Shown one piece after another: positions 1 to 64,000 of a DNA stretch of 64,000 nucleotides. The notes under the pieces were generated by a model. The model had not been told where the DNA came from and did no database searches. It worked only from the letters and a program-made list of their open reading frames with translations. Within the stretch, counting starts at the first letter, position 1. Each line of letters starts with the position of its first letter. The stretch is from assembly GCA_017654855.1 (NCBI GenBank), contig CM030336.1:3472001-3536000 (forward strand), written 5' to 3'. The position numbers and the translations under genes were made by a program. Source of the stretch: Podospora anserina. Lineage: Eukaryota.

Positions 1-1004
1 CTACAGTAGTTCGTCAGCAAGGGCGGCGGACGAGCCACCCAACGAGCCAACTGGAAGCTTGAGTCCCGACCGAGATCTGGACCACGGCTAGCTGCTGAGC
101 TGCTGCAACTGGAACTGGAAACTTACAGGTGGTTGGCCAAGCATTCGAGGTCAACTAACTCAACTCATTTTTCGCCCACTCTCCCTCCCACTGCAGATAT
201 TCCGGTGTCTGCTGTCGCAGGCTGTCTGGAGGTTGTATTGTTGATCTGCCAGCCCCCTTTTGGACAAGCCTGCGTTGGACGGCCCACCCGGACGACAGGT
301 CTTCGCCACACTTCCGCACCCCCCTGCCATCTGCTGTCCAGCAGCGCAGCGTCTCATATCGCAGGCACATTTTTGGCTGACGCTTTTTCACCTTCGCTGT
401 CTGGGACCTGCTTCTGCCTTTTCTGACAGAGCACTTGGCGCATTCATCTTTTCCACTCACCAAGGGAATGTGTTTGCGGTGATCGACCTGCTTCCTGTTC
501 AGCCTGTGCCTGTGCCGCCCTCAGGAACCCCACCACGAATCCCGGAAGACCCAGGGAGACGACAGGGAAGCCAGGGGAAACGACAAGCTCTGGGTTGCTT
601 CCCGTCGCCATCTTTTTTTTCTTCCCACAGAAACCCAACCTTGCGACCGAAGAGAAAAAAAAGCCGCTATCCGGGGCCCCTTGGTGCAATCATCATCACA
701 AGACAACACGCTTTCTGGCTAACGAGCACGAGCACCAGCAAGCTTTCGAATGATCAGCCTCCGCCGGCCCCTTTTCTCCCTATCCTCCTGCCCCTCTCCC
801 TCTCCGACCACTCTCTTTTGTCCCTAGCTCAATCATTCCCAAACAACGCCGCCGGCTCCCCGCACTTACCCCTGCCGCGGACTCGGTCGTCTCAGCCTCA
901 CCGGGCAAGCCCACGCATATCTACCCTGAACCCCTCGCCTGTGCTCCCGCATCTGGTTGCACTCTTGCATCACCCTCCCTCACCCACCACAGGCACCTCC
1001 CACC

Positions 1005-3198
1005 ATGGCTGCAGCTTTTCGCCCAGTCAACACACCGCTCCTGGCAGCGGACTCCATCAAGGACGAAATACCCCCTTCTTCCACGACTTTGATGGCGACA
1101 ACGACGACAACAACAACGATGACGACACCGAGACCGAGCACAGCGCCTTCGCAGGCTTCACGGCCTGTTGACGAAGCCACGACACCAACACGAGCAAACT
1201 TTGGAACAGGCGTATTGGCATCTCAGAAACCACTTCCGACATCACCATTTCCCGAGTCGGTACAAGTCCCCGAACCCACGACGGAATCCACACCCAAGCG
1301 AGAAAATTCGCAGCACTCGAGGAAGTCTAGGGACTCGGACGACATGGACATGGATGACTCAGATGGAGAACACGGTGAGGAAGTTGGATCAGACGACGAC
1401 AGCGAGAACGCCGACGGAACAAAGTCGAAGAAGAAAAAGTCGCAGCGATTCTATTGCACGGATTATCCACCGTGCAATCTGAGCTTTACCAGGAGCGAGC
1501 ATTTGGCCCGCCATATCAGGTACGTACTACAACCATATTTTCCGTTGGAAAATAAGAAGCAGGAGGTATTGACGAGGAGGTCACCGCAGAAAACACACTG
1601 GAGAACGCCCCTTCCAATGCCACTGCTCCAGACGATTCTCTCGACTCGATAACTTGAGACAACATGCACAAACAGTGCATGTGAACGAAGATATTCCGAT
1701 TGACTCGCTAGCAGCGACAGGAACAAGATTTCAGAGACAGATCAGGACCGACAGGGTGCGGCCAACGACTGGCAGGGCAAGAGCGGCGACAGCTGGCAGT
1801 GTTGGACCTGGGGGTCGAGGACACTCGAAGTCTCTGTCAACATCTAGCATCACAAGCATGGCTTCGATAGCCTCGGCCTATGGTGGTGGTGAGGCACGCC
1901 GACGTCCGCCTCCTCTGGTCATGGCCGACCCCCGATCCCGACTTTCTCTCGAGTCATATCGCGGACCGGATGGTCAATACTATAGGGCCGCCTCACCGGA
2001 CATGAGCACTCCCACATCAGCCACGTTTTCGACAGGCCAAAATAGCCCTCGATGGGGTCCGGTGGCCTCTCCTGGTTCATCACACTCACGCTCGCATAGC
2101 ATGTATGCTGCCGCCGGGTCCCGCACCCCAGGCCGCCGACTAAGCGTTCCGTCTGGAGGCAACCCGTTCCAATCGCCTCATGCCCCCAGTCTCCGCGGCC
2201 CGCTGTTTGGCCCTTCGCTCAACGCGTCCAACAGCGGTGCCTTTTCTCCTGGCCAAAATAGTCTTCTCTCATCGCCCACAACGTCCACTTCAAACTGGAC
2301 AAGGCGGGATTCAGTGTCGACGGCCGATGAGGCCTGGCGACGACGAACGTGGCACCCCGATACCGCGGGCTTCAGCGGGGCAAGCAGACTGAGCCAGGTC
2401 ATCACTCCATCTCAGTTCCCGCCCGACAGCATTAAGCTTCCACCCGCCAATACCGGAAACCAACCACCTCAAACACTGCGGCTGCCCGGTATCGAGTCTT
2501 TTGATCCTATCCCGAGGAGACCGCCCACACCTCCCCGCCGCAACCCGTCCCCGATGATGATCGACTCGGAGGCATCACGGCCCCCAGCTTTGTTACCGGC
2601 CGGTGACCTCGGTTCGGATGACCGAAGGCCTAGCTCGCAGTGGGATATGGGCTTGCATCGGGGCATAACAAGACTTGACATCAACACGCCACCCCGGGAT
2701 AGCGCGGGAGCATGGGCCAACGAGGCCACTCAAGCCCTGATGGCTCGCGCTGAGCAAGCTCATGCCGCACCCATGCAACCTACCGTCCGGTTCGAACAAG
2801 ATCTGAGGCCTCCTCAGGGCCCGCCGCCCATCAATGTGGCCCCTCCTGTCGGCTCTAGGCATCACTACACAATGTCGGCTCCATCCATCACCACACCTCG
2901 TGAGTCGCGAAGACATGGATGGTATCACGGTCCAGTGCCTACCCACCCTGTTGAGGAGACCATCCATGAAGGCCGCCCACATGTTGATCGGATTGTTCAC
3001 CCCAACGTTCGTGGTTTCCAGGGATTTCCTGCCAGGGAACAACAGCTTGGCATTCACCAACAACAGCCATCCGGCCCCAGCATGGAGCGGATCCTGGAGC
3101 GGCCAATGTCCCGGGGCGACAACCCCGAGTCTCTGCGGCGGTTGCAGGCTCTTGTGGCCGTCGCCACAAGCGAAGGCTCGACGGCAACGGCATACTGA
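1005..3198 (+). CDS. nsdC: C2H2 zinc-finger transcription factor, NsdC/Usv1 family (2 exons, intron 1520-1589)
   Basis: Splicing GTACGT(1520)..CAG(1589) joins [22 protein letters not shown] to [30 protein letters not shown], the finger pair I recognise from NsdC/Usv1 proteins. Long S/P-rich tail. The symbol denotes a probable ortholog. Confidence 0.85.
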
Positions 3199-5282
3199 GG
3201 CCCCCCCAGCTTGATGGGGAGATGACATCTACGAATCACGAATTGGAATTACTGCATGGCGTCTGGACCTCGGAAACACACGACTTGGATTAGCGCGGAG
3301 GCCGTTTTGCTTTTGATACCCGTTCTCTCACCCGCCTACACTCGCTGCATCAAACGGTTTGGGCTATACAGATATGATCACTCATTTTCTTTTGGCATTT
3401 GATACCACGCTCGCTGCATACATACACATCTGGATACTGGGATTGGCGGTCTTTTTCTTTTTGGACGTCAGCAGGCACTACACAGGATACTACGGGTCGG
3501 TCATCTTTTGTTGCAATTTAGAGGATTCATTTCTGTTTTCTTATTTCCTTTTTGGGTCTGGGTTTTATGCCACGTTATGACAATTTTCTTGTTGTTTTCC
3601 ATTTTCCTTTTTGTGTTACGACGAAATGACAACCAACGGTTCCAGACCATGGCACTCTAGTATAGGGATACCCATCTTCTCTACTCTCGGATACGGGGCG
3701 GCATGCGGTACATGGTCGGGTTGGGAACTTTTGGGCACCTCTTCAATGGATGCTATTCTTTACGCAGTTTCTTGCAGGTGATGGCACGGTGAGATGTGAC
3801 GACGATGCCGGCTACGACGATATGAGACTACGACACTACGTTATGGATAAGGACGCAGTGCTGCTTTTGCGATGCAACGATGACACGACAACAAAGATTT
3901 AGCGCTGCATTTTCTCCTTGCTGTTCCGATTGTCGAATCTTGGTTGGTCTCTACTGTCGCATTCTGGTCGATGTCGTCAGGGGGGTGTTGGGTTGCTTGG
4001 TCGGTCAGTCAGGCACCGTCTTTGCTGCAGAGATGCCCGTTATATGGGGATGGTGGCTTGGTCAGGGGTTGGCGGGGAACTTTTGGGAAAAGATGATCAG
4101 GGGAGGTGGATAAGACTGAGAAACATGATCGCTATGTTCTCCTAGGTTGTCTCGAGGTTCCTCTTTTGGTGGTCACTGATGGACTTGATACCCTGGAAGG
4201 AAGGGTTCGCTTCCTTTTTTTTGTTGCGGGTCCTTGAACAACATCTTTGGGGGTTTAGCTTGCTTGGGCTCTCTCAATGGGCTGGCGGTTTTGCGCGCCT
4301 TGATTTTTTTTTGGGAAGGGTGGTAGCTTTTGCTGTTTTTGTTTTGATCTGCTTTTGCTTGGGTGGGTGGGTACGTGTTGCAGTCAGGCACACTGCAGGT
4401 TTCGGCTGGTGCATGACAGCAGACAGGCAGTGTTGTGCATTTGTTGGAGATCTGAGAGTGGATCTGGATGTGACGTTGGATTTTGTAATGGCGTGATGGG
4501 ATGGATAGGAGGGATTGGGAGCGGGAGTAGTATAACTAGATAGAAATATGTTTATTGGGTTGGTCACCTCAATTTTGTGTTTTGTCCACTGCGGGACTGC
4601 CCAAGCTGATTGTGCTGGAATGCAAGGTACACTGGGCGCTGTGGTTATTTGATGTGTTAGGAACGCACCTGATGATGCATGGAAAGTCGTACTCGGGGTG
4701 AACTTGAGGTGTTGGGTATGGAGATCAGTTGCCGATGCGGCTATCTGTTGAGTCTCAGTTTGAGGTTGAGGTTGCGGAAAGGATCTGTAGTATTGTGTCG
4801 GTTGGGAATGGCGAATAGCTGGTTGGGTAAATAACACCATTCTTGATCTGCCTGAGTGAGACGGATTTATCGTCACGAGGTTGTCTTGAGGGTCAAGGTC
4901 GGTGCGGTTTGGGGCTTGATCCATTTGCGAGTGAGTACCTTGGCTGATGTGCCTAGTATCATACCTGCTCTGTTGATGGTTGGTGATTTGCTTGCTACAA
5001 AGCTTTGATTACCTAGGTAGGTATTTAGGGTGATAGGATCATAGGATGTGAGTAGGGGGAGGGGGGAAAAGGGGGGCAGGGCACTACATGGCTTTTGATT
5101 TGCGCTGGGAATTGTGGTGATGCTAGTGTTGAGTATCTGGTTCATGAACTCGGGGAGGAAGTCAATGGTAGCTTGGGGGAAGGGTGATTGTGTCCTTTTA
5201 TTTTTTCTTCGCTTTCTTTTTTCGTTGTTTCTTCTTTTTCTTTCGTCTTTTACTTCTTTGTTTCTTTCCTTTTTTTTTTTTT

Positions 5283-5406
5283 TACCCGTACAGTGTCCCC
5301 GGGAGTACCCACTTTTCTGTACCATGCAAGCAGGCCACCCTAGAGTAGAAGTAGTCCGCTTGCGTGATCCGAATAAGGTGGGGAGGGAGTCCTTGGGGCA
5401 CGGGTA
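5283..5406 (+). ncRNA. Putative structured RNA: long imperfect hairpin between T-rich tracts
   Basis: Nested complementary blocks: TACCC/GGGTA, GTGTCCCCGGGA/TCCTTGGGGCAC, CCCACTT/AAGGTGGG, CATGCAAGC/GCTTGCGTG. Several G-T pairs form on the + strand. Family unknown. Confidence 0.4.
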
Positions 5407-6101
5407 TTTCTTTTCTTTTTTCTTCTTTTTTTTCTTTTTTTTGGAGATGTAGGAAGATGAGGAGGTGATGAGGTGGTGGTTGGAGTGACTGTAGGAGGTG
5501 GTCGCAACCTACTGCGGCAAGGTAGAGATGGGGGAAGGTTAATCTGGCTATGCGTTGAGTGTTGATGTTCGGGGTGGTGGTTTGTGTTAGGTGGGTCTGG
5601 TAGTAATTATGCCTTTGAAGCCTGTATTCACTTTTCAAAGACAAGGGGGCTTTGCTCCTTCCTGTTGGAAAAGAGTTTGAACCGAGAACTGCCCGAGCGT
5701 TGAGCAGCCTGCTGTCTTTCTATGACACCACGCACAGCGCTCCTGTGGTGTGTCAGCCACATAGGTAGGTTCTTGAGCAGCTCAGCCCGGCCGTGCTCAA
5801 GTTTCCAATGGGTCTCTGATTGGCCAGCACAATGATTTTGCTGTGCAGCGTGTGCCTTGTTTGGACCGTTGGCGGCGTCCCATCTTGGTAGATCAGGTCG
5901 ATTTAAGTGGTATTACCTAGGGTTATGTCGAATGCGTCCCTACGTTTCCGACTTTATTGCCCCGGGTACTCTCCATACCTACTGCGGCCGCCTATTATTC
6001 AATCCAGAGATCTGAAAGCCGAGAACGAAGTCGGTATTTGAAGCTATATTGTAATTTCGGGCATTTCTTGTCCTGTCAACGAAGCCGGGGAGTCTGCCAG
6101 C

Positions 6102-7729
6102 ATGTCCGAAAAGCCAGGACAACACCCACCATCGACATACGAACTTGACGACTTGGCTTCTTGTCATGGTGTTCAAGAGGGTGAATACGAATACACCGCA
6201 CTGAGGAGGCAAGGGAACATTCGCTTGCTGCATCTTCTACCGAGCGAGGATCGAAGAAGCCGCTTGGTCTGCCAGCTGCGCGAGTATCCGTTGTTGGCCT
6301 CGAACCAGGCCGAACAAAACCAGGAATTACATCTTTATGAGGCCCTTTCATATACCTGGGGTGATTGGTCAAACCAGAGAAGCATAACCGTGTATTCTCG
6401 TCGGCTATCCGTCACCGATAATCTGTATGAGGCTTTGCTGGCTCTACGAGAACAGCATCTTCCGAGAGCTTTATGGGTGGATGCAATTTGCATAAATCAG
6501 AGAGATGATTTGAAGAAGCAGGAGCAGATTCAGCCAAGCTCTCCATTCGAAACTGCTCGCTTCAACGTTTGATGTTCCACGAGAGCTACAAAGCCAGCTC
6601 CGTCCGGTGGTGTACTCAATAGGACGGGCGATATATCGTCCGAGGAAGACAGCCGGCATTGCTTCGCACGACAAGAGCGAGCTGGGTGAGCTGATCGATA
6701 TGTATCACACCCGACAGGCTACCCTAGTGCATGACAAGGTGCTCGCCTTGTTGGGCATGAGTACCACCGACCCACCACACAAGACATTCCTAAACTATTG
6801 GGTTGGTTGGGATGTTGTTTTCAAGCAGGTGGTAAAGTCTCTATTCGGTGCATTAGTGTCAGTTGATACCTGGTCCCACTCACAGGTGGCTGAGATACAA
6901 GGAAATGGCCAGGTACTGGGCAAAGTAATTCGAGTAGAATTCGATGATGCCAACGGGCGGCAGAAGCTATCCATCGAGTGGAAGTTTTCACAAGCCCAAC
7001 GATTATGCATCGTCTGCAGGCTGGACGCTTCCACTTTCTGCGAAATCAGTCCGGAGGGGTGACATTGTCTGTATCATGAAGGGAGCGTCGAAACCTACCA
7101 TTGTCAGACTTTGCTCAAGCCTCTTCTCTATCATCGTGAGCAGAGTCTCGTGCTGCGGGCCAGAGAACATCAGGAACTTTCCATACCGCTTCTCATTGAT
7201 ATGGGACTGGGGATGCAGAGAGGAGCGACAGCCACAGAGGGGGCCGAGTCACCAAAGTACAGCTGTCATTCTAGAAGCGGTAGGGGACTACAACGATGCG
7301 GCACTGGTTCTCCTGGATTGTGTAAGCAACTGCAAGTCCCTCGGGAGCAAAGCGCAGAGATTAGAGACCATCAATCAGCTCGTCCTCCTGTACAGCAAGG
7401 CAAACCAGATGGAAAAAGGATTCAATCGTCTCCGCAAAGAGCTACAAGGTCGATATCAGTACGACAGGGATGATTTGCAGATCTTGGCCCCGGCAGCAGC
7501 CTCCCAGGATGGGGAGGCCATGCGGCTTCTTATACGTCACGCGGGCGGAATCGATCTGACAGAAGCTGTGCTTCTCGCAGCCGTCCACAGCAATATGCAC
7601 GGCCGTAAGGTCTTGGAGATTCTCTTCAATCAACCACGATACCCCTCAAGTCCGGTCAGTGGCAAAGCAATCACCGAGGCTGTGTTGATAGCAGCCGCCC
7701 AAAATATACCAGAAGGTGCTTTAATATAG
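6102..7729 (+). pseudogene. Disrupted HET-domain gene (het-6-like)
   Basis: IRLLHL, YEALSYTWGD and LWVDAICINQ in 6102-6572, then an early stop. ELIDMYHTRQAT..DKVLALLGMS follows in another frame (6607-7062) and a third frame (6944-7729) has two TEAVL(L/I)AA repeats. The segment normally following the Q-Q-I/V-Q motif is missing. Confidence 0.75.
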
Positions 7730-7975
7730 CTTTTTCCCTTAGCTGACTTGTGTGCTAATAATGAGCTGAAGCTCGGCAGCTCAAGTTCAGTATAATAGGA
7801 AGTTCTGTCAAACGATCCTCTTGGCAGAAAAGCTACACTGTTTTCGATCCTCAAGAAGAAACAAGGATACCGATTATTTGACTTTGAACTAAACCAATTC
7901 TATACCACCTTAATCCAAAACGCTTTCTCTTGTCCACTCCGAAAAGACTACGCTGCGGCTTCCTATTCCAAAACG

Positions 7976-9703
7976 CTAAATATCAAGCATGCTCCTTATC
8001 TGTTGCGGTGGCTGTTGGCTCACCCTCGAGCCCACACTAGGAGCTACACTCCCCTCCCTTGCCCCTGTCGCACCTGGATATGGCGGTGGTGGTGGAGCCG
8101 TCGTAGCTGCTGCCGAGGGTGCAGGGCCATCCATCATCAGCTCCTGTTCCCTCCTTCCCCTTTCTGCCTCTGCACTTCTATTTTGAGGGAAAAGAGCACC
8201 AGCTACCGCCTGCATGGCTCTTTCTTGTCGAATTCGCTCTGACCGACCATTATACAGCGGTGGTGGTGACGTCGGCGGTGTATTTGTCCCAGCTGGGGAC
8301 ATGCCCGGTGCGGAAGGGGAGAGCGGGCTCATTGGGACATCATCTGACGCCGGGCTTTCATTGTTGCGCGGTTTATTCCCCTGGATTTCTCTGACATTGC
8401 GGACGAGTTGGTCGCGCATGCTTTCTCCTGGCACAACCACCTCTCCGTTGACTCTGGCCCACCATCCGGGCTTCTTGACGATGCCCATCTCCTGGTCGAG
8501 CTGCTGGTTGCGTACGATACGTTGGCGTTTGAGTTCTTTGTCTTCATTCTCGTTGATGAACCCAAAGATGACCTGGATGTACATGATCAATAAGGCTGGG
8601 GCGTAGCCACCAGCAAAAATAGCGGCTCGGTTCCCTTCGAGGTTCAAGGGGCTGTACTCAAACTTCCATGCGCAAAGCTCCTGATAGGCCGGGACGACAA
8701 GTGCGATGGGAATAAGGAGCTTGAATCGGAGAGGCGTCATGCGAATGAAGCCTACGAATCGGTTGATGATTCCACGGTTGCGTGGGCGGTAGTGTTTGAT
8801 CGAATGGCGGAGAGAGAAGACTGTTAAGCACCAGCAGACGAATAACAAAAAGCCGGCGGCTTTGAACCGGGCATCGGTGGCGGAGGGCTCAGCTTCGTTG
8901 ACTACTTGTTCGGGGTAGCGCTGGTGCTGGATGGGAGTCCAGTTTCGGGGAATAATCATGAAGAAGTTCTGGAGAGACAAAAGTTAGAGGGGTTGGGTAT
9001 CAAGACGGAAACTGAGAGGACGTACAAGCCACCAGAACAAATAGAAGATCAAGGGCAGATGGAATTCCACCTTTGATCTTCTATCGTCATCTCGCAAGGC
9101 GTAGGGGTCCGGATCTATAAACTGCCGTTCCATCCAACTGCCCCAATGGCGCACTGCTTCCCATACCTGGGCAATAGTGCCCAGCTGCATCAGAAACCAG
9201 AAGAAACTCGTGAGGATAAGTGGCAACTCGGGAAGATAGTATCGGTCGACGTCCATGGCGGTAAACAAACTGACAACGGCAGTAGCGCTGACAATAATAC
9301 CCCAGTACCACTGCCATCTCCTTCCAATGGGATAGAATCGCTTTGTGACGGGGAGGTAGAGGCGACCGTGTCGATTAAGCGCGACGATGGTCAGGACAAG
9401 AGCGACGCCGAAGAGAACAGCAAAACCAATCGAAGTGCCGGCTCGTTCTCCGATGCCATTAACGGGAGACCAACACCATGTTGCGTTGACGAAGGTGCCA
9501 TTGGGCATGACAAAGTCAGCGATCCACGGTTCCCAAGCCAAAAGACACCACGAGCCATTGGAGAGGGTTTGGTTTGTGAATAGCGTGTAGTTCCAGTGTT
9601 CAAGAGTGGTGAGGTTGAGATGGCTATTTCCAATCAATGTGTCACTCGAGTTGTCGCCGGGTGGGAAGGGAATGATATCCCGGGCTTGGAGGAACGAGTC
9701 CAT
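7976..9703 (-). CDS. Conserved fungal multi-pass membrane protein, DUF2434-like (intron 8969-9025)
   Basis: Two in-register ORFs joined by a GT..AG intron. N-terminus PFPPGDNSSDT..NLTTL..WNYTL..LSNGSWC, several TM helices and a P-rich tail. Confidence 0.75.
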
Positions 9704-10550
9704 GTTGGTGGCTCGGTCGCACCCAGAGGGTGGTTGCGCGCGCGCGTGTTAAATATCGATATTCGTCGTTTTCGAGAGCTCGATCGGACAGGAGGAACAA
9801 GTGAATTATCGAATATTAATGATGCCGGTACTTCGACATTATTGACACCACGATTGACAATCACAACGACTTGATCCAATGATCGGAGGGCTCAAGGATC
9901 AGGGGCGACGTGTTGCTGTCGGCGATGTCGTGGGCTACTGCCGAAGCTCCCGTCAGTGGATGTTTTTTGGAAGATGGCTTCTGGACAGATGGAAATGTGT
10001 AATCGCTCAGGGCACTTGCAGTGAGAGTGGGGGTTTGCCCAGCCCGCGGCAGGGACCAGCTGCCGTCAGCAACAGGCGAATACGATCGCCACTGTGCCGA
10101 GAGCCACCAAACATCGGGTGAGCGATAGGAAGCCATTCCCAATTCCGCCAGTTGACACTTAAGTACACAGTCCCTGCTTTGCGCCATAAGTAATTCTCAA
10201 TGGTCTGTGTCGTGCTGTTCCCAGGGTCCAGCGCCGTACACAGGCAAGAACAGGTACCATAACTTCAAAAAAACGGCGATGACCTCACAGCTCACAGCAC
10301 GGAATAGCTCCCACAGCCACGCATGCACAGCAATTGCGGGGCCATGAGCTAGCTGCATGTCACTGGGGCCGCCAACGCCCGCCTGAAAATTGTGGCTCCC
10401 AAACCCAACGACCTGGCCTCCATTTCGGGAGCTTTGCGCCCTGACCATTCTCTTGGCAGGGAACACCGCCAAACATCCGACCCAAGCTTCAACACCAGGG
10501 CACGACCACAACGACGCCAACGAACACAGGCCCATTGCGCCCACCTCACA

Positions 10551-11963
10551 ATGTCCAACCCCAACGACCCCTCTAACACGGACGAGCCCTCCTACATCGA
10601 CTACGAGGCCTTCCTCTCCCCCACCTTTTCTCCCTCCGCCTTCGCCAACACCCTCGTCCTCTCCACCAACAACCCGACCGAGCTCCCCCTCGATCTCTCC
10701 ACCCCCTTGCGGCGCGTTTTGTTTGACATTCAAGAAATTGACTCCCATATTGATAGCCTTACCACCCGCTCATCCATCCCGCTGCTATCCCACACCAAAT
10801 CCCAGACCGATGCCTCGGTGAAGATCGTCTCCGAAGTCGACGCCCAGCTCAAGGCGCTGAACGAGAGTTACAAGCAGCTCGAGAAACAAGTGATACAGAA
10901 ACACTCCGAGGCCGAACAAGTAAAGCTCGTAGCGGCAAGACTATGGGAAACTTTGCGGCTCGGGAGGGCAGTGGGAAGGGCACTGCAATTGGGAAGGCAG
11001 CTCGAGGTGCAGAATGGGGAGCTTACTGGGTCAGCAACGGCAAGTGTGACGACTAGTGCTGCCAGTTTGAAGAGCAGGGAACGGCAGCAGGATCATAGGG
11101 CGTTGGTTAGGTGTACTCACACTCTTCTGCAGCTTAGGGAGCTGTTTGCTAGTGTTGGGACACCTGGTGGGGAGGGGTACGGACTGGAGAAGGTGCTTGT
11201 TGTGCGGACGTTGAGGGAACAAATTGTTGCGCCGGTGGAGAAGAATGTCAGGGAGACGGCAGAGAGGATAGCGAGGGAGTTCTCGGTTGGGAGCGCGAGT
11301 GGGAGTGCCACGTTTGCGCAGTCGGAGGAGATCAAGGGACGGACGGTGTCGGCGTTGACAGCGTTGTATCTGTTGACACAGGGGCCGACGAGGCCGAATG
11401 AGAAATGGGCACCCACACTGATGTTGCAGGCGTTGGAGGGTTATCTCAGGTCGGCGCTGCAGAGCAGCATTGCCGGACTTTCGAGGGCGTTGGCAAATCT
11501 GGATAGCTTGTCGAGGACGCTCGCGGAAGTTGGGGCGAGGTGTCAGAATGTGGTTGCCCTCGAGGCGGTATTGGAGGGAACAAAGGTGCCGGTCCATCCG
11601 ATGCTACAGGGCAAGCAGCCAGTGCAAGGAGGAAATATGCTTCAGCCACTGCTTGCCTACCTGGAAACAGGATCCCTGGCAAGCTATTTCTGGCGCACCA
11701 TGGCGAGTAGTATGGCGCCACGGGTTCAAGAAATTGTGGCAAAGGGAAATACAACAGCTGCTCGGACACTGAGGGCCAACAGGCAGAGCGTTGGTGAAGC
11801 TATTCGGGAGTGCGTCATCAAGGGGAGCCAACTGCCAAGCGTAGTGGCTGCTGCTGCGGCCAAGGGGAAGGGCAAGACTGGAGATGAGGAAGCTGCCAGC
11901 AAGCAGTGGGAACGAGAGGTGGCTGTTATGGTTGGGAGCGTTGTAAATAATCTTGGGAGGTGA
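10551..11963 (+). CDS. COG5: Conserved oligomeric Golgi complex subunit 5
   Basis: EPSYIDYEAFLSPTFSPSAFANTLVLSTNNP..LDLSTPL..VLFDIQEIDSHID is the fungal COG5 N-terminus. ATG at 10551. Confidence 0.85.
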   Translation: MSNPNDPSNTDEPSYIDYEAFLSPTFSPSAFANTLVLSTNNPTELPLDLSTPLRRVLFDIQEIDSHIDSLTTRSSIPLLSHTKSQTDASVKIVSEVDAQLKALNESYKQLEKQVIQKHSEAEQVKLVAARLWETLRLGRAVGRALQLGRQLEVQNGELTGSATASVTTSAASLKSRERQQDHRALVRCTHTLLQLRELFASVGTPGGEGYGLEKVLVVRTLREQIVAPVEKNVRETAERIAREFSVGSASGSATFAQSEEIKGRTVSALTALYLLTQGPTRPNEKWAPTLMLQALEGYLRSALQSSIAGLSRALANLDSLSRTLAEVGARCQNVVALEAVLEGTKVPVHPMLQGKQPVQGGNMLQPLLAYLETGSLASYFWRTMASSMAPRVQEIVAKGNTTAARTLRANRQSVGEAIRECVIKGSQLPSVVAAAAAKGKGKTGDEEAASKQWEREVAVMVGSVVNNLGR

Positions 11964-12460
11964 TAGGGCCTATCGAGGCCGTGTTTTATGCACTGAATGA
12001 ATAGATTCTGGCCATCTGTGGCAGTTGATCAAGAGAGCTACAATGCCCCTCGCTGAAGAGCCGCTGCTGTGTTGCGGGAAAACGTTTATCCGCTCTTCTT
12101 CAGCAACCGTTGTTGGGACAGCTGGACATTCACATTATTCTTGCCATTCCATCTTAAGTCCAGTCTGACCTGAATGCTCCTATCATGACCAGAGTTGCTA
12201 CAATCTCAGTTGTTTCCTGAACTAACAGTTTCCTCCATGTTTACTTACCCCTTTATAGCATAGGCGATTGGTCTGTGCATGAAGGGGTTACTTGTTCGAA
12301 AAGAGAGTCGTTCAAAACTGCAGATATGCCCAACCAGAGAATTGTTTGGTCGTATCAGAGGTTGAGCTGAGTCCACAAGTCGCCCTTTTCTATTTGTTGG
12401 GGCTTATTTCACTTCCCAAGCTCCTCCTTCTCCCTTCTCCACAACTCTTTTCGTCCCAAC

Positions 12461-12802
12461 AACGCCTTCCAATTTAAATATAGACACCTATTTTGACACT
12501 GAATACACCTTCCTTCCCAACCATACACCTATCCATTCAAATTAAACGCCTGGCCTTTCACACCAGACGCTTTCAGTTCTTCACACTACACGTTACTTCC
12601 TTAACAAAATACCTCCCACTATCACCCACACGCCTTCCACTATCAACCGCACGCCTTCCGTTATCATCAATAGGCCTTCAATTACCAATCAGAGGCCTTG
12701 AATTATCTTTCCAAGGCCTTCCACTCTCAATCAAAGGCCTACTTATTTAACCAAACACCTATTTATTCCCATCACAGGCCTCAAAATCCTTTCCAAACAC
12801 AT
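12461..12802. repeat. Degenerate tandem array, 21-bp period, core A(C/G)(A/G)CCT, ~17 units
   Basis: Cores at about 12461, 12483, 12504, 12524, 12545, 12566, 12587, 12608, 12629, 12650, 12671, 12692, 12713, 12734, 12754, 12775 and 12796. Confidence 0.8.
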
Positions 12803-12815
12803 ACGCAATTCAACA

Positions 12816-14336
12816 ATGGCCCCTCCCACCACGCTCAGAGGTGCCTCGCGCGGCACACGCGGCAGATGCGGCGCTCCCAGGGGTGCCAGAGGCTCCAACG
12901 CGCGCGGTGGTGCCGTTACTGGTGGGCGTGGCGCCCGTTCCATCACACCTGTTGCTGCTCCCCGGGCCGATTCCCAGCCATCCCCCGAGCAAGCAATGAT
13001 TCCCACACCCACACGCCGCAGAGGTCCCAAGGTCCCTGAGCCCATGGGCAAGCCTTGGGCTGTCAGCTCCATGGCTTGGAGAACTGATGAAGGTTCACTC
13101 AAGCAAGTCACCCCCCTTTATTTCTACGTTTCGTTTCAAATTACTGATTGTTTTGAACAGGAAGCTCGAGACAGGCGAGTTCTCTGACGCGACCATCTTG
13201 GCTGACGGGAGAACCTGGAGAGTTCATCGAATGCTCCTCAGCACCCGATCCCGCTGGTTTGCGGAGGCGTTTGAGAAGCAGAGTGCGGGGGAGGATGAAG
13301 GGGAGCCGGAGATTAACCTGAGGGAGTTGAAGACTGAGTTTGTGGATATGCTGCTGCGGACACTTTATTCCAACCGTGAGTTCTTACCTGACAAACCACG
13401 GGAAATGTGTGGTGTCTAACAGTGAATCAAACAGGCTTGCCCGACCAGTACCTCAACATCCGCGGCGCAAATGCCACATTTTCAACCTATATCAAAATCT
13501 TCAACCTCGCCGATCAGTTCGGCGTCGAGACCATGTGCAACGACGCCCTGACACTCCTAGGCCAACTCGCCGACCGGCACCTCGAGGACCTCTGCACCTT
13601 TGACAAAGTCCAATCCGGCCGCGAGGGCGTGCCAGAGCCAAAGCCGGCGTTTCCGTATCACAATCTCGGTATTGCTATCCTCGAAGCCTTTAGTGAGGAG
13701 CGCACCGTCACCGATAAACGCGCGCAGTATCTGCTTGCCAACTTTCTCTACGCCGGCCGTGCGGTGCTGCTAGAGAACCAAGTCCTCAGGGACATTGTCG
13801 ACCGCAACGTCCATCTCGCTGCCGCGATGTGGCACACCAGTCAGGGGCGGAATCTAGCCGGTTGGCTGCCCAACCCTGAGGTGATCTCCCACCGTCTGCG
13901 CGCGTTTGATCACTCGAGAAAGACGCAGCATCCTGATCGATGCGAGCTTTGTGATGATGTTTTTGATTATGGGGCTCACAAGAGGGTCATGTTTGATCCG
14001 TACAAGGTTGTGCTTAGGCCGGCGGGTTACTGCGGAGTTTGTGTCGAGAAGTATAAGGATGACCCGGGGTGTTTGTTTCGGAGGCGGGGAAAGATGGATA
14101 AGCTGGGGGAGAGGGGGTTGTTGCCGGTTATCAAGGCTGAGGTGTTGCATGAAGGGGAGGATAATATAGCGGGGATTCCGGAGATGGAGAGTGAGAGGGA
14201 GGCGAGTGCTGGGTTAGGGTTGCAGGGGCCGACGATGAGTACGCCCGCTCCGGTGCAGGTGTTGTCGGATGGGGAGTTGCTGCCGCCTCCTCCGGTGCCG
14301 GTTAAGAAGGGGGTGAAGAGGGCGAGAGAGGAGTAA
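12816..14336 (+). CDS. BTB/POZ-domain protein (3 exons; introns 13103-13160 GC-AG and 13376-13434)
   Basis: LETGEFSDATILADGRTWRVHRMLLSTRSRWF..INLRE..VDMLLRTLYS is a typical fungal BTB domain. RG-rich N-terminus and C-terminal CxxC..CxxC. Confidence 0.8.
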
Positions 14337-14349
14337 AAGGGATAGGGAG

Positions 14350-14652
14350 AGGCGTAGGGAGGAAATGGGAAGGCCTTGCGGTGATTATATGAGGCATATG
14401 AAGGGGCTTTTATAAGGCTTGATACGCCAGAGGTAGGCGTTGACCTTTATTTTTAAGGCATTTAAAGTTATTTGGGAGGCGTTATTATTTATTTAATAGG
14501 TGTTGATTTATCATTTTGATGCGTTGGGTTGTATTTTATGGGGCATCTATACATTTTTTTGACGCATTATTATTTGTTTTATAGGCGTTGATTTATCATT
14601 TTGAGGCCTTATTTCCTAGTGCTTACGCATTTTTTGCATCTTCTGAGCGGTG
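14350..14652. repeat. Degenerate tandem array, 21-bp period, core AGG(C/T)(G/C/A)T, ~15 units; inverted relative to 12461-12802
   Basis: Cores at about 14350, 14371, 14392, 14415, 14435, 14456, 14477, 14498, 14519, 14541, 14562, 14583, 14604, 14625 and 14646. ATAGG(T/C)GTTGATTTATCATTTTGA occurs twice. Confidence 0.8.
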
Positions 14653-15196
14653 CAGATAGTTATTATTTTGGTTAATGCGTTGGTTTTAGATACCTGCTAC
14701 CCTGAGTGCTGAGTGAAAGTCGTCTGTTGACAATGACGATCTGGTTTGTCCACCGAACTTGGGTGAAAGGTGAGAGATATCAACAGTCAATGACGTAGAA
14801 TCGGGTGATGAAGGATGCGAAATTTGGAGGGGTACTGTCCAGAGAAAGAGAGGTACGATGGTGCAAGGCAGACTGACTTGATGTCTGATAGGTTTTGAGG
14901 GGTATGATTTAGCTGATTGGTTATCAACGAGGGCGATGCCCGCGATCTGGGGGCTGGGCACTCGGACTATGGTAGTCGGGGGCCGCAAATCTCTCAACAT
15001 GGGGGAAAGAATGAGCGATCATTGGCTTTCAGGGAACTGTATACCTACAGTTTTAATCTATTCGGCTACTGCGCCATGCGATGGTCACCCTACTCTATTT
15101 CCTTAAGACGACTGAAAGGAATAGACATTTTCCCCATGACCTCAGTCACCATAGCACTTCAGAATGTTTCATCTGTTTGTTCTCTTCTATACCACC

Positions 15197-17011
15197 ATGG
15201 CGGGCATCGCGAATCCCAACTCGAGAAGATATGTCAGCCAAGTTGGCATCCTATCACTGGAATCACTTTTTCTGGGGAGTGTGATTCTGTTCTTTGTTGC
15301 GTCAAACACGCCCTGGTCTTGGGACCATCCGATGATCTTCAAAACGGGCTCTCATCTCCCTGTTCAATTCTGGCTGGCTGTTTTGGGTGTAGGGTTCAGC
15401 CTGCTCGCATTTGGACTGTCCGAGTCATATGTTCACTTGTTTGACGTGTGGTGCACATGGAAAGCTGGCAGCGATTCTGGACTCGACTACGCGAGATATC
15501 TCAACACCCAACCAAGAGCTCCAGTAGTTGTTGGCTTTCGCGGATTTCGGCCATTCGTCATGGTGCGGTACCTGATTATCTTGCTCGGCATCGCTGGCTC
15601 GATCGGCTACAAGTTCGCGATTGTTCAGATAACAGAGATGAGTCTAGAATTGGACGAAACAGCGGTGACGGTCCATTTGCCATCGGCGGAGCCAATCGAC
15701 CTAGCAACCGGCGCAACAAGCACCTGGCTACGTGACGGCCCTACTGCGCAAGCCAATCGAGCCTTTCGACACTTCAGCAGTGTGGACGGTCATCATACGG
15801 ACATCGCTGTGGACGCTATGGACCGAATGCAACCACCTGGGGTTATTTTCATGTTCGGCGAAGGACTATGCTCCGACACATTTCACAAATTTGACGAGGG
15901 GATTCTCACGACTTTGGAACTGGTTGTGGTGGCAAACTTGGAGGTTGAACGTCGAGACCCCAACGACTTTGTTGAGCTGGTTCCAGGAGGATGGACTCGC
16001 GTTGCAAGAAGGGCGGCCGGATGGCTGGAAGGAAGCTCGGATGGGTTGATCATTGATTACAGGCACGAAGAGAACGGCACACTTAACATACGCTGGGCTG
16101 AGATACCCGAGTGGGCAGATGAAGAGCGCGGGACGTTCATAACAAGGCAACCGATAAACAGGGGCATTAGCTATACCATTGGCCTGACCCTGGCAGAAGT
16201 GTCTCGAGTTGTTGCCTCAAAGGACTGTGGGGAGTTGAAAGAAGTCTGGCCAGTGGACTCCTTGATATCAACCATCCCTCTTGGACCCCCTGCAACGCAG
16301 AATAACCAACTCCTCAACACGCTACTCAAAGACCCCAAAATATCCATTTTGGATGGCGTGGGGCTGATTGTTCGCAACTCCATGACCACCTGGGGCCACG
16401 CCATTCACGCTTCAGAGCGACCAAACTACACTCCAGGCCATGCGCCTGTCCCTTCAGAACGCTCACGATGGGATCTCGTTCCACTCGCATCCGAAAAACA
16501 TAAGGGAAATCACGGCGGTAAATACTTCAAAAAGCATGGCCGCCCCGGAGCCGTGTATCTCGAGTCAAACGTCACGTTTCCACGCGACTTTGGTGACCCG
16601 AGAGTAGCCCAGGCATATTCGTGGATGTTTTTACCGCAAGACCAGAACCATCCGGTCAGCTATCCGTATTACGAAGGAACCAGTGTCCAGAATGCCGGTG
16701 TGGGGGGTTACTCTCAGGCAGCCGTCATCTTCATTATTCTTGGCGTGATTGGGTGCTCGCTTATTCTTGTCAGACTGTACCTTGGACCGGCAGGAATAAC
16801 GTCCTGGATGGGCCAGCATGTATATTTGGCGTTGGAAGGCAGGATCCAGAGAGATGGTTCGGAGATATTGGCGTGCGGGCATCAGGTTGCGCAAGATCTT
16901 GGAACGGTCAGGATTGAGAAGCATTCCCGGATAATGAATGAAGACGAAAGGAACACGGCAGAGAGAGTTGAGTCCAGGAGCTCGACCGGGCTGTGGATCA
17001 AGGGAGTTTGA
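15197..17011 (+). CDS. Hypothetical membrane protein (~600 aa; 3 N-terminal TM segments, large loop, 1 C-terminal TM)
   Basis: Long uninterrupted ORF with ACCATGG start context and hydrophobic segments. No family recognised. Confidence 0.65.
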   Translation: MAGIANPNSRRYVSQVGILSLESLFLGSVILFFVASNTPWSWDHPMIFKTGSHLPVQFWLAVLGVGFSLLAFGLSESYVHLFDVWCTWKAGSDSGLDYARYLNTQPRAPVVVGFRGFRPFVMVRYLIILLGIAGSIGYKFAIVQITEMSLELDETAVTVHLPSAEPIDLATGATSTWLRDGPTAQANRAFRHFSSVDGHHTDIAVDAMDRMQPPGVIFMFGEGLCSDTFHKFDEGILTTLELVVVANLEVERRDPNDFVELVPGGWTRVARRAAGWLEGSSDGLIIDYRHEENGTLNIRWAEIPEWADEERGTFITRQPINRGISYTIGLTLAEVSRVVASKDCGELKEVWPVDSLISTIPLGPPATQNNQLLNTLLKDPKISILDGVGLIVRNSMTTWGHAIHASERPNYTPGHAPVPSERSRWDLVPLASEKHKGNHGGKYFKKHGRPGAVYLESNVTFPRDFGDPRVAQAYSWMFLPQDQNHPVSYPYYEGTSVQNAGVGGYSQAAVIFIILGVIGCSLILVRLYLGPAGITSWMGQHVYLALEGRIQRDGSEILACGHQVAQDLGTVRIEKHSRIMNEDERNTAERVESRSSTGLWIKGV

Positions 17012-18258
17012 GAATGTATATGTGACGGTATGTAGGGCACCTGACAAAGGGCCCAGGTTTTCACCAGACCAACACCTGGTTGCTTTTAAGGCCGGATTTC
17101 CTATTTGTTTACTTTTAGACTGAACAACCAACAACCAATATTGTAATACCAATTATCAACCAATTTCTGGCCTTTTGGTCTCTCTTTTCGCGGCCAGTGA
17201 CTTTCCTAGGCCACTAGCCCAACACGGTATGCTCTTCAGGGAGAGTGAGAGATGCTGAGGTCCGTGAGGGTGACACAGGTGTTCAGCTTGAAAAGGTTTT
17301 GGGTTATTCCCCACCCCATTTGGATTCAGACCGAAGAAGGAAAACGTTGAACAGTTGAGATATAAGCCCTACCGTGCTTATATCGGCAGATTCTGGCGGC
17401 TGGCGACGTCGGGTTGTGAGCGAATGAGGGATATGATCGATGGCAAGGAAGTGTGGATTGAGCATGAAAATCTTGACAAAATTCCAGATCCTACATGCTG
17501 TCGAACAATGGCTGATGCTCAGAGTGTTTCCGCTGAAAGACGCATCCGCGGCAAAAGATTTCCAGGAGGAATAGCGTTTCAGATAACCATTTTGGGAAGC
17601 GTACATGATCATAGATGCCTGGTGTTCAGACCCCTGCTTCATCCTCCGCCAGCTCACAAGTTCGCCCGGATATGATCCGGGAAACCTCCCAACCGGAAGG
17701 AGGCTGAAGCCAACCTTTTTATACTCACGCTCGGTCTGGATCTCCTGCAGAGCACCGCCATCATCGCTCCAGAGTTTGTGTGACTTGGCAAAGCGGCCTT
17801 TCAGTCCTGGTTCAAGCTGCGAAGCCACTGCCAGCTTCTTTGTTAGGCGCGCGGATGCATGCGCCGCGATAACGGGGACTTGATCCTTCGCGCCTTGGCC
17901 CCTTATACCCTTGCCTTACGCTGCGCCGTAGTCGCCCGCTGCTGCTTATTTCGGATTCCACACCACGAACCACCAATGCTACTCCAAGCTGACCAGAAAA
18001 CAGGGCCCAGGAGGGCGATCCCAGCCGCGACACTGAATGCGAGCTAGCTGTGAGATTGCCTGTCCCAGCTCCCACACCCCATTGGTTCTTAGATCCTGTT
18101 GCAACATGCTGCAGGGGCACTTCATGTCAAACCCGCCGCATACCGGGATACACAGTGTCTCTTTTAACCCCACGACCAGCGCTTGCCGTGGCTCGTCGCT
18201 CTCCGGTTTCTCTTTTCCCTCTTGATGCAGTCTTGACAGGTGCAACACCAACGGAACA

Positions 18259-19337
18259 ATGCGGGTAGAGGCTCTCTTGGTATGTGCCGCCCTCTTTGGC
18301 GGTACCACTGTGCTGGGCCAAGTAACACCACAAGCGAACATCAAGTTCATTACTCCACCGAATATCCAAGAAGGCGAACATGATATGAGGGATAATCCGG
18401 TTCATGAAGAAGGCAGTCTGCTTCCAATCACCTGGTCACCAGCACCCGAGGGAACGAGAATCAGTCTGACCCTCTTTCAACACAACACCACCGACGGCGG
18501 GTCTATTGGCGACTTTGAATACATCACACGTATGTCTCATTCCCTTTCTTTCATGGCCCATCAACTGACCATGTCTTGACAGAGGGCACTGTCGGGATTA
18601 CACGGCACCCATGGATCGTGGCCACAACCAAAGACCTGAAGGACTCGGACGTCTTCAGAATCATCTTGTTCATCGAGGGAGAAACAGGAGGCCACACCGG
18701 CACCGAGTTCTTCAACATCACCCGAAAGAAAACCACAACAACAACAACAACAACCACATCCACCACCACCCTGCCCACGTCCATCGACAAAGACGACGAA
18801 TCCAACAGCTCCTCCACATCCGCCAAATCAACCCCAACCGACACAGAAAACAGCAATAACTCCGCCCAAACAACCAACCGCTCAGAAGACATCACATCCT
18901 CCTCCTCCGGGCTCTCTACCGGCGCCGCAGCAGGAATCGGCATCGGCGCAACCGGTGCCGTGATCCTCCTCGCAGGAGCAGCATTCTACTTCTTCTTCTT
19001 CAAACCCCGCCAAGAAAAGAAACAAGCCGCTCTTCTCGCCGCGAGCGGTGTTGGTGGTGCAGGGTTCCCATCACCAGGAGTGACACCGCATCAGCATTAC
19101 TCCCAGGTGCCGAGCCAGCCTGGGCCGCCGTCGATGTACTCGGGTTATGCGGGGATTCCACCGTCTGTGTCGCCTGGTCCGCCGGGGATGACGGAGTACA
19201 AGCCGCCGAATTATTACGGGGGGCAAATACCGCCGCAGCCGCCAAGTGAGATGAGTGGTGATTGGAGGGGGCAGCCGCATGAGATGGCGGCGGGGCAGAT
19301 GGCGAGTTATGAGTTGCCGGGGCATCAGCAGAGGTAA
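18259..19337 (+). CDS. Single-pass cell-surface protein, Ser/Thr-rich (Mid2-like architecture), intron 18530-18582
   Basis: Signal peptide MRVEALLVCAALFGG, poly-Thr/Ser stalk, GLSTGAAAGIGIG TM helix, P-rich tail ending YELPG. Confidence 0.8.
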
Positions 19338-19715
19338 TGGGAGGGTGGGTAGACGATGAGTAATGGGCATGGAAGAGGAGTTTAGATGGTTGATATTGAG
19401 CCGGAATGGAAAATAAATAGGGCGGTTGATACCTGGGGGTTTTGGTAACTGTATTCATGGAGGAAAATAAGGGCTGTATTATATTACGTTGAGGGACATG
19501 CTTTCTTCGTTTTGTTCATGTTCGGGCTTTCGTCTTACTCTGGTGTGCAGCCGAGCATTTAAACGTCCGACATTCTTGTCTATACAAACCTTCTGTCGTG
19601 TCTTTCTGGTTCTTGGATGCCTGATCAGTGATCCAAACACCCCTCGACCGAATTTCACTTACCAGCTTTACCACGTTGCAGTTTCATCCCCACACGACGA
19701 CGTATTTGCGCCAAA

Positions 19716-21481
19716 ATACGACTGCTACGAACCGACAAAATTGAGCTTGTGGAAATATACGGCAGCGATGTTGAACCATACGCCATCCTCTCCCACACCT
19801 GAGACAAGGAGGAGGTGTTATTCCAGGATATACAACATCCTGAACTCGCAACCTGGAACTGGAGTACATGTCCTGACACTTGCGAAAATCTCACCCCCGC
19901 TGCTCACTCGTGTTTCGGGAAGAAAGGCTTTTACAAGGTCCGAGAAGCAACCCTCCTCGTCAGAAAGCACGGATTCAACTTCATCTGGATCGACACATGT
20001 TGCATAGACAAGAGTAGCAGCACGGAGCTTTCTAAAGCCATCAGCTCCATGTATCAATGGTACAAAGATGCGCAAGTCTGTTATGCGTTTCTCGCTGGTG
20101 TCGGGTCAGAGGCTGAGGAGGACCCATCTGAAGAGACGTCGACTTTTCAGGGAAGCCGGTGGTTTACGCGGGGCTGGACATTGCAAGAGCTGATTGCCCC
20201 CCGTCAAATTGAGTTCTACGGATATGACTGGAGTCACCTAGGAGATAAATCACCTGGTTCGGGATTTATGGATCTTGTTGCCAATGTTACACACGTTCAA
20301 GTCAGTGTATTGGTAGGGAAACGGCCCCAAACAGCATATGTCTCGGTAAATAAGATCCCCATGTTAATTCTGGTGAGACAGGTGAAGGCTGACAGCTCAC
20401 CCGTCCAACAGCTTCACGCATGCGTTGGGCCGCAGGTCGACAGACTACGCGAGTTGAGGATATCGCCTACTGCCTGCTCGGGCTTTTCGACGTGAACATG
20501 ACACCCCAGTATGGAGAGGGAAAGAAAGCCTTTATTCGTCTCCAGAAAGAGATTCTCAGTCAAGATGACGACCAAGCACTATTCGCCTGGCACGTCAACA
20601 AGAATGACGTTGGCTCGCCTGAGACTCTTTTCGGCCTTCTGGCCGATTGTCCGGATAGATTCCTTGAAATTGGAAGCACCGAACTTGTCACACCAAAATC
20701 TATAGGAGGTCAACCAGTCACCGTCACACCCAGAGCTATCAACATTGAGTTGTTTCTCATTCCGTGCCACGACAAGGGGCGTGCAGATTTCCTCGCCATT
20801 CTCGATTGCGAAATTACCAAGACTGAATCACGTCAAGCACCTGCGGTATATTTGAAGCGACATTGGGGCACCGGAGATCAATATTCCAAGGTTCTTCCCT
20901 CAGAGCATGTTTATGTCCGAAGACAAAACTCGCTTGAGGGAGGCGCCTCATGGCAGCGGATTTTCGTAAAGGCGGAACCAAGATCAAAAGCCGCTATTCT
21001 GAGAATAGTACCCTCCAAGGACAACTCGGGACTCAGAAGCCATGATGAGGGGACCGCCTGCGAATGGGAGGTGATAGAAGCAAAACCTGCAATCTGCTGG
21101 GGTGAGCAAGCTGGGACATTTGAAGTGGAGACCTGCAAAGTTCGTTTCGGGGAACCAATTGGTTTTTTCAAAATCAACATCATCTTGAAAGAAGGCCTTG
21201 TTTTCGTCGAGGTGGCAGTTAGCTTGAAGTTCAATAGTGAACGCTCATGTCGAAGCCGGTGCCAAGTAATCTCTGTGTCCCAGCATTTTCTGGACCTGCA
21301 AGACGGCAAGCACCACGGCTTTATACAGCTTTCAGCGAATATGAGAGACTACCACAGCAGCGAGTTTAACAATGCGTTGTCGCATGATCGTGTGGGAGAC
21401 AAAATACCAGTGTTCATACAACTGACGGAGCATCACCATGGTCAAAGTGAGACTGTTTCACTTCATGTACTCTGTCGATAA
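19716..21481 (+). pseudogene. HET-domain gene with lost start codon and premature stop
   Basis: The frame reads (ATA)RLLRT..PYAILSHT*DKEEVLFQD..IWIDTCCIDKSSSTELS..SMYQWY..SRWFTRGWTLQELIAP, then MRWAAGRQTTRVEDIAYCLLGLFDVNM in another frame. ATA at 19716 stands where ATG is expected and TGA at 19800 where Trp is expected. Confidence 0.85.
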
Positions 21482-22353
21482 GATTATCGCTTCGGAAAAG
21501 CGGCATCCAACAGGAAGCTGGCCAAGTGGCTCTGAAGAATCTGCTGGGAACTGGTGCTGTCATATTACAGACAATGGCGACAATTGAGTCAGAACCACTA
21601 TCACATTTGTTAAAAGTGCAGCACAAGTCACTCGTTCAGAATTGCGAAAAGCGGTTTCGAGACCTCTACGAAAGCCTTTTGTTAAACATATGCCCAATGC
21701 ATACAGTCATGCTTATGATGGGAAATCTTTCTGGGCCGAAATATGTGTGCACAATAAGCCCAGATTGGCCTTCGCAATTTCCGTTGAGCTTGCTACACAC
21801 CCTCCCTACCCTAGAAAGAACCTTTTTGGGGCTTAATGGCACCTTACGAACAGCCAAACAAATCGTGGATGCAACGGTGGCTGTCTCGATGATAGGATAC
21901 GTCTTAGGAACGGGAGACCTCCAAGGAGCGGGAGACCACCCAAAAAGTCAAATCAAACCTGGACAAAATCCATATCTTCTAGTGAGTGTGTATTAGAAGT
22001 CTTCATATCCTCGCCATGCTGAGCAAGGTACCTAACTTTACCTAGCCATGTGGGTATCATGATCTCTATTTGTATATTTCCTGGCCCCTACATTGTAAAA
22101 TGGCTAGCAATATCTCTAATATACTAGATGTACACGCTCAAAACTGCCAGCGTGATAATTTCTCTCAATGACGACGGAAGTTGGAAAAGTCCGGTCCTCA
22201 GCCAAACCTGTTCTGTGGTTCTTAAACGCGTGGAAGAGCTTATTTCGAATATCGATTTCATCATCGCAAATACACTCTCAATGAAGGGGAAATGGGATCC
22301 ACACCCTAATTAATTGGGTAGATTTGCGATGAAAATAAACCTACCTACACAGA

Positions 22354-24630
22354 CATGACATTGGCAACTGGTAGCCTTCCCGCTCGGCTGGCAACGACGA
22401 TGACACCTTTGTAAGCCACCACGCTCGTGCGACTCCTGTCAGCTCTACTTTGAGCAGGTTGAAGGGAAAAGCCGGATGCTAAAGTTGGACGATGTCATCA
22501 GTGAGGAAATTTTCAGTCATGTGGCAGTCGTCTGCTGTCAAGGTCCACATGCCACAGCAGGGTGCAACAAAGTCGCGACACACATCATAAGCATGCTAGA
22601 GGATGGGGTGTCTCAGAAGCTTCGCTCAGGTCCCTATTTCCTTCACGGTTCAGGGCACATTTCCAAGGTGTACCGACTGTACCAGGATACTCATCAGGCG
22701 TTTATGTTTGGTGTCACGCGAGACACAAAGTCGACGTCACCGAGGTAAGAACCGCTGTTATCGACTCTCTCCACGTAGTGTTCCCGATCTTTTATTGACG
22801 AGGTACCACAGACAGATTCCAAGAGTACCACGGAAGCCTTATCCCAGTTCCCTCCCGACTCTACTTCGACTCCCCTACTAAGCAGTCGCCCTACGAGGAA
22901 CGCGAGTCACTGTCAAGGATGTCTATCACCTCGCCGGTTCCCCCACGAGTGTCTCCTGCCGTGACTATCGAGCCTTCATGGGAATCAAGGATGAAACATC
23001 AGAAATGGTTCTTCGGCTGATCAACGCAGGAGCGGTCGTTGTCGGCAAGACCAAGACAGCGCAGTTTGCATCTGGGAAGCGTGCTGGAGATTGGTCGACT
23101 ATCCTTGCCCTTTCAACCCTCGTGGCGATGGGTACCTGGCTCCAGACGGGAGCAGCACGGGGAGCGCAGCGGCTGTAGCGGGATATTCGTGGCTGGATTA
23201 CTCTATTGGTACAGACAGCAAGGATGTTCTTTGCCACGTTGCTCCTGGTGTTATCATCTTTAACTTCAGTAGCACTTGGAAGCATGGTGTGCCCGGCAGC
23301 AAGCCGGGGAATCTTTGGCATCAGACCAACACACGGAATATCAGATCTAAGTGGCATTGTTCCCGTTTCAGGGTATGACTGTTATTGACCGTACGAGTGG
23401 CTTGATGGTAGATGCTGATGTTACCAGGCACCTGGATACAGCAGGCTTCTTTTCCAGGTCCATCACCGAGTTCAGGGTCTTCGCGAAAGCTTGATATACC
23501 AATCACTTGGATATACAAGTCAGTGATGGCAGCACCGAAAATTACATCATGGTGTCAAGTTTAGGTTCGTTAATTTTTCGGTGGTGATAGCCTACTCGCT
23601 TGCTCTGTCCTCTTGAGCATTTCGACGAATTCCCCGACGACTCGAAGCTCAAGCTGGAGGCATTTATTCAAGATATCGACAAGGTTACGGGACAGGCCAG
23701 AATTGCTTCTGATGTGTCTGGGCGCTGGACTGAGAAGGTGGGGATGCCGAATAATACGCCACTCTGCGATTTTGTTGCCACGGTATGCTTCTCCCTTGAA
23801 CAACTTCGTCATTTTTACGAAGCGACCAGTAATTGGAGTTATTTTGCTAGGCTTCTGGAGGTCATCCACTGACATGATGAAACAGACATTGGCCCACATC
23901 CATCTTTTTGACTCTTACCACAACGATCTGCCCTTCCGAGAAGCGATCAAGAAAAGGCATGACAGAGAGCCGTATGCCAACCCAATGGTCAGGTTCAAGT
24001 GGTGAGTGCATGTTTTGAATCCACATGACTCCCAGGAAGATAATTAGAAAGGCCAGGGTCAATGCTCACCACAGGTCTGCGTCTAGGAATCTCGGTTCCA
24101 AGCTCACGGATGAGCAATACCAAACTACGCGCCAAGAGCAAGAAATCTACCGCAAGTCCTCCACCAACATATCTTTGACAACAACACCATCCTCGTTCTC
24201 CCCGCCGGAGATCCCGAGCCCCTCTACAGAAATGCATACTCTGGACCCCCCGAGAAAAGCGGCTATTTTCTTGCAGAGACCTGTACTCCTTCTTAGGAGA
24301 ACTCCCGCAGGTGGTTGTGCCGAGTAAGTTATATGTCCATCCACCATTCACCCAAGTTCTCATTTTGACCTGATTTGTAGTTGGCAGTGTATCACGCATC
24401 TCTCCTGTCACAAATGCGCGTGTAGAGGTCCCTTCGTCTATTTCCATTGTTGGCCGGGATGGTAGGCTAAATCATGGCCCCTTTTGCTGACAGAAAGATC
24501 TGCTAACCGAGCTAGGATCTGATGCTGTTATTATAGAGTTTGTGGAAAAGGTCTTGGTCAACAGTCACCGGCTCTTGGAGGCATCGGCTGAGCCAGTATC
24601 ATTTCCAGGTCTCAAGAATGAACGGGCTGA
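22354..24630 (+). pseudogene. Amidase-signature family gene, disrupted
   Basis: [63 protein letters not shown] and [10 protein letters not shown] are spread over several frames, with a frameshift near 23070 and in-frame stops. Ends are approximate. Confidence 0.7.
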
Positions 24631-25025
24631 TTAAAGTGGATAGTGAATTATGTCTTTTTATCCCAACACCATCAGTTAGCTTATCACAATACATATAGAG
24701 ATAGTTCATAGGCCTTGACTATCTAAGTTAGGCTTTAGAGGTTAGTCAAGATGCGTTTCGAATGCATTCTGAGGCCTTGACATTCATTCGAAGTCACTTT
24801 CCTTTCTTTATAGAACGTGTGTGCTTGGTGCCTGCAGCTACTAATAATTCTTCTGCTATTTATGAGCTCTTAGCAGCAGTGTTTAGTAAGCACGTTATAA
24901 TGCCTGTGGTTTAAAGGTGCCGAAAGCATGGCAAAATAGCTGTACGGAAGAATGAGAATGACAGGGTGAACAACTGAATAGGTGTGGTGTGTTAGGTATA
25001 TCGCGAAACTGTGGTCTTATGGATT

Positions 25026-27635
25026 CTACCGTAACCATATCTCTTCACATACCATCTCCCCAGGTGTCTGAGTCTCTGTTAGGGGGCCTTTACCAACATA
25101 CGCCGCACCAACAACGCTGTATGACATTGTCTTGTTGTCGTTCCCAGATCTCAGAATCAAGTAACCACCACCCATGGTGCAGCCTCGTACCTGCACCAAG
25201 TAATCACCATGATCCAGTGCTAGCATACGGCTGTTGCTTCCAGTGTATCCCGTATCCGTAACAAAAAAGCGAATCCCCTGGCTGTCATATATTCCGGATG
25301 ATTCAGACTCTCGAAACCACCCCAAGATTCGGACTAAACTAGCAAGCACGCAGACAGGACTTCTGTCTTGCGAGAAGCGAATGGCAAGGGCAGTGACTGC
25401 TGCCAACACGGGCAATTTCAGGAACCACAGGAACTTCCAAAGGTGAACAACAAATGCCACCAGAAATCCGGAGTTGGCGATGACACCGAACGGCCAGGCG
25501 AAGAGGTACAGGCTGGTGTCCCCGAGAAACATGCTTAATTCCTGGGTGACCTCTGAAATCAAGCGGCTCATGACGGGGAGACAAGTAGCGTATCAATGTC
25601 TTGATAGCTTGTTCCTAACGAGGTCTCGAGAATCGAGACGCGAAACTCCTAGTAAGCCGCCGGTGATGAAGACGACATCGCCGGCAGACTGGCGCCACAT
25701 GTTTTGGTTTATGTACGACCTGCCCTTTAAAAAGACCCCGAAGGCCTGTGAGATTGCGTTTGTTTCTAACATCGGCTGGATCTTGAAGCCAGAAACAAGT
25801 CTCATGCGCGCGCCATCACAAGGGCAGGAAGCCACTGTGGTAATCCAGGAACAGAGAAACTGAAAGGCCCTTGGAGTGAAGTAGGTGTGTGATGTATAGG
25901 CTGAGGTTGCGTAGGCTATAACGTCAAATTCTCCCGGAGTGCGGGAGGCTATTCGAACTGAGACAAGAATCTGGCGAATATGTGACCTCCAAGTCAGTTT
26001 TATCAACGTTTCGGCCAGAGCGCTCAAGACAGGGTCTAGAGCAGATCTTTGCAGAAGTGGCTTTGCTTGGTTGATCATGGAGATGAATAAAATCTGCCAT
26101 AGCAGCTGGACCGAATTTACGGTTCCGATCTCTTCCACACGGCCGAAGACTTTAGCTTCCACTAGTAAAGACTGTTTGTTGAGCTCGTATCGAACGGCTT
26201 CGTTTGTGGGCTGAGATGTCGAGACAGAGACAAACGTGTCAAGTGTCGAGTAGAGGCAATGCGCGCCGGTATAGGTTGTGTCCAGTCGGGTATCCAAGAG
26301 GGCAAAGTGATAAGACCCTCTGTTTCCGGGGTATAAGATTTGTCTCGTCCAGCTCGAAGGTTGTTTGTAGCCATTAACAATCCGCGCGTTATAGAACATA
26401 GAGAACTGGATACAAGGTTATACGGATTGTGATTGGCGTGAGAAAGAACGTTATTGAAGAGCCGCATGTAAGAATTTGACTGCTGTGCAAGCCGGATGGC
26501 ATCCACGTTTCCATCAAATCTGAAGCAAGCCAGCGTAACAGCTTCGAAGACTTCAGCATCAGTGACGGCCCACGTCGTGATGGGAATCCCGTGGTCAATC
26601 TCAAGCTCCTTAAAAACACCATAGAGAGAAAAGAACTTGTCTTTGCCTCTTGGCAGGACTTGAAGCGCATGGCATTCATGCCGGCTGTGAAGGAAAACTG
26701 AGACAGACCCGTCAGGAGCGACTGGTAAGCTCTTTTTTGGCCGATGGTCCGTCCGGTGCGACGATGCCCCGGTTCATGAATTTCAACACCCCTTTTCAAA
26801 GCAATGGCATCTGCCAGATAAAACTGCAGAGACACAGCTTGATCAACGCTGGCAGAGGCAGGGAGCACCTTGAGCTTCTTCAGGACATCCCAACCCATAC
26901 GGAGGCTGTAAAGGCTGAGGCATGTATCACCGCAGATCACCCTGACGAGATCTGGGTCTGGGAGCGTAACTTCTTGAACTGGCCATGCCCTGGTGAACCA
27001 AGACCTGAAAAAGAAATCCACCATACTCCTCGTTAGCCGTGGCCATTTCCGGGCCAAGTCTAGTGCGACATCTTCTGGACTCTGTTCATCCTTCCAATGG
27101 CCACCAAACCCAGCGACCTTCTCAAAGTACTCACAAACTAGAGCATTAGACTCGTCCTGTTCACCAAGCCAAACTCGGACGCGAGTCACCTTCTTGTAGA
27201 TGTCGCCCATGATGTCAATCTGATGGCCCTTCCCTTCTTTGCCGTTGCTGCCTGGTTGATGCAGATTGCATCGACCCACATCCGCTTGTTTGTGCTTTTG
27301 TCCTTGCAGACATTTCTGAGCGCAGCGACACAGTTCTTTGTCACATAAATGAGACCTCCATCGCAGATGGTCGGGTCGGTTCCATGTTCAGAGTCCCACG
27401 CGTAGGATAGTGCGGTGAAAGAGGGAGCTGAGGCAAGTGGTACTTCTTCCATGGAGCACGCCATGAGCTCGTAATCGTGGCTCCCATCCGGTGCTTGAAT
27501 CGTGATAAGGCGGATTGCTGAGTCGGTACTAGAGAGCGCACGGTAACTATACTTGGGCGGTGGTGCGGCATGACTAGCTGGCTCGATTTCGAGTTGGAAT
27601 GAGGAATCCCCCCATGTATCCGCTAGTCCGAACAC
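25026..27635 (-). pseudogene. HET-domain gene (het-6-like) with several frameshifts
   Basis: YSYRAL..IRLITI..FTALSYAWD..MWVDAICINQ; frameshift to QIDIMGDIYKKVTRVRVWLGE..WFTRAWPVQEV; later LPSWIPDW; C-terminal FFVTDTGYTG..GDYLVQVRG..LILR..YSVVGAAYV. Confidence 0.8.
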
Positions 27636-28351
27636 ATCGGACCTGCCATATCAAGCCTAATGGTATGTCAATCACGACGGCCCATGTAACCATCACGATG
27701 ATCATCTCGGTGAATATAATGAGATCGAGCTTAGAAGGCATCCTAAGTTATTGGGAACTCGACTTTTTGACACTCCTGTGCGGTGAGATCAGAGTTTCAT
27801 GAGGTGAGGGGAAAAGGGCTCAGCTGAACGCGTCAGATGCATTTCTATTCGCCAGAAGGCTGCAGTTGCCAGGCATCCATAGCCAAGCTTATACAACCTT
27901 AAACGAGCTAGGTCATAATGTATATTCAGTAAATACTACTACCTGACCTGGGTACTCCTAGCCATCGTGACCAATCAAACCTCGTAATTACATCTTTCAG
28001 CATCTTAGATATTCCCGGAAAAAGACCAAACGAGGTGTACAAACAGCTTTAATACCACACCTTATCAGACCGGAACATTGTATCACTCCAGAAAGGTCCA
28101 AATGGGACGCTCATCGAGTAAGGTATCAAGGTGAGGTATTCTTCGCAGACAATAGGTTTTATATCACGTTCAAGAACAAAAGCAAACACCATTTGTGAGC
28201 TTTCCACCGCAATATCAAAGACCCAAGCCAGATACCTGGTCTGGATTTATCTACCGTAATGAACCTGCGTCATACTCCTTGTCTACATTCCCTAGACACG
28301 GCCCTTGCCACTCCTTCTCAAGCCTCCGCATCCATCCTTCCCTTCCATCAG

Positions 28352-29131
28352 TTAAAGCTCCAATGGCACCCCAGGCTTAGGCCACCGCACCGAATCCAAC
28401 ACCCCCTCCTCCCGAAGCTCCTTCGCCAACTCGGGCTCATTCTGCGTGAAATGATCCCACGACTCATGATGCATAGGAACCAGCACATCAGCCTTGATAT
28501 CCCGAAACAGCTGTGCTCCTTGCTTCCCACACATGGTAATCTGCAACCCATCAAACGTCGCCTTCCCTAGATTCATCAAAGCAATAACAATGTGATACTT
28601 CTCCGCCATGCGCGCCAGCTCGGGGATGTAGACGGTATCCCCAGTGAAGTAAATGGCATTTGGCTTCCCATCGGCCGCAACGCCAAAGTCTTCTGTGTGG
28701 ACGATGAAACCGACACATTCATGCCCCGGCCAGTGTTTGCAAGGCGTGGCTGTGATGCTGAATATCTTTCCAGCAACGCGAACCTTGCGCTCCTCCCAGT
28801 CCTTAAAGCCGATTACGCTGGGTCGAGGGGCAAGGTTGTTTGCGCCGTCGACGGTGGTAAACACCCGCCTGCCGTCGAGAAGCTGACGACCGGGAGGGTC
28901 GAGGTTGTCGGCGTGGTTCTCGTGGCTGAGGAGGACCGCGTCGATGTGGGGGAGCTGGTCGAGTTTGAGGGCTGGGTCGTCATGGACTTTGCAGATGCGG
29001 CCCGCGAACTCGAATCCGGTGCCGGCGGGGGAGAAGAAGGGGTCGGTGAGGAAGGTGATGCCGTCGATGTCGAGGATGGCGGTAGCGGTGCCGATGTGGG
29101 TGATGGTGACTTTGTTCTTGAAGGTTGACAT
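28352..29131 (-). CDS. Metallo-beta-lactamase-fold hydrolase (UlaG-like)
   Basis: ITHIGTATAILDIDGITFLTDPFF, VLLSHENHADNLD, IYFTGDT, LVPMHHESWDHF. ATG at 29131. Confidence 0.85.
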   Translation of the reverse strand: MSTFKNKVTITHIGTATAILDIDGITFLTDPFFSPAGTGFEFAGRICKVHDDPALKLDQLPHIDAVLLSHENHADNLDPPGRQLLDGRRVFTTVDGANNLAPRPSVIGFKDWEERKVRVAGKIFSITATPCKHWPGHECVGFIVHTEDFGVAADGKPNAIYFTGDTVYIPELARMAEKYHIVIALMNLGKATFDGLQITMCGKQGAQLFRDIKADVLVPMHHESWDHFTQNEPELAKELREEGVLDSVRWPKPGVPLEL

Positions 29132-30421
29132 GGCTGGTGAATGCTTTTGAGACTGTAAAACAAGGTGTTGAAGTGCTTTGTTAGGCGGCTGAGGTTTCTC
29201 TGATGAATTGTGAACTTTGGATGATAAGTTAGGTTCCGACTTGGAACCGTTAGAGTTCTTATACAGTTCCCTTCTCCCCGTTCGTACCCTCTTGAATTGG
29301 CTGATAAACTGCAAATTTTCATTACCCTTCCATACAAAGGCGATTAGTAATTATAATCGCCAAATTAACTCATCAGCTTCAGCAAAATCGATTCTCGATT
29401 TCAAAGCGTTGCAGAAGACTGCTAGTCATGCGTCGGAACAATGACATCTGATCCTGGCTTCTCGGTCTTTCCTCCGTGATACCCACCTCTTTGCCCAGTC
29501 CAAATGGCAACAAGGTTTCTGCTGTCAGATTACAAGGATGGTCAGTGAACAGTGATACACCTCACCTAGACCAAAATGAAGACACCTACTCTTCCTACGA
29601 GTCTCTCCCACAAGTCACAGGCTCAACACAGAGTCTTCTCATCCTCGTCTTCTCCTCTAACGAGTGATGCTTTCGAGGCCACTGAGGTAAAAACTGAAGT
29701 TTGCACAAACAAATCACATGTCTCCCAAAATACCAGAGATAAGTCCCAGGATCTATGCCAGTCTGGACCTCAACATGTCGTCACAAACTTTTTGAAAGGT
29801 CCACTCTGTCTAGGTGCGGCGTTGAGAGCTTGTTTGTAAGCTGGTCTTGGCGGAATATGCATCCTGAATAGGCTTAGTGCTCGACGGTGACCCCTGACAG
29901 GGATCATGGTTTCTCAAGAACAGGCACACAACTGTTCTTCAGCCAGTACGCCGTTGAAAGAAATTTGGAAGATGTGCAGAAATGAGGATGCAGTCTCGAA
30001 GATATGGCGTTTGTCTGGGAATGAGCTTTCTTGTGTTCTGGTGTAAAGGGAGGTGCTTGCATACCTGGCTGCCTCCCGGAGTAGACGTATTGACTTCTTT
30101 ATCATCTTGGCTCAGTTCATCAGCTAGGTAGGCTAGGCCAATGGCAATGATGGGTCAAGACTGGAGTCCTTCCAGGCTTTCCCCTCTCAAGGATGTGCGG
30201 AGGCCCTGCAGGGTTCCAACCCGGCCGGGCTGATGAATGCTTTCCCTCCGACGTGCCGAGAGACTAAGGAGGCGTTTTAAGTCCTGGTGGCATTTATAAA
30301 CTTAGACTCCTTTGTTACATCATTCAGAATGTAGCAAAAGTTTGGGGCCAGTCTCCAAAGCAAAAAGATCAGCACGAATTCAGTTACCTGTTGTGAACAA
30401 CCTGGCTGTGCTGCCGGCACG

Positions 30422-31822
30422 ATGGCAGCCACCAGTGATACACCGCCAGATGGAGGCTTGAAGGCCTGGCTATCTGGTAAGCTCTCCGAGAAGAATCATT
30501 GGCCTCGATGCTGATCCCGTCAATTTAGTACTGGCCGGCTTCTTCGTCATCATGAACAGCTGGTATGTATACCCAAGTGTATCATTCCTCATTCAATCCG
30601 CTGACAAGCATACCAGGGGAATCATCATATCCTTCGGCATCTTCCAAACATACTACGTCTCAACCCTTCATCTTCCCCCCTCTGACATCTCGTGGATCGG
30701 ATCTCTCGCCGTTTTCTTGCTCTTCTTCGGCGGCATCATCAGTGGCCGCCTCACGGATGCTGGTTATTTCCGCACCACCACAACGCTCGGCGCATTTCTC
30801 ATTGTCTTTGGGTGTTTCATGACGTCTTTATGCACAACATACTGGCAGCTGGTGCTGGCCCAAGGAGTTTGCATTGGCATTGGCAACGGATGCTTGCTCA
30901 CACCCATGATGACCGTCGTCTCGACATACTTTGGACGCAGGTTACCGCTTGCCATGGGAATTGCCGCGTGTGGAAGTGTTGTGGGGGGTCTCGTATACAC
31001 TGGTATGGCGAGGACATTGCTACCTACTATTGGTTTTGGGTGGACTTTGAGGGCCATTGGGTTCATTCAACTGGGCACGTTGACGCTGGCGATGGTGGTG
31101 GTGCGACCGAGACAGTTACCGCCGAAGGCCGAGAAGACACTGCCAGTGGTGGATTTCACTGCTTTCAGAGAGCCCGCGTTCAGTCTGTTTGTTCTTGGCT
31201 CATTCTTGGCATGTTTATTCTCTTCTCACAGATACATACCATGGAACCTTGCTGACGAGCCTGAGCCCAGTCATTCATGGGCGTTTTCTTCGGGTTCTTT
31301 TACCTCGCTTCATACGCCCGGGACATAAACGGGATGAGTTACACAGAGTCCCTAAACCTGTTGCTCGCCCTCAACGGAATTGGTTTCGCAGGACGTCTAC
31401 TGCCGACCCCCCTCGCCAAACTCTTCGGTACTCTCAACACCTTCATCGCACTCATTCTGGCCTCGGCGTTGGCCATGTATACGTGGATCGCTGTGAATTC
31501 GACCGCCGGACTGTACGGTTGGACTACCTTGTACAGCATTGCTGTGGGCGGCGTTCAGTCCTTGATGCCGGCGGCGGTAGCCGTGTTGAACTCGGATCTG
31601 CGCAACGTGGGGTCACGTTTGGGAATTGTTTTTGGTGCTATTGGCATTGGGTCTCTGATCGGTTCGCCGATAGCTGGTGGGCTCATTACTGCTGGAGGTG
31701 GATTCTATGTCGGGGCACAAGCCTTCTCAGGGAGTGCCCTCGCTACAGGTGCGTTACTCATCCTCTTGGCGAGGGAAATCATGAGAAAAAAGACACGTGC
31801 AAGTTTTTGGTCCAAATTGTAG
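30422..31822 (+). CDS. MFS monocarboxylate/riboflavin-type transporter (MCH-like), multi-exon
   Basis: PPDGGLKAWL, SFGIFQTYY, ISWIGS, GRLTDAGY, LAQGVCIGIG and many TM helices. The frame changes coincide with probable short introns. Confidence 0.85.
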
Positions 31823-32120
31823 GAAGCTTTCAATAATGCTTAGTTAGACATTATGGCGTCCGAGCAAGTATGCCCGCTCTATCAACTGCGTCCTTAGGCG
31901 ACCAAGAACAAGAAGCGGTTCCTTTGTTTGTGGCTTTTCTTTGCCTGGAGCCCCCCATGGAGACCGATACCAGTAATCCGTCAGCACCAGGCAACGCGTT
32001 GAAACGAGATATCTTTGCCGCTCTCAATTCCGTGAGATGCTCTGGGAGTTTTGCCTGCCTCAATCGTTTTTACCACCGGCTCGAGAACGGCAAGACCTTC
32101 CCGTTATCGTTTAGAATGCC

Positions 32121-32544
32121 CAGGATGGTCGATGAGATAAGACGGTTTTGACTCATCTTGTAAGATGGGCCTGTGAGACGAGCCAAATTGGCCTTATTTT
32201 TGCTCAAGCCAAATCAAATCCACCTGCCGTCTTATCTTACATCTTGCAAGACGAAGGGTATATATTTTGAGGCTTTTTTTGAAGTACTGAAATAGCGGTA
32301 ATACCTGGGCTTTTGGTGGTGAGGATACGGCCTGAGTGAGAGTTGTAGCCTGGGTAAGGGTAAGGGTTGTGGTTTAGTAGCCAATAACTTTATTAGATAT
32401 CGGGCCGGAAAAATAACCGGAAGTCTTGCAAGCTAGTGAGATGAACGAAATCTTAATGGCTTTAAGCTAAATCGAGGCCTTGGGCCGGTGAGCTAAGTCA
32501 AATTGACGGCCGTCTCATCTCATCTCATCTCATCGACCACCCTG
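32121..32544. mobile_element. Non-autonomous DNA transposon (MITE-like) with TIRs and imperfect 7-bp TSD
   Basis: Left end CAGGATGGTCGATGAGATAAGACGG; reverse complement of right end CAGGGTGGTCGATGAGATGAGA... Flanks GAATGCC (32114-32120) and GAATACC (32545-32551). No ORF inside. Confidence 0.8.
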
Positions 32545-33110
32545 GAATACCCTTAAGGACTTTTTTTTACTTACCCCTAACCTGCCCCTTTGGTGGAGTT
32601 TTGGGTGTGGGCTATGTCCGTGCTTCATCTGAGGAAATCCAATTCTTTCCCAGTTTCATTTCACTCTTTCATCTTCCTGTTGCTGTCGCACTGAATCAAC
32701 AGCACAAGCTTCTCTTTCAGTCGGCACCTGGAACCCGGTGACCACGCCACTCAGATGAGCCCCCAAGGTCTTTGCCCACCAACAACACTAGATATCTCGT
32801 TCAGCTCCAATTGCATCATCTTTACCAAGCTCGTCTCCGAGTACAGTCCCATTTAAGACTTCCTTTCTCACTAGAAGTTTTCGGCAAACAAGTTCAGTCT
32901 AACATGAACAGCAAAACACCATCAAAATCACCTGACATAAATTCTACTACAGCCATAAACGTCATAAAAGCAAACACAAACACGCAAAGAGATGAATTCC
33001 CCCAACTTGAACAACAGCCCAGACCATAGGTCCAGATCCTTCCCTTATTTAAAAACAAACTGATCCCTCAAATCCACTCATTCTCCATTTCCCAGTCAAT
33101 AGGCAGACGA

Positions 33111-34133
33111 CTACCCTCCACATTCTCCATCAACAAGACTCCCTTTTTTGACAAGCCACACCGTAAACTTAACAATCTCTGATTCAGGTTTTGCCCAAAT
33201 AACAGGCCACATGGCCCCTTTAGGCAGAATTTCCTTTCGATAGACCCGAAGCACCAAACTCTGAAAGTAATTTTTGTCGCCCAGTTTCACAGCCAGTTCC
33301 CAGATGGGATCCCCGAAAGTCAGGACAAGCAACAGGCCCTTATACACTTGGTCACCAAGCTAATAAGCATCCGCAGAGACGAACTTAGAGTTTCCTTTTG
33401 ACCTGGTGGCTAGCCTTTCAATTGACTTTGTGAGAGACAACAACCTCTTTTCGACAGCCTTGCCAATATCTTGTTGATATAATGCTTCAAGGCTAGGTTT
33501 GCGCATGGATAAAGTTTTTTCACTGCGGGTCGGGTATCTTGAATAGGGCAAGCCATTCGACGCGGCTGATTGGTCTGGTAGCTTGGAGGGTGCTCTTGAT
33601 GCACGTCTTTTCAAAGACCAGATCTTTGTTCAGGACCCATTTCTCCACCTTGACCGGAGACTTGTAACTTGACGTGTATTCATGAAGGTGGAAGACAAAA
33701 GTACGGTGGCGTAGCAACTCGCGAGGGGTCGCGCGGTTGTCTTCCAGTCCATTTCTCAACTCTGTCTCCGTCTTTATCCACATATGTCTCGTCGGACAGG
33801 CGTTTGAATGGAACAGGGCGTGAATAGTCTCTGCTTGGCATCGTTCACGGCAGCGTCCCAGCTGCCCCAAAGTGAAATGAAAGGGCTTGGATGCCGATTT
33901 CTCCAATCGAGATGTTGGTGTAGTGCGTCGCCTGTGGTTACTTCAGAGAACAGTACATCTTGCTGACGAGGTTTGAAGAGTTTTGCACGAAACCCGCGCC
34001 CGATTCTGTAGGGAGCCTGCGAACCGTTATCAAACACGCGGTAGAGCGTGATATCTTCTCCATCAAGATGCGGCCCGAACTCGAAGGGCCGAAAGTCGCT
34101 CTCCTTTTCAGCCAGGCACGGTTTGGAAGTCAT
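33111..34133 (-). pseudogene. Disrupted gene with ADP-ribosyltransferase-like signature (copy A)
   Basis: ITLYRVFD..HLDWRNRHPSPFISLWGSW..RVEWLALFKIP across frames, with stops and frameshifts. C-terminal LGDQVYKGLL..DPIW. Confidence 0.55.
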
Positions 34134-34536
34134 AGTCAATGGGGCTGAGGCACGAATTATGATAAAAAGTCTGTCTTGTTGTGAGGCTGTCTGAGGTGAA
34201 ATCAGCATGAGCTAGATGAGCGGGTTTGGAATGATTCTGCTATCTGCTCGCATCAGATGAACCCACAACAACTCCACCCCTGATGCGAGGAGAGACCTTG
34301 TCTCCTTTTGGGGGAAAAAGACGAGAAAGAAAGCTAAATTGTGCGGGTCTGGTATCATAGCTATCGATGAAAGTCATATCACATGAAGATGGGCTCGTCA
34401 ATGGGCTCAACCACCAGCCTTTCCCCGCGAATGACCCAGTCAATATTACCTTCCAAGCCATCCAGCTCCCAAAGGCTTCCATATCGCGACAACCATGAGC
34501 TAAAGTTTTTGACCAAGACCATTTCATCGTCTTGAA

Positions 34537-35593
34537 TCATTCCCATCTGGCCCGATCTGCAGTCTCGGGAAATACTTTGCGGTAGATATAAATTACCAAA
34601 TCCTGGAACCTCTTCAATACCCTCTTAGGGGCGACAGTCTTCCAAAGCGGATCAGACATGGAGCCCATTACTAGCAAGCCTTGATACAACTTGTCCCCGA
34701 GGTTGGACTTGTTTCCACAAAAGGCCGTCCGTATCTCCCCTCGCAATCTTGTCAATGTGCCGCCCAGTTGCTTCTTTCGCTGAGTCTTGCTGGTGGGAAA
34801 CTTGGCGGAACGAACCATCGGGGTGCAAGAATTTCTTCTTCATCATATGAGGGGCAACATGGCGCCATCTCAACTCTGTCCCCGCATCGACGTGATCGGT
34901 GCTGCCTCCACTGCACTCAGAGCAATCCTGTACGCTCAGAGCCTTCAAGCGTTGCCGAAATGTAAGCCCGGTACGCCGTTCCACAAGTCGAGTCGCATCC
35001 CGGAACGTCAAGATTTTAACCACCGCATCATCTAAAACCGAATACATGGCTAGCCACTCCTTGGGGCTGATTGGGGATTTCTTGGCCCAGAGTGTCGCCA
35101 ATAAGTCTTTATGCTCTGGTTTGTTCAAGAGCTCTGCAAGGTTGAAAGCAAGGCTGTTGGTCTCCAGAAGCTGGTTCCGCGAGACAACAGCGGCCTGAAC
35201 CTCGTTATGGAATATCGATTGTCTCGTGCTTTGGAAGTACACCTCGGGTTTCTTGAGTCGTCATTCGACCTCTTTCTCTCCCTTTGCCCAGTCATCCTAG
35301 AGTGAAACGAATGGTGTTGCGTTTTGGTGATTCCAGTTCGAGTGGTTGCTAAGTGATTCTGCTGAAAGCCCGCCATATTCTCCAAGGGTCGAGACCGACA
35401 TTCCGGCGCGGATTCCGACTCCGTCAATGTACGGGGTTTGGGAGAGGCTGTCGTAGACATGGTAGAGCTTGATATCGTCAAGGTCTGAGTGATTTTTGCC
35501 TCCATCAAAATAGGGACCAACAGACCAGACAACATGACCACCAGAAAAGATGGCGAGACCGCTCATCAGCGATGGCAGGTCGTCGGCGTCCAT
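34537..35593 (-). pseudogene. Disrupted paralog of 33111-34133 (copy B)
   Basis: IKLYHVYD..HSNWNHQNATPFVSL*DDW..PKEWLAMYSV..LGDKLYQGLL..DPLW. TAG stands where copy A has Trp. Confidence 0.55.
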
Positions 35594-38500
35594 GATTGAT
35601 GAATGAAGATGGTTATTCAGAGAGCGGCTGGAGGAGAAGCTGGAGGTCTGACTGTCACACGGCAAAGACCAACCTCCAGAAGCCACGACCAACAACAACG
35701 CCAAATATCACCTTAAGGAGGGGCAACTGCACGTTGTGAGCCTCTCGTCAAAAGTGAGGCAGACAAACAGAGGCAAGGCGGGTATCAAAGGAATCCTATT
35801 GGCCCAGAGAGATATTGAAGGACTTGGTAGAGGCCTGAGGCACGAAGGCACGGACCATTTGACGGGAGATAAACACGCGTTCAGAATCACTGTATTGCTC
35901 CTAGTTTTCCTTCATCATGGACTTCGAGGCCATTGAAGATTATTACTGGAATTGAACTATTTGTTCCAAGCCCTGTATCACAGCCCTTGTCACACTGACG
36001 TAGGATGGCCCAGCTAGTCAAGTGAGGGGATGTTCCATAGGTGTCCCTATATCACTATCCTCCACCATGCCAAGGGCCAGCCCGTCGATTATATGCCACC
36101 CTAAGACACTATAACGTGATGGTATTGTCTCTTGGTTGATATTTGGGATAGGTTGCAAAAAAACAAAGTTGAGTGTTATATTCCCTGGCCGTTCACATCT
36201 CCGGTCTATATTTTACTCTGTAAAGAGAGATACAGCTTGTAGAGCCGGAATAGTGGAAACGGGAGTGGATGATTATTGCTGGGCTTTGATGGACTCGGGA
36301 ACTTAAATAGAATAATATAATATATTAGGCTTTTCCTCCTTACTTATCAACTTCTTTTCGCCTAGTGAAGTAAGCCGTAGTAACCAGAGATAATATCAAG
36401 GATCTGATTAGGCACTCGATTAGGTAGTTTGCAAGTTCGGATGGGAAGGTTAGTTCGAGGGGACGGATAGGGTGTGGGGAGCCTAATACGCCTTCTGATG
36501 TGTTGATTCTTTGGGGGTTGTTTTAGGGGGTTTTTGGTTGATGGAAAATTGTGGGGATGGTGGTAGTTGTCGGGGTGATGGACTGGGTTGAGAGGACTTG
36601 AGGATTTTGCAAGGCCAACGGGGTTTGACTGTCTGTATTAACGCGGTGGTGATCCGAAAGGGCTTTTCTTTGGGAACAATGTGCTTTTAGATTGTTTAGT
36701 TGTCTGCTTGGAATTCTGCGTACGGCCAGAATGAGACCTTGGTGTTGAGCTGAACAGAAGCTTGTACATATGATTGAAGTCCCTGAATCAATGTATCAAC
36801 TAGGCAGGGATCCAAGTACGTAAGTTAGATGACGGAAACTGTAGTATCAGGTTGTCGTCTCATCAAAGCCTGAATATTTCTAATTATCTTCACAATTCAT
36901 TGACCGCTTTGAGCCTCGTTCATTTGATGTTACTCTCTCGTAAGACCACCAACACAGACACTTGCAATGGACCTTATATCTGCTGACAGGTCGGTATGCA
37001 TTTTATTGGAGAAGATTATTAGGGCTAGCTACCGGGGATAAAAAAACAATTGATCATCACCGTCCCATTAACGTGTAGCATTACCATGTTAGCATCAGAT
37101 TAATGGATCTATTCCGAGTCACCATGGGAAAATACAGCCACGGTTTCTTGTTTTCTCCCCCAGTTATCACCGATGCAGTGCATCTTGCCTCGTATTGTCT
37201 TTTGTTCCACGGTAACAAAACCAGCTGCAGCCCTGTTGCCAGTATGTAAGCTGACCAAGTAATCCATCAACGGCGGCTTTCTTGTCAATCTCAATGTTGA
37301 AAGAAAGAAACCTAATTATAAGGTACCAACAATGACATCAAATTGCCAGGCAGGCGATGACTCTTTCCCTGAAGATGATAGAAAGTACCTATGGATCACA
37401 CGACGGCAGTAGTTGCCTGGATAGTCGTTCCTTCCACCTGCAGAAATTTCTTCGAGCACGAGCTGATTTGGTGTCGTTCCTAATCCGACAGCGGCCTCAA
37501 ATTTTCACCACCATCCTGGTTTCCACCAATCAGTCGTCTTTCCATGCTTGATGTCGAGGCTATCTCCAACTCCTCCGGCCGGCAATACCTTTGTCGACAT
37601 TCGTTTACTCTGTTGGTCCTGGCCGCATTGCCACCACATCGGTCCGATGCGTTTTTTTTGCTCCTGCCTTCGCCCGACAGTGGCGACGTGTTATTCTCTA
37701 TCTCTTGCGTTCAAGCTGGCAAGACAATAGTCTCAATGCTAGGCAATCATCCGGAATTCGGCAGTCCTTTTTGTTCCCGGTTGTCAGTTGCTTTGCCTGC
37801 CGCCGGCAGCCTCGGAAGGAGATATCGCTTGTCGGATGGGTAAAGCAGAGCACCATAGCTGGGCAACCAAGACGTCTTATCTCGGCCTCGAAAGGGTTTG
37901 TCCCGCTAACACCAGACTAGAATCGAGGCTTGGCGTCCCGGCGGATTGCCACACTCCCGGCAGTCTTTATGGCAGGCTTGGCCGCTCCGCACAAAACTTC
38001 CGAATCCGTGACGGCCTGCTTGGCGTACCGATAACCTGGCAGGAAAATCAATTGGTCATGGCTTTTGCTGGGGCTCCGACCTCTCTTACCGCTCAAAACC
38101 TCCAATCGCTCCAATGGGAGCCTTATCAATCGTCCCCAGGTGCGGGATGCGCGAACCCCAAAACTGACAGCGCGCATCTTCCGTCCCTGGCCCAACTCGG
38201 CATTCCAGGTCCCAAGGGCAACTTTGATCTGGTTCGCTGAAGGTTTCAGGACGTTCCGATATCTTGAACACCTCCGCAGCCAAGCGGGCCGGACGACGAC
38301 AAGCCTCTCACTACCGTCCACATGGTTACGGCTCGTCGCGTCGGTCAAGCTCCTCCGGAACGAGATACCGAAGATGGTCGTTACTGTCTCAACTGCGAGT
38401 TCTACCCTGTGTTGGTTCTGTTGGACTGCATACCGCGGATACCAGGAGCTGGAACACATCATCACCTGTGCCCAACATGACTGAACAAGGGAGATTGATT

Positions 38501-38921
38501 GGTAAAAGGGCGATATGCTGCCAAAAGAAGCTGTCACCTTGAATTCAATATTCCTACCTGCGTTTCTCCGCATGGCGGGGTAGCATTGCAGCTCCCCGCT
38601 GGCATGCAGCCATTGTCGTCGACATGCACATATCAAGCACACCATGTGCCAAGCCCTGTAGTCTCAACACGGTGAACTTCAACTTCAGTCTTATCTCAGA
38701 CTACCAATGTGTGATCCCGAGATCTCGGGATCACGGAACGGCGAGTTGTCTATCTGGAATGATAGCAAACATGCAGTCTCACCTGCAGTTCGCGCAGGTA
38801 TAAGACATGAGTGTCTCGCCCTCGACAAGACACCACCTTTTCTCATCACCTCACTCACCCCCTCATCCATCTGCATCTTCCTTTGAGTTCGAGTCTTCTC
38901 ACGAACCCAAATACCTTCGAG

Positions 38922-41255
38922 ATGCTCGCTGAGTCTCTGGTGGCGGCCCTCTTGGCCATCGCCCCCGTCTCTGCTCGTCCGGAACCCGACCTCTGGCGCC
39001 GCGCTGTGAGCGCTGCTGACGTTCGCACCTGCGCCCTCACCGACGAAGCTCCTCACGTCAAGGCTCCCAAGGCTAACGCCTGGGCTCCCATCTCTCCTCA
39101 GGATGTCAAAGATGTCTGGAAGTTTGTCCACGCTCCTGAGCGCGCCCTCAACCTCACGGACCCTGCCAACGCCACCCTGACCGACAACTACGTCTTCCTC
39201 GTCGATACCTTGTACCTCAACAAGACCCAGGTCCTCAGCTACATCGACGGCGATGCAGCTCAGCCTCCCAAGTATGCTCGTGTCGTCATCTTCGAGGGCG
39301 GCAAGGAGGAGCCTGTCTCTCAGGAGTACATGGTTGGCCCCCTTCCTGTTGGTGCTGAGACCACCATCGCCCCTTACGACTACCCCTTCAACGGCGGCCT
39401 TGGTGGCAAGATCCCCTACGATGGTCGCTACATGGATGGCAAGCGCACCGCTGGCTATCAGCCTCTCCTCAAGCAGGCCATGACTGATGTCGCCGACATC
39501 ACCAAGGCTCTCTTCAATGGTACCTACTACGGTGCCAGCGACCCCCGCACCGACATTGTCGCTGCCAACACTGGTCCCCACTCTCTCGATGGCTCCCAGT
39601 CCTGGATCACCATTATGTTCAGATACCCTGGTGCCGCCAGCTACGTCACTCCCATTGACTTCTACATCATTCTCGACATCACCGGCACCGACATCTCCAA
39701 GTACACCCTCCGCGGCTATGTCACCAACACCAAGTTCTTCAAGACTGCCGATGAGCTCCGCAAGGCCTTCGAGGCTGGCGAGATCATCAGCGAGTTCCCC
39801 CAGACCCGTGACCAGGAGTGGGCCCTTCTCAAGGCTGTCCCTGAGATGGGTGTCCGTGACCTTGACGACCGCATTGCTCCCCAGAGCATTGAGATTGGTG
39901 GCAAGCGCTACAAGCTCGACCGCGAGAACCAGTATGTTGAGTTCATGGGCTGGTCTTTCTACATGTCCTTCACTCGCATCCTCGGTCTCATGTTCTACGA
40001 CATCAAGTTCAAGGGTGAGCGCATCATCTACGAGCTCTCTCTCCAGGAGGCTGCTGCTCAGTATGCTGGCAACCAGCCCAAGGCTGCCAACACTGTCTAC
40101 CACGACACTTACTTCTCCATCGGTTCCACCTCTGCCACTCTCATCGAGGGGTTCGACTGCCCCTTCGGAGCCACCATGCTGAACGTCACCTACCCCGCCA
40201 ACGATGTCACCGATGTCCACCCCCAGGGTATCTGCCTCTTCGAGTCTGACTCCGGATACCCCGTTGCCCGTCACAGATATGGCAGCGGTGGCAACCCCAA
40301 CGGTTTCTCCAACATTGCCGCCGTCAAGAGCTCTGCTCTCCATGCCCGCACCATCGCCACCATTGGTAACTACGACTACCTCTTCGACTATGCTTTCCAC
40401 GTTGACGGCTCCATCGAGATTGAGGTCCGCGCTTCCGGCTATCTCCAGTCTTCCCCCTACTACAAGGACCAGACCAACTTTGGCGCTCGTGTCGGCCTTG
40501 GCACCCAGGGTTCTTTCCACGACCACATTCTCTCCTGGAAGGCCGATTTCGATATCATCTCCACCAAGAACTCCCTCCAGCGCACCGATCTCATCGTCGT
40601 CAACCAGACCCAGCCCTGGTTCCCCGAGCTCGGCGAGTTCGAGCAGATGGAGCTCAAGGCCTACAACATGGAGAAGGAGCAGCAGTTCAACTGGGCCCAG
40701 AACGGCCAGAGCATGTTCTGCGTCGTCAACGACGAGGAGAAGAACTCCTGGGGTGTCTCCCGCGGTTACCGCCTCGTGCCCGGCCGCAGCAACGTCCACC
40801 TCAGCACCCACAACTCCCCCTTCTCCAAGCACTCCTCCCACATCCTCAAGTCTCACCTCGCCGTCACCCAGCACCACGACAACGAGCCCTATGGCAACTC
40901 GTGGCAGAACGTTAACCTGCCCCTCAAGCCCCAGCAGGACTTCTCCAAGCTCTTCAACGACGAGAGCGTCGATGGTGAGGACATTGTTGTCTGGTTCAAC
41001 CTCGGCATGCACCACTACACCCGCTCTGAGGATATCCCCGTCACCCTCTACTCCGAGGCCGTCTCCAGCATAGTGTTCGCTCCCCAGAACTTCCACGACC
41101 GCGCCCAGGAGGGTGATCTCCAGAACAGACGCTGGATCACCTCCAACGCCACCACTGGTGAGATCACCTATGAGGACCAGGGTCTTCAGCTCCCCACTTG
41201 CAATGTTGTCCTCGAGGAGCCCGCTACCAAGATTCTTCCTTGGCTCACGATCTAG
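38922..41255 (+). CDS. Secreted copper amine oxidase
   Basis: Signal peptide, TPQ consensus TIGNYDY, Cu ligands in SFHDH and GMHH, strong C-ending codon bias, no introns. Confidence 0.93.
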   Translation: MLAESLVAALLAIAPVSARPEPDLWRRAVSAADVRTCALTDEAPHVKAPKANAWAPISPQDVKDVWKFVHAPERALNLTDPANATLTDNYVFLVDTLYLNKTQVLSYIDGDAAQPPKYARVVIFEGGKEEPVSQEYMVGPLPVGAETTIAPYDYPFNGGLGGKIPYDGRYMDGKRTAGYQPLLKQAMTDVADITKALFNGTYYGASDPRTDIVAANTGPHSLDGSQSWITIMFRYPGAASYVTPIDFYIILDITGTDISKYTLRGYVTNTKFFKTADELRKAFEAGEIISEFPQTRDQEWALLKAVPEMGVRDLDDRIAPQSIEIGGKRYKLDRENQYVEFMGWSFYMSFTRILGLMFYDIKFKGERIIYELSLQEAAAQYAGNQPKAANTVYHDTYFSIGSTSATLIEGFDCPFGATMLNVTYPANDVTDVHPQGICLFESDSGYPVARHRYGSGGNPNGFSNIAAVKSSALHARTIATIGNYDYLFDYAFHVDGSIEIEVRASGYLQSSPYYKDQTNFGARVGLGTQGSFHDHILSWKADFDIISTKNSLQRTDLIVVNQTQPWFPELGEFEQMELKAYNMEKEQQFNWAQNGQSMFCVVNDEEKNSWGVSRGYRLVPGRSNVHLSTHNSPFSKHSSHILKSHLAVTQHHDNEPYGNSWQNVNLPLKPQQDFSKLFNDESVDGEDIVVWFNLGMHHYTRSEDIPVTLYSEAVSSIVFAPQNFHDRAQEGDLQNRRWITSNATTGEITYEDQGLQLPTCNVVLEEPATKILPWLTI

Positions 41256-42159
41256 GGGTGGTTTACGATCTGAATGAAGAACACAGGAGTTGAGGGAAAG
41301 AAGAGGAAGATTTCTTTGGTTATGATTTTTGATGAAACGACACGATCTTTACTTAATATTTTGCATGCCTTATGACGGACACACACACATTGGGAATACT
41401 GGAACTAGTTGGGAACGCATACAACAGTTGATGACGCTGGGGCTCATACCACTCGCTTTATGATAGATATTTACGACGATGTACATAGATGCATAGACTA
41501 TAGACTTTGGGGAGACAAGTTGATGGGGAGGTGGAGGAGAGGAGAGGGAAGAAAAGGTTGTTAATATTGTGCTTTTGTGCAGCACTTCTGGGGAGAGCGA
41601 GACTGTGGATATGAGAATAAGAAGTACATATTTGCCATTCATCATTTGGCACGCATAAACTTTTGTACCGTAGTTTACGGAGGTCCACAAGAATTTGTGG
41701 ATGCTTCCAATTTCCTGATCGCGAGACAAGCAAAATCCGAGCCCACCTTTTCGATTTCCTCTTTCGGATGCCAGGAGGCCGCACTTAAGTCTAGCGTTAT
41801 GGAGTATGCCAAGCACAACAGCTACGGTCAACCGCAGTTAACATCGACGATCAACAGCCACAGTTGCGCGAGCCGTTCAGAGGATCCAGGCACGCCAGGG
41901 CAGGTGAGTTGATAGCTGTCGCAAGCCATGGTGTGAGAGCTGTTGAGAGGGCCTAGGGCATGTAGGCTGATAGGTGTAGGTGCCGTCGTAGGTGCCAGTG
42001 AGAGTGCCAGTAAAGCCCTGGGCACCTTGATAGGCAGGTGCGTAGTGCGTTAGTTGGCAAGCAGATAGGTTGATTGCCCTGTTGAACTGGGCCCTGGGCA
42101 GGTTGGATGTACGCTTTGCCCCACAGGCCCTCACCTCAGCGCCCGGCCTACAGCCTCCT

Positions 42160-44074
42160 CCCTTCTGTAAACCCCGTGGCGTCATAGTACATGCAGCTTA
42201 GTAAACTCGTCTAAATACTGCAAAGATGTAGATAGAGTCCTCAGAGATGAATTAGGCGTCATCTACGTCGGGCTCCCTCAATTCCACGAAACATATTTCG
42301 GACGGGTGCTAGATCTTAAGGCAGCATCCGAGGCCGTCTTCAAGAAGTGTAAGGAGGGCGACGAACTACTTTTAAGTAATGGGTGGAGCGGATGGCCGAG
42401 AGATATAAACCTGGACGATGTTTTAAGCTGGTTTGCAGAGCTAAGTGAGAAGCTGGCGAGGCTTGCAGAAGATTACATGTCTATCCCGACACATCGACGA
42501 AGGCCACTAGCACAACCCGACAAGCCAATCCCGGGCTCCACTGCGATACGCAAGTTAGACATCGGCTTCGTGGATGACCCAAAGGCCGGGAAGGACTCAC
42601 AATACCACTGGTTACAAATCCTGGTACCAGGCGAGCTGAAAGCAACCCAGACGCCGATATAGCGGCTCAGGCGGGGCAAGGTCTATAGACCTTGCCACGT
42701 ATACGAAGGAAGTCTTCGCTGCTCAAGACACCGGTCGTTTTATTTTAGGCTTTACTATTTGCGGATCTTTTATGAGGATATGGGAGTTTGATCGGCTTGG
42801 CGCTAGTGTATCGGAGAGGTTTAATATTAACGAAGATGGGTGGCGCTTTGTATTTACGGCCCTCGGGTTTCTCTAGATGAATAAAGAGGAGCTTGGCTTC
42901 GATCTAACATTTATAACGGCTAACGGCCAGCGATTCATCGTGATCGAGCGGAACGGCTCGAAGGAACGGCTCATCATTTATAAGTTGATGCAACGAGCAC
43001 GTTAGGTTGCCGGTCAGGCTACAACATGCTGGAAAGCTCATGCCCAAGGGCAGTCATATATACCGCTCGTCATTAAAGATTCATGGCAGTATCCGGAACG
43101 CGTTGATGAAGGTGAATTATGACGCGGGGCGACCAGTCAACGTCATCAACGTTGCCAGGTATTATTACCACGAAACGGTTCAGATATGTGGAACGGATGA
43201 CGACGCCCGACATAACGTCCGAGGAGGACTAGACTTCACCAGCGCCAAGACTTACCAGCAGAAACAGTCAACCCCCCGGGCCTCAGTTTTGCGAAAACTG
43301 CGCAGCAGCAGCGTGGCTGCTGGTAAGAAACGATCGTCCAGTGAAGCCGGCGCCCCTCTGCCACACAGCAAGCGGTCTTGCTCGGCATCTCAAGCTAGCG
43401 GTAATCTGTCAAATCGGGTGCATCATCGTGTCATTATTCGCGACTATGGAACTCCTATCTACAGGACTAACTCCCGAAGGTCTCTGCTTGCCGTACTTGA
43501 AGGCTGCATTGAAGAGCACGAATCACTACGTAAGGCCGGCATCCTACACAGAGACATCTCTATCAATAACCTCCTGATCAACGAGGATATCAATAATCCC
43601 TCCTGGCCTTTCTTTTTAATTAACCTGGATCTTGCCATTAACGGGGAACGAGAGGGTGCGTCCGGTGCCAATACGAAGACAAGCACGAAGGCATTCATGG
43701 CAATCGGGGCACTTCTAGGCGAGCAGCATTCTTTCATGCACGATCTCGAGTCATTCTTTTGGGTGTTGTGGTGGATATGCATTGACCATGAAGGGCCGCA
43801 CGAGCATAGAGTTAACGCATGGTTCAACTCACGAAATTACATGGACATAAAGGGGTTAGCGATTCAGAAGACAGGGCTAGTAAGCCACGAGGGGGACTTC
43901 CTCAGGATCGCTAACGAGTATTTTACTACTTATTATCGGCCACTGATACGTTGGGTCGACCGGTTACGGAAAGTTGTCTTTCCAAATCGTGGAAGGTGGG
44001 AGAGAGAGGACACAGGGCCATATTTTCAGATGCGGCAGATCCTTCAAGAAGCCCAAATGGATCCGGCTATCTAA
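42160..44074 (+). pseudogene. Fungal-type protein kinase (FunK1/SgK1-like) pseudogene
   Basis: TPWRHST..DVDRVLRDELG, RKLDIGFVDD, ILVPGELK, MRIWEFDRLG, ATTCWKAH, GILHRDISINNLLI, FLINLDLA, FMAIGALLGEQHSFMHDLESFFWVL. In-frame TAA/TAG stops and frameshifts. Confidence 0.85.
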
Positions 44075-44627
44075 GCAAGAGCCAAGAAACCTGGTATTTT
44101 TGTAACTACATTGCTTTATTGTCTGCTCGTTTCAGTCGATTCCCTATAACATAGAGTTATGATGTATCCAAATAAAGGCGAGCCGCACCATCTCGTAGAC
44201 GAGGACTGCATCTGCCATTACTATTTGTATATTCGGTGCGCCTTTGAGTATCATATATGTCGTTGAGTGAGGTAATCGAGTGAGTTTCATTTGCTGCAGC
44301 TAGTGTCCCTTATTTACTCTTTGAACGAGTAACGGCGCTTCATGTCACTGTCAACGTCGCTGCATTTTTAGCCTGGATGTTACCGTCATTGGGTATGACA
44401 TCGTCTGGGAAATTTGGCAATGACAAAAAGGCGATGAGTAAGGCAAAAAAGACCCTGGATCCCTAATCTTACTGCCTTGCCTACCTAAACATGTTGATTG
44501 AAGAATCAGGTAACCGCTCAATTATATGGCAGGCTTTCTGGCTATGAACCTAAACAGCCGCAAACTCTACGTTTCCGCCTATGCCCGATCTAAGATTGTG
44601 CCCATATCTTTCTTTTGAGGGTCAAGT

Positions 44628-47600
44628 GCTGAGCCGTAATATCCCAGTCGAGTTAAAAACACATGCTCTGGTGACACTTTTGCTTGCTCAGAATAGACCC
44701 CTGGCTACATATTACCACGATAGAGAATATAGCCACTTTCATACTTTTGCACTTTTCTAGCAGCTAGTCTAAACCAGAACTTGCAGAAATTTACCTTGCA
44801 AGATCTCGCTGCCATTAAAAATGAAGCTATTCCCACCTTGAAGACCAACCCCCAAATACGAAGTCTACCCGGGTGATGCTCCAGCCCTTAGATACCATTA
44901 GTCAGCTCTGCCTTCTTCAGTCTCCTAGGCAAAGCATTGTCTTCGAGGAAAATAAACCTCAAGAATATGAGAATATACACATCAGAGCTGGGTTAGACAA
45001 AGACAGATGTAAATGAGGGATGTGCCCAAGTAGTGCTCTAATAACGTGGGCGGAATGATCTTGTCTCCAACGTGCCTGTTACATTCAATCAGCCGCTGTC
45101 ATTATCCAAGCAGAAAAGTGAGGCAAACGATCTCGTCCCTCGCATCTTTGCATGTCATTCCTGTCTGCACGACCTGCAGGTTATTACACATTGCGGGAGC
45201 GTAAACCAATCAACTATAGTATACTAGAGCCGTGGCCAGCCTTTTTTTCTGAAGACAAAAGAGCCGCATTGCGCTATAGTAGTGCTGAGCCGTAACGCGT
45301 TATGCCCATGTTCGAGTGGGATAAATTTGAGAACGAAAAATGGCCAGTTCAGAAGGTCGTTGGGTAGGCCGATCATTACAAAAGCCAGGCCAGTCAGGAT
45401 GATTTCGAATATTGGACCATCGGTCGCTTCCGATTAGCCAACAAATCCCCTGCTGATTCAAGAACCTAGTGAAGAACCAAGAGAGAGCAGCTTCACATTC
45501 CTGCTTCTCTTACTGGCTTAGCATGCATCTAGCAGTCACCCTGTCCACAAAAGAAATAACACCCGAGTAGGTTTACCCATATTATATTATTATAAACCTT
45601 ACCTTATGAGATAATCAGTATCCTTTTAAAGATAGTTAATAGGTCTCTGATGATAATTAAAAGGCGTCCGGAGATATTGAAAAGGCCTATTAATCTTGCT
45701 CTTCAGGTATAGTTTACAACCTATAGGGGCTAACTTACTCTGAGTGTCTCAATTATTTTATAGAGAGAGTGACAGTGCATCATGCCGTGACACGTAACCA
45801 GAAACTGACCTATCAGCCGTGTTTTTTTATTAGAGCAAAATCCCAAGTCGACGTCACCATGCAGGAACGTGAGGAATTCTCTTTCACCCCGAGCATTGTG
45901 GCCAATAAACATTGACATGCTAGAGCCTTGGCCTGTTTTTCCATTTCAAACTGGCGGCTTGGTGTGGTGCAGTTTTGTCCGCTGAGACGTAATATCCATA
46001 TGCGGGTGGGTTTGATTCACAAACGGTAAAACTCCCCATCGGTGCAATATGAAGACGTACAAGTGGGAGTCACCAGAGATAGCAGCTGCCGTAGCCTTGA
46101 GATGTTCCTAAATAGTTGATAAATTACTTGAAATTAGGTCTCCCTGCCCGGGTCGTCGAGAACAATATCAAGAATGTCCAATAATCAGTTTATTGAATGA
46201 AATACGTTTAACTTGGGCTTTCATGTTGTGGTCAGGCTTGAATGGCGCTTCCAAATTAATCTTCCCACAAGGTGAGCGGGCCACGTTAAGAAGAGAGAGG
46301 TAAGCACTCAGGGTGTCTGCATCTACTTCGAAGTGATTGGCCAGTGAAAATAACGGCTCAGCTAATATAGTGTGTTTAGGCCACCGGATGAACCAACACA
46401 ACACACTGTGCATAGGTTGGCTGATATCTAACTGGCTATGTGCCCTGCACAATGTCCTCAAAACAGATCTCCGCTCGATGGCACCAAGGGACTGCATCGG
46501 TTGATGCCTGAGCCGAAGTGAGTCTTGGCCAATTAGCAGCGACAAGTCTTATGACTCCGCCACTTTTCGTTTCAGTGTTCATGCAAGTGTCGGTTGCTGA
46601 GCCGTATCCCCCCCCCCAAAATCATGGAGTTCTACGAAGAAAGAACCCTAAGCTCAAGGTAGGTAGATGACTGCCACCGCTCTTTAAACCAAGTTCGATA
46701 AAGCCTTCCATGACATCGGCTTCCCTCTGAAGCTTCCATCCATCATTTCCAAAACGGTCTCAATTATTAGAACACGGCCAGCTTGAATGATGCAAGCAGT
46801 ACTTTAAAATATTGCAACCACAAAATGTACCTTCCCCTTGAGCAACGATTTGAAGACGTCCCGCGTGGTAATTTTAACAGGTGCCGGCTACCAACGTGAC
46901 TCAACATGCGGCGGGCAAAATTTACGGCTCAGCCGTGCAGCTTTTGGAGGGGTAAGATGAAAAGAAAAGTATGCCTTCCTCTGATCTTTTTGGACTTTCA
47001 TTGGTTAAGTGGTACAGGACGCAGTTTGACGCGAAACACACCGCCATCACTGCAGGTTTGGCTACCCAATGAAAAGCAAGGGATTTCACTGTTTCCGACT
47101 TCGAGAGCTCCAAACTTTGAGGGGTCGCTGAGCCGTAGTCTTCTGGTACTGCGGTACTCTAAGCCCTTGGAATAGGCGGTGTTAACATATGGCCAAGTGC
47201 CATCATTTACCCTGATTTGAAAGGTGATAGCGACTTGATCAGAACCATGCTTCACTGAACTGCTAGAAGTTGGGGGGACAGAACTGACAGGCTCCGGACT
47301 TGGAAGATAGCCGAGGCAGATTCTTTACCCACTGTGCTGTGTTTTTTTGCCAGCCGTGGACTTGAGAGATGAATTCTGCCTCGAAAATCACGGCTCACAG
47401 AGCTCCGCCACTCCGATAGCTCCGCCACTCCGAGTCAAGGATGAAAAATGGCCAGTCCTCATCCACCTCTCCATTCCATTGGTTACTCGTATGCGCATGA
47501 CGCGTCCTGGGGTGAAAAACTTGTTAACACCACCCTGCTGCATATCTTGGCAACGTCTTGAAGAAAGCCTTGCATGCTGGAGACGGAAATTCCTGTTGCT

Positions 47601-47870
47601 CCCTGAACAAGTGCACAAGAATGGCTAACGCTCTTCGGAAGACAAGACATGCATGCACCTTTCGGTAATTGGAAGGTCTTTGATGGTTGATGAAACAGTC
47701 CATATTAAGGCACAAAGGTTCAGCATGTATTGGCTGTCTCACAGTCTGTATGTTTGATGAGGATAACAAGCGACCAGAAGATGACATTGTCCTGTCTTCT
47801 GACAAGTGTCAATGCTGTATTGACTTCGAAACACCGCCACCGTAGTTGGGGAAACATATTACGGCTCAGC
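44628..47870. promoter_or_regulatory. Dispersed cluster of the motif GCTGAGCCGT(A) / (T)ACGGCTCAGC
   Basis: Exact 10-mers: + orientation at 44628, 45284, 46596, 47127; - orientation at 46353, 46924, 47861. One-mismatch copy GCTGAGACGTAATATCC at 45981. A regulatory role is inferred. Confidence 0.7.
45565..45740. mobile_element. Small AT-rich element with imperfect TIRs and internal 21-bp units (MITE-like)
   Basis: Left GAGTAGGTTTACCCATAT; right (reverse complement) GAGTAAGTTAGCCCCTAT. Internal AGG(T/C)(C/G/A)T cores at 45641, 45662, 45683, 45705. Related to 56483-56642. Confidence 0.6.
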
Positions 47871-48547
47871 GTGATGTTTTGCAGATCTTGTCGATCCTCA
47901 GAAACGAAAGGGAAATATAGCCACGTAGTCTTTGGTAGTCACCTCATTGGTTCGGCAGCCCACACATGGGCATCTAGGACCTTGATCAAGACTTACTAGA
48001 TCCCTACTCGGTAGATTGATTAGGGACTCAAGGCTTGTTGAGCAAGAAAACAACATGCAAATGCAGCCACCTCTGACCTAGGTATTGGCCTGCAGCCCAC
48101 CGCTTTAGTTTTGCATGAAGACGCATGCAGAAGGGCTCATAGCACAATGATTGCTCTCCTGGCGAGAGTCATAATACTTTCTGGCTTTTCACAAAACAAT
48201 CAAGTGTTGACATCTGCTCCTTTCTTTTCAATTCTTTTTTTACCTAACCTCGGTGAGTTTGAGGTAAAATCGGCAGAGCCGTCATCCAGCGCGCGCATGG
48301 CTTGATTTCGGGTTTGCTCACCGTAGACTCGGGATACATATTTATGGGATCCAATTTACCAAGTCAGATCAATGTGATAGCTAATGAGGGTGTAGCGACA
48401 GCTTGAAACAATGCTCAGGTACTCTATTTGCGCTAGTCATAAGAGAAAGCTAAAGTCGTATTGTGAAAGAGGAGCAAACAAAGAAAGAGAAGGGCCGTTC
48501 AAGGCGACTACGTGATACCCCTTCAGATGGCGCCTTAAGACCCGCGT

Positions 48548-51500
48548 TTATCCACGCTTTTCGACCCCAAATAACCCCTATTTTCCTGTTAGCATTTCTT
48601 CATAACATCCACCCATAGAGGCGGGTGAGGTAGGAGAGATATACCAGAAGCGAGTCGAGCTGTTCCGCTCTAATCCCACGCCTGCGCTTTCCAAAGCCTC
48701 CACTGGCTAGTTGAAGTTTTGCCTCTTGTCTAGAGAGAACATTGCTCTGAGAACACATACCATGTCAGGGAATTTCCTTCTGCGATCCATGCCCCAGGAA
48801 GATGTTGGGGTGTACTTACATCTTCAATGGTGTGCTTCACGATATATCGTACTATTGCCACCTGTTCTGTTTGCCCCAGACGTAAAGCTCTGCCAATGGC
48901 CTGGAGTTCAACGGAGGGGTTCCACTGTGGCTCCATGAGATAGATACGACTTGCGACGGCGAGATTGAGTCTGCGAGAAAGAGGTATTAGTTTTGCAGTG
49001 CTTGGGAATGTAGGACTGCTCTGCCCACCCGACTGCCCCTGTTCCCAGTGTCATCAGGAGGACGTTTGCGCCAGATGAAGATCGAAAATCTTTCAGAATG
49101 CGGATCCGCTCACCGAGCGACAGTGAGCCATGGATACAGTAGAACGGAATGCGATAGCTTGTCAGAAGCTCTGATATTAGGTTCAGGGTTTTTTTCCAAG
49201 ATGAGAAAATAATGCTGGGTTATTAGAGGGTCAGCACTTGGATGTTTTTTCTGCATGGGACAGCTTAGGTCATCCGTACCTCTTCTGCGATAAGTGCATG
49301 GAGATATCCTTCAAGAGAGCCAGGAGCTTCGAGGGGTATTGAGTAGGTATTTTTGGAGTTGTATGACTAGTATTGCCAAGAGGAAGAGAATGCTGGACTT
49401 GTCCGACAGGGTGAAGGGGACATTGGCTGTCTGCGGCGTGGTATTGCGGCATACAGGCGCGACAGACAAGGTGCAGACAATCCGGGAGAAGTAGGCCTCC
49501 GTCGGTATCAGGCCTGTCGTTGATGGAATATACTTGCCTAAAACAAAAAGAACAATCTGCCTCGTTGTTCTGCTGTAGGTAACTAAGCACTTCGTCCATA
49601 TCCATTTGGGGCATTGGCGAGGCCGTCCCCGACTCTCGCTTGGGGATTCCGTTGTTGCAAAAAAGTCGAAGTTTGAGCAGTGATTCCAGAACTGTTGAGT
49701 TCAGCTTTCCTCGCCCATGTCCACTCACTGCCCTATCAATCTCACGTCGGCATTGTTGTTCTATATTTTTGTACTCCTGGCGTTCTGCTGGAGTGAGCTC
49801 AACACCTCTCAGTTTCGGCTCTGGATCTGGCAACCCGAGAATATCTCTGGTTCGCCTCAGACAAATGCTTCCCAAAAGCACACGGAGATTCTTGAACCGC
49901 TCCCGTGACTTGGCTGTGGATAAGTTAGCAATATACTTTCGAAACGTTGCTGGGTTTTCGACGCTGGGCACCCTGAGAAAGGATACCAGAGCCCCGAGAT
50001 CATCGACTGCGTTCTGGATAGGTGTCCCTGTTAGACACCATCGATGTTGAGCACGTAGCTCAGCTGTGGCTTGGTGTTGCTTTGTTGACGGATTTCGAAT
50101 CTCATGGGCTGTGGACAACCCAGGTCAGCAAACACAAGGTCAAGCGTGGAGATGGTTGACACACCTTCATCTAGCACGATCCTAAACCAGTCAATGAAAC
50201 GCAAAACAGCCTGCCCTTTACGTAGCTCAGCAGCAACAGTTGCATATGTAGTCAATACAACATCGTTTTCCAGCAGTTGTTTTCGGCTTCTGTCGTCCTG
50301 TCTTCCCTGACCGTGGTGCTTGTGCCACGTAATATAGCCGGGGTAAGTGTGTCTAGGACATGTCAGTTCCAGACAGACATTCTTGTTGTGACAATCTCAT
50401 CACTCACTTCCGAATTTCATCAATCCAACTGTCTATAAGCACTAGAAGCATGTTAGGTTCATGTCGCAGGCGGGGCGCGGTATTCTTTGCTTACGTGAAG
50501 ACGGGCAAACGACTAGGGTTGATCTTGATGCCACCACGGCTGCAGACCTCTGCCCGGGATTTTTGCCTTGAGAAAGGAATGCGCTCGCGCGGCCCATAGA
50601 TCCTGCAATCGTCGACAGGACCACTAGAGTTTTTCCAAGACCCATGTCATCTGCGATAATTCCCCCTTGTACATCCCTCGCCTCTTTGGACCTCCCACCC
50701 GTAATTATGTGCTGATATCTGGGACAACGTCAGTATCCCGATGCCGGTAATAGCGTAAAGGAGCCGCATACAAGCACTCCTCCAAGTCCGAATCATCATC
50801 CTGACACTTCTCCCAGAGACTCATCTCGGCGGGAAGGTCTCCAGTCTCGCGTCTAAGAATAAAATCAAGAGCTTCGGCCTGGTGGCTGTATTACATGTAT
50901 TAGTAATTGACCTTTCAAGCATTCAAAGGAGACAACACACTCGAGCAGGGTCGTTCTGATGATGCTTCTGTCTGCCACAGACTTAGCAAGGATGCTATGA
51001 TATGATAAAGAGTTGAGAATGCTATTGATCTCCGCAGTATCGTTGGTGGGCTCGACCTCGTTTTGCATCACTCTTTTAATTGGGTCGTTTGCTGGGGAGT
51101 GCGAATTGTGAGACTGGCTGTTGTGAAGGGCGATGGGGGTCTCAGAAACCTCTTTCCCGAGAACCTCTTCTAAATGAAGATAATGAGGATTGTAGTAAGT
51201 AAAGCCGTCAAGCCCGAACTGTGGTTGTTGCAGGAAAAGTTGCGCCTTGGACAGAACTCTACCAACATCAGCTGCATGTCGTCGGCGACCGTATATGTTG
51301 AGATCAAAGTTGACGACGGCCGACATCCTTTCTCGCTCCCAGCGACGCATCATCCTCACCCACTCCTCATATGAGATGAAGGCCTGCAGACGTAATTCTA
51401 CGTCGCGGGAAAAGGCTCGAAAGTGTTGACACACTTTCTTGTTTAGAACGGCAAACTTCAACCCCTGAAAGTCGAGCGCATAAAAGGCGCCTTGCTCAAG

Positions 51501-51930
51501 AATATCAAAACACTGGAATGGTGAGAAGGTGGCATCATAACGGATAGGAGGTTGTGTCCGCAGTTGAGCCTTCAAGTCTGGTATCTGGAAAATGTGAGCA
51601 TTCCTGGTTTGCACTCATACAATAGTGGCTTTATACACTTCCAAAGCAAATATCTGCTTCATCGACAGTATGCGTTGTGGTGCTGATCACGACATTAGCC
51701 TCGAGATTGAGGTGTGCAGCGGTGGTATCCCACAGTTCAGGTGACTTCCCGGCCGGCTGATAGCTCGTGTGTGGATATGCGTCGCCATCATATTGCCCGT
51801 CGAGCAAAGGATCGTACTGTGGTTCAATGTGTTGGCGTATCGCATGAGACTGATCACATTGCCAAACTGCGTCAGGCTCCGTGTCTTGATGGTCATTTGC
51901 GAACGGATACGGCCTCTTGGTAGGAAACAT
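48548..51930 (-). CDS. SNF2-family helicase with RING finger (Rad5/Rad16-like), multi-exon
   Basis: IIADDMGLGKT, TLVVCPSS, VVLTTYATV, WFRIVLDE|AHEIRN, WCLTGTPIQN; RING CSFC..CLHLVCRAC..CPLH; LLMTLGTGAVG|LNLAVASRIYLMEPQWNPSVELQAIGRALRLGQ. Frame breaks coincide with probable introns. Predicted ATG 51930, stop 48548. Confidence 0.88.
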
Positions 51931-52232
51931 TTTGACAACAACAAAGATTGTTGGCAGGAGCGACGAGATGGTATAACGATGTGAAGTGCTGAATCTTGGT
52001 TGGATGGTGAGTTGTGATGTGTGGCTGGGGCAATCAGCTGAACACTGCCTCAACAGGCAGCTTGGCAGTCCCGCTTGCTGGCAAGCCGCAAGGCAACTGA
52101 TATGAAGCGCGGACCACTGCAATGTTGTCTGAAAAGAAGCAAGTACCTTCGGGTAGCTTTCTTTCATTTTAAACTCTTGCAGACAATTGCCGTCAGAATC
52201 AAGATCAAGCCACAGCACCCTCAGCAATCAGG

Positions 52233-55200
52233 ATGGCGGCGTCATTGGCTAAGGCCACGGCTGTCACGATGGCCGTGGCAGGGCTTGGAGCGAATGATGT
52301 TCATCCGGGAGCTCCGTTTGAACAGGCGCTTGAGCAGTTCAAGAAGGGGCTACGACCAAAGCATCGATCGACATTCCAAACAACCACGCTTCCCGATCTT
52401 CTTGCAGCAATTGACAAAATTCAGAAGGAGCAGCACTCCAGTCGACGACTTCAAGCCGTTGGACGATTGAAGCCCACTCTTGAAGCGCTTAATCAATTGG
52501 GCAAGGTCGTTGAGACGTTTACAAACACATCAGAATTTGTCGCTTTTGTCTGGGTGAGATTGCATGAGATCTGCGACCGACTCAATTGGCCTGCTAATAT
52601 CTCAGGTACCCAGGGACCATTGAAGTTCTTGATTCAGGTTCTAGCAATCTATCCTTGGTCTTTGTTCGTCTTGCTGACGGGGAAATAGATTGGTAGCTCC
52701 TTTGTGGAAGCATTCACTGAGCTCCTTAGTATCTATGAGAGTCTTGGAGAGGAGCTGCCGCTTGTCCAACAGTACGAAGCCATTTTCTCGAAGGATTCAG
52801 ACATGAAGAGGGTCCTGGCCTATCTCTACAAGGACGTCCTGGAGTTTCATCACCGGGCGTTGAAGTACTTCCAGCAGCCGAGTATGCGTTCATTTCTTAC
52901 TCCGCCCACAAAGCGTCTATCTTCTACCTGGGGTTGTATGGTTGTGCACTAACAATGCCAAACCCATTCAGTGTTGAAGCAGCTATTTCAGGCGACCTGG
53001 AAAACTTACAAGTCTCGGTTCGACGATCTGATCAACGGCATCAAGAGGCACAGGGAACTAATTGTTTATCACGCCAATTTGTTACGTATCAAGGCATCCT
53101 TAGACGACAGACGCAACATAGACCAGCAATTCAGCCAGATCGCCGGCGCTGTTAACCAGGCCAGCCTGTCTATCAAGGCATGTTTGGATGAGCGAAAAGT
53201 CAGAGACCAACAGCTCAAGGAGATGGCTGATGCCGAGAGCAACAGAAAGCTTCGCGAGTTGCAGGGGTGGCTGAGGGCCAGCAATGTTGCCAATGACCAA
53301 CATGAGTTCTGCAAGCTTCGAGGCGAATACCCAGGTACAGGATCATGGTTACTGGATAATCCAAAGTTCAAAGAGTGGTTTGAAACACCCTGTCAGCTGA
53401 TGCCTCCAGTGTTGTGGCTCAATGGTATTCCAGGTGCAGGTCAGTGTCAGAAAAGGAGCCATCATTTGCCTTACGCTGCTGACTTCTTCAAAAGGCAAGA
53501 CAATTCTCGCTTCTTTAGTTGTCGAAAAGGCCCAGCAGCTCAACCCCCCTCCGGCCGTCTTGTACTTCTTTTGCAAACATGGCGACAACGAACGAGACAA
53601 TTTTGTCTCCATCGCGCGCAGCTTCCTCTCTCAACTTCTTCCGTATAATCGAGATATACTGCTTCCATACTATCACGATAAATATCAGAGTAGCACGGAG
53701 GCAGTCCTGGACACCCGAAGCATCATCGAAGATTTACTCAAGGTGCCCATTCGAAATTTCCCGCACGTGTACATCATCCTGGACGGGATTGATGAGTGCC
53801 CGAGGAAAGAACGCGACATCATAGCCTCCTGGTTTCGCGAACTTGTTGAGGACCTTCCACAGAGTAATCCCACACAAATTCGATGTCTGTTTGTGAGCCA
53901 AGAAGATGGGGTAGCACGAAAGGACTTTGCGGGTGTTTCTGTGATCAAAATTCGAAGCCAGGACAACCTGCGCGACATTGAACAATACAGCGCCAAGTGG
54001 GCGATCGACATCCAGAAGAAATTTGAGCTTCCCGACACCAAGCGAGAATCGATCGCAAAGCTCATTGTTGACGCTGCCGGAGGTGAGTACAGTATTCAAC
54101 GCCAAAGTCCAATCGCTAACTCACCATCTAAGGCATGTTTCTACTTGCCAAGTTAATTTCCACCAACCTTCTTCATCAACTTGATGTCGAGGAGTTGGAA
54201 TATGAGCTTGAACCAGGACGATTCCCGCGCGAGATCAATGCTGCGTAAGACTCCTAACCTTCAAGTTGAAAGCGCGGGACAAGTAATTGCTGACGTCTGA
54301 TTTCTGTTTACAGTTACTCTCGAATTATCGTGAGAATATTCGACCATGTGACCGAGTCGGAACAGCACGGGAGTAGGATGCTACTGAGCTGGCTGGTTTG
54401 CGCCAAACGGTCCATGAAGTGGCATGAGATCCAGGGCGTGAAGTCCATTGACTTGGAAACAAAGTCGGTAGATTTCCAACGCTTGCGGTTTCGCGTTGAC
54501 TCAAAAGATCTTTGCGGATCGCTCGTTGAAATCCGGTCCGACGGGACGGTAGAACTTGTTCATCTGACCGCTAAACTGTAAGATCCCTATGTCCCCATTC
54601 CGTCTTACCACTCATGCTTCTAACCTTGTTCAAGCTTTCTTATCAGTGAAAAACATGTCAACCCAGCGCGAGGAGAATTGCAACTAGCTTCTCTGTGCGT
54701 CAATTATCTCAACTTTCCTATCTTCAACGATGAGCTTGAACCCAAAGAGAAGCATTGTCTCATCCTTAATGGGTCCTACGCGTTCATGGACTATGCCATT
54801 GTTTACTGGGTGCGGCATCTTGAGGCTAGTTTGGCATCTCTGGAAAAAGACGGTACCGATGCGCGCGATATTTCCGAGACCCTAGAAGATTTTATTGAGC
54901 TTCACTACATCAATCCAGCCACTCACTTTCCCGTCTCACAAGGAAACGCTGCAAGACTTCGCTGCTTTGAGGATCTGGATTGTCATGACCGACTGCAGCA
55001 GGCAGTCATATCGACACGAAAGCAGCTTACATTCTACGGTGAGATGAACAAAGCCGAGATTGCCCTCGACCTTGTGGACATTGTGGAGAGTATTCGAGCT
55101 GCACTTGAAAGGCTGCTGCTAGGGATCCAGAACGGGGATGGGGTGGCAGCCAAGCTTGAAAAGCACTATGGTTCTAACCTCTTCAAATGTCCCAGGCTCA

Positions 55201-55904
55201 GCTGCAAATTCTTCACGAACGGGTTTGCAACCGCTGAGCGACGGAACCAACACCTTGGAAAGCACCAGAGGCCTTTTCGATGTGCCATTGAGGGTTGTTT
55301 GAGTGGAACCACCGGTATGGCGTCGGAGAAAGAGCTACAAAAGCACATGAAGGAATCTCATGGCGGGTATCAGTCTCACGACGAGTTTCCAGACAACGAT
55401 GAAGTATATCGGAGTCTCCAGCCACAGTTATCCATAACCAACTCCGGCAATCAGACAGGTTTGGTAATTCAAGAGCCTACCGTGGCGGAAACGACAACAA
55501 CTGAAGCACCTGAAGCCCAAGACCCAGCATCTGATAATGTCGCTCGCGAAGTGATAGGACATCAACGGCAGCAGAGTAATAAAAGACAAAAGATTGAGTA
55601 CATATGCTGGTTTTGCTACAAAGTCTATAACCGCAAATTCAACCTCGACTCACATCTTTTAACTCATAGCGAGGACCGGCCTTGGAAGTGCGACCTCTGC
55701 ACCAAAGCCTTTGCGCGGGAAAGCGACTTGAAGAGACATCGGCAAGGCCATGATGAAGGGAGCCATGTTCCGTGCCAAGGGTGTGGCAAGAAGTTTGCAC
55801 GCCAGGATACATTGGCGAATCACCACAAGTCAAAGTTGGGGAAAAGGTGCTTGTCAGCCTTGAATTTGCAAAACCATGCTGAAGAGTCAACTCCATCGGC
55901 GTAG
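52233..55904 (+). CDS. NACHT NTPase (fungal NLR-like) with five C-terminal C2H2 zinc fingers, multi-exon
   Basis: Helical N-terminus (VAFVW|GPLKFLIQ), YPGTGSWLL, Walker A WLNGIPGAG|KTILAS, VLYFFC, Walker B YIILDGIDEC, VELVHLTAK, YAFMDYAIVYWVRHLE. Two fingers near 55190-55360 and three near 55600-55850. Confidence 0.88.
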
Positions 55905-56320
55905 AACTCCCAGCACACAAACTGTACAAAATGTACCGCGGCTACCTCAATCAGAGGCCTGGCCGCGGGATCGTATTCCTAGTTCGCCATGTCAATATTA
56001 AGCTGATCCCTTACCAAATAACATCGGCATAACCCGAATTCATGATGAGCAGAATGGGTGTGTTCAGGTATCACTCGTAGCCCTCACAAACACCACGCAC
56101 CAAAGGTCTGTTACTGCAATCCCAGCCCATCCTCTGCAACATCCAGACGACGTTGCATCATATCACATGTTTCAAGCGCGTATCATGGAAGGAATTTTGC
56201 CTTCACCAAAAGTCCCTCGGTCAAAAAGGGGGAAGCTACGAAATGCCAAGCTGGCCACTCGACACATGCCGCTTATTAAGCCAACAGCTTGACGAACCAA
56301 TCACGCAACAAATGACGCAC

Positions 56321-56392
56321 GGTTGTATAGTGTAGCGGTTATCACTCCGGATTCTGATTCCGGCAACCCCGGTTCGAGTCCGGGTACGACCT
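56321..56392 (+). tRNA. tRNA-Gln (anticodon CTG)
   Basis: Acceptor GGTTGTA/TACGACC, anticodon arm CCGGA-TTCTGAT-TCCGG, T-loop GGTTCGAGTCC. 72 nt, no intron. Confidence 0.95.
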
Positions 56393-56482
56393 CATCCTTT
56401 CGCCTATTCTTTTGGGCCCAGATCGCCGGCGATTTTGACTTTTTTGATGTTGGCACCTTTGCCACAAAATATTTGAGACACC

Positions 56483-56642
56483 AAAGTAGGTTAACATACC
56501 TTAAAGGATAGTCATAGGTCTTTAAAGATAGTTTGAAAGGCTTCAAAGATAGTTAACAGACCTTAAAAGATCGTTTAAGGACCTATTAATGTACTTTTGA
56601 GGCAAAAGGTAGTTCACAGTATAGTATGGGTTAACTTACTTT
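56483..56642. mobile_element. Small AT-rich element with TIRs and internal 21-bp units (MITE-like), same family as 45565-45740
   Basis: Left AAAGTAGGTTAAC; right (reverse complement) AAAGTAAGTTAAC. Internal units such as AAAGATAGTTAACAGACCTT at ~21-bp spacing (56496, 56516, 56538, 56558, 56579, 56600). Confidence 0.65.
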
Positions 56643-56986
56643 TGCTGTGTCAGTTACTTTGTGGGCAGGGTGGCTGGGTAATACAATGGCTAGCATTTTC
56701 ATTTTCAAGATGACTGCTATTTACATGCAGCATGAAAAGTCTAATATCATCAGCATCATCAGCATGAGACAATGTCGTGGTGCCAGTGGAATTCCATGTT
56801 TTCCTCCCACCCCCATTTTCATCCATTTTCTAAAATAAAAAAGTCTAATAATCAAAAAGAAATCGCTTCAAACAAAAGAACGTAAACATGATTTTCGCCA
56901 GAAAACCAACAACCCTCCCAGTGGTATCATATTTTCCTCATCCCAACATCCAACTCCCCCTTTTATTCCCCATCCCACAACCCCTT

Positions 56987-58360
56987 CTACCTGGCATGTG
57001 CATTCTGGTAAGTGATAGTAGCAGTCTTGGTCTGCACAATACCACCAGGGTTAATCGCCTTCTCGGACCCGCTCTCGCTCTTCCTGATCGGCTCCGAGGA
57101 AGCATAATCATCGCCCGTCTCGACGGCGACGACGGTCTCGAGGGGGTACATGATGTCGTCGTCGAAGCGCTGGTACTTGTCGCGCTTTTGAGATTGGGAC
57201 TGGTTGCCGCCGCCGCCGCCGCCAAAGGTGGGGGGGCCCCCGGACTTGGAGAGGCCGCTGTTGACGGGGTAGGCGGAGCGGGCGTTGGAGGAGCCGAGGA
57301 GGCGGGGGACGAAGTGGTTGAGGAAGGGCTTGATGGTGGGGAGGGTGCCGCAGATGACGGAGAGGTTGGCTTCGGCAAAACTGGGAAAGGGGGGTTAATT
57401 AGGGGAGGGGGATAGGGGGGAAGAGGGGAGGCTTACATCCAGAGGAGAACGGGGCCACCGCCCCAGGATTGGTCAATGTCTCCCATGGAGACGATCAAAG
57501 CGTGGAGACGCATGATGGAGGTGAAAGACGTGCTAGATAATGGGTTAGGATGGCTCTTTTAGCTGAAGTGAAATGGCAAATAAGATGGCTTACATTCCAC
57601 CGACGCTAAAGGCAGCAATCAGAGCGATCTTGTGCTTGAGGGGGACATGAAGCCTGACAACGATGGGAATTGGCACCGCCAGCACCATCAGATCGGTGAT
57701 GGCACCGAGGATAGCCGTGGCCTGGTACAGAGCGGGCCGGTTGATGCACTCGCCGGGGATGCTGATGTCCCAAGCTGACTGGACGGGGTTGCAAGGGAAG
57801 ATGGCGGCGAACATGATGGCGAACGATGAACCGACGACGATGAACATGACGACGTAAACGGTAATCTGGTACCACAATTGTGGCGCTAGCCTTCGATAGA
57901 GCAGCAAAAGTGCCAGCTTGGCGCCACATTGAACCGGGTTGTACAGAATCGGCAGGAGGTAGAGCGCTCTGAGGAACAGGAGGAACTTGGTGACGGGCAT
58001 TTCCCACGAGTGTGTTCCCATGATTCCTCTCATAAAGTCTCCTTGATAACTTGTGTTAGTATGCGTGGAGATGAGTTTCTGGGTGTTGGGCAACATACGA
58101 ACGATCATGGACTGCAGCGCGATGGAGCATCCCCAGGCAATGATCAGAGAGGCATCTTCGATCTGAAACCTCCTTCTGATGAATGCCTTAGTGTAGAGAT
58201 GCTGCATCATGAACATCAGAGCCAAGAAGTTACCAACTCCAAAGAGCCAGTAGGCCTCTGTCACGCTGTTGCGCGCTGGGTTCTCAAAGTCCACCACATA
58301 GCCCTCCGGTGGGGGCATGATCACCGGCACGCCATTGACAGTCGGGAGTTGCATAGCCAT
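56987..58360 (-). CDS. PTH11-like (fungal rhodopsin-domain) integral membrane protein, multi-exon
   Basis: PPPEGYVVDFENP, MGTHSWE, KLALLLLYRRL, FPCNPVQSAWD..C, ITDLMVLAVPIPIV, EANLSVICGTLPTIKPFL. Confidence 0.88.
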
Positions 58361-59853
58361 CTTGTCGTATTCGGCGCCGTCGACTGTCGAGAATCCGTAA
58401 GTGTGCCGTCGAGGCTGAAGAAGGGGACGGGTTGAGTTCGATGTTTTGTCTGTTGTTCACGCCCGCGCGCTTATCTATCCGATTCAACTGTCGAGCAACA
58501 GGAAGTGTCGAGAACAAAAGAAACAAAAAGGAGTGAAGCGAAGGAGACTCTGTGAAGGAACATTGGCATGTCACTCATGTCAATCCTACCGTGTCTATCT
58601 ATGCATGACTGTGTCTGCTACCCTTTTCTTCTTCTGCGTGGCGGTTTGGGTGTCAGTTTGCGTGGGAACCGGGCATTGCCGATCAGCTACATCACATAAA
58701 CAGCCAATTTTGCCCATCTTCCTTACTCCCTCACCGACCTTGATGGCCAGAAAAACGGCAAAAATTTGTGCCGGCAGTTCATCAGCGCAGCATTTTGGAA
58801 AGCATTCGGTCTGGGGTGGGAGAGTGGGAAACAGTCAGTACAACGTCGCCAGGGTGGTCGTTGGGACTAAGAGGAGTCGAAACAAAAGAAAAGGGGAGGA
58901 ACATGGGATGTGTCAGGGAAGTTGATAGGTCCTGAATCTATAGATGAGGCTAGTCAGGCCAAGTCAAGTTAAGCGTGGCAGAAATATCCACAATAACGGC
59001 TGCCAGAATCCACTCTGCTCCCCCCACCCTGCAACCTCTTGCAGCATTTTCTCAGGAAATCACTAACAAGTTCTTCATGCTTTGCTTCTTTGCTTCTTCA
59101 TTGCCCCCCCGTGTCCCCTCCGTGCTCCCCCACACGGTCCAGCCACTGCCTTCGTCTCGCGCCGCCCCGTGTCTGTGTGTCTGTCCGTTTCCCTTTCGTT
59201 GTATCAACGGCCACCCGTACCCCCACACGGTGTCACGTCCTTTCTACGCGATGTCTCCCGTCTCTCTTGACATCCGCCCAAAAGGACGTTGCCGACCAAA
59301 CTTTTTCGGCTTACCGCCACTTGACGCAATGGAACGGAGGCGTGTCATTGCAGGAAGCTGTCACCTTCTGCCACAACGTCCAAGACCGAGGTCGGTAGAA
59401 AGCTGCCGACACGAAACCACAGACGGCGATCATTAACCTGCTCGCCTTCAATTACCGGTGGAGGGTTGCATATTCTCCGTTCCCCCCCGCAAATAATGCC
59501 CTCTTCCTCCAATCACCACGTGGTGTTCTTGCAGGCACCGGAAGATGTCGACACTTTCAACTCTTCCTGCAGCTCTCGCTTGGCCACCCGCAAGAATGGG
59601 ACGACGTGTTTGGGATGGCCCAGCACGCCCAGGTCTTGGGAGATATGCTTTCTGTTGCTGTCCCCAGTCTCCGGGGAGCTTTGCCGTCGACGTACCTTGC
59701 ATCAATAGCCAAACCTCGGGCTTGAACCGAAACCCGGTAGCGAAACAAACCCCCTACATAAATGACTTGGCCCACTGTTGAGGGAGGGATGAGCATCCTG
59801 CACTACCAACACACTCGTTTTTATTGCCCCGTGGGCCATTACACTCCTTCAAG

Positions 59854-61347
59854 ATGCACTTCACTCACCTTCTACTTTCATTCTGCTCCGTAGCATCAAC
59901 CATGGCCGCCATCACCCCAAGACAGATCCCCTCCAAGGCCAAATGCCTCCTCGACGCTGGACTCGGCGAGGCAGTTCTGGTTCGTGGAGATCCCCAATAT
60001 GCTGAACGCGAGGCTTCATATTGGTCCAACAGCGCAAGGCTGAGTCCAGCTGCGATCCTCCGACCTCGCAATACCAAGGAGGTGGCCCTTGCCGTCAAGG
60101 CTCTTGCTGCCGCCAAACAGCCATTTGCCGTCCGTTCCGGTGGTCACACCAACTGGGCTGGCTCCAACAACATTGCCGGCGGCATCACCATCGATCTCGG
60201 CTTCTTCAACACCACCACCTACAATGCTGCCACCGAGACTGCCGATATCGGCCCTGGCTCCCGCTGGCGGGATGTCTACTCGGAGCTGATCAAGCACAAG
60301 CGTGCCGTTGCCGGTGGCCGTGAGGGCAATGTTGGTGTCGCCGGTCTTTTGCTCGGCGGCGGTAACACCTTCTTCACTGCCCGCCGTGGCTTCGCCTGCG
60401 ATAACGTCGTCGCCTATGAGGTCGTCCTTGCCGACGGCCGGATTGTCACCGCCAGCAAGACCAGCTACCCCGACCTCTTTGTTGCCCTCAAGGGCGGCTC
60501 CAACAACTTCGGCATCGTCACCAAGTTCACCATGACCGCCATCCCATCAGACAAGGTGTGGGGCGGCATGGCCTTCCTTCCCAAGGACATTGCTCCCCAG
60601 GCCGTTGACGCCGTTGTTTCCTTCACCAACAACGTTGCCAATGACCCCGATAGCAACCTCGTCGCCATGTTCACCCACATGCCCGACTTCAAGGATATTG
60701 TTGTTGCTACTCTCTACGCCAACATGGCCGGTGTCGAAAAGCCTGCTGCTTACAAGGAGTGGCTTGCTCTTCCCGAGATCATGAACACGGTCAAGAACAC
60801 CACCATCGCTGAGATGGCATTCGAGTACAACATCCCCGCCAACCTCCACGACATTTGGTTCACCCTCTCCCTCAAGAACGATGCTCGCATCCTCAACAAG
60901 GCTGCCGAGCTCCACGTCAAGCTCGTTGAGGACCTCAAGGCTTTTATCCCTGAGCAGACCTTCACCACCCAGTGTCTCTTCCAGCCCCTCCCCACTGTCT
61001 TTGGCAAGAACTCGGTTGCTGCCGGTGGCAACATCATGGGTGTTGAGCGCCAAAAGTCTAACGGCGTTCTGTTCCTTGCTACCGCCATGGTCCAGACCCC
61101 TGAGCAGGAGAAGAAGGCTTACCCTCTTGTCAAGACGTGGGTTGAGGAGGTCAAGAAGTTTGCCGCTACCATTGATGGCGGTCTTCAGGAGTGGACCTAT
61201 CTCAACTATGCAGATAAGAGCCAGAACCCTCTCAAGAGCTACGGCCCTGAGAACATCCGCAAGCTGAAGGCTACTGCTGCCAAGTATGATCCTCAGGGTG
61301 TTTTCCAGAAGTTGGTGCCTGGTGGGTTCAAGGTTTCTAACCTTTAA
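59854..61347 (+). CDS. Secreted FAD-binding oxidoreductase (BBE-like)
   Basis: Signal peptide, FAVRSGGH covalent-FAD motif, VGVAGLLLGGG, DLFVALKGGSNNFGIVT, C-terminal YLNYA..YDPQGVFQ. Confidence 0.9.
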   Translation: MHFTHLLLSFCSVASTMAAITPRQIPSKAKCLLDAGLGEAVLVRGDPQYAEREASYWSNSARLSPAAILRPRNTKEVALAVKALAAAKQPFAVRSGGHTNWAGSNNIAGGITIDLGFFNTTTYNAATETADIGPGSRWRDVYSELIKHKRAVAGGREGNVGVAGLLLGGGNTFFTARRGFACDNVVAYEVVLADGRIVTASKTSYPDLFVALKGGSNNFGIVTKFTMTAIPSDKVWGGMAFLPKDIAPQAVDAVVSFTNNVANDPDSNLVAMFTHMPDFKDIVVATLYANMAGVEKPAAYKEWLALPEIMNTVKNTTIAEMAFEYNIPANLHDIWFTLSLKNDARILNKAAELHVKLVEDLKAFIPEQTFTTQCLFQPLPTVFGKNSVAAGGNIMGVERQKSNGVLFLATAMVQTPEQEKKAYPLVKTWVEEVKKFAATIDGGLQEWTYLNYADKSQNPLKSYGPENIRKLKATAAKYDPQGVFQKLVPGGFKVSNL

Positions 61348-62629
61348 CACATGGACACCGTTGTGTGGGAGAGCGTGACAACACTGATGGATGATGGATG
61401 GGTGAATGGTCGCTGGGATATACGAGCATACGGGTATTGACTGGATAGAGATGATAATTGGGGGAAGGGGGCTTAGCATGGGGGCTTACAGGAGCGTGTT
61501 GTATTTTTGTTTTGTTTGCTTTGCATTTGCTTTGTCATAGCTGTTTTGGTTTGCATTCTGAGCATTAGTTTACCTTTACTATTGTAAAATCGAGACGGGC
61601 TCACTGAGTTCTTGATACCCCTCACACCTATCCAATGTCACTTGCATTCCTCCGTATCACATGATGTCTTCCTCTGCGGTTCAAGTTCGGTTGTCGACGA
61701 CAAAACCTCTTGTTGCGGCCCCACCCGGCTACTTCCCCGAATGAGGATCAACATTTTGAATCCTGCATAATGTTAAAAATCGCTATTGTCTTACATGCAT
61801 ATCTAGTGATCTGCACACTACCTAGGGCTCAGGTCTGTGCGCCTGAAGGTCTTTGATACCAAGGCTTGAGAAGGCAACTAGCGCGTCCAAGACAGATGGG
61901 TATCTGAGTCGAGGTCGTTAGGAGGAAGAGGTGTTGTTAGTTGGACACCAACGACTTTGATGGCTGTAGCACTTTATGAGACCAAGCAGTAGTTTGCCTG
62001 CCGGGCATTCAACATGTCACCTGAGAGCCTCTCACATTCGTCGCCATCATCGAGGCAGTTTGAAGTAGTCAAGGCCAAACAAAGCAATCACTATCTGGTA
62101 CAAATACGCTTCTGTCCGCCTGTCGCCTTTATCAAAAGCCAGTCTGGAATGCCCTCTGCCGTCACCTTGGCAATGCACGGTCCTGTCAACACAGAAAAAG
62201 GGGCAACGAAGGGGGCTACAGTGTCAAAAGAAGGGTTAGGGTTTTCTTCATGAAGCTTCTGAACCTCGAGAACAAAAACTCGGCTTTGCTTCGGGCATCA
62301 CATCAAATGAGCAGGAAAGTGGCACATTCGCAGCTGATTGGCTGCACTGGAGGATGTGACAGAGGGGCAAATGCAATGGAGTTTCGCGATAAGACGTAGG
62401 CCAGATCCTTATCGACCGTTTTACCCCTCCCCCTCATCAAACAGCCCAGCCCAACCCAGTTGCGCGCATCAAACTCATCAGGGCCCGATCAAAAGGTTGG
62501 GACTTTTTCTCTATTACCTAGAACCTTGGACCTTCCTCATTCAGATTGTTATTGTTATCACCTATCGCTACCTATCTTCTGCGTTTAGTTTGTTATCAGA
62601 TCGTTCAGTGCACACCCTTCTCAGTCGTC

Positions 62630-63293
62630 ATGGTATGCCTTCACCCCACTTTGCAACTGCCTCATGTCTTGATGAAAAAGAGACCTGACTGACGATGTCG
62701 CCGCCCACTTGCACAGGCACCTCACGGGAATAACCTCTCCAAGGATGAGATTGCTCAGTTCAAGGAGGTGTTTGAGATTTTTGTAAGATTTTCCCTCACT
62801 TTCACACCTCACTCCTCTTCTGCATCACCAAGTCACACCCGCCAAGATGGCCTCCCTCATCCATCCCTCTCAACCAACCACCATTTACCCTCTCCCTGAC
62901 TCTTCCCAGGACAAAGACGGCACAGGCGACATTACCGCTGCCGAGCTGGGCGCCGTCATGCGTGAACTCGGCCTCAACCCCTCCCCGGAGGAGCTCCAAG
63001 ACATTGTCAACGAGGCGGACCTCAACAAGGACGGCGTGATCTCGTTTGAGGAGTTCCTGTCACTCATGTCGATGGGCGTCAAGGAGACGGACACGGAGCA
63101 GGAGCTGGTCAACGCCTTCAAGGTGTTTGACAAGGACGGGAGCGGGACCATCAGCAGCGACGAGCTGAGGAATGTGCTCAAGTCCCTGGGCGAGAACCTC
63201 ACGGACGCGGAGCTGGACGAGATGATCAAGCTGGCGGATAAGGATGGGGATGGGCATATCGATTATCAGGAGTTTGCGCATATTATGAAATAG
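62630..63293 (+). CDS. Calmodulin-like four-EF-hand protein (exons 62630-62632, 62717-62782, 62910-63293)
   Basis: EF loops DKDGTGDITAAE, DLNKDGVISFEE, DKDGSGTISSDE, DKDGDGHIDYQE. GT..AG introns keep the frame. Confidence 0.88.
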
Positions 63294-63856
63294 GGGGGTT
63301 AAAATGGGAGGGAGGAAAGGGGGGGGATGGGTGGGAGATAGGATACCTGGTATTGTTAGATGGGAATTGATTGAAATTTTTGCTTCCTATGGTTTTGTGC
63401 AAGATTTTGAGGGGCTTTGTTTGAACCCCTGGACCTTGTTCTTCTACACAACATCAACTCTAGTTCATTTATGTCTTGACAAATACCAACTTGCAAAGGG
63501 ACGGAGCGTGTAGGTGCGGCATGTGTTGTGGTGCTGATAGCCGTTCGTGTCCTTCCCGGGGTGCCCAAGGGAGTTATTTTTATGGCTCAAACCAAAACAT
63601 GAGAATAACCTCCACAGGCTACGCTTAGGCACCACCTGGGGGCAGTGGCTTGAGCATATCTAAGTTCAACGCCCACCGTCCACTAGCGCATTCCACCTCG
63701 ACATAGACTTTTCCACAATCTCTCATTTCACGTCAAACCGTCTCTCATGTTTCGCACAAACCTTTTCCATTTTTTGACACATGTTTTTGGACATCCAGTC
63801 AGTCACCAACACAACCAAAACCACCATCTCGATTCGAACTGACTACCTCCATCAAG

Positions 63857-64000
63857 ATGAGCATGCGTAAGTACACATTACCTTGCTAAACATCTTCCAA
63901 CAACTAGTACTCACCTCTCTTTTTGATGATCACAGCAAAACTTCACTGGCCTACCATCACCGACCGCCTCGCTAAACTCCCCTCAACAATCCCGCCTCAC
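63857..64000 (+). CDS. 5' end of a gene truncated by the window edge
   Basis: CAAGATG start, GTAAGT intron from 63867 to CACAG at 63935, open frame to the window end. Product unknown. Confidence 0.4.

Follow-up and report, generated by a model that had tools for sequence, protein, structure and literature searches.

A dense cluster of one ten-nucleotide word between convergent genes of Podospora anserina, tentatively read as binding sites for a single protein

Genomic context of the cluster

The DNA analysed is a 64-kb window of the Podospora anserina genome. Within it lies an unannotated gap of 4.3 kb in which copies of one short word accumulate (Table 1). The gap separates the 3' ends of two convergent genes. 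The gene on the right is expressed; its nine minus-sense introns were recovered in four of four runs, and the RNA-like contigs stop at 48413-48462. Many HET, NACHT and FunK1 genes lie in the surroundings.

Table 1. Coordinates in the window of the gap, its neighbouring genes, the copies of the word and the associated features
Feature	Position	Strand	Remarks
Left neighbour ORF, Pkinase_fungal (FunK1)	42989..44074	+	matches C-terminal half only (profile 197-387 of 387)
Unannotated 4.3-kb gap between 3' ends of convergent genes	44075..48412	.	whole motif array inside
Exact copy	44628..44637	-	extended form GGATATT-ACGGCTCAGC, flank type A
53-nt GT..AG intron, low-level transcript	45075..45127	-	1 contig, run X16
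Diverged paralogue of 45857-46040	45106..45350	+	old duplication, about 697-751 bp; includes copies 45284 and 45981
Exact copy	45284..45293	-	
One-mismatch copy ACGTCTCAGC	45981..45990	-	flank GGATATT, type A; paralogue of 45284 unit
Exact copy	46353..46362	+	flank GAAAATA, type B
Degenerate copy TTCGGCTCAGG	46507..46517	-	2 mismatches vs 11-mer TACGGCTCAGC
Exact copy	46596..46605	-	flank GGGGAT, type A, 3 nt shorter
Exact copy	46924..46936	+	flank CAAAATTT, type B; within 13-nt near-palindrome ACGGCTCAGCCGT (CGG-N5-CCG)
49-nt GT..AG intron, low-level plus-sense transcript	46969..47017	+	1 contig, run X17
Exact copy	47127..47136	-	
Degenerate copy ACGGCTCACA	47390..47399	+	flank GAAAATC, type B
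Exact copy	47861..47870	+	with 44628-44642, perfect 15-nt inverted repeat spanning 3,243 bp
One-mismatch copy ACGGCTCTGC	48273..48282	-	flank GGATG, type A
Expressed multi-intron SNF2/RING-finger gene (right neighbour)	48413..51000, continuing past 51000	-	SNF2-rel_dom, zf-RING_5

The gap shows little sign of coding capacity. None of the 43 stop-to-stop ORFs (at least 45 aa; 43 of the 48 listed) searched against Pfam reached the curated cut-off, and the five weak matches (E 0.006-0.046) all fell below it; a coding relic was ruled out on this count. Three of ten ATG-ORFs are present in the protein collection, solely as unnamed ORF calls on run contigs. A 91-aa ORF found no relative in that collection; for a 126-aa ORF there is a single relative, 90% identical, and no distant homologue. 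In a relative's ORF, P0125, the four residues LAEP, whose codons span the 46353 copy, are conserved, and about six adjoining codons differ and carry a frameshift; because overall divergence is low, the comparison speaks only weakly for conservation of the word. When an SNF2 exon was used as a query in metagenome contigs, 287 pattern matches were obtained and none was confirmed as a related locus. Rfam gave no match at E<=1 in 42000-50000 and a tRNA search found none in the gap. Neither these searches nor the folding results given below pointed to a structured RNA, a snoRNA or a tRNA-derived element.

Transcripts were followed through contigs of four runs. The runs that cover part of the stretch, X15-X20 (share 0.15-0.43; six of the ten runs X15-X24), are guessed, and not recorded, to be RNA. 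Two canonical small introns, one on each strand, show that the gap is transcribed in both directions. The plus-sense spliced transcript covers the copies at 46924 and 47127, and no start-codon ORF longer than 59 aa was found in the spliced gap transcripts. Contig cover is missing from about 44075-44748, 45340-46190 and 47328-47611, a lack that is given no weight here, and contig ends cannot place transcript ends relative to the copies. One run contig has a 193-nt loose end at 46203 with no match to the window, explained perhaps by chimerism or by variation between strains.

Number and distribution of the copies

The word ACGGCTCAGC occurs exactly seven times in the window against 0.09 expected; none of 100 dinucleotide-preserving shuffles reached seven. 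It is the top-ranking 10-mer of the 64 kb, ahead of simple-sequence words. An exact match search of the window returned all seven copies at the positions listed in the earlier note, and all lie inside 44628-47870. The chance that all seven would land in 3,243 of 64,000 bases is P ~1e-7. The earlier impression that exact copies are confined to the cluster also held, there being none in the remaining 59.7 kb. With up to one mismatch allowed, 14 matches were found against 3.96 expected, ten of them at 44628-48282; the four outside correspond to chance level. For the 6-mer core ACGGCT, the gap has 13 occurrences where 1.85 would be expected.

The one-mismatch copy reported earlier at 45981 is present, and three degenerate copies, at 46507, 47390 and 48273, add to the earlier list, bringing the total in the gap to about 11 (seven exact, four degenerate). 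Three further details of that list were recovered: the word followed by GTAATAT in three copies (44628, 45981 and 47861); TTTGAGGG(G)TC ahead of two copies, directly at 47127 and with four bases (AAGT) intervening at 44628; and the near-palindrome at 46924. A run of ten C at 46608-46617 follows the 46596 copy.

A scan of metagenome contigs served as a control only. The 14-mer TATTACGGCTCAGC was found at at least 119 loci, and a second copy of the 10-mer was found in 0 of 119, with flanking DNA of up to 2 kb taken for 80 of these loci and possibly less for the others. The word thus has no general tendency to cluster. In the literature the 10-mer is printed in 124 papers and the 11-mer in ten. 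Neither ACGGCTCAGC nor its 11-mer appeared as a fungal cis-element among the literature matches listed, which were animal, plant and bacterial work, and a search directed at Podospora gave nothing relevant among the matches listed.

The conserved block and its flanks

In an alignment of ten copies the conserved word extends over about 17 nt and reads G.A.ATT-ACGGCTCAGC; its 3' edge is sharp. Mean pairwise identity is 0.92 over the 10-nt core and 0.42 over positions -7 to -1 on the 5' side. For a 7-nt block, 2000 random sets gave a null of 0.252 +/- 0.025, and the highest of them, 0.362, fell short of 0.42. The other flank blocks are at random level (0.26, 0.21 and 0.24). Column by column, the ten copies read A in seven, T in eight and T in seven, followed by an invariant ACGGCTC; among the exact copies, T directly precedes the word in six of seven. 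The proposal that the flanks are otherwise unrelated therefore stands beyond about 17 nt, where identity is random. It does not stand for the 7 nt on the 5' side, which are significantly alike, nor for the 45284 and 45981 units, which are paralogous. An identity profile of this shape points to a recognition site and not to a decaying long repeat.

Fast mutation of repeats does not account for the unrelated flanks. The gap carries no RIP signature (TpA/ApT 0.80; (CpA+TpG)/(ApC+GpT) 1.34) and the differences in the degenerate copies are transversions, so that repeat-induced mutation was ruled out as the cause of flank divergence.

Descent of the array by local duplication

The copies fall into two flank types. 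A GAAAAT-type flank (type B) accompanies four of the four plus-strand copies and a GGAT flank (type A) four of the six aligned minus-strand copies. In addition, the 45284 and 45981 units can be aligned over about 150-240 nt. A direct repeat search found 39 nt at 72% for this pair, and comparison of 40-nt windows gave 28/40 at offset 696 and 27/40 at offset 751, where the null maximum is 25-26 (five shuffles). The unit-to-unit alignment z-scores are inflated where the masked core was spanned (N matched N), and the pair rests on the repeat and window comparisons. No other direct 40-nt window exceeded the shuffle maximum. The flank subfamilies and the one paralogous pair thus show local duplication to be the origin of the copies; the array has expanded in this way with the word alone surviving.

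The statement in the earlier note that this is not a tandem duplication is accordingly wrong in part, for the 45284/45981 pair. The tandem repeat search (TRF) found only a 17-nt x1.9 repeat at 47401-47433, which follows the 47390 copy. With this repeat and one diverged pair about 700 bp apart as the only such features, a large tandem repeat or satellite was ruled out.

The array could instead be a neutral relic without function, a locally amplified short unit that has since decayed. Survival of the word would then be due to chance, or to a bias of mutation or gene conversion. Descent by duplication fits this, one or two substitutions have already accumulated in four copies, and a weak inverted match between 46612-46639 and 47250-47277 is followed by no recognisable copy at 47278, which hints at a lost site. 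However, with flanks at 0.21-0.26 identity, ten intact contiguous positions in seven copies are not credible under neutrality, the gap is free of a RIP signature, and we know of no process that homogenises a 10-nt patch yet leaves the neighbouring bases random. We regard a functionless relic as improbable.

A cluster of candidate binding sites and its rivals

The reading that we favour, tentatively, is that the approximately 11 copies form a homotypic cluster of candidate high-affinity sites for one sequence-specific DNA-binding protein. Conservation is limited to a site-sized block with free flanks, and several copies lie within a few kb beyond chance, as such a cluster requires. The copies, their statistics, the shape of the block, the flank types, the paralogous pair, the lack of a coding or RNA-family signal and the spliced transcripts are observations; selection, protein binding and regulatory output are inferred. 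The recognised word would be about 13-17 bp, (G.A.)ATT-ACGGCTCAGC, asymmetric and able to work either way round. A founding unit with one plus- and one minus-oriented site may have been multiplied locally, after which all but the word would have drifted to random identity. The word itself would, on this view, have been under purifying selection. The many sites would then give a high local occupancy of the factor in the 4.3-kb gap. The likely output would be control of the low-level spliced non-coding transcripts of the gap, and a possible second role would be separation of the two convergent transcription units. The class of factor that seems most likely is a zinc-finger protein, either of the C2H2 Crz1/CDRE type or a Zn2Cys6 protein reading a CGG half-site.

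The earlier suggestion of selected protein-binding sites is thus supported in part; a conserved site-sized block amid random flanks, together with descent by local duplication, favours it over chance or a recent repeat. Its companion suggestion, a marker sequence, taken as one of accessory regions or of giant mobile elements, gained no support; the ORFs scanned in the window contained neither a recombinase nor a transposase domain.

Several features count against binding sites. Transcription-factor sites usually tolerate degeneracy, and identity at 10/10 positions in seven copies is unusually strict for them. The position of the array is between two 3' ends and not in a promoter, and the gap transcripts are weak. 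Finally, the conserved block ends sharply on its outer side and grades off on its inner side, as transposon termini also do.

The copies might accordingly be the ends, or subterminal binding repeats, left by a non-autonomous DNA transposon that has decayed, or by several MITE-like elements lying nested or side by side. In that case the word would be the terminus bound by the transposase, and the array would be a relic that does nothing for the host. The outermost exact copies form the perfect 15-nt inverted repeat, 44628-44642 with 47856-47870, which encloses all other exact copies, and several 10-nt inverted pairs are present, as terminal inverted repeats would be. Copies face each other in the pairs 46353/46596, 46924/47127 and 47861/48273, TA stands ahead of CGGCTCAGC in six of the seven exact copies, and surroundings with many HET, NACHT and FunK1 genes are typical of variable fungal regions. 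However, no target-site duplication was found at the outer pair, where only 2 nt (GT) agree, or at the inner pairs 45981/46362, 46596/46933 and 47127/47399, where nothing is shared. The inverted similarity ends at 10-15 nt, and, except for the 45284/45981 duplication, the putative elements share no internal sequence. The left copies at 44628, 45284 and 45981 have the same orientation and no partner within three mismatches. No transposase or recombinase domain was found in 43 gap ORFs or in 14 + 111 window ORFs, the facing pairs fold ordinarily (z -0.41 and -0.93), and the rest of the window holds no exact copy. On balance a transposon origin is unlikely.

A different possibility is that the word acts in RNA or as a core promoter, as a shared or start-proximal motif of a small non-coding RNA family made from both strands. 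Transcription and splicing of both gap strands fit this, as do a contig that begins at 46374, 12 nt past the 46353 copy, the common orientation of the three left copies with the minus-sense transcript, and A/T-rich TATA-like bases beside several copies. Against it, contig ends cannot show RNA starts, and other contigs run through the copies at 46596, 46924, 47127 and 47861. The copies also switch orientation within a single plus-sense transcript, and neither Rfam nor the fold z-scores gave a signal of structure. We give this explanation a small chance.

Equally slight is the chance that the array is a dedicated chromatin device and not an enhancer, in which about 11 strong candidate sites between the two convergent genes would be bound by a zinc-finger or Myb-like protein. 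It might insulate, block transcription or replication, or serve as a sponge for the factor. Such a device would be likened to the Su(Hw) array of gypsy and to the B-box clusters of fission yeast, which bind TFIIIC. No comparable device in filamentous ascomycetes appeared among the listed matches of literature printing the word.

Significance

If the word is a binding site, it offers a very specific probe of 13-17 bp with which a new DNA-binding protein could be isolated from a model-type Sordariales fungus. The locus would then also be a natural multi-site array between convergent genes, suited to questions of non-coding RNA control, insulation and termination. If the word is instead the terminus of a dispersed element, a small transposon family has been overlooked by annotation. 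Under either reading the value is local and moderate, with no bearing on a long-standing open question.

Comparison with known site systems

Arrays of sites for one factor are known from several systems. The GAL1-10 UAS has several Gal4 sites, the Aspergillus niiA-niaD region several NirA sites, and the gypsy insulator 12 Su(Hw) sites. The array described here resembles homotypic clusters in that one short word recurs far more often than chance allows, in both orientations and at irregular spacing, over a few kb without coding function. It differs from classical UAS and insulator arrays in its wider spacing of 203-697 bp, and from the usual homotypic clusters in the invariance of 10 bp in seven copies and in its position between 3' ends.

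A second point of comparison is the calcineurin-dependent response element (CDRE) of Crz1. The consensus in yeast is GNGGC(G/T)CA, the Aspergillus forms are GTGGCTC and GAGGCTC, and a GGCTC core is reported for Aspergillus and Magnaporthe CDREs, as given in passages of two papers (PMC9604740, PMC2873923). Measured against these, ACGGCTCA agrees with the yeast consensus at seven of eight positions, GGCTC included. The consensus is nevertheless missed at position 1, which is G in the CDRE and A in 10/10 aligned copies here, and the Trichoderma form, GDGGCKBNB, is missed at two. The invariant T before the core and GC after it appear in none of the CDRE descriptions considered. Described CDREs are promoter elements of ion-pump and cell-wall genes and are not arrayed, unlike the array between 3' ends, and nothing in the present results ties this locus to calcium signalling. 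We treat the apparent resemblance to the Crz1 site as a lead only. An asymmetric site of about 8-11 bp, as in the CDRE, suits a protein with two or three zinc fingers.

Comparison by eye with bZIP/Maf-like half-sites, with Reb1/Abf1-type sites and with the Pol III A-box, for which only seven of nine specified positions fit, gave no candidate worth keeping.

Zn2Cys6 proteins read sites based on CGG triplets; the UaY site is TCGG-N6-CCGA and the GliZ site TCGG-N3-CCGA. The word likewise contains a CGG triplet, and at 46924 a CGG-N5-CCG inverted pair lies inside ACGGCTCAGCCGT. Unlike the symmetric Zn2Cys6 sites, however, the second triplet is present in only one of the seven exact copies. A symmetric dimer is thus not the rule, and a Zn2Cys6 protein would require a monomer or heterodimer site.

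Clustering of the word

The 10-nt word ACGGCTCAGC has seven exact matches in the 64-kb window against 0.09 expected from dinucleotide-preserving shuffles (none of 100 reached seven), and ranks first among all 10-mers of the window, ahead of simple-sequence words. The match count bore out the positions and orientations given in an earlier note on this DNA, as well as its statement that no exact copy lies elsewhere in the window. The probability of all seven sites landing inside 3,243 of 64,000 bases is ~1e-7. With up to one mismatch, 14 matches were found (3.96 expected), ten of them within 44628-48282 and a chance-level number outside (8884, 17920, 27815 and 42966). The one-mismatch copy previously seen at 45981 is present, and three degenerate copies were added (Table). 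The 6-mer ACGGCT occurs 13 times in the unannotated gap at 44075-48412, where 1.85 are expected, and a T directly precedes six of the seven exact copies. The same earlier reading was right that GTAATAT extends three copies, that TTTGAGGG(G)TC precedes two, and that 46924-46936 is a near-palindrome. The motif cluster is real and strongly non-random.

Table. Copies of the word and introns in the gap (window positions)
Feature	Position	Strand	Basis
Exact copy of ACGGCTCAGC	44628	-	exact match count
Exact copy of ACGGCTCAGC	45284	-	exact match count
Exact copy of ACGGCTCAGC	46353	+	exact match count
Exact copy of ACGGCTCAGC	46596	-	exact match count
Exact copy of ACGGCTCAGC	46924	+	exact match count
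Exact copy of ACGGCTCAGC	47127	-	exact match count
Exact copy of ACGGCTCAGC	47861	+	exact match count
Degenerate copy ACGGCTCTGC	48273	-	added to earlier list
Degenerate copy ACGGCTCACA	47390	+	added to earlier list
Degenerate copy TTCGGCTCAGG	46507	-	added to earlier list
53-nt intron, canonical	45075-45127	-	one contig, run X16
49-nt intron, GT..AG	46969-47017	+	one contig, run X17

Location and neighboring genes

The plus-strand ORF to the left of the array ends at 44074; of the FunK1 kinase profile it covers just the C-terminal half. On the right, a minus-strand SNF2/RING gene has nine small introns that recur in each of the four runs compared, and its contigs terminate at 48413-48462. Thus the two genes converge, and the array, 44628-48282, fills the 4.3 kb that separate their 3' ends. 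The Pfam domains of the window are fungal content: HET, NACHT N-terminal, Pkinase_fungal, DUF2434, COG5, copper amine oxidase, SNF2/RING and calmodulin-like EF-hand. The best named relative of the copper amine oxidase is from Podospora fimiseda (74% identity), followed by other Sordariales.

In the region 42000-44074, the FunK1 ORF matches only Pkinase_fungal profile positions 197-387, is nearly without contig cover in the four runs compared, and lies in the only mildly RIP-like 2-kb bin (TpA/ApT 0.91, (CpA+TpG)/(ApC+GpT) 1.11), and so may be a pseudogene. The region includes three ACGGCT words, at 42916-42971. At 6042-6569, 19803-20492, 26392-27650, 52953-54153 and 54624-55901 are several HET-domain ORFs, together with a NACHT N-terminal domain that precedes an ORF with C2H2 zinc fingers. 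HET/NACHT content represents allorecognition- or NLR-type genes, as is typical of variable regions in fungi. A calmodulin-like EF-hand array is encoded by an ORF at 62787-63290, of note only in that one candidate factor for the motif acts in calcium signalling.

Coding capacity and transcription of the gap

None of 43 stop-to-stop ORFs (≥45 aa) tested from the gap reached the Pfam cut-off, and three of ten ATG-ORFs were found in the protein collection, solely as run-contig ORF calls without a name. The window has a single tRNA, at 56321, outside the gap. Tandem Repeats Finder reported a single repeat in the gap, 17 nt x1.9 at 47401-47433, and dinucleotide indices gave no RIP signature there (TpA/ApT 0.80, (CpA+TpG)/(ApC+GpT) 1.34).

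Run contigs, presumed to be RNA by inference rather than by record, span the nine SNF2 splice junctions and also contain one intron on each strand of the gap (Table). The spliced forms of the gap transcripts have no ATG-ORF longer than 59 aa, and are read as low-level non-coding transcription of both strands. An RNA-level or core-promoter role for the word would fit such transcription, and one contig begins 12 nt past a copy, contig ends not being equal to RNA ends. Four copies, however, are traversed by other contigs, and neither structure nor family signal was seen: stretches between facing copies folded no more stably than shuffled ones (z -0.41 and -0.93), and Rfam gave no match at E≤1 in 42000-50000. 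Such a role is improbable.

A contig of run X18 matches the window only from 46203 on. The 193 letters that precede are unrelated, the first 30 of them not being found in the window, and may represent a strain-specific insertion, a rearrangement or a chimeric contig.

Anatomy and interpretation of the word

Ten copies were aligned in a single orientation. Each of the ten core columns is invariant or 9/10, positions -3 to -1 favor A (7/10), T (8/10) and T (7/10), with weaker signal at -5 and -7, and the first column 3' of the core is already background. Mean pairwise identity is 0.92 in the core, 0.42 at -7 to -1, 0.26 at -25 to -8, 0.21 at +10 to +16 and 0.24 at +17 to +34. Against the null for a 7-nt block (0.252 ± 0.025, maximum 0.362 in 2000 random sets), these identities define an asymmetric conserved unit of ~17 nt with a sharp 3' edge.

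A 10-nt block intact in seven paralogous copies, with adjacent bases at random identity, is hard to reconcile with neutrality; a neutral relic fits these identities poorly and is improbable. The conserved block is shaped like a recognition site. On these two grounds the array is tentatively favored, at somewhat under even confidence, as a putative homotypic cluster in which every copy would bind the same sequence-specific protein. Transposon termini are an unlikely second choice. The array lies within a perfect 15-nt inverted pair (44628/47856), and the conserved block has a sharp outer edge, but no target-site duplications or transposase remnant were found, the interiors are unrelated, three co-oriented copies have no partner, and the other 59.7 kb of the window holds no copy.

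As binding sites, the array may control the spliced non-coding transcripts of the gap or separate the convergent transcription units, as its site between two 3' ends and those transcripts suggest. The strictness of the word and the position between convergent genes would be unusual for a homotypic array. In two papers (PMC9604740, PMC2873923) the yeast Crz1 site is given as GNGGC(G/T)CA and the Aspergillus CDREs are GTGGCTC and GAGGCTC, with core GGCTC. The core ACGGCTCA agrees with that Crz1 consensus at 7/8 positions and includes GGCTC; however, the first consensus base is mismatched in every copy, and the word has extra invariant bases absent from any CDRE described there. The resemblance is a lead, not membership. 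The CGG-N5-CCG layout of Zn2Cys6 dimer sites is present, but in only one of the seven copies.

Origin of the array

Flank subfamilies track strand: a GAAAAT-like flank is found at 4/4 plus-strand copies (46353, 46924, 47390, 47861) and GGAT at 4/6 aligned minus-strand copies (44628, 45981, 46596, 48273). The units round 45284 and 45981 are, judged by alignment, diverged paralogues. Lying 78-79 nt from the word, a 39-nt stretch agrees between them at 72% identity; 40-nt windows reach 28 and 27 matches at offsets 696 and 751, respectively (maximum 25-26 in five shuffles); and a gapped alignment runs for ~150 nt, its z-score being inflated by masked bases that matched one another. A tandem duplication, dismissed earlier for the whole cluster, is thus indicated for this pair; in no other pair of units was homology beyond the word found. 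The copies were also checked as fragments of one longer repeat, and none was recognisable. Differences in the decayed copies are transversions, not RIP-type transitions. In the simplest history, a unit with one plus and one minus copy would have been duplicated locally, after which all but the word decayed.

Relatives and other words

For the 126-aa ORF across the 46353 copy a single relative was found, P0125, which is 90% identical along 53% of the query. P0125 keeps LAEP, the residues read across the word; about six codons beside it differ, with a frameshift, and the 60 residues that follow are almost unchanged. Since overall divergence is low, this points to constraint only weakly. A 137-aa member of the ORF cluster, P0122, joins ORFs 46436-46582(-) and 46168-46497(-), which implies a between-strain indel polymorphism near 46490-46500. 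Searching metagenome contigs with a protein as anchor turned up no locus related to this one. A 14-mer search of these contigs hit at least 119 unrelated loci, with no second copy of the 10-mer among the 119 listed. The 10-mer is printed in 124 papers and the 11-mer in 10; among the matches listed, this literature was animal, plant and bacterial work only.

Two other words are enriched in 44075-48413, CATGCA (11 vs 2.15 expected) and TGGCCA (7 vs 1.20), and AAAAATGGCCAGT accompanies two copies of the 10-nt word (45284 and 47390) at a distance of ~46-48 nt. An imperfect palindrome of ~107 nt and uncertain significance, with the 46507 degenerate copy inside it, spans 46439-46545, a stretch that can be aligned with its reverse complement. 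On either strand, the 10-mer CATTGGCAAC, with a CCAAT box on its opposite strand, is scattered at five positions (20277, 22359, 30878, 53286, 60634) and may be a promoter element. The 9-mer GACAATGTC is scattered at seven (7061, 13791, 25123, 39552, 47783, 56768, 63000); containing ACAATG, it looks more like a favored start-codon context than a regulatory word. Its copy at 47783 is upstream of an 87-aa minus-strand ATG-ORF (47524-47787) in the gap.

Follow-up and report, generated by a model that had tools for sequence, protein, structure and literature searches.

A NACHT protein of Podospora anserina with a C-terminal Crz1-type zinc-finger triplet as a possible NLR-type regulator at DNA

Fungal NLRs are numerous, and the ligand or output is known for almost none of them. 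In plants, RRS1 is an NLR with a C-terminal WRKY domain; it has retained its LRR and functions as a pair with a helper NLR. STAND regulators of the MalT/AfsR type carry a C-terminal DNA-binding domain behind a NOD and a sensor. We analyzed a 64-kb window of Podospora anserina DNA (the term denotes here the whole stretch analyzed), which contains the gene Pa_5_8000, encoding a NACHT protein that ends in C2H2 zinc fingers. By analogy with RRS1, its product may be viewed as an NLR bearing the C-terminal DNA-binding domain of a stress/immunity transcription factor family. The regulator proposed below would share with MalT/AfsR and CIITA the coupling of a nucleotide-binding oligomerisation domain to transcription control. 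The DNA-binding fold is HTH in the MalT/AfsR type, whereas it is C2H2 in Pa_5_8000; CIITA, an animal NLR, does not itself bind DNA, and Pa_5_8000 has an extra Goodbye-like domain at its N-terminus. In contrast to RRS1, the fingers of Pa_5_8000 replace the repeats, and the fusion is ancient and orthologous. Neither retained sensor repeats (Pfam) nor a nearby paired helper (within the 64-kb window) was found; tblastn of the Pa_5_8000 product against the window detected only Pa_5_8000 itself, a search of homologous NACHT genes that an unrelated NLR would escape.

Published work already covers the presence of C2H2 fingers in NLRs of Sordariales and a 93-fold induction of Pa_5_8000 in incompatibility. 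The passages of PMC12258605 (PLoS Genet 2025) considered here describe 34 Sordariales NLRs that carry C2H2 fingers, mostly at the C-terminus and with no canonical repeats, the same architecture class as Pa_5_8000. One NLR example with three tandem fingers is shown, and the authors raise the possibility that zinc fingers of NLRs are integrated decoys. These passages contain no occurrence of Crz1, calcineurin or DNA binding, and do not describe conservation beyond Sordariales. According to Table 3 of PMC3689799, the portion of that paper used here, Pa_5_8000 is the most induced STAND gene in het-R/het-V incompatibility (93.5-fold), with repeats listed as "None detected". No published report of a Crz1-type identity of NLR fingers was found, and literature text searches for finger motifs, or for the Crz1 third zinc finger, returned no relevant paper.

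Pa_5_8000 lies at 52233..55904 on the + strand, as do all features given below, and comprises eight exons (52233-52553, 52614-52637, 52689-52881, 52972-53439, 53495-54082, 54133-54244, 54314-54577, and 54635-55904, with the stop codon at 55902-55904). The eight-exon model forms one open frame with GT-AG introns throughout, and its 1079-aa product matches the stored protein P0327 exactly. All seven GT..AG joints were found on single spliced contigs in three of the four runs used, and five of the seven in all four; spliced contigs ran from 52000/52117 to about 56008-56175, and single ones covered the stretch from 52000/52117 to about 56008. None of the listed sequencing runs is recorded as RNA, and the four runs, from four studies, were taken as RNA-derived solely because their contigs lack introns. 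As the spliced contigs join all exons, the NACHT and finger parts belong to one mRNA. The fusion claimed from the sequence alone was thus confirmed, and separate transcription of the last exon, which would have spoken against it, was not observed.

From the N- to the C-terminus, the protein comprises a Goodbye-like/DUF7708 domain, NACHT, a winged helix and a helical domain, followed by two atypical fingers and, behind a disordered linker, the finger triplet. The N-terminal helical domain (aa 29-215; 52317..53078, introns inside) was assigned to DUF7708 by Pfam (E 5e-19), with a weak match to Goodbye (E 0.004, 18 bits against a cut-off of 24.8). It was modeled by AlphaFold as an all-helical bundle with a mean pLDDT of 84.8. 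Foldseek gave no informative PDB match for this model (best E 0.11), and in a wide VIA search the best match was to designed helical repeats (Z 8.8), the others were coiled coils, and no MLKL/HeLo row was listed. The NACHT-type NTPase core (aa 301-470; 53334..53898, intron 53440-53494 inside) was detected as NPHP3_N (E 2e-34) and NACHT (E 8e-7). Walker A (GIPGAGKT, aa 331-338; 53424-53502), divided by the same intron, and Walker B (YIILDGIDEC) are both intact. The winged-helix domain (aa 590-662; 54375..54650, intron 54578-54634 inside; GPIID_WHD, E 1.6e-7) is followed by a further domain (aa 663-835; 54651..55169) that AlphaFold predicted to be helical with pLDDT >87. No Pfam family of WD40, ANK, TPR or HEAT repeats was found in the whole protein or in aa 658-835. 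Hence, the NTPase core, winged helix and N-terminal effector-type domain of a fungal NACHT-type NLR/STAND protein were identified, and C-terminal repeats were not.

Between the helical domain and the linker are two atypical fingers, ZFa and ZFb (C-x4-C-x15-H-x3/4-H; 55188..55361), modeled with pLDDT 88-96. No Pfam family was assigned to them or to the helical domain at E up to 10. The sequence-only reading had not included them. Their ligands are invariant or almost so in a 41-row alignment. Both are also present in P0038, a Hyaloscypha relative in which ANK repeats come after the two fingers; the triplet thus occupies the place where relatives have repeats, as the earlier reading had proposed. 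The acidic, Thr-rich linker of about 50 aa (55431..55580) is predicted to be disordered (pLDDT <50 over P0001 residues 270-319), and a basic KRQK cluster adjoins finger 1 on its 5' side (55581..55592; family consensus RxRQTEFxC). This cluster could be a nuclear localization signal.

We then considered how widely the fusion is distributed. Both NPHP3_N and zf-C2H2 were carried by 33 of 43 matches, and the sources, by name, were Sordariales, Xylariales, Hypocreales, Dothideomycetes, Aspergillus terreus and Rutstroemia. The mean pairwise identity among 29 members was 0.61 for NACHT, 0.55 for ZFa-b, 0.52 for the triplet and 0.25 for the linker; the helical domain at aa 663-835 had a mean pairwise identity of 0.44 within the family. 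As judged from these sequences, the NACHT-triplet fusion is an old, conserved orthologous family of Pezizomycotina.

The three C2H2 fingers are located at 55599-55853, in frame in the last exon, and the translation of 54624-55904 agrees exactly with the protein string quoted in the sequence-only reading. Finger 1 (ligands 55605-55667) and finger 2 (ligands 55689-55751) are of the form C-x2-C-x12-H-x3-H, with helix residues R/F/N/S at -1/+2/+3/+6 and R/D/R at -1/+3/+6, respectively. Finger 3 is a Crz1-type C2HC finger, C-x2-C-x12-H-x8-C (ligands 55773-55850). Pfam detected zf-C2H2 in the triplet (E 8e-10); the structure was modeled as three beta-beta-alpha units (pLDDT 88-96) behind the linker with pLDDT <50, and Foldseek superposed it on DNA-bound C2H2 arrays in PDB. 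Together with the BLASTP matches described below, these results show that the three-finger pattern is not a product of chance. A sequence search of solved structures returned generic C2H2 arrays only (such as ZNF568, Aart, CTCF, WT1 and EGR1), and the ESM Atlas likewise returned only generic C2H2 clusters.

All 12 zinc ligands of the triplet are invariant or nearly so across the family. Within the NACHT family, all 32 rows share N (+3) and S (+6) in finger 1 as well as R/D/R at -1/+3/+6 in finger 2; R at -1 of finger 3 is likewise found in 32/32, and D at +2 in 30/32. These contact residues also predominate in 120 non-NACHT rows, for example in finger 2 (R 117/120, D 116/120 and R 115/120); seven of 159 rows that did not match the finger regex were left out of this table. 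Helix positions -1, +3 and +6, at which the sequence-only reading had suggested looking for positive selection, do not vary in fingers 1-2 across the family. The invariance of the zinc ligands and of helix -1/+3/+6 in fingers 1-2 favors retained DNA binding by the triplet, which we consider probable from the sequence.

DNA binding could also serve detection. In such a nucleic-acid sensor, the fingers would bind a DNA or RNA ligand, such as misplaced, foreign or damaged DNA, leading to NACHT oligomerisation and an N-terminal output. The position of the fingers at the sensor end, the predicted canonical DNA-binding fold on a flexible tether, and the induction of Pa_5_8000 in a cell-death/nonself response are compatible with this. 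However, invariant base-contacting residues imply one specific sequence rather than a generic nucleic-acid pattern, and no precedent was found in the portions of the fungal NLR literature examined. We regard this explanation as improbable.

Podospora has lost the 9-residue loop that separates the two Cys of finger 3. The loop is present in most relatives and in the Crz1-type sequences read, and it is also gone in several other members; the gap is visible in BLASTP alignments of the window triplet to crzA and yeast Crz1. This loss, and the high variability of the triplet within the genus, would fit fingers that do not act at DNA but mostly make contacts with other proteins or within the molecule (autoinhibition or scaffold), or that are subject to drift in Podospora. 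Against this, the window copy preserves the 12 ligands and the contact residues, which do not vary across the family, and the fingers are modeled at high confidence, so that this explanation appears very improbable.

The relation of the triplet to known C2H2 families was analyzed next. A region word-index search gave three matches among 10 candidates, none of them Crz1, and an alignment of the triplet at longer lengths gave 1626 matches in which animal poly-zinc-finger proteins prevailed; all 120 listed were poly-zinc-finger proteins. By contrast, when 1.84 billion proteins were searched with a profile of the family finger 3, most of the matches were fungal proteins with three fingers, including one named crzA and one with the yeast calcineurin-docking motif PIISIQ. 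When the family triplet profile was fitted end to end, Crz1-type proteins scored 127-133 bits, versus 27-68 bits for poly-zinc-finger proteins. BLASTP of the triplet gave E 6e-24 to a protein named crzA and E 2e-24 to a Saccharomyces mikatae protein bearing PIISIQ. The window triplet is 40-43% identical to Crz1/CrzA triplets and 52% identical to that of a Hypoxylon family member. The Crz1 finger pattern given in the sequence-only reading agrees with the Saccharomyces mikatae sequence.

Crz1/CrzA and the NACHT family have in common a rare kind of third finger, in which C-x11-C contains a G.L..G..WGC loop and the final pair of ligands is H-x8-C; the Podospora copy keeps H-x8-C but not the 9-residue loop. 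They are also equal at -1/+2/+3/+6 of finger 1 (R/K, Y/F, N, S), at -1/+3/+6 of finger 2 (R, D, R) and at -1/+2 of finger 3 (R, D). They differ in finger 3, where the NACHT family has T at +3 and N/K at +6, whereas Crz1/CrzA has A and R. Furthermore, Crz1/CrzA has no NACHT switch, whereas the NACHT protein has one upstream of the fingers.

In the finger phylogeny, the triplet fell with Crz1-type fingers and not with unrelated C2H2 proteins. A branch with support 100/100 placed 57 of 57 Crz1-type rows on one side and 34 of 34 NACHT rows on the other. This reduced tree left out 14 long-branch rows and all non-NACHT rows from proteins shorter than 480 aa. Constraining the NACHT rows to group with Pezizomycotina-like CrzA rows cost 42.9 lnL, with a borderline p-AU of 0.053. 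The label "Crz1" for this clade of 57-100 rows derives from the name crzA, the PIISIQ motif in P0213, and the automatic name "Transcriptional regulator CRZ1" on the NACHT member P0012; of the 18 non-NACHT representatives whose names were retrieved, one was crzA, one was a "DNA-binding transcription factor", and the others were hypothetical or unnamed. The Crz1/CrzA type of the triplet, as first proposed, is supported, but the NACHT triplets fall outside the Crz1 clade as sampled here. Sequence comparison makes the triplet the nearest relative known so far of the Crz1/CrzA DNA-binding domains, although its lineage is separate and old. That it is a recent copy of the resident crzA is contradicted by the 100/100 split and the Pezizomycotina-wide fusion.

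Other Crz1 features were then compared. The calcineurin-docking motif is counted among the Crz1 domains in the part of PMC9604740 considered here. The regex P.I.I[TQESD] had no match in P0327 and matched one of 34 NACHT-family proteins, versus 37 of 57 Crz1-type proteins. Ser content, a crude proxy, was 6-7% in three NACHT-family proteins versus 12-13% in eight Crz1-type proteins, and by this proxy no serine-rich regulatory region was detected in the NACHT family. The link to calcineurin drawn in the sequence-only reading is thus not upheld, since the NACHT protein shows neither a PxIxIT-like motif nor a serine-rich region; judged by these sequence features, what it has in common with Crz1 is the type of DNA-binding domain only.

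Variation was examined in five Podospora species. Variable sites numbered 12 of 87 in the triplet and 10 of 75 in the disordered linker, and ranged from 1 of 65 to 18 of 350 elsewhere. Eight triplet changes are private to P. comata (Fisher p 0.0004). The triplet changes in the Podospora complex fall on non-contact surface positions, mainly in P. comata.

Such rapid surface change is compatible with an integrated decoy or bait, in which Crz1-type fingers mimic the Crz1/CrzA DNA-binding domain targeted by the effector of an antagonist. Binding or modification of the fingers by the effector would release autoinhibition, the NACHT domain would oligomerise, and the Goodbye-like N-terminus would give the output (cell death or signaling). 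The WRKY domain of RRS1 is the plant counterpart of such a module. The fingers are in the sensor position, where a relative has ANK repeats; their nearest relatives are Crz1/CrzA domains, as expected of an extra domain homologous to a host protein; Pa_5_8000 is strongly induced in a nonself reaction; and integrated decoys are the possibility discussed by the authors of PMC12258605 in the passages cited above. On the other hand, the fusion was not acquired in one lineage only: it is an old family of orthologues, 45-63% identical in every folded domain. The triplets are separated from the Crz1 clade (100/100), differ consistently from it at +3 and +6 of finger 3, and have repeatedly lost the finger 3 loop kept by the Crz1-type sequences read, which would make for poor mimicry. 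The protein also has no calcineurin-docking motif, canonical repeats are not retained, and no second homologous NACHT gene was found in the 64-kb window. A decoy is therefore unlikely, although less so than the nucleic-acid sensor.

We tentatively prefer the reading of Pa_5_8000 as a STAND/NLR-type switch with a working, sequence-specific Crz1-type DNA-binding C-terminus, while considering the full regulator somewhat short of an even chance. A NOD and a DNA-binding domain on one polypeptide, as in STAND-type transcription regulators, were found at the levels of mRNA, domains and finger fold. The single transcript, the old family, the invariant ligands and contacts, the finger model, the KRQK cluster and the induction in incompatibility count in its favor. 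Nucleotide-dependent oligomerisation of the NACHT module would be coupled to DNA binding by the triplet, and the protein would act at DNA as a signal-gated NLR-type regulator in the nonself/stress response. Bacterial MalT-like STAND regulators follow a comparable logic.

The triplet, on its flexible tether, would bind a GC-rich site related to the Crz1 element, which PMC9604740 gives, in the part considered, as 5'-GNGGCKCA-3'. The half of the site read by fingers 1-2 would be the same as that of Crz1, and the part read by finger 3, which carries T instead of A at +3 and N/K instead of R at +6, would differ. GNGGCKCA occurred 10 times in the 64-kb window, versus 18 expected, and not in the Pa_5_8000 promoter; the lack of excess counts against the regulator. 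In the tripartite logic of NLRs, moreover, the C-terminus is the sensor and the N-terminus the output, and the fingers are in the sensor position. The portion of PMC9815663 considered here reports that the superfamily to which the Goodbye-like N-terminus belongs has a four-helix core in common with MLKL/HeLo, which suggests that the output is at the N-terminus and is not DNA binding. Loss of the finger 3 loop in Podospora and several other members also speaks against the regulator, and the variability of the triplet in Podospora would be less well explained by a conserved transcription factor than by an arms-race surface or by relaxed constraint.

Pa_5_8000 stands out among fungal NLRs by an orthologue conserved across Pezizomycotina classes, by being the top-induced STAND gene, and by a Crz1-type "sensor" end. 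It raises the question of whether an NLR acts directly at DNA or whether fungi use transcription factor decoys as plants do. A more specific proposal from the sequence, which we consider doubtful, is a NACHT-gated, nonself-induced transcription factor that reads a Crz1-related promoter element and feeds the calcium/cell-wall stress regulon without calcineurin. If true, Pa_5_8000 and its Pezizomycotina orthologues would bind DNA directly and in a sequence-specific way, an output that, as far as the searches go, no other NLR is known to have of its own, and NLR-type sensing would be wired straight into that regulon, bypassing calcineurin.

The present gene model also corrects the reference model. 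Only the RNA-supported model contains the Walker A Lys, which is missing from the reference protein P0322.

The + strand frame at 54624-55904 is open over 426 residues (P0001), the last of which are exactly the finger sequence quoted in an earlier sequence-only reading, and 55599-55853, described there as a Crz1-like triple zinc finger fused to a NACHT protein, is in frame and covers three C2H2 fingers (the triplet). Same-orientation ORF fragments upstream of P0001 indicated an intron-split gene. We built an eight-exon model on the + strand (52233-52553, 52614-52637, 52689-52881, 52972-53439, 53495-54082, 54133-54244, 54314-54577, and 54635-55904), in which all introns are GT-AG and a single open frame gives a 1079-aa product identical to the stored protein P0327. 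P0327 matched Podospora anserina PODANS_5_8000 (Pa_5_8000) at every aligned position. The 1059-aa reference model of this gene lacks three short + strand stretches: GPLKFLIQ, a 24-nt micro-exon (52614-52637); GKTILASL, eight residues including the Walker A lysine (53440-53502); and FLIS, four residues (54578-54646). All three are present in the 1079-aa model and backed by spliced contigs. In each of the models from P. comata, P. pseudocomata, P. pseudopauciseta, and P. pseudoanserina, between one and three of the stretches are missing or replaced by an insertion.

Splice evidence was obtained from contigs of four sequencing runs from four studies. The runs carry no RNA label; these four belong to 14 that held 0.77-0.87 of the sampled words, as expected from intron loss. 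The five joints of introns 3-7 were seen in all four runs and those of introns 1 and 2 in three of four, all GT..AG and at the coordinates of the eight-exon model. Run X1 kept introns 1 and 2 (within 52196-52881) in a contig that has introns 3-7 spliced, owing to intron retention or to RNA that was unprocessed. The interval from 52000/52117 to about 56008 is spanned by single contigs of 3460-3877 nt. The last exon begins within a helical domain downstream of the winged helix, and the joints are spliced; thus, the fingers cannot be a separate gene. Transcription of the last exon apart from the NACHT exons is ruled out, as both lie in one spliced transcript. A tRNA-Gln gene (anticodon CTG; 56321-56393, +) is located approximately 420 bases 3' of the stop codon, just past the points where the RNA contigs end (about 56008-56175). 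On the minus strand, the upstream neighbour (49270-51614) resembles a helicase of the SNF2 family carrying a RING finger, as judged by eye from ORF translations.

Pfam scans of P0327 detected DUF7708 (residues 84-215, E 5e-19), NPHP3_N (301-470, E 2e-34), NACHT (326-455, E 8e-7), GPIID_WHD (590-662, E 1.6e-7), and three zf-C2H2 stretches, the best at residues 1008-1029 (E 1.2e-9). A Goodbye match (29-144, E 0.004) was sub-threshold, at 18 bits against a cut-off of 24.8. The Goodbye-like domain is an NLR N-terminal domain of unknown function (PMC4986451, PMC9815663) with a predicted four-helix core common with HeLo/MLKL (PMC9815663). The scans contained no WD, ANK, TPR, or HEAT family, in agreement with the earlier proposal that the fingers replace WD/ANK/TPR repeats. 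Two atypical fingers that the sequence-only reading does not mention (ZFa and ZFb, C-x4-C-x15-H-x3/4-H) lie upstream of the triplet at 55188-55361 (+).

AlphaFold models were built with family alignments. The N-terminus was modelled as all-helical (mean pLDDT 84.8), and structure searches with this model gave no informative match. In the C-terminal part (mean pLDDT 83.9), the helical domain and ZFa-b were both confident, the linker between ZFa-b and the triplet (P0001 residues 270-319) had a pLDDT below 50, and the triplet was modelled confidently as three beta-beta-alpha units with a helix after them. Foldseek matched the C-terminal model to DNA-bound C2H2 arrays (CTCF, Aart, ZFP568, BCL11A, KLF4, and the consensus finger 1mey). 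The repeat position of the Pa_5_8000 product is taken by a flexibly tethered triplet of the Crz1 DNA-binding type.

This product is a conserved NACHT protein that is strongly inducible in the nonself reaction. Table 3 of PMC3689799 places Pa_5_8000 first among the STAND genes up-regulated in het-R/het-V incompatibility (93.5-fold), with an 'Unknown' N-terminal domain and 'None detected' as C-terminal repeat. The architecture class is already published: PMC12258605 reports C2H2 fingers in 34 Sordariales NLRs, mostly C-terminal and none beside canonical repeats, illustrates one case with three in tandem, and considers NLR zinc fingers as possible integrated decoys or binding domains. A search of its main text gave no occurrence of 'Crz1', 'calcineurin', or 'DNA-binding', PMC13449251 does not mention zinc fingers, and literature searches by gene name and finger motifs turned up no account of these fingers as Crz1-type. 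The new details are this Crz1-type identity, conservation across Pezizomycotina, frozen contact residues, and the corrected gene model.

We searched for longer proteins using P0001 as the query and obtained 43 matches. NPHP3_N and zf-C2H2 occurred together in 33, about 860-1080 aa long, whose source names cover Sordariales, Xylariales, Amphisphaeriales, Hypocreales, Glomerellales, several Dothideomycetes, Aspergillus terreus, and Rutstroemia. Five others carried NPHP3_N without a recorded finger; one of them, P0038 from Hyaloscypha, carries both upstream fingers and then ANK repeats at the place of the triplet. Another five were unrelated poly-finger proteins. Mean pairwise identity among 29 members was 0.61 in NACHT, 0.63 in WHD, 0.55 in ZFa-b, 0.52 in both the triplet and DUF7708, and 0.25 in the linker. 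The identity profile is that of a constrained orthologue, unlike a variable lineage-specific NLR, and the NACHT-finger fusion is an old family rather than a one-off event.

The third finger is extended in most members (FVCxGxLxNGxxWGCGKxFARADTLxxHHKSxxGQxCI, i.e., C-x11-C ... H-x8-C); Podospora, Cercophora, Triangularia, and a few others have lost nine loop residues, leaving C-x2-C. A search of 1.84 billion representatives with a 45-position profile representing the extended finger (alignment A2) detected 1601 proteins at E ≤ 0.001 and 480 at E ≤ 1e-10. The best 150 of the 1601 were mostly proteins of 75-960 aa matching the profile end to end, and those whose sequences were read show three fingers. 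We called this group Crz1/CrzA because P0258 (Erysiphe) bears the name 'C2H2 finger domain transcription factor crzA', PIISIQ, the calcineurin-docking motif of yeast Crz1 (PMC9604740), is present in P0213 (Saccharomyces mikatae, 673 aa), and the NACHT-family member P0012 was auto-named 'Transcriptional regulator CRZ1' by its source. Among 18 non-NACHT representatives looked up, there was, beside crzA, one 'DNA-binding transcription factor', and the rest were hypothetical or unnamed. The Crz1 finger pattern given in the sequence-only reading agrees with the finger region of P0213. A second profile, of the NACHT-family triplet, scored 127-133 bits with Crz1-type proteins (end to end), 97-148 with members having a complete triplet, 109.5 with the window copy, and 27-68 with poly-finger proteins. 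By BLASTP, the window triplet showed 40% identity to crzA (105 columns, E 6e-24, nine-residue gap) and 43% to P0213 (97 columns), and the Hypoxylon member P0014 showed 52% to P0213 (107 columns, E 1e-33). Seven small proteins of 285-430 aa (P0172, P0173, P0177, P0178, P0183, P0192, and P0203) have a ZFa-like finger (RWxC....CPFYAxGWxSAxALxxHN) and, after it, one or two extended fingers of the Crz1 type; they appear to be another family made from the same odd finger.

A quick tree of 163 triplets (99 columns, poly-finger outgroup) contained two clades, each with aLRT 80. One had 48 rows, from 34 NACHT proteins and 14 short proteins, most of which also have ZFa; the other comprised 100 non-NACHT rows. 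A few lines, including the NACHT protein P0206, were unresolved. The careful tree was restricted to 96 rows by leaving out 14 long-branch rows and every non-NACHT row whose protein is under 480 aa. In it, a branch with support 100/100 separated all 57 Crz1-type rows from all 34 NACHT rows, P0175, and the outgroup. Constraining the NACHT rows to group with Pezizomycotina-like CrzA rows cost 42.9 log-likelihood units, a borderline result not formally rejected (p-AU 0.053). Given the short alignment and the long branches of several NACHT rows, we do not treat the split as a dated event and read Crz1 triplets only as the closest known relatives of the NACHT triplets, which would form a separate old lineage. 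The proposed derivation from a Crz1-type factor is supported as kinship of the fingers, but not as a copy of crzA. A PxIxIT-like motif was absent from P0327 and present in one of 34 family proteins versus 37 of 57 Crz1-type proteins; serine content was 7% in the NACHT protein versus 12-13%. The NACHT protein lacks what Crz1 carries beyond the fingers. P0175 (Clonostachys byssicola, 591 aa), the triplet of which groups with those of the NACHT family, has the UniRef name 'master regulator of conidiophore development brlA' and a pattern like the start of ZFa; it is probably a truncated model or misleadingly named.

All 12 zinc ligands of the triplet were invariant or nearly so across the family. 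We compared helix positions between 32 NACHT-family rows and 120 non-NACHT rows, the latter including short family-like fragments, after dropping seven pattern-failing rows. Finger 1 had K/R, N, and S at -1, +3, and +6 in 32/32 family rows (non-NACHT: R 103/120, N 106/120, and S 103/120), and finger 2 had R, D, and R in 32/32 (R 117/120, D 116/120, and R 115/120). Finger 3 had R at -1 in 32/32 (R 117/120) and D at +2 in 30/32 (D 114/120). Its +3 was T in 25/32 (non-NACHT: A 84/120), and its +6 was N in 15/32 and K in 11/32 (R 89/120). Thus, among the helix positions proposed earlier for a test of positive selection, those of fingers 1 and 2 are frozen, and +3 (mostly T, A in Crz1) and +6 (alternating N/K, R in Crz1) of finger 3 differ from Crz1. 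The predicted site of the triplet is probably akin to the Crz1 element 5'-GNGGCKCA-3' (PMC9604740) but distinct from it. The frozen contact residues of fingers 1 and 2 are our main argument that the triplet still reads DNA. We tentatively favour, as the most likely reading, an NLR-type switch acting at DNA, in which NACHT oligomerisation would be coupled to binding of a Crz1-related motif by the triplet. A role as nucleic-acid sensor seems unlikely.

We counted variable sites among five Podospora species. The triplet (model aa 976-1062, 55590-55850) had 12/87 and the linker 10/75, compared with 8/292 in the N-terminus, 18/350 in NACHT-WHD, 8/173 in the helical domain, and 1/65 in ZFa-b. The triplet therefore matches the disordered linker in variability at this range, yet is strongly constrained across Pezizomycotina. 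Of the 24 changes private to P. comata, the triplet holds eight (Fisher p 0.0004); seven alter charge or histidine content, and none of the eight is at a ligand or at -1/+3/+6. This variation may reflect relaxed constraint or adaptive change, and it is the strongest argument that the triplet serves as a bait or in protein contacts. In a possible rival reading, less probable than the switch at DNA, the triplet would be an integrated decoy of the Crz1 DNA-binding domain, and the Goodbye-like N-terminus would deliver the output. A non-DNA role for the fingers is quite doubtful.
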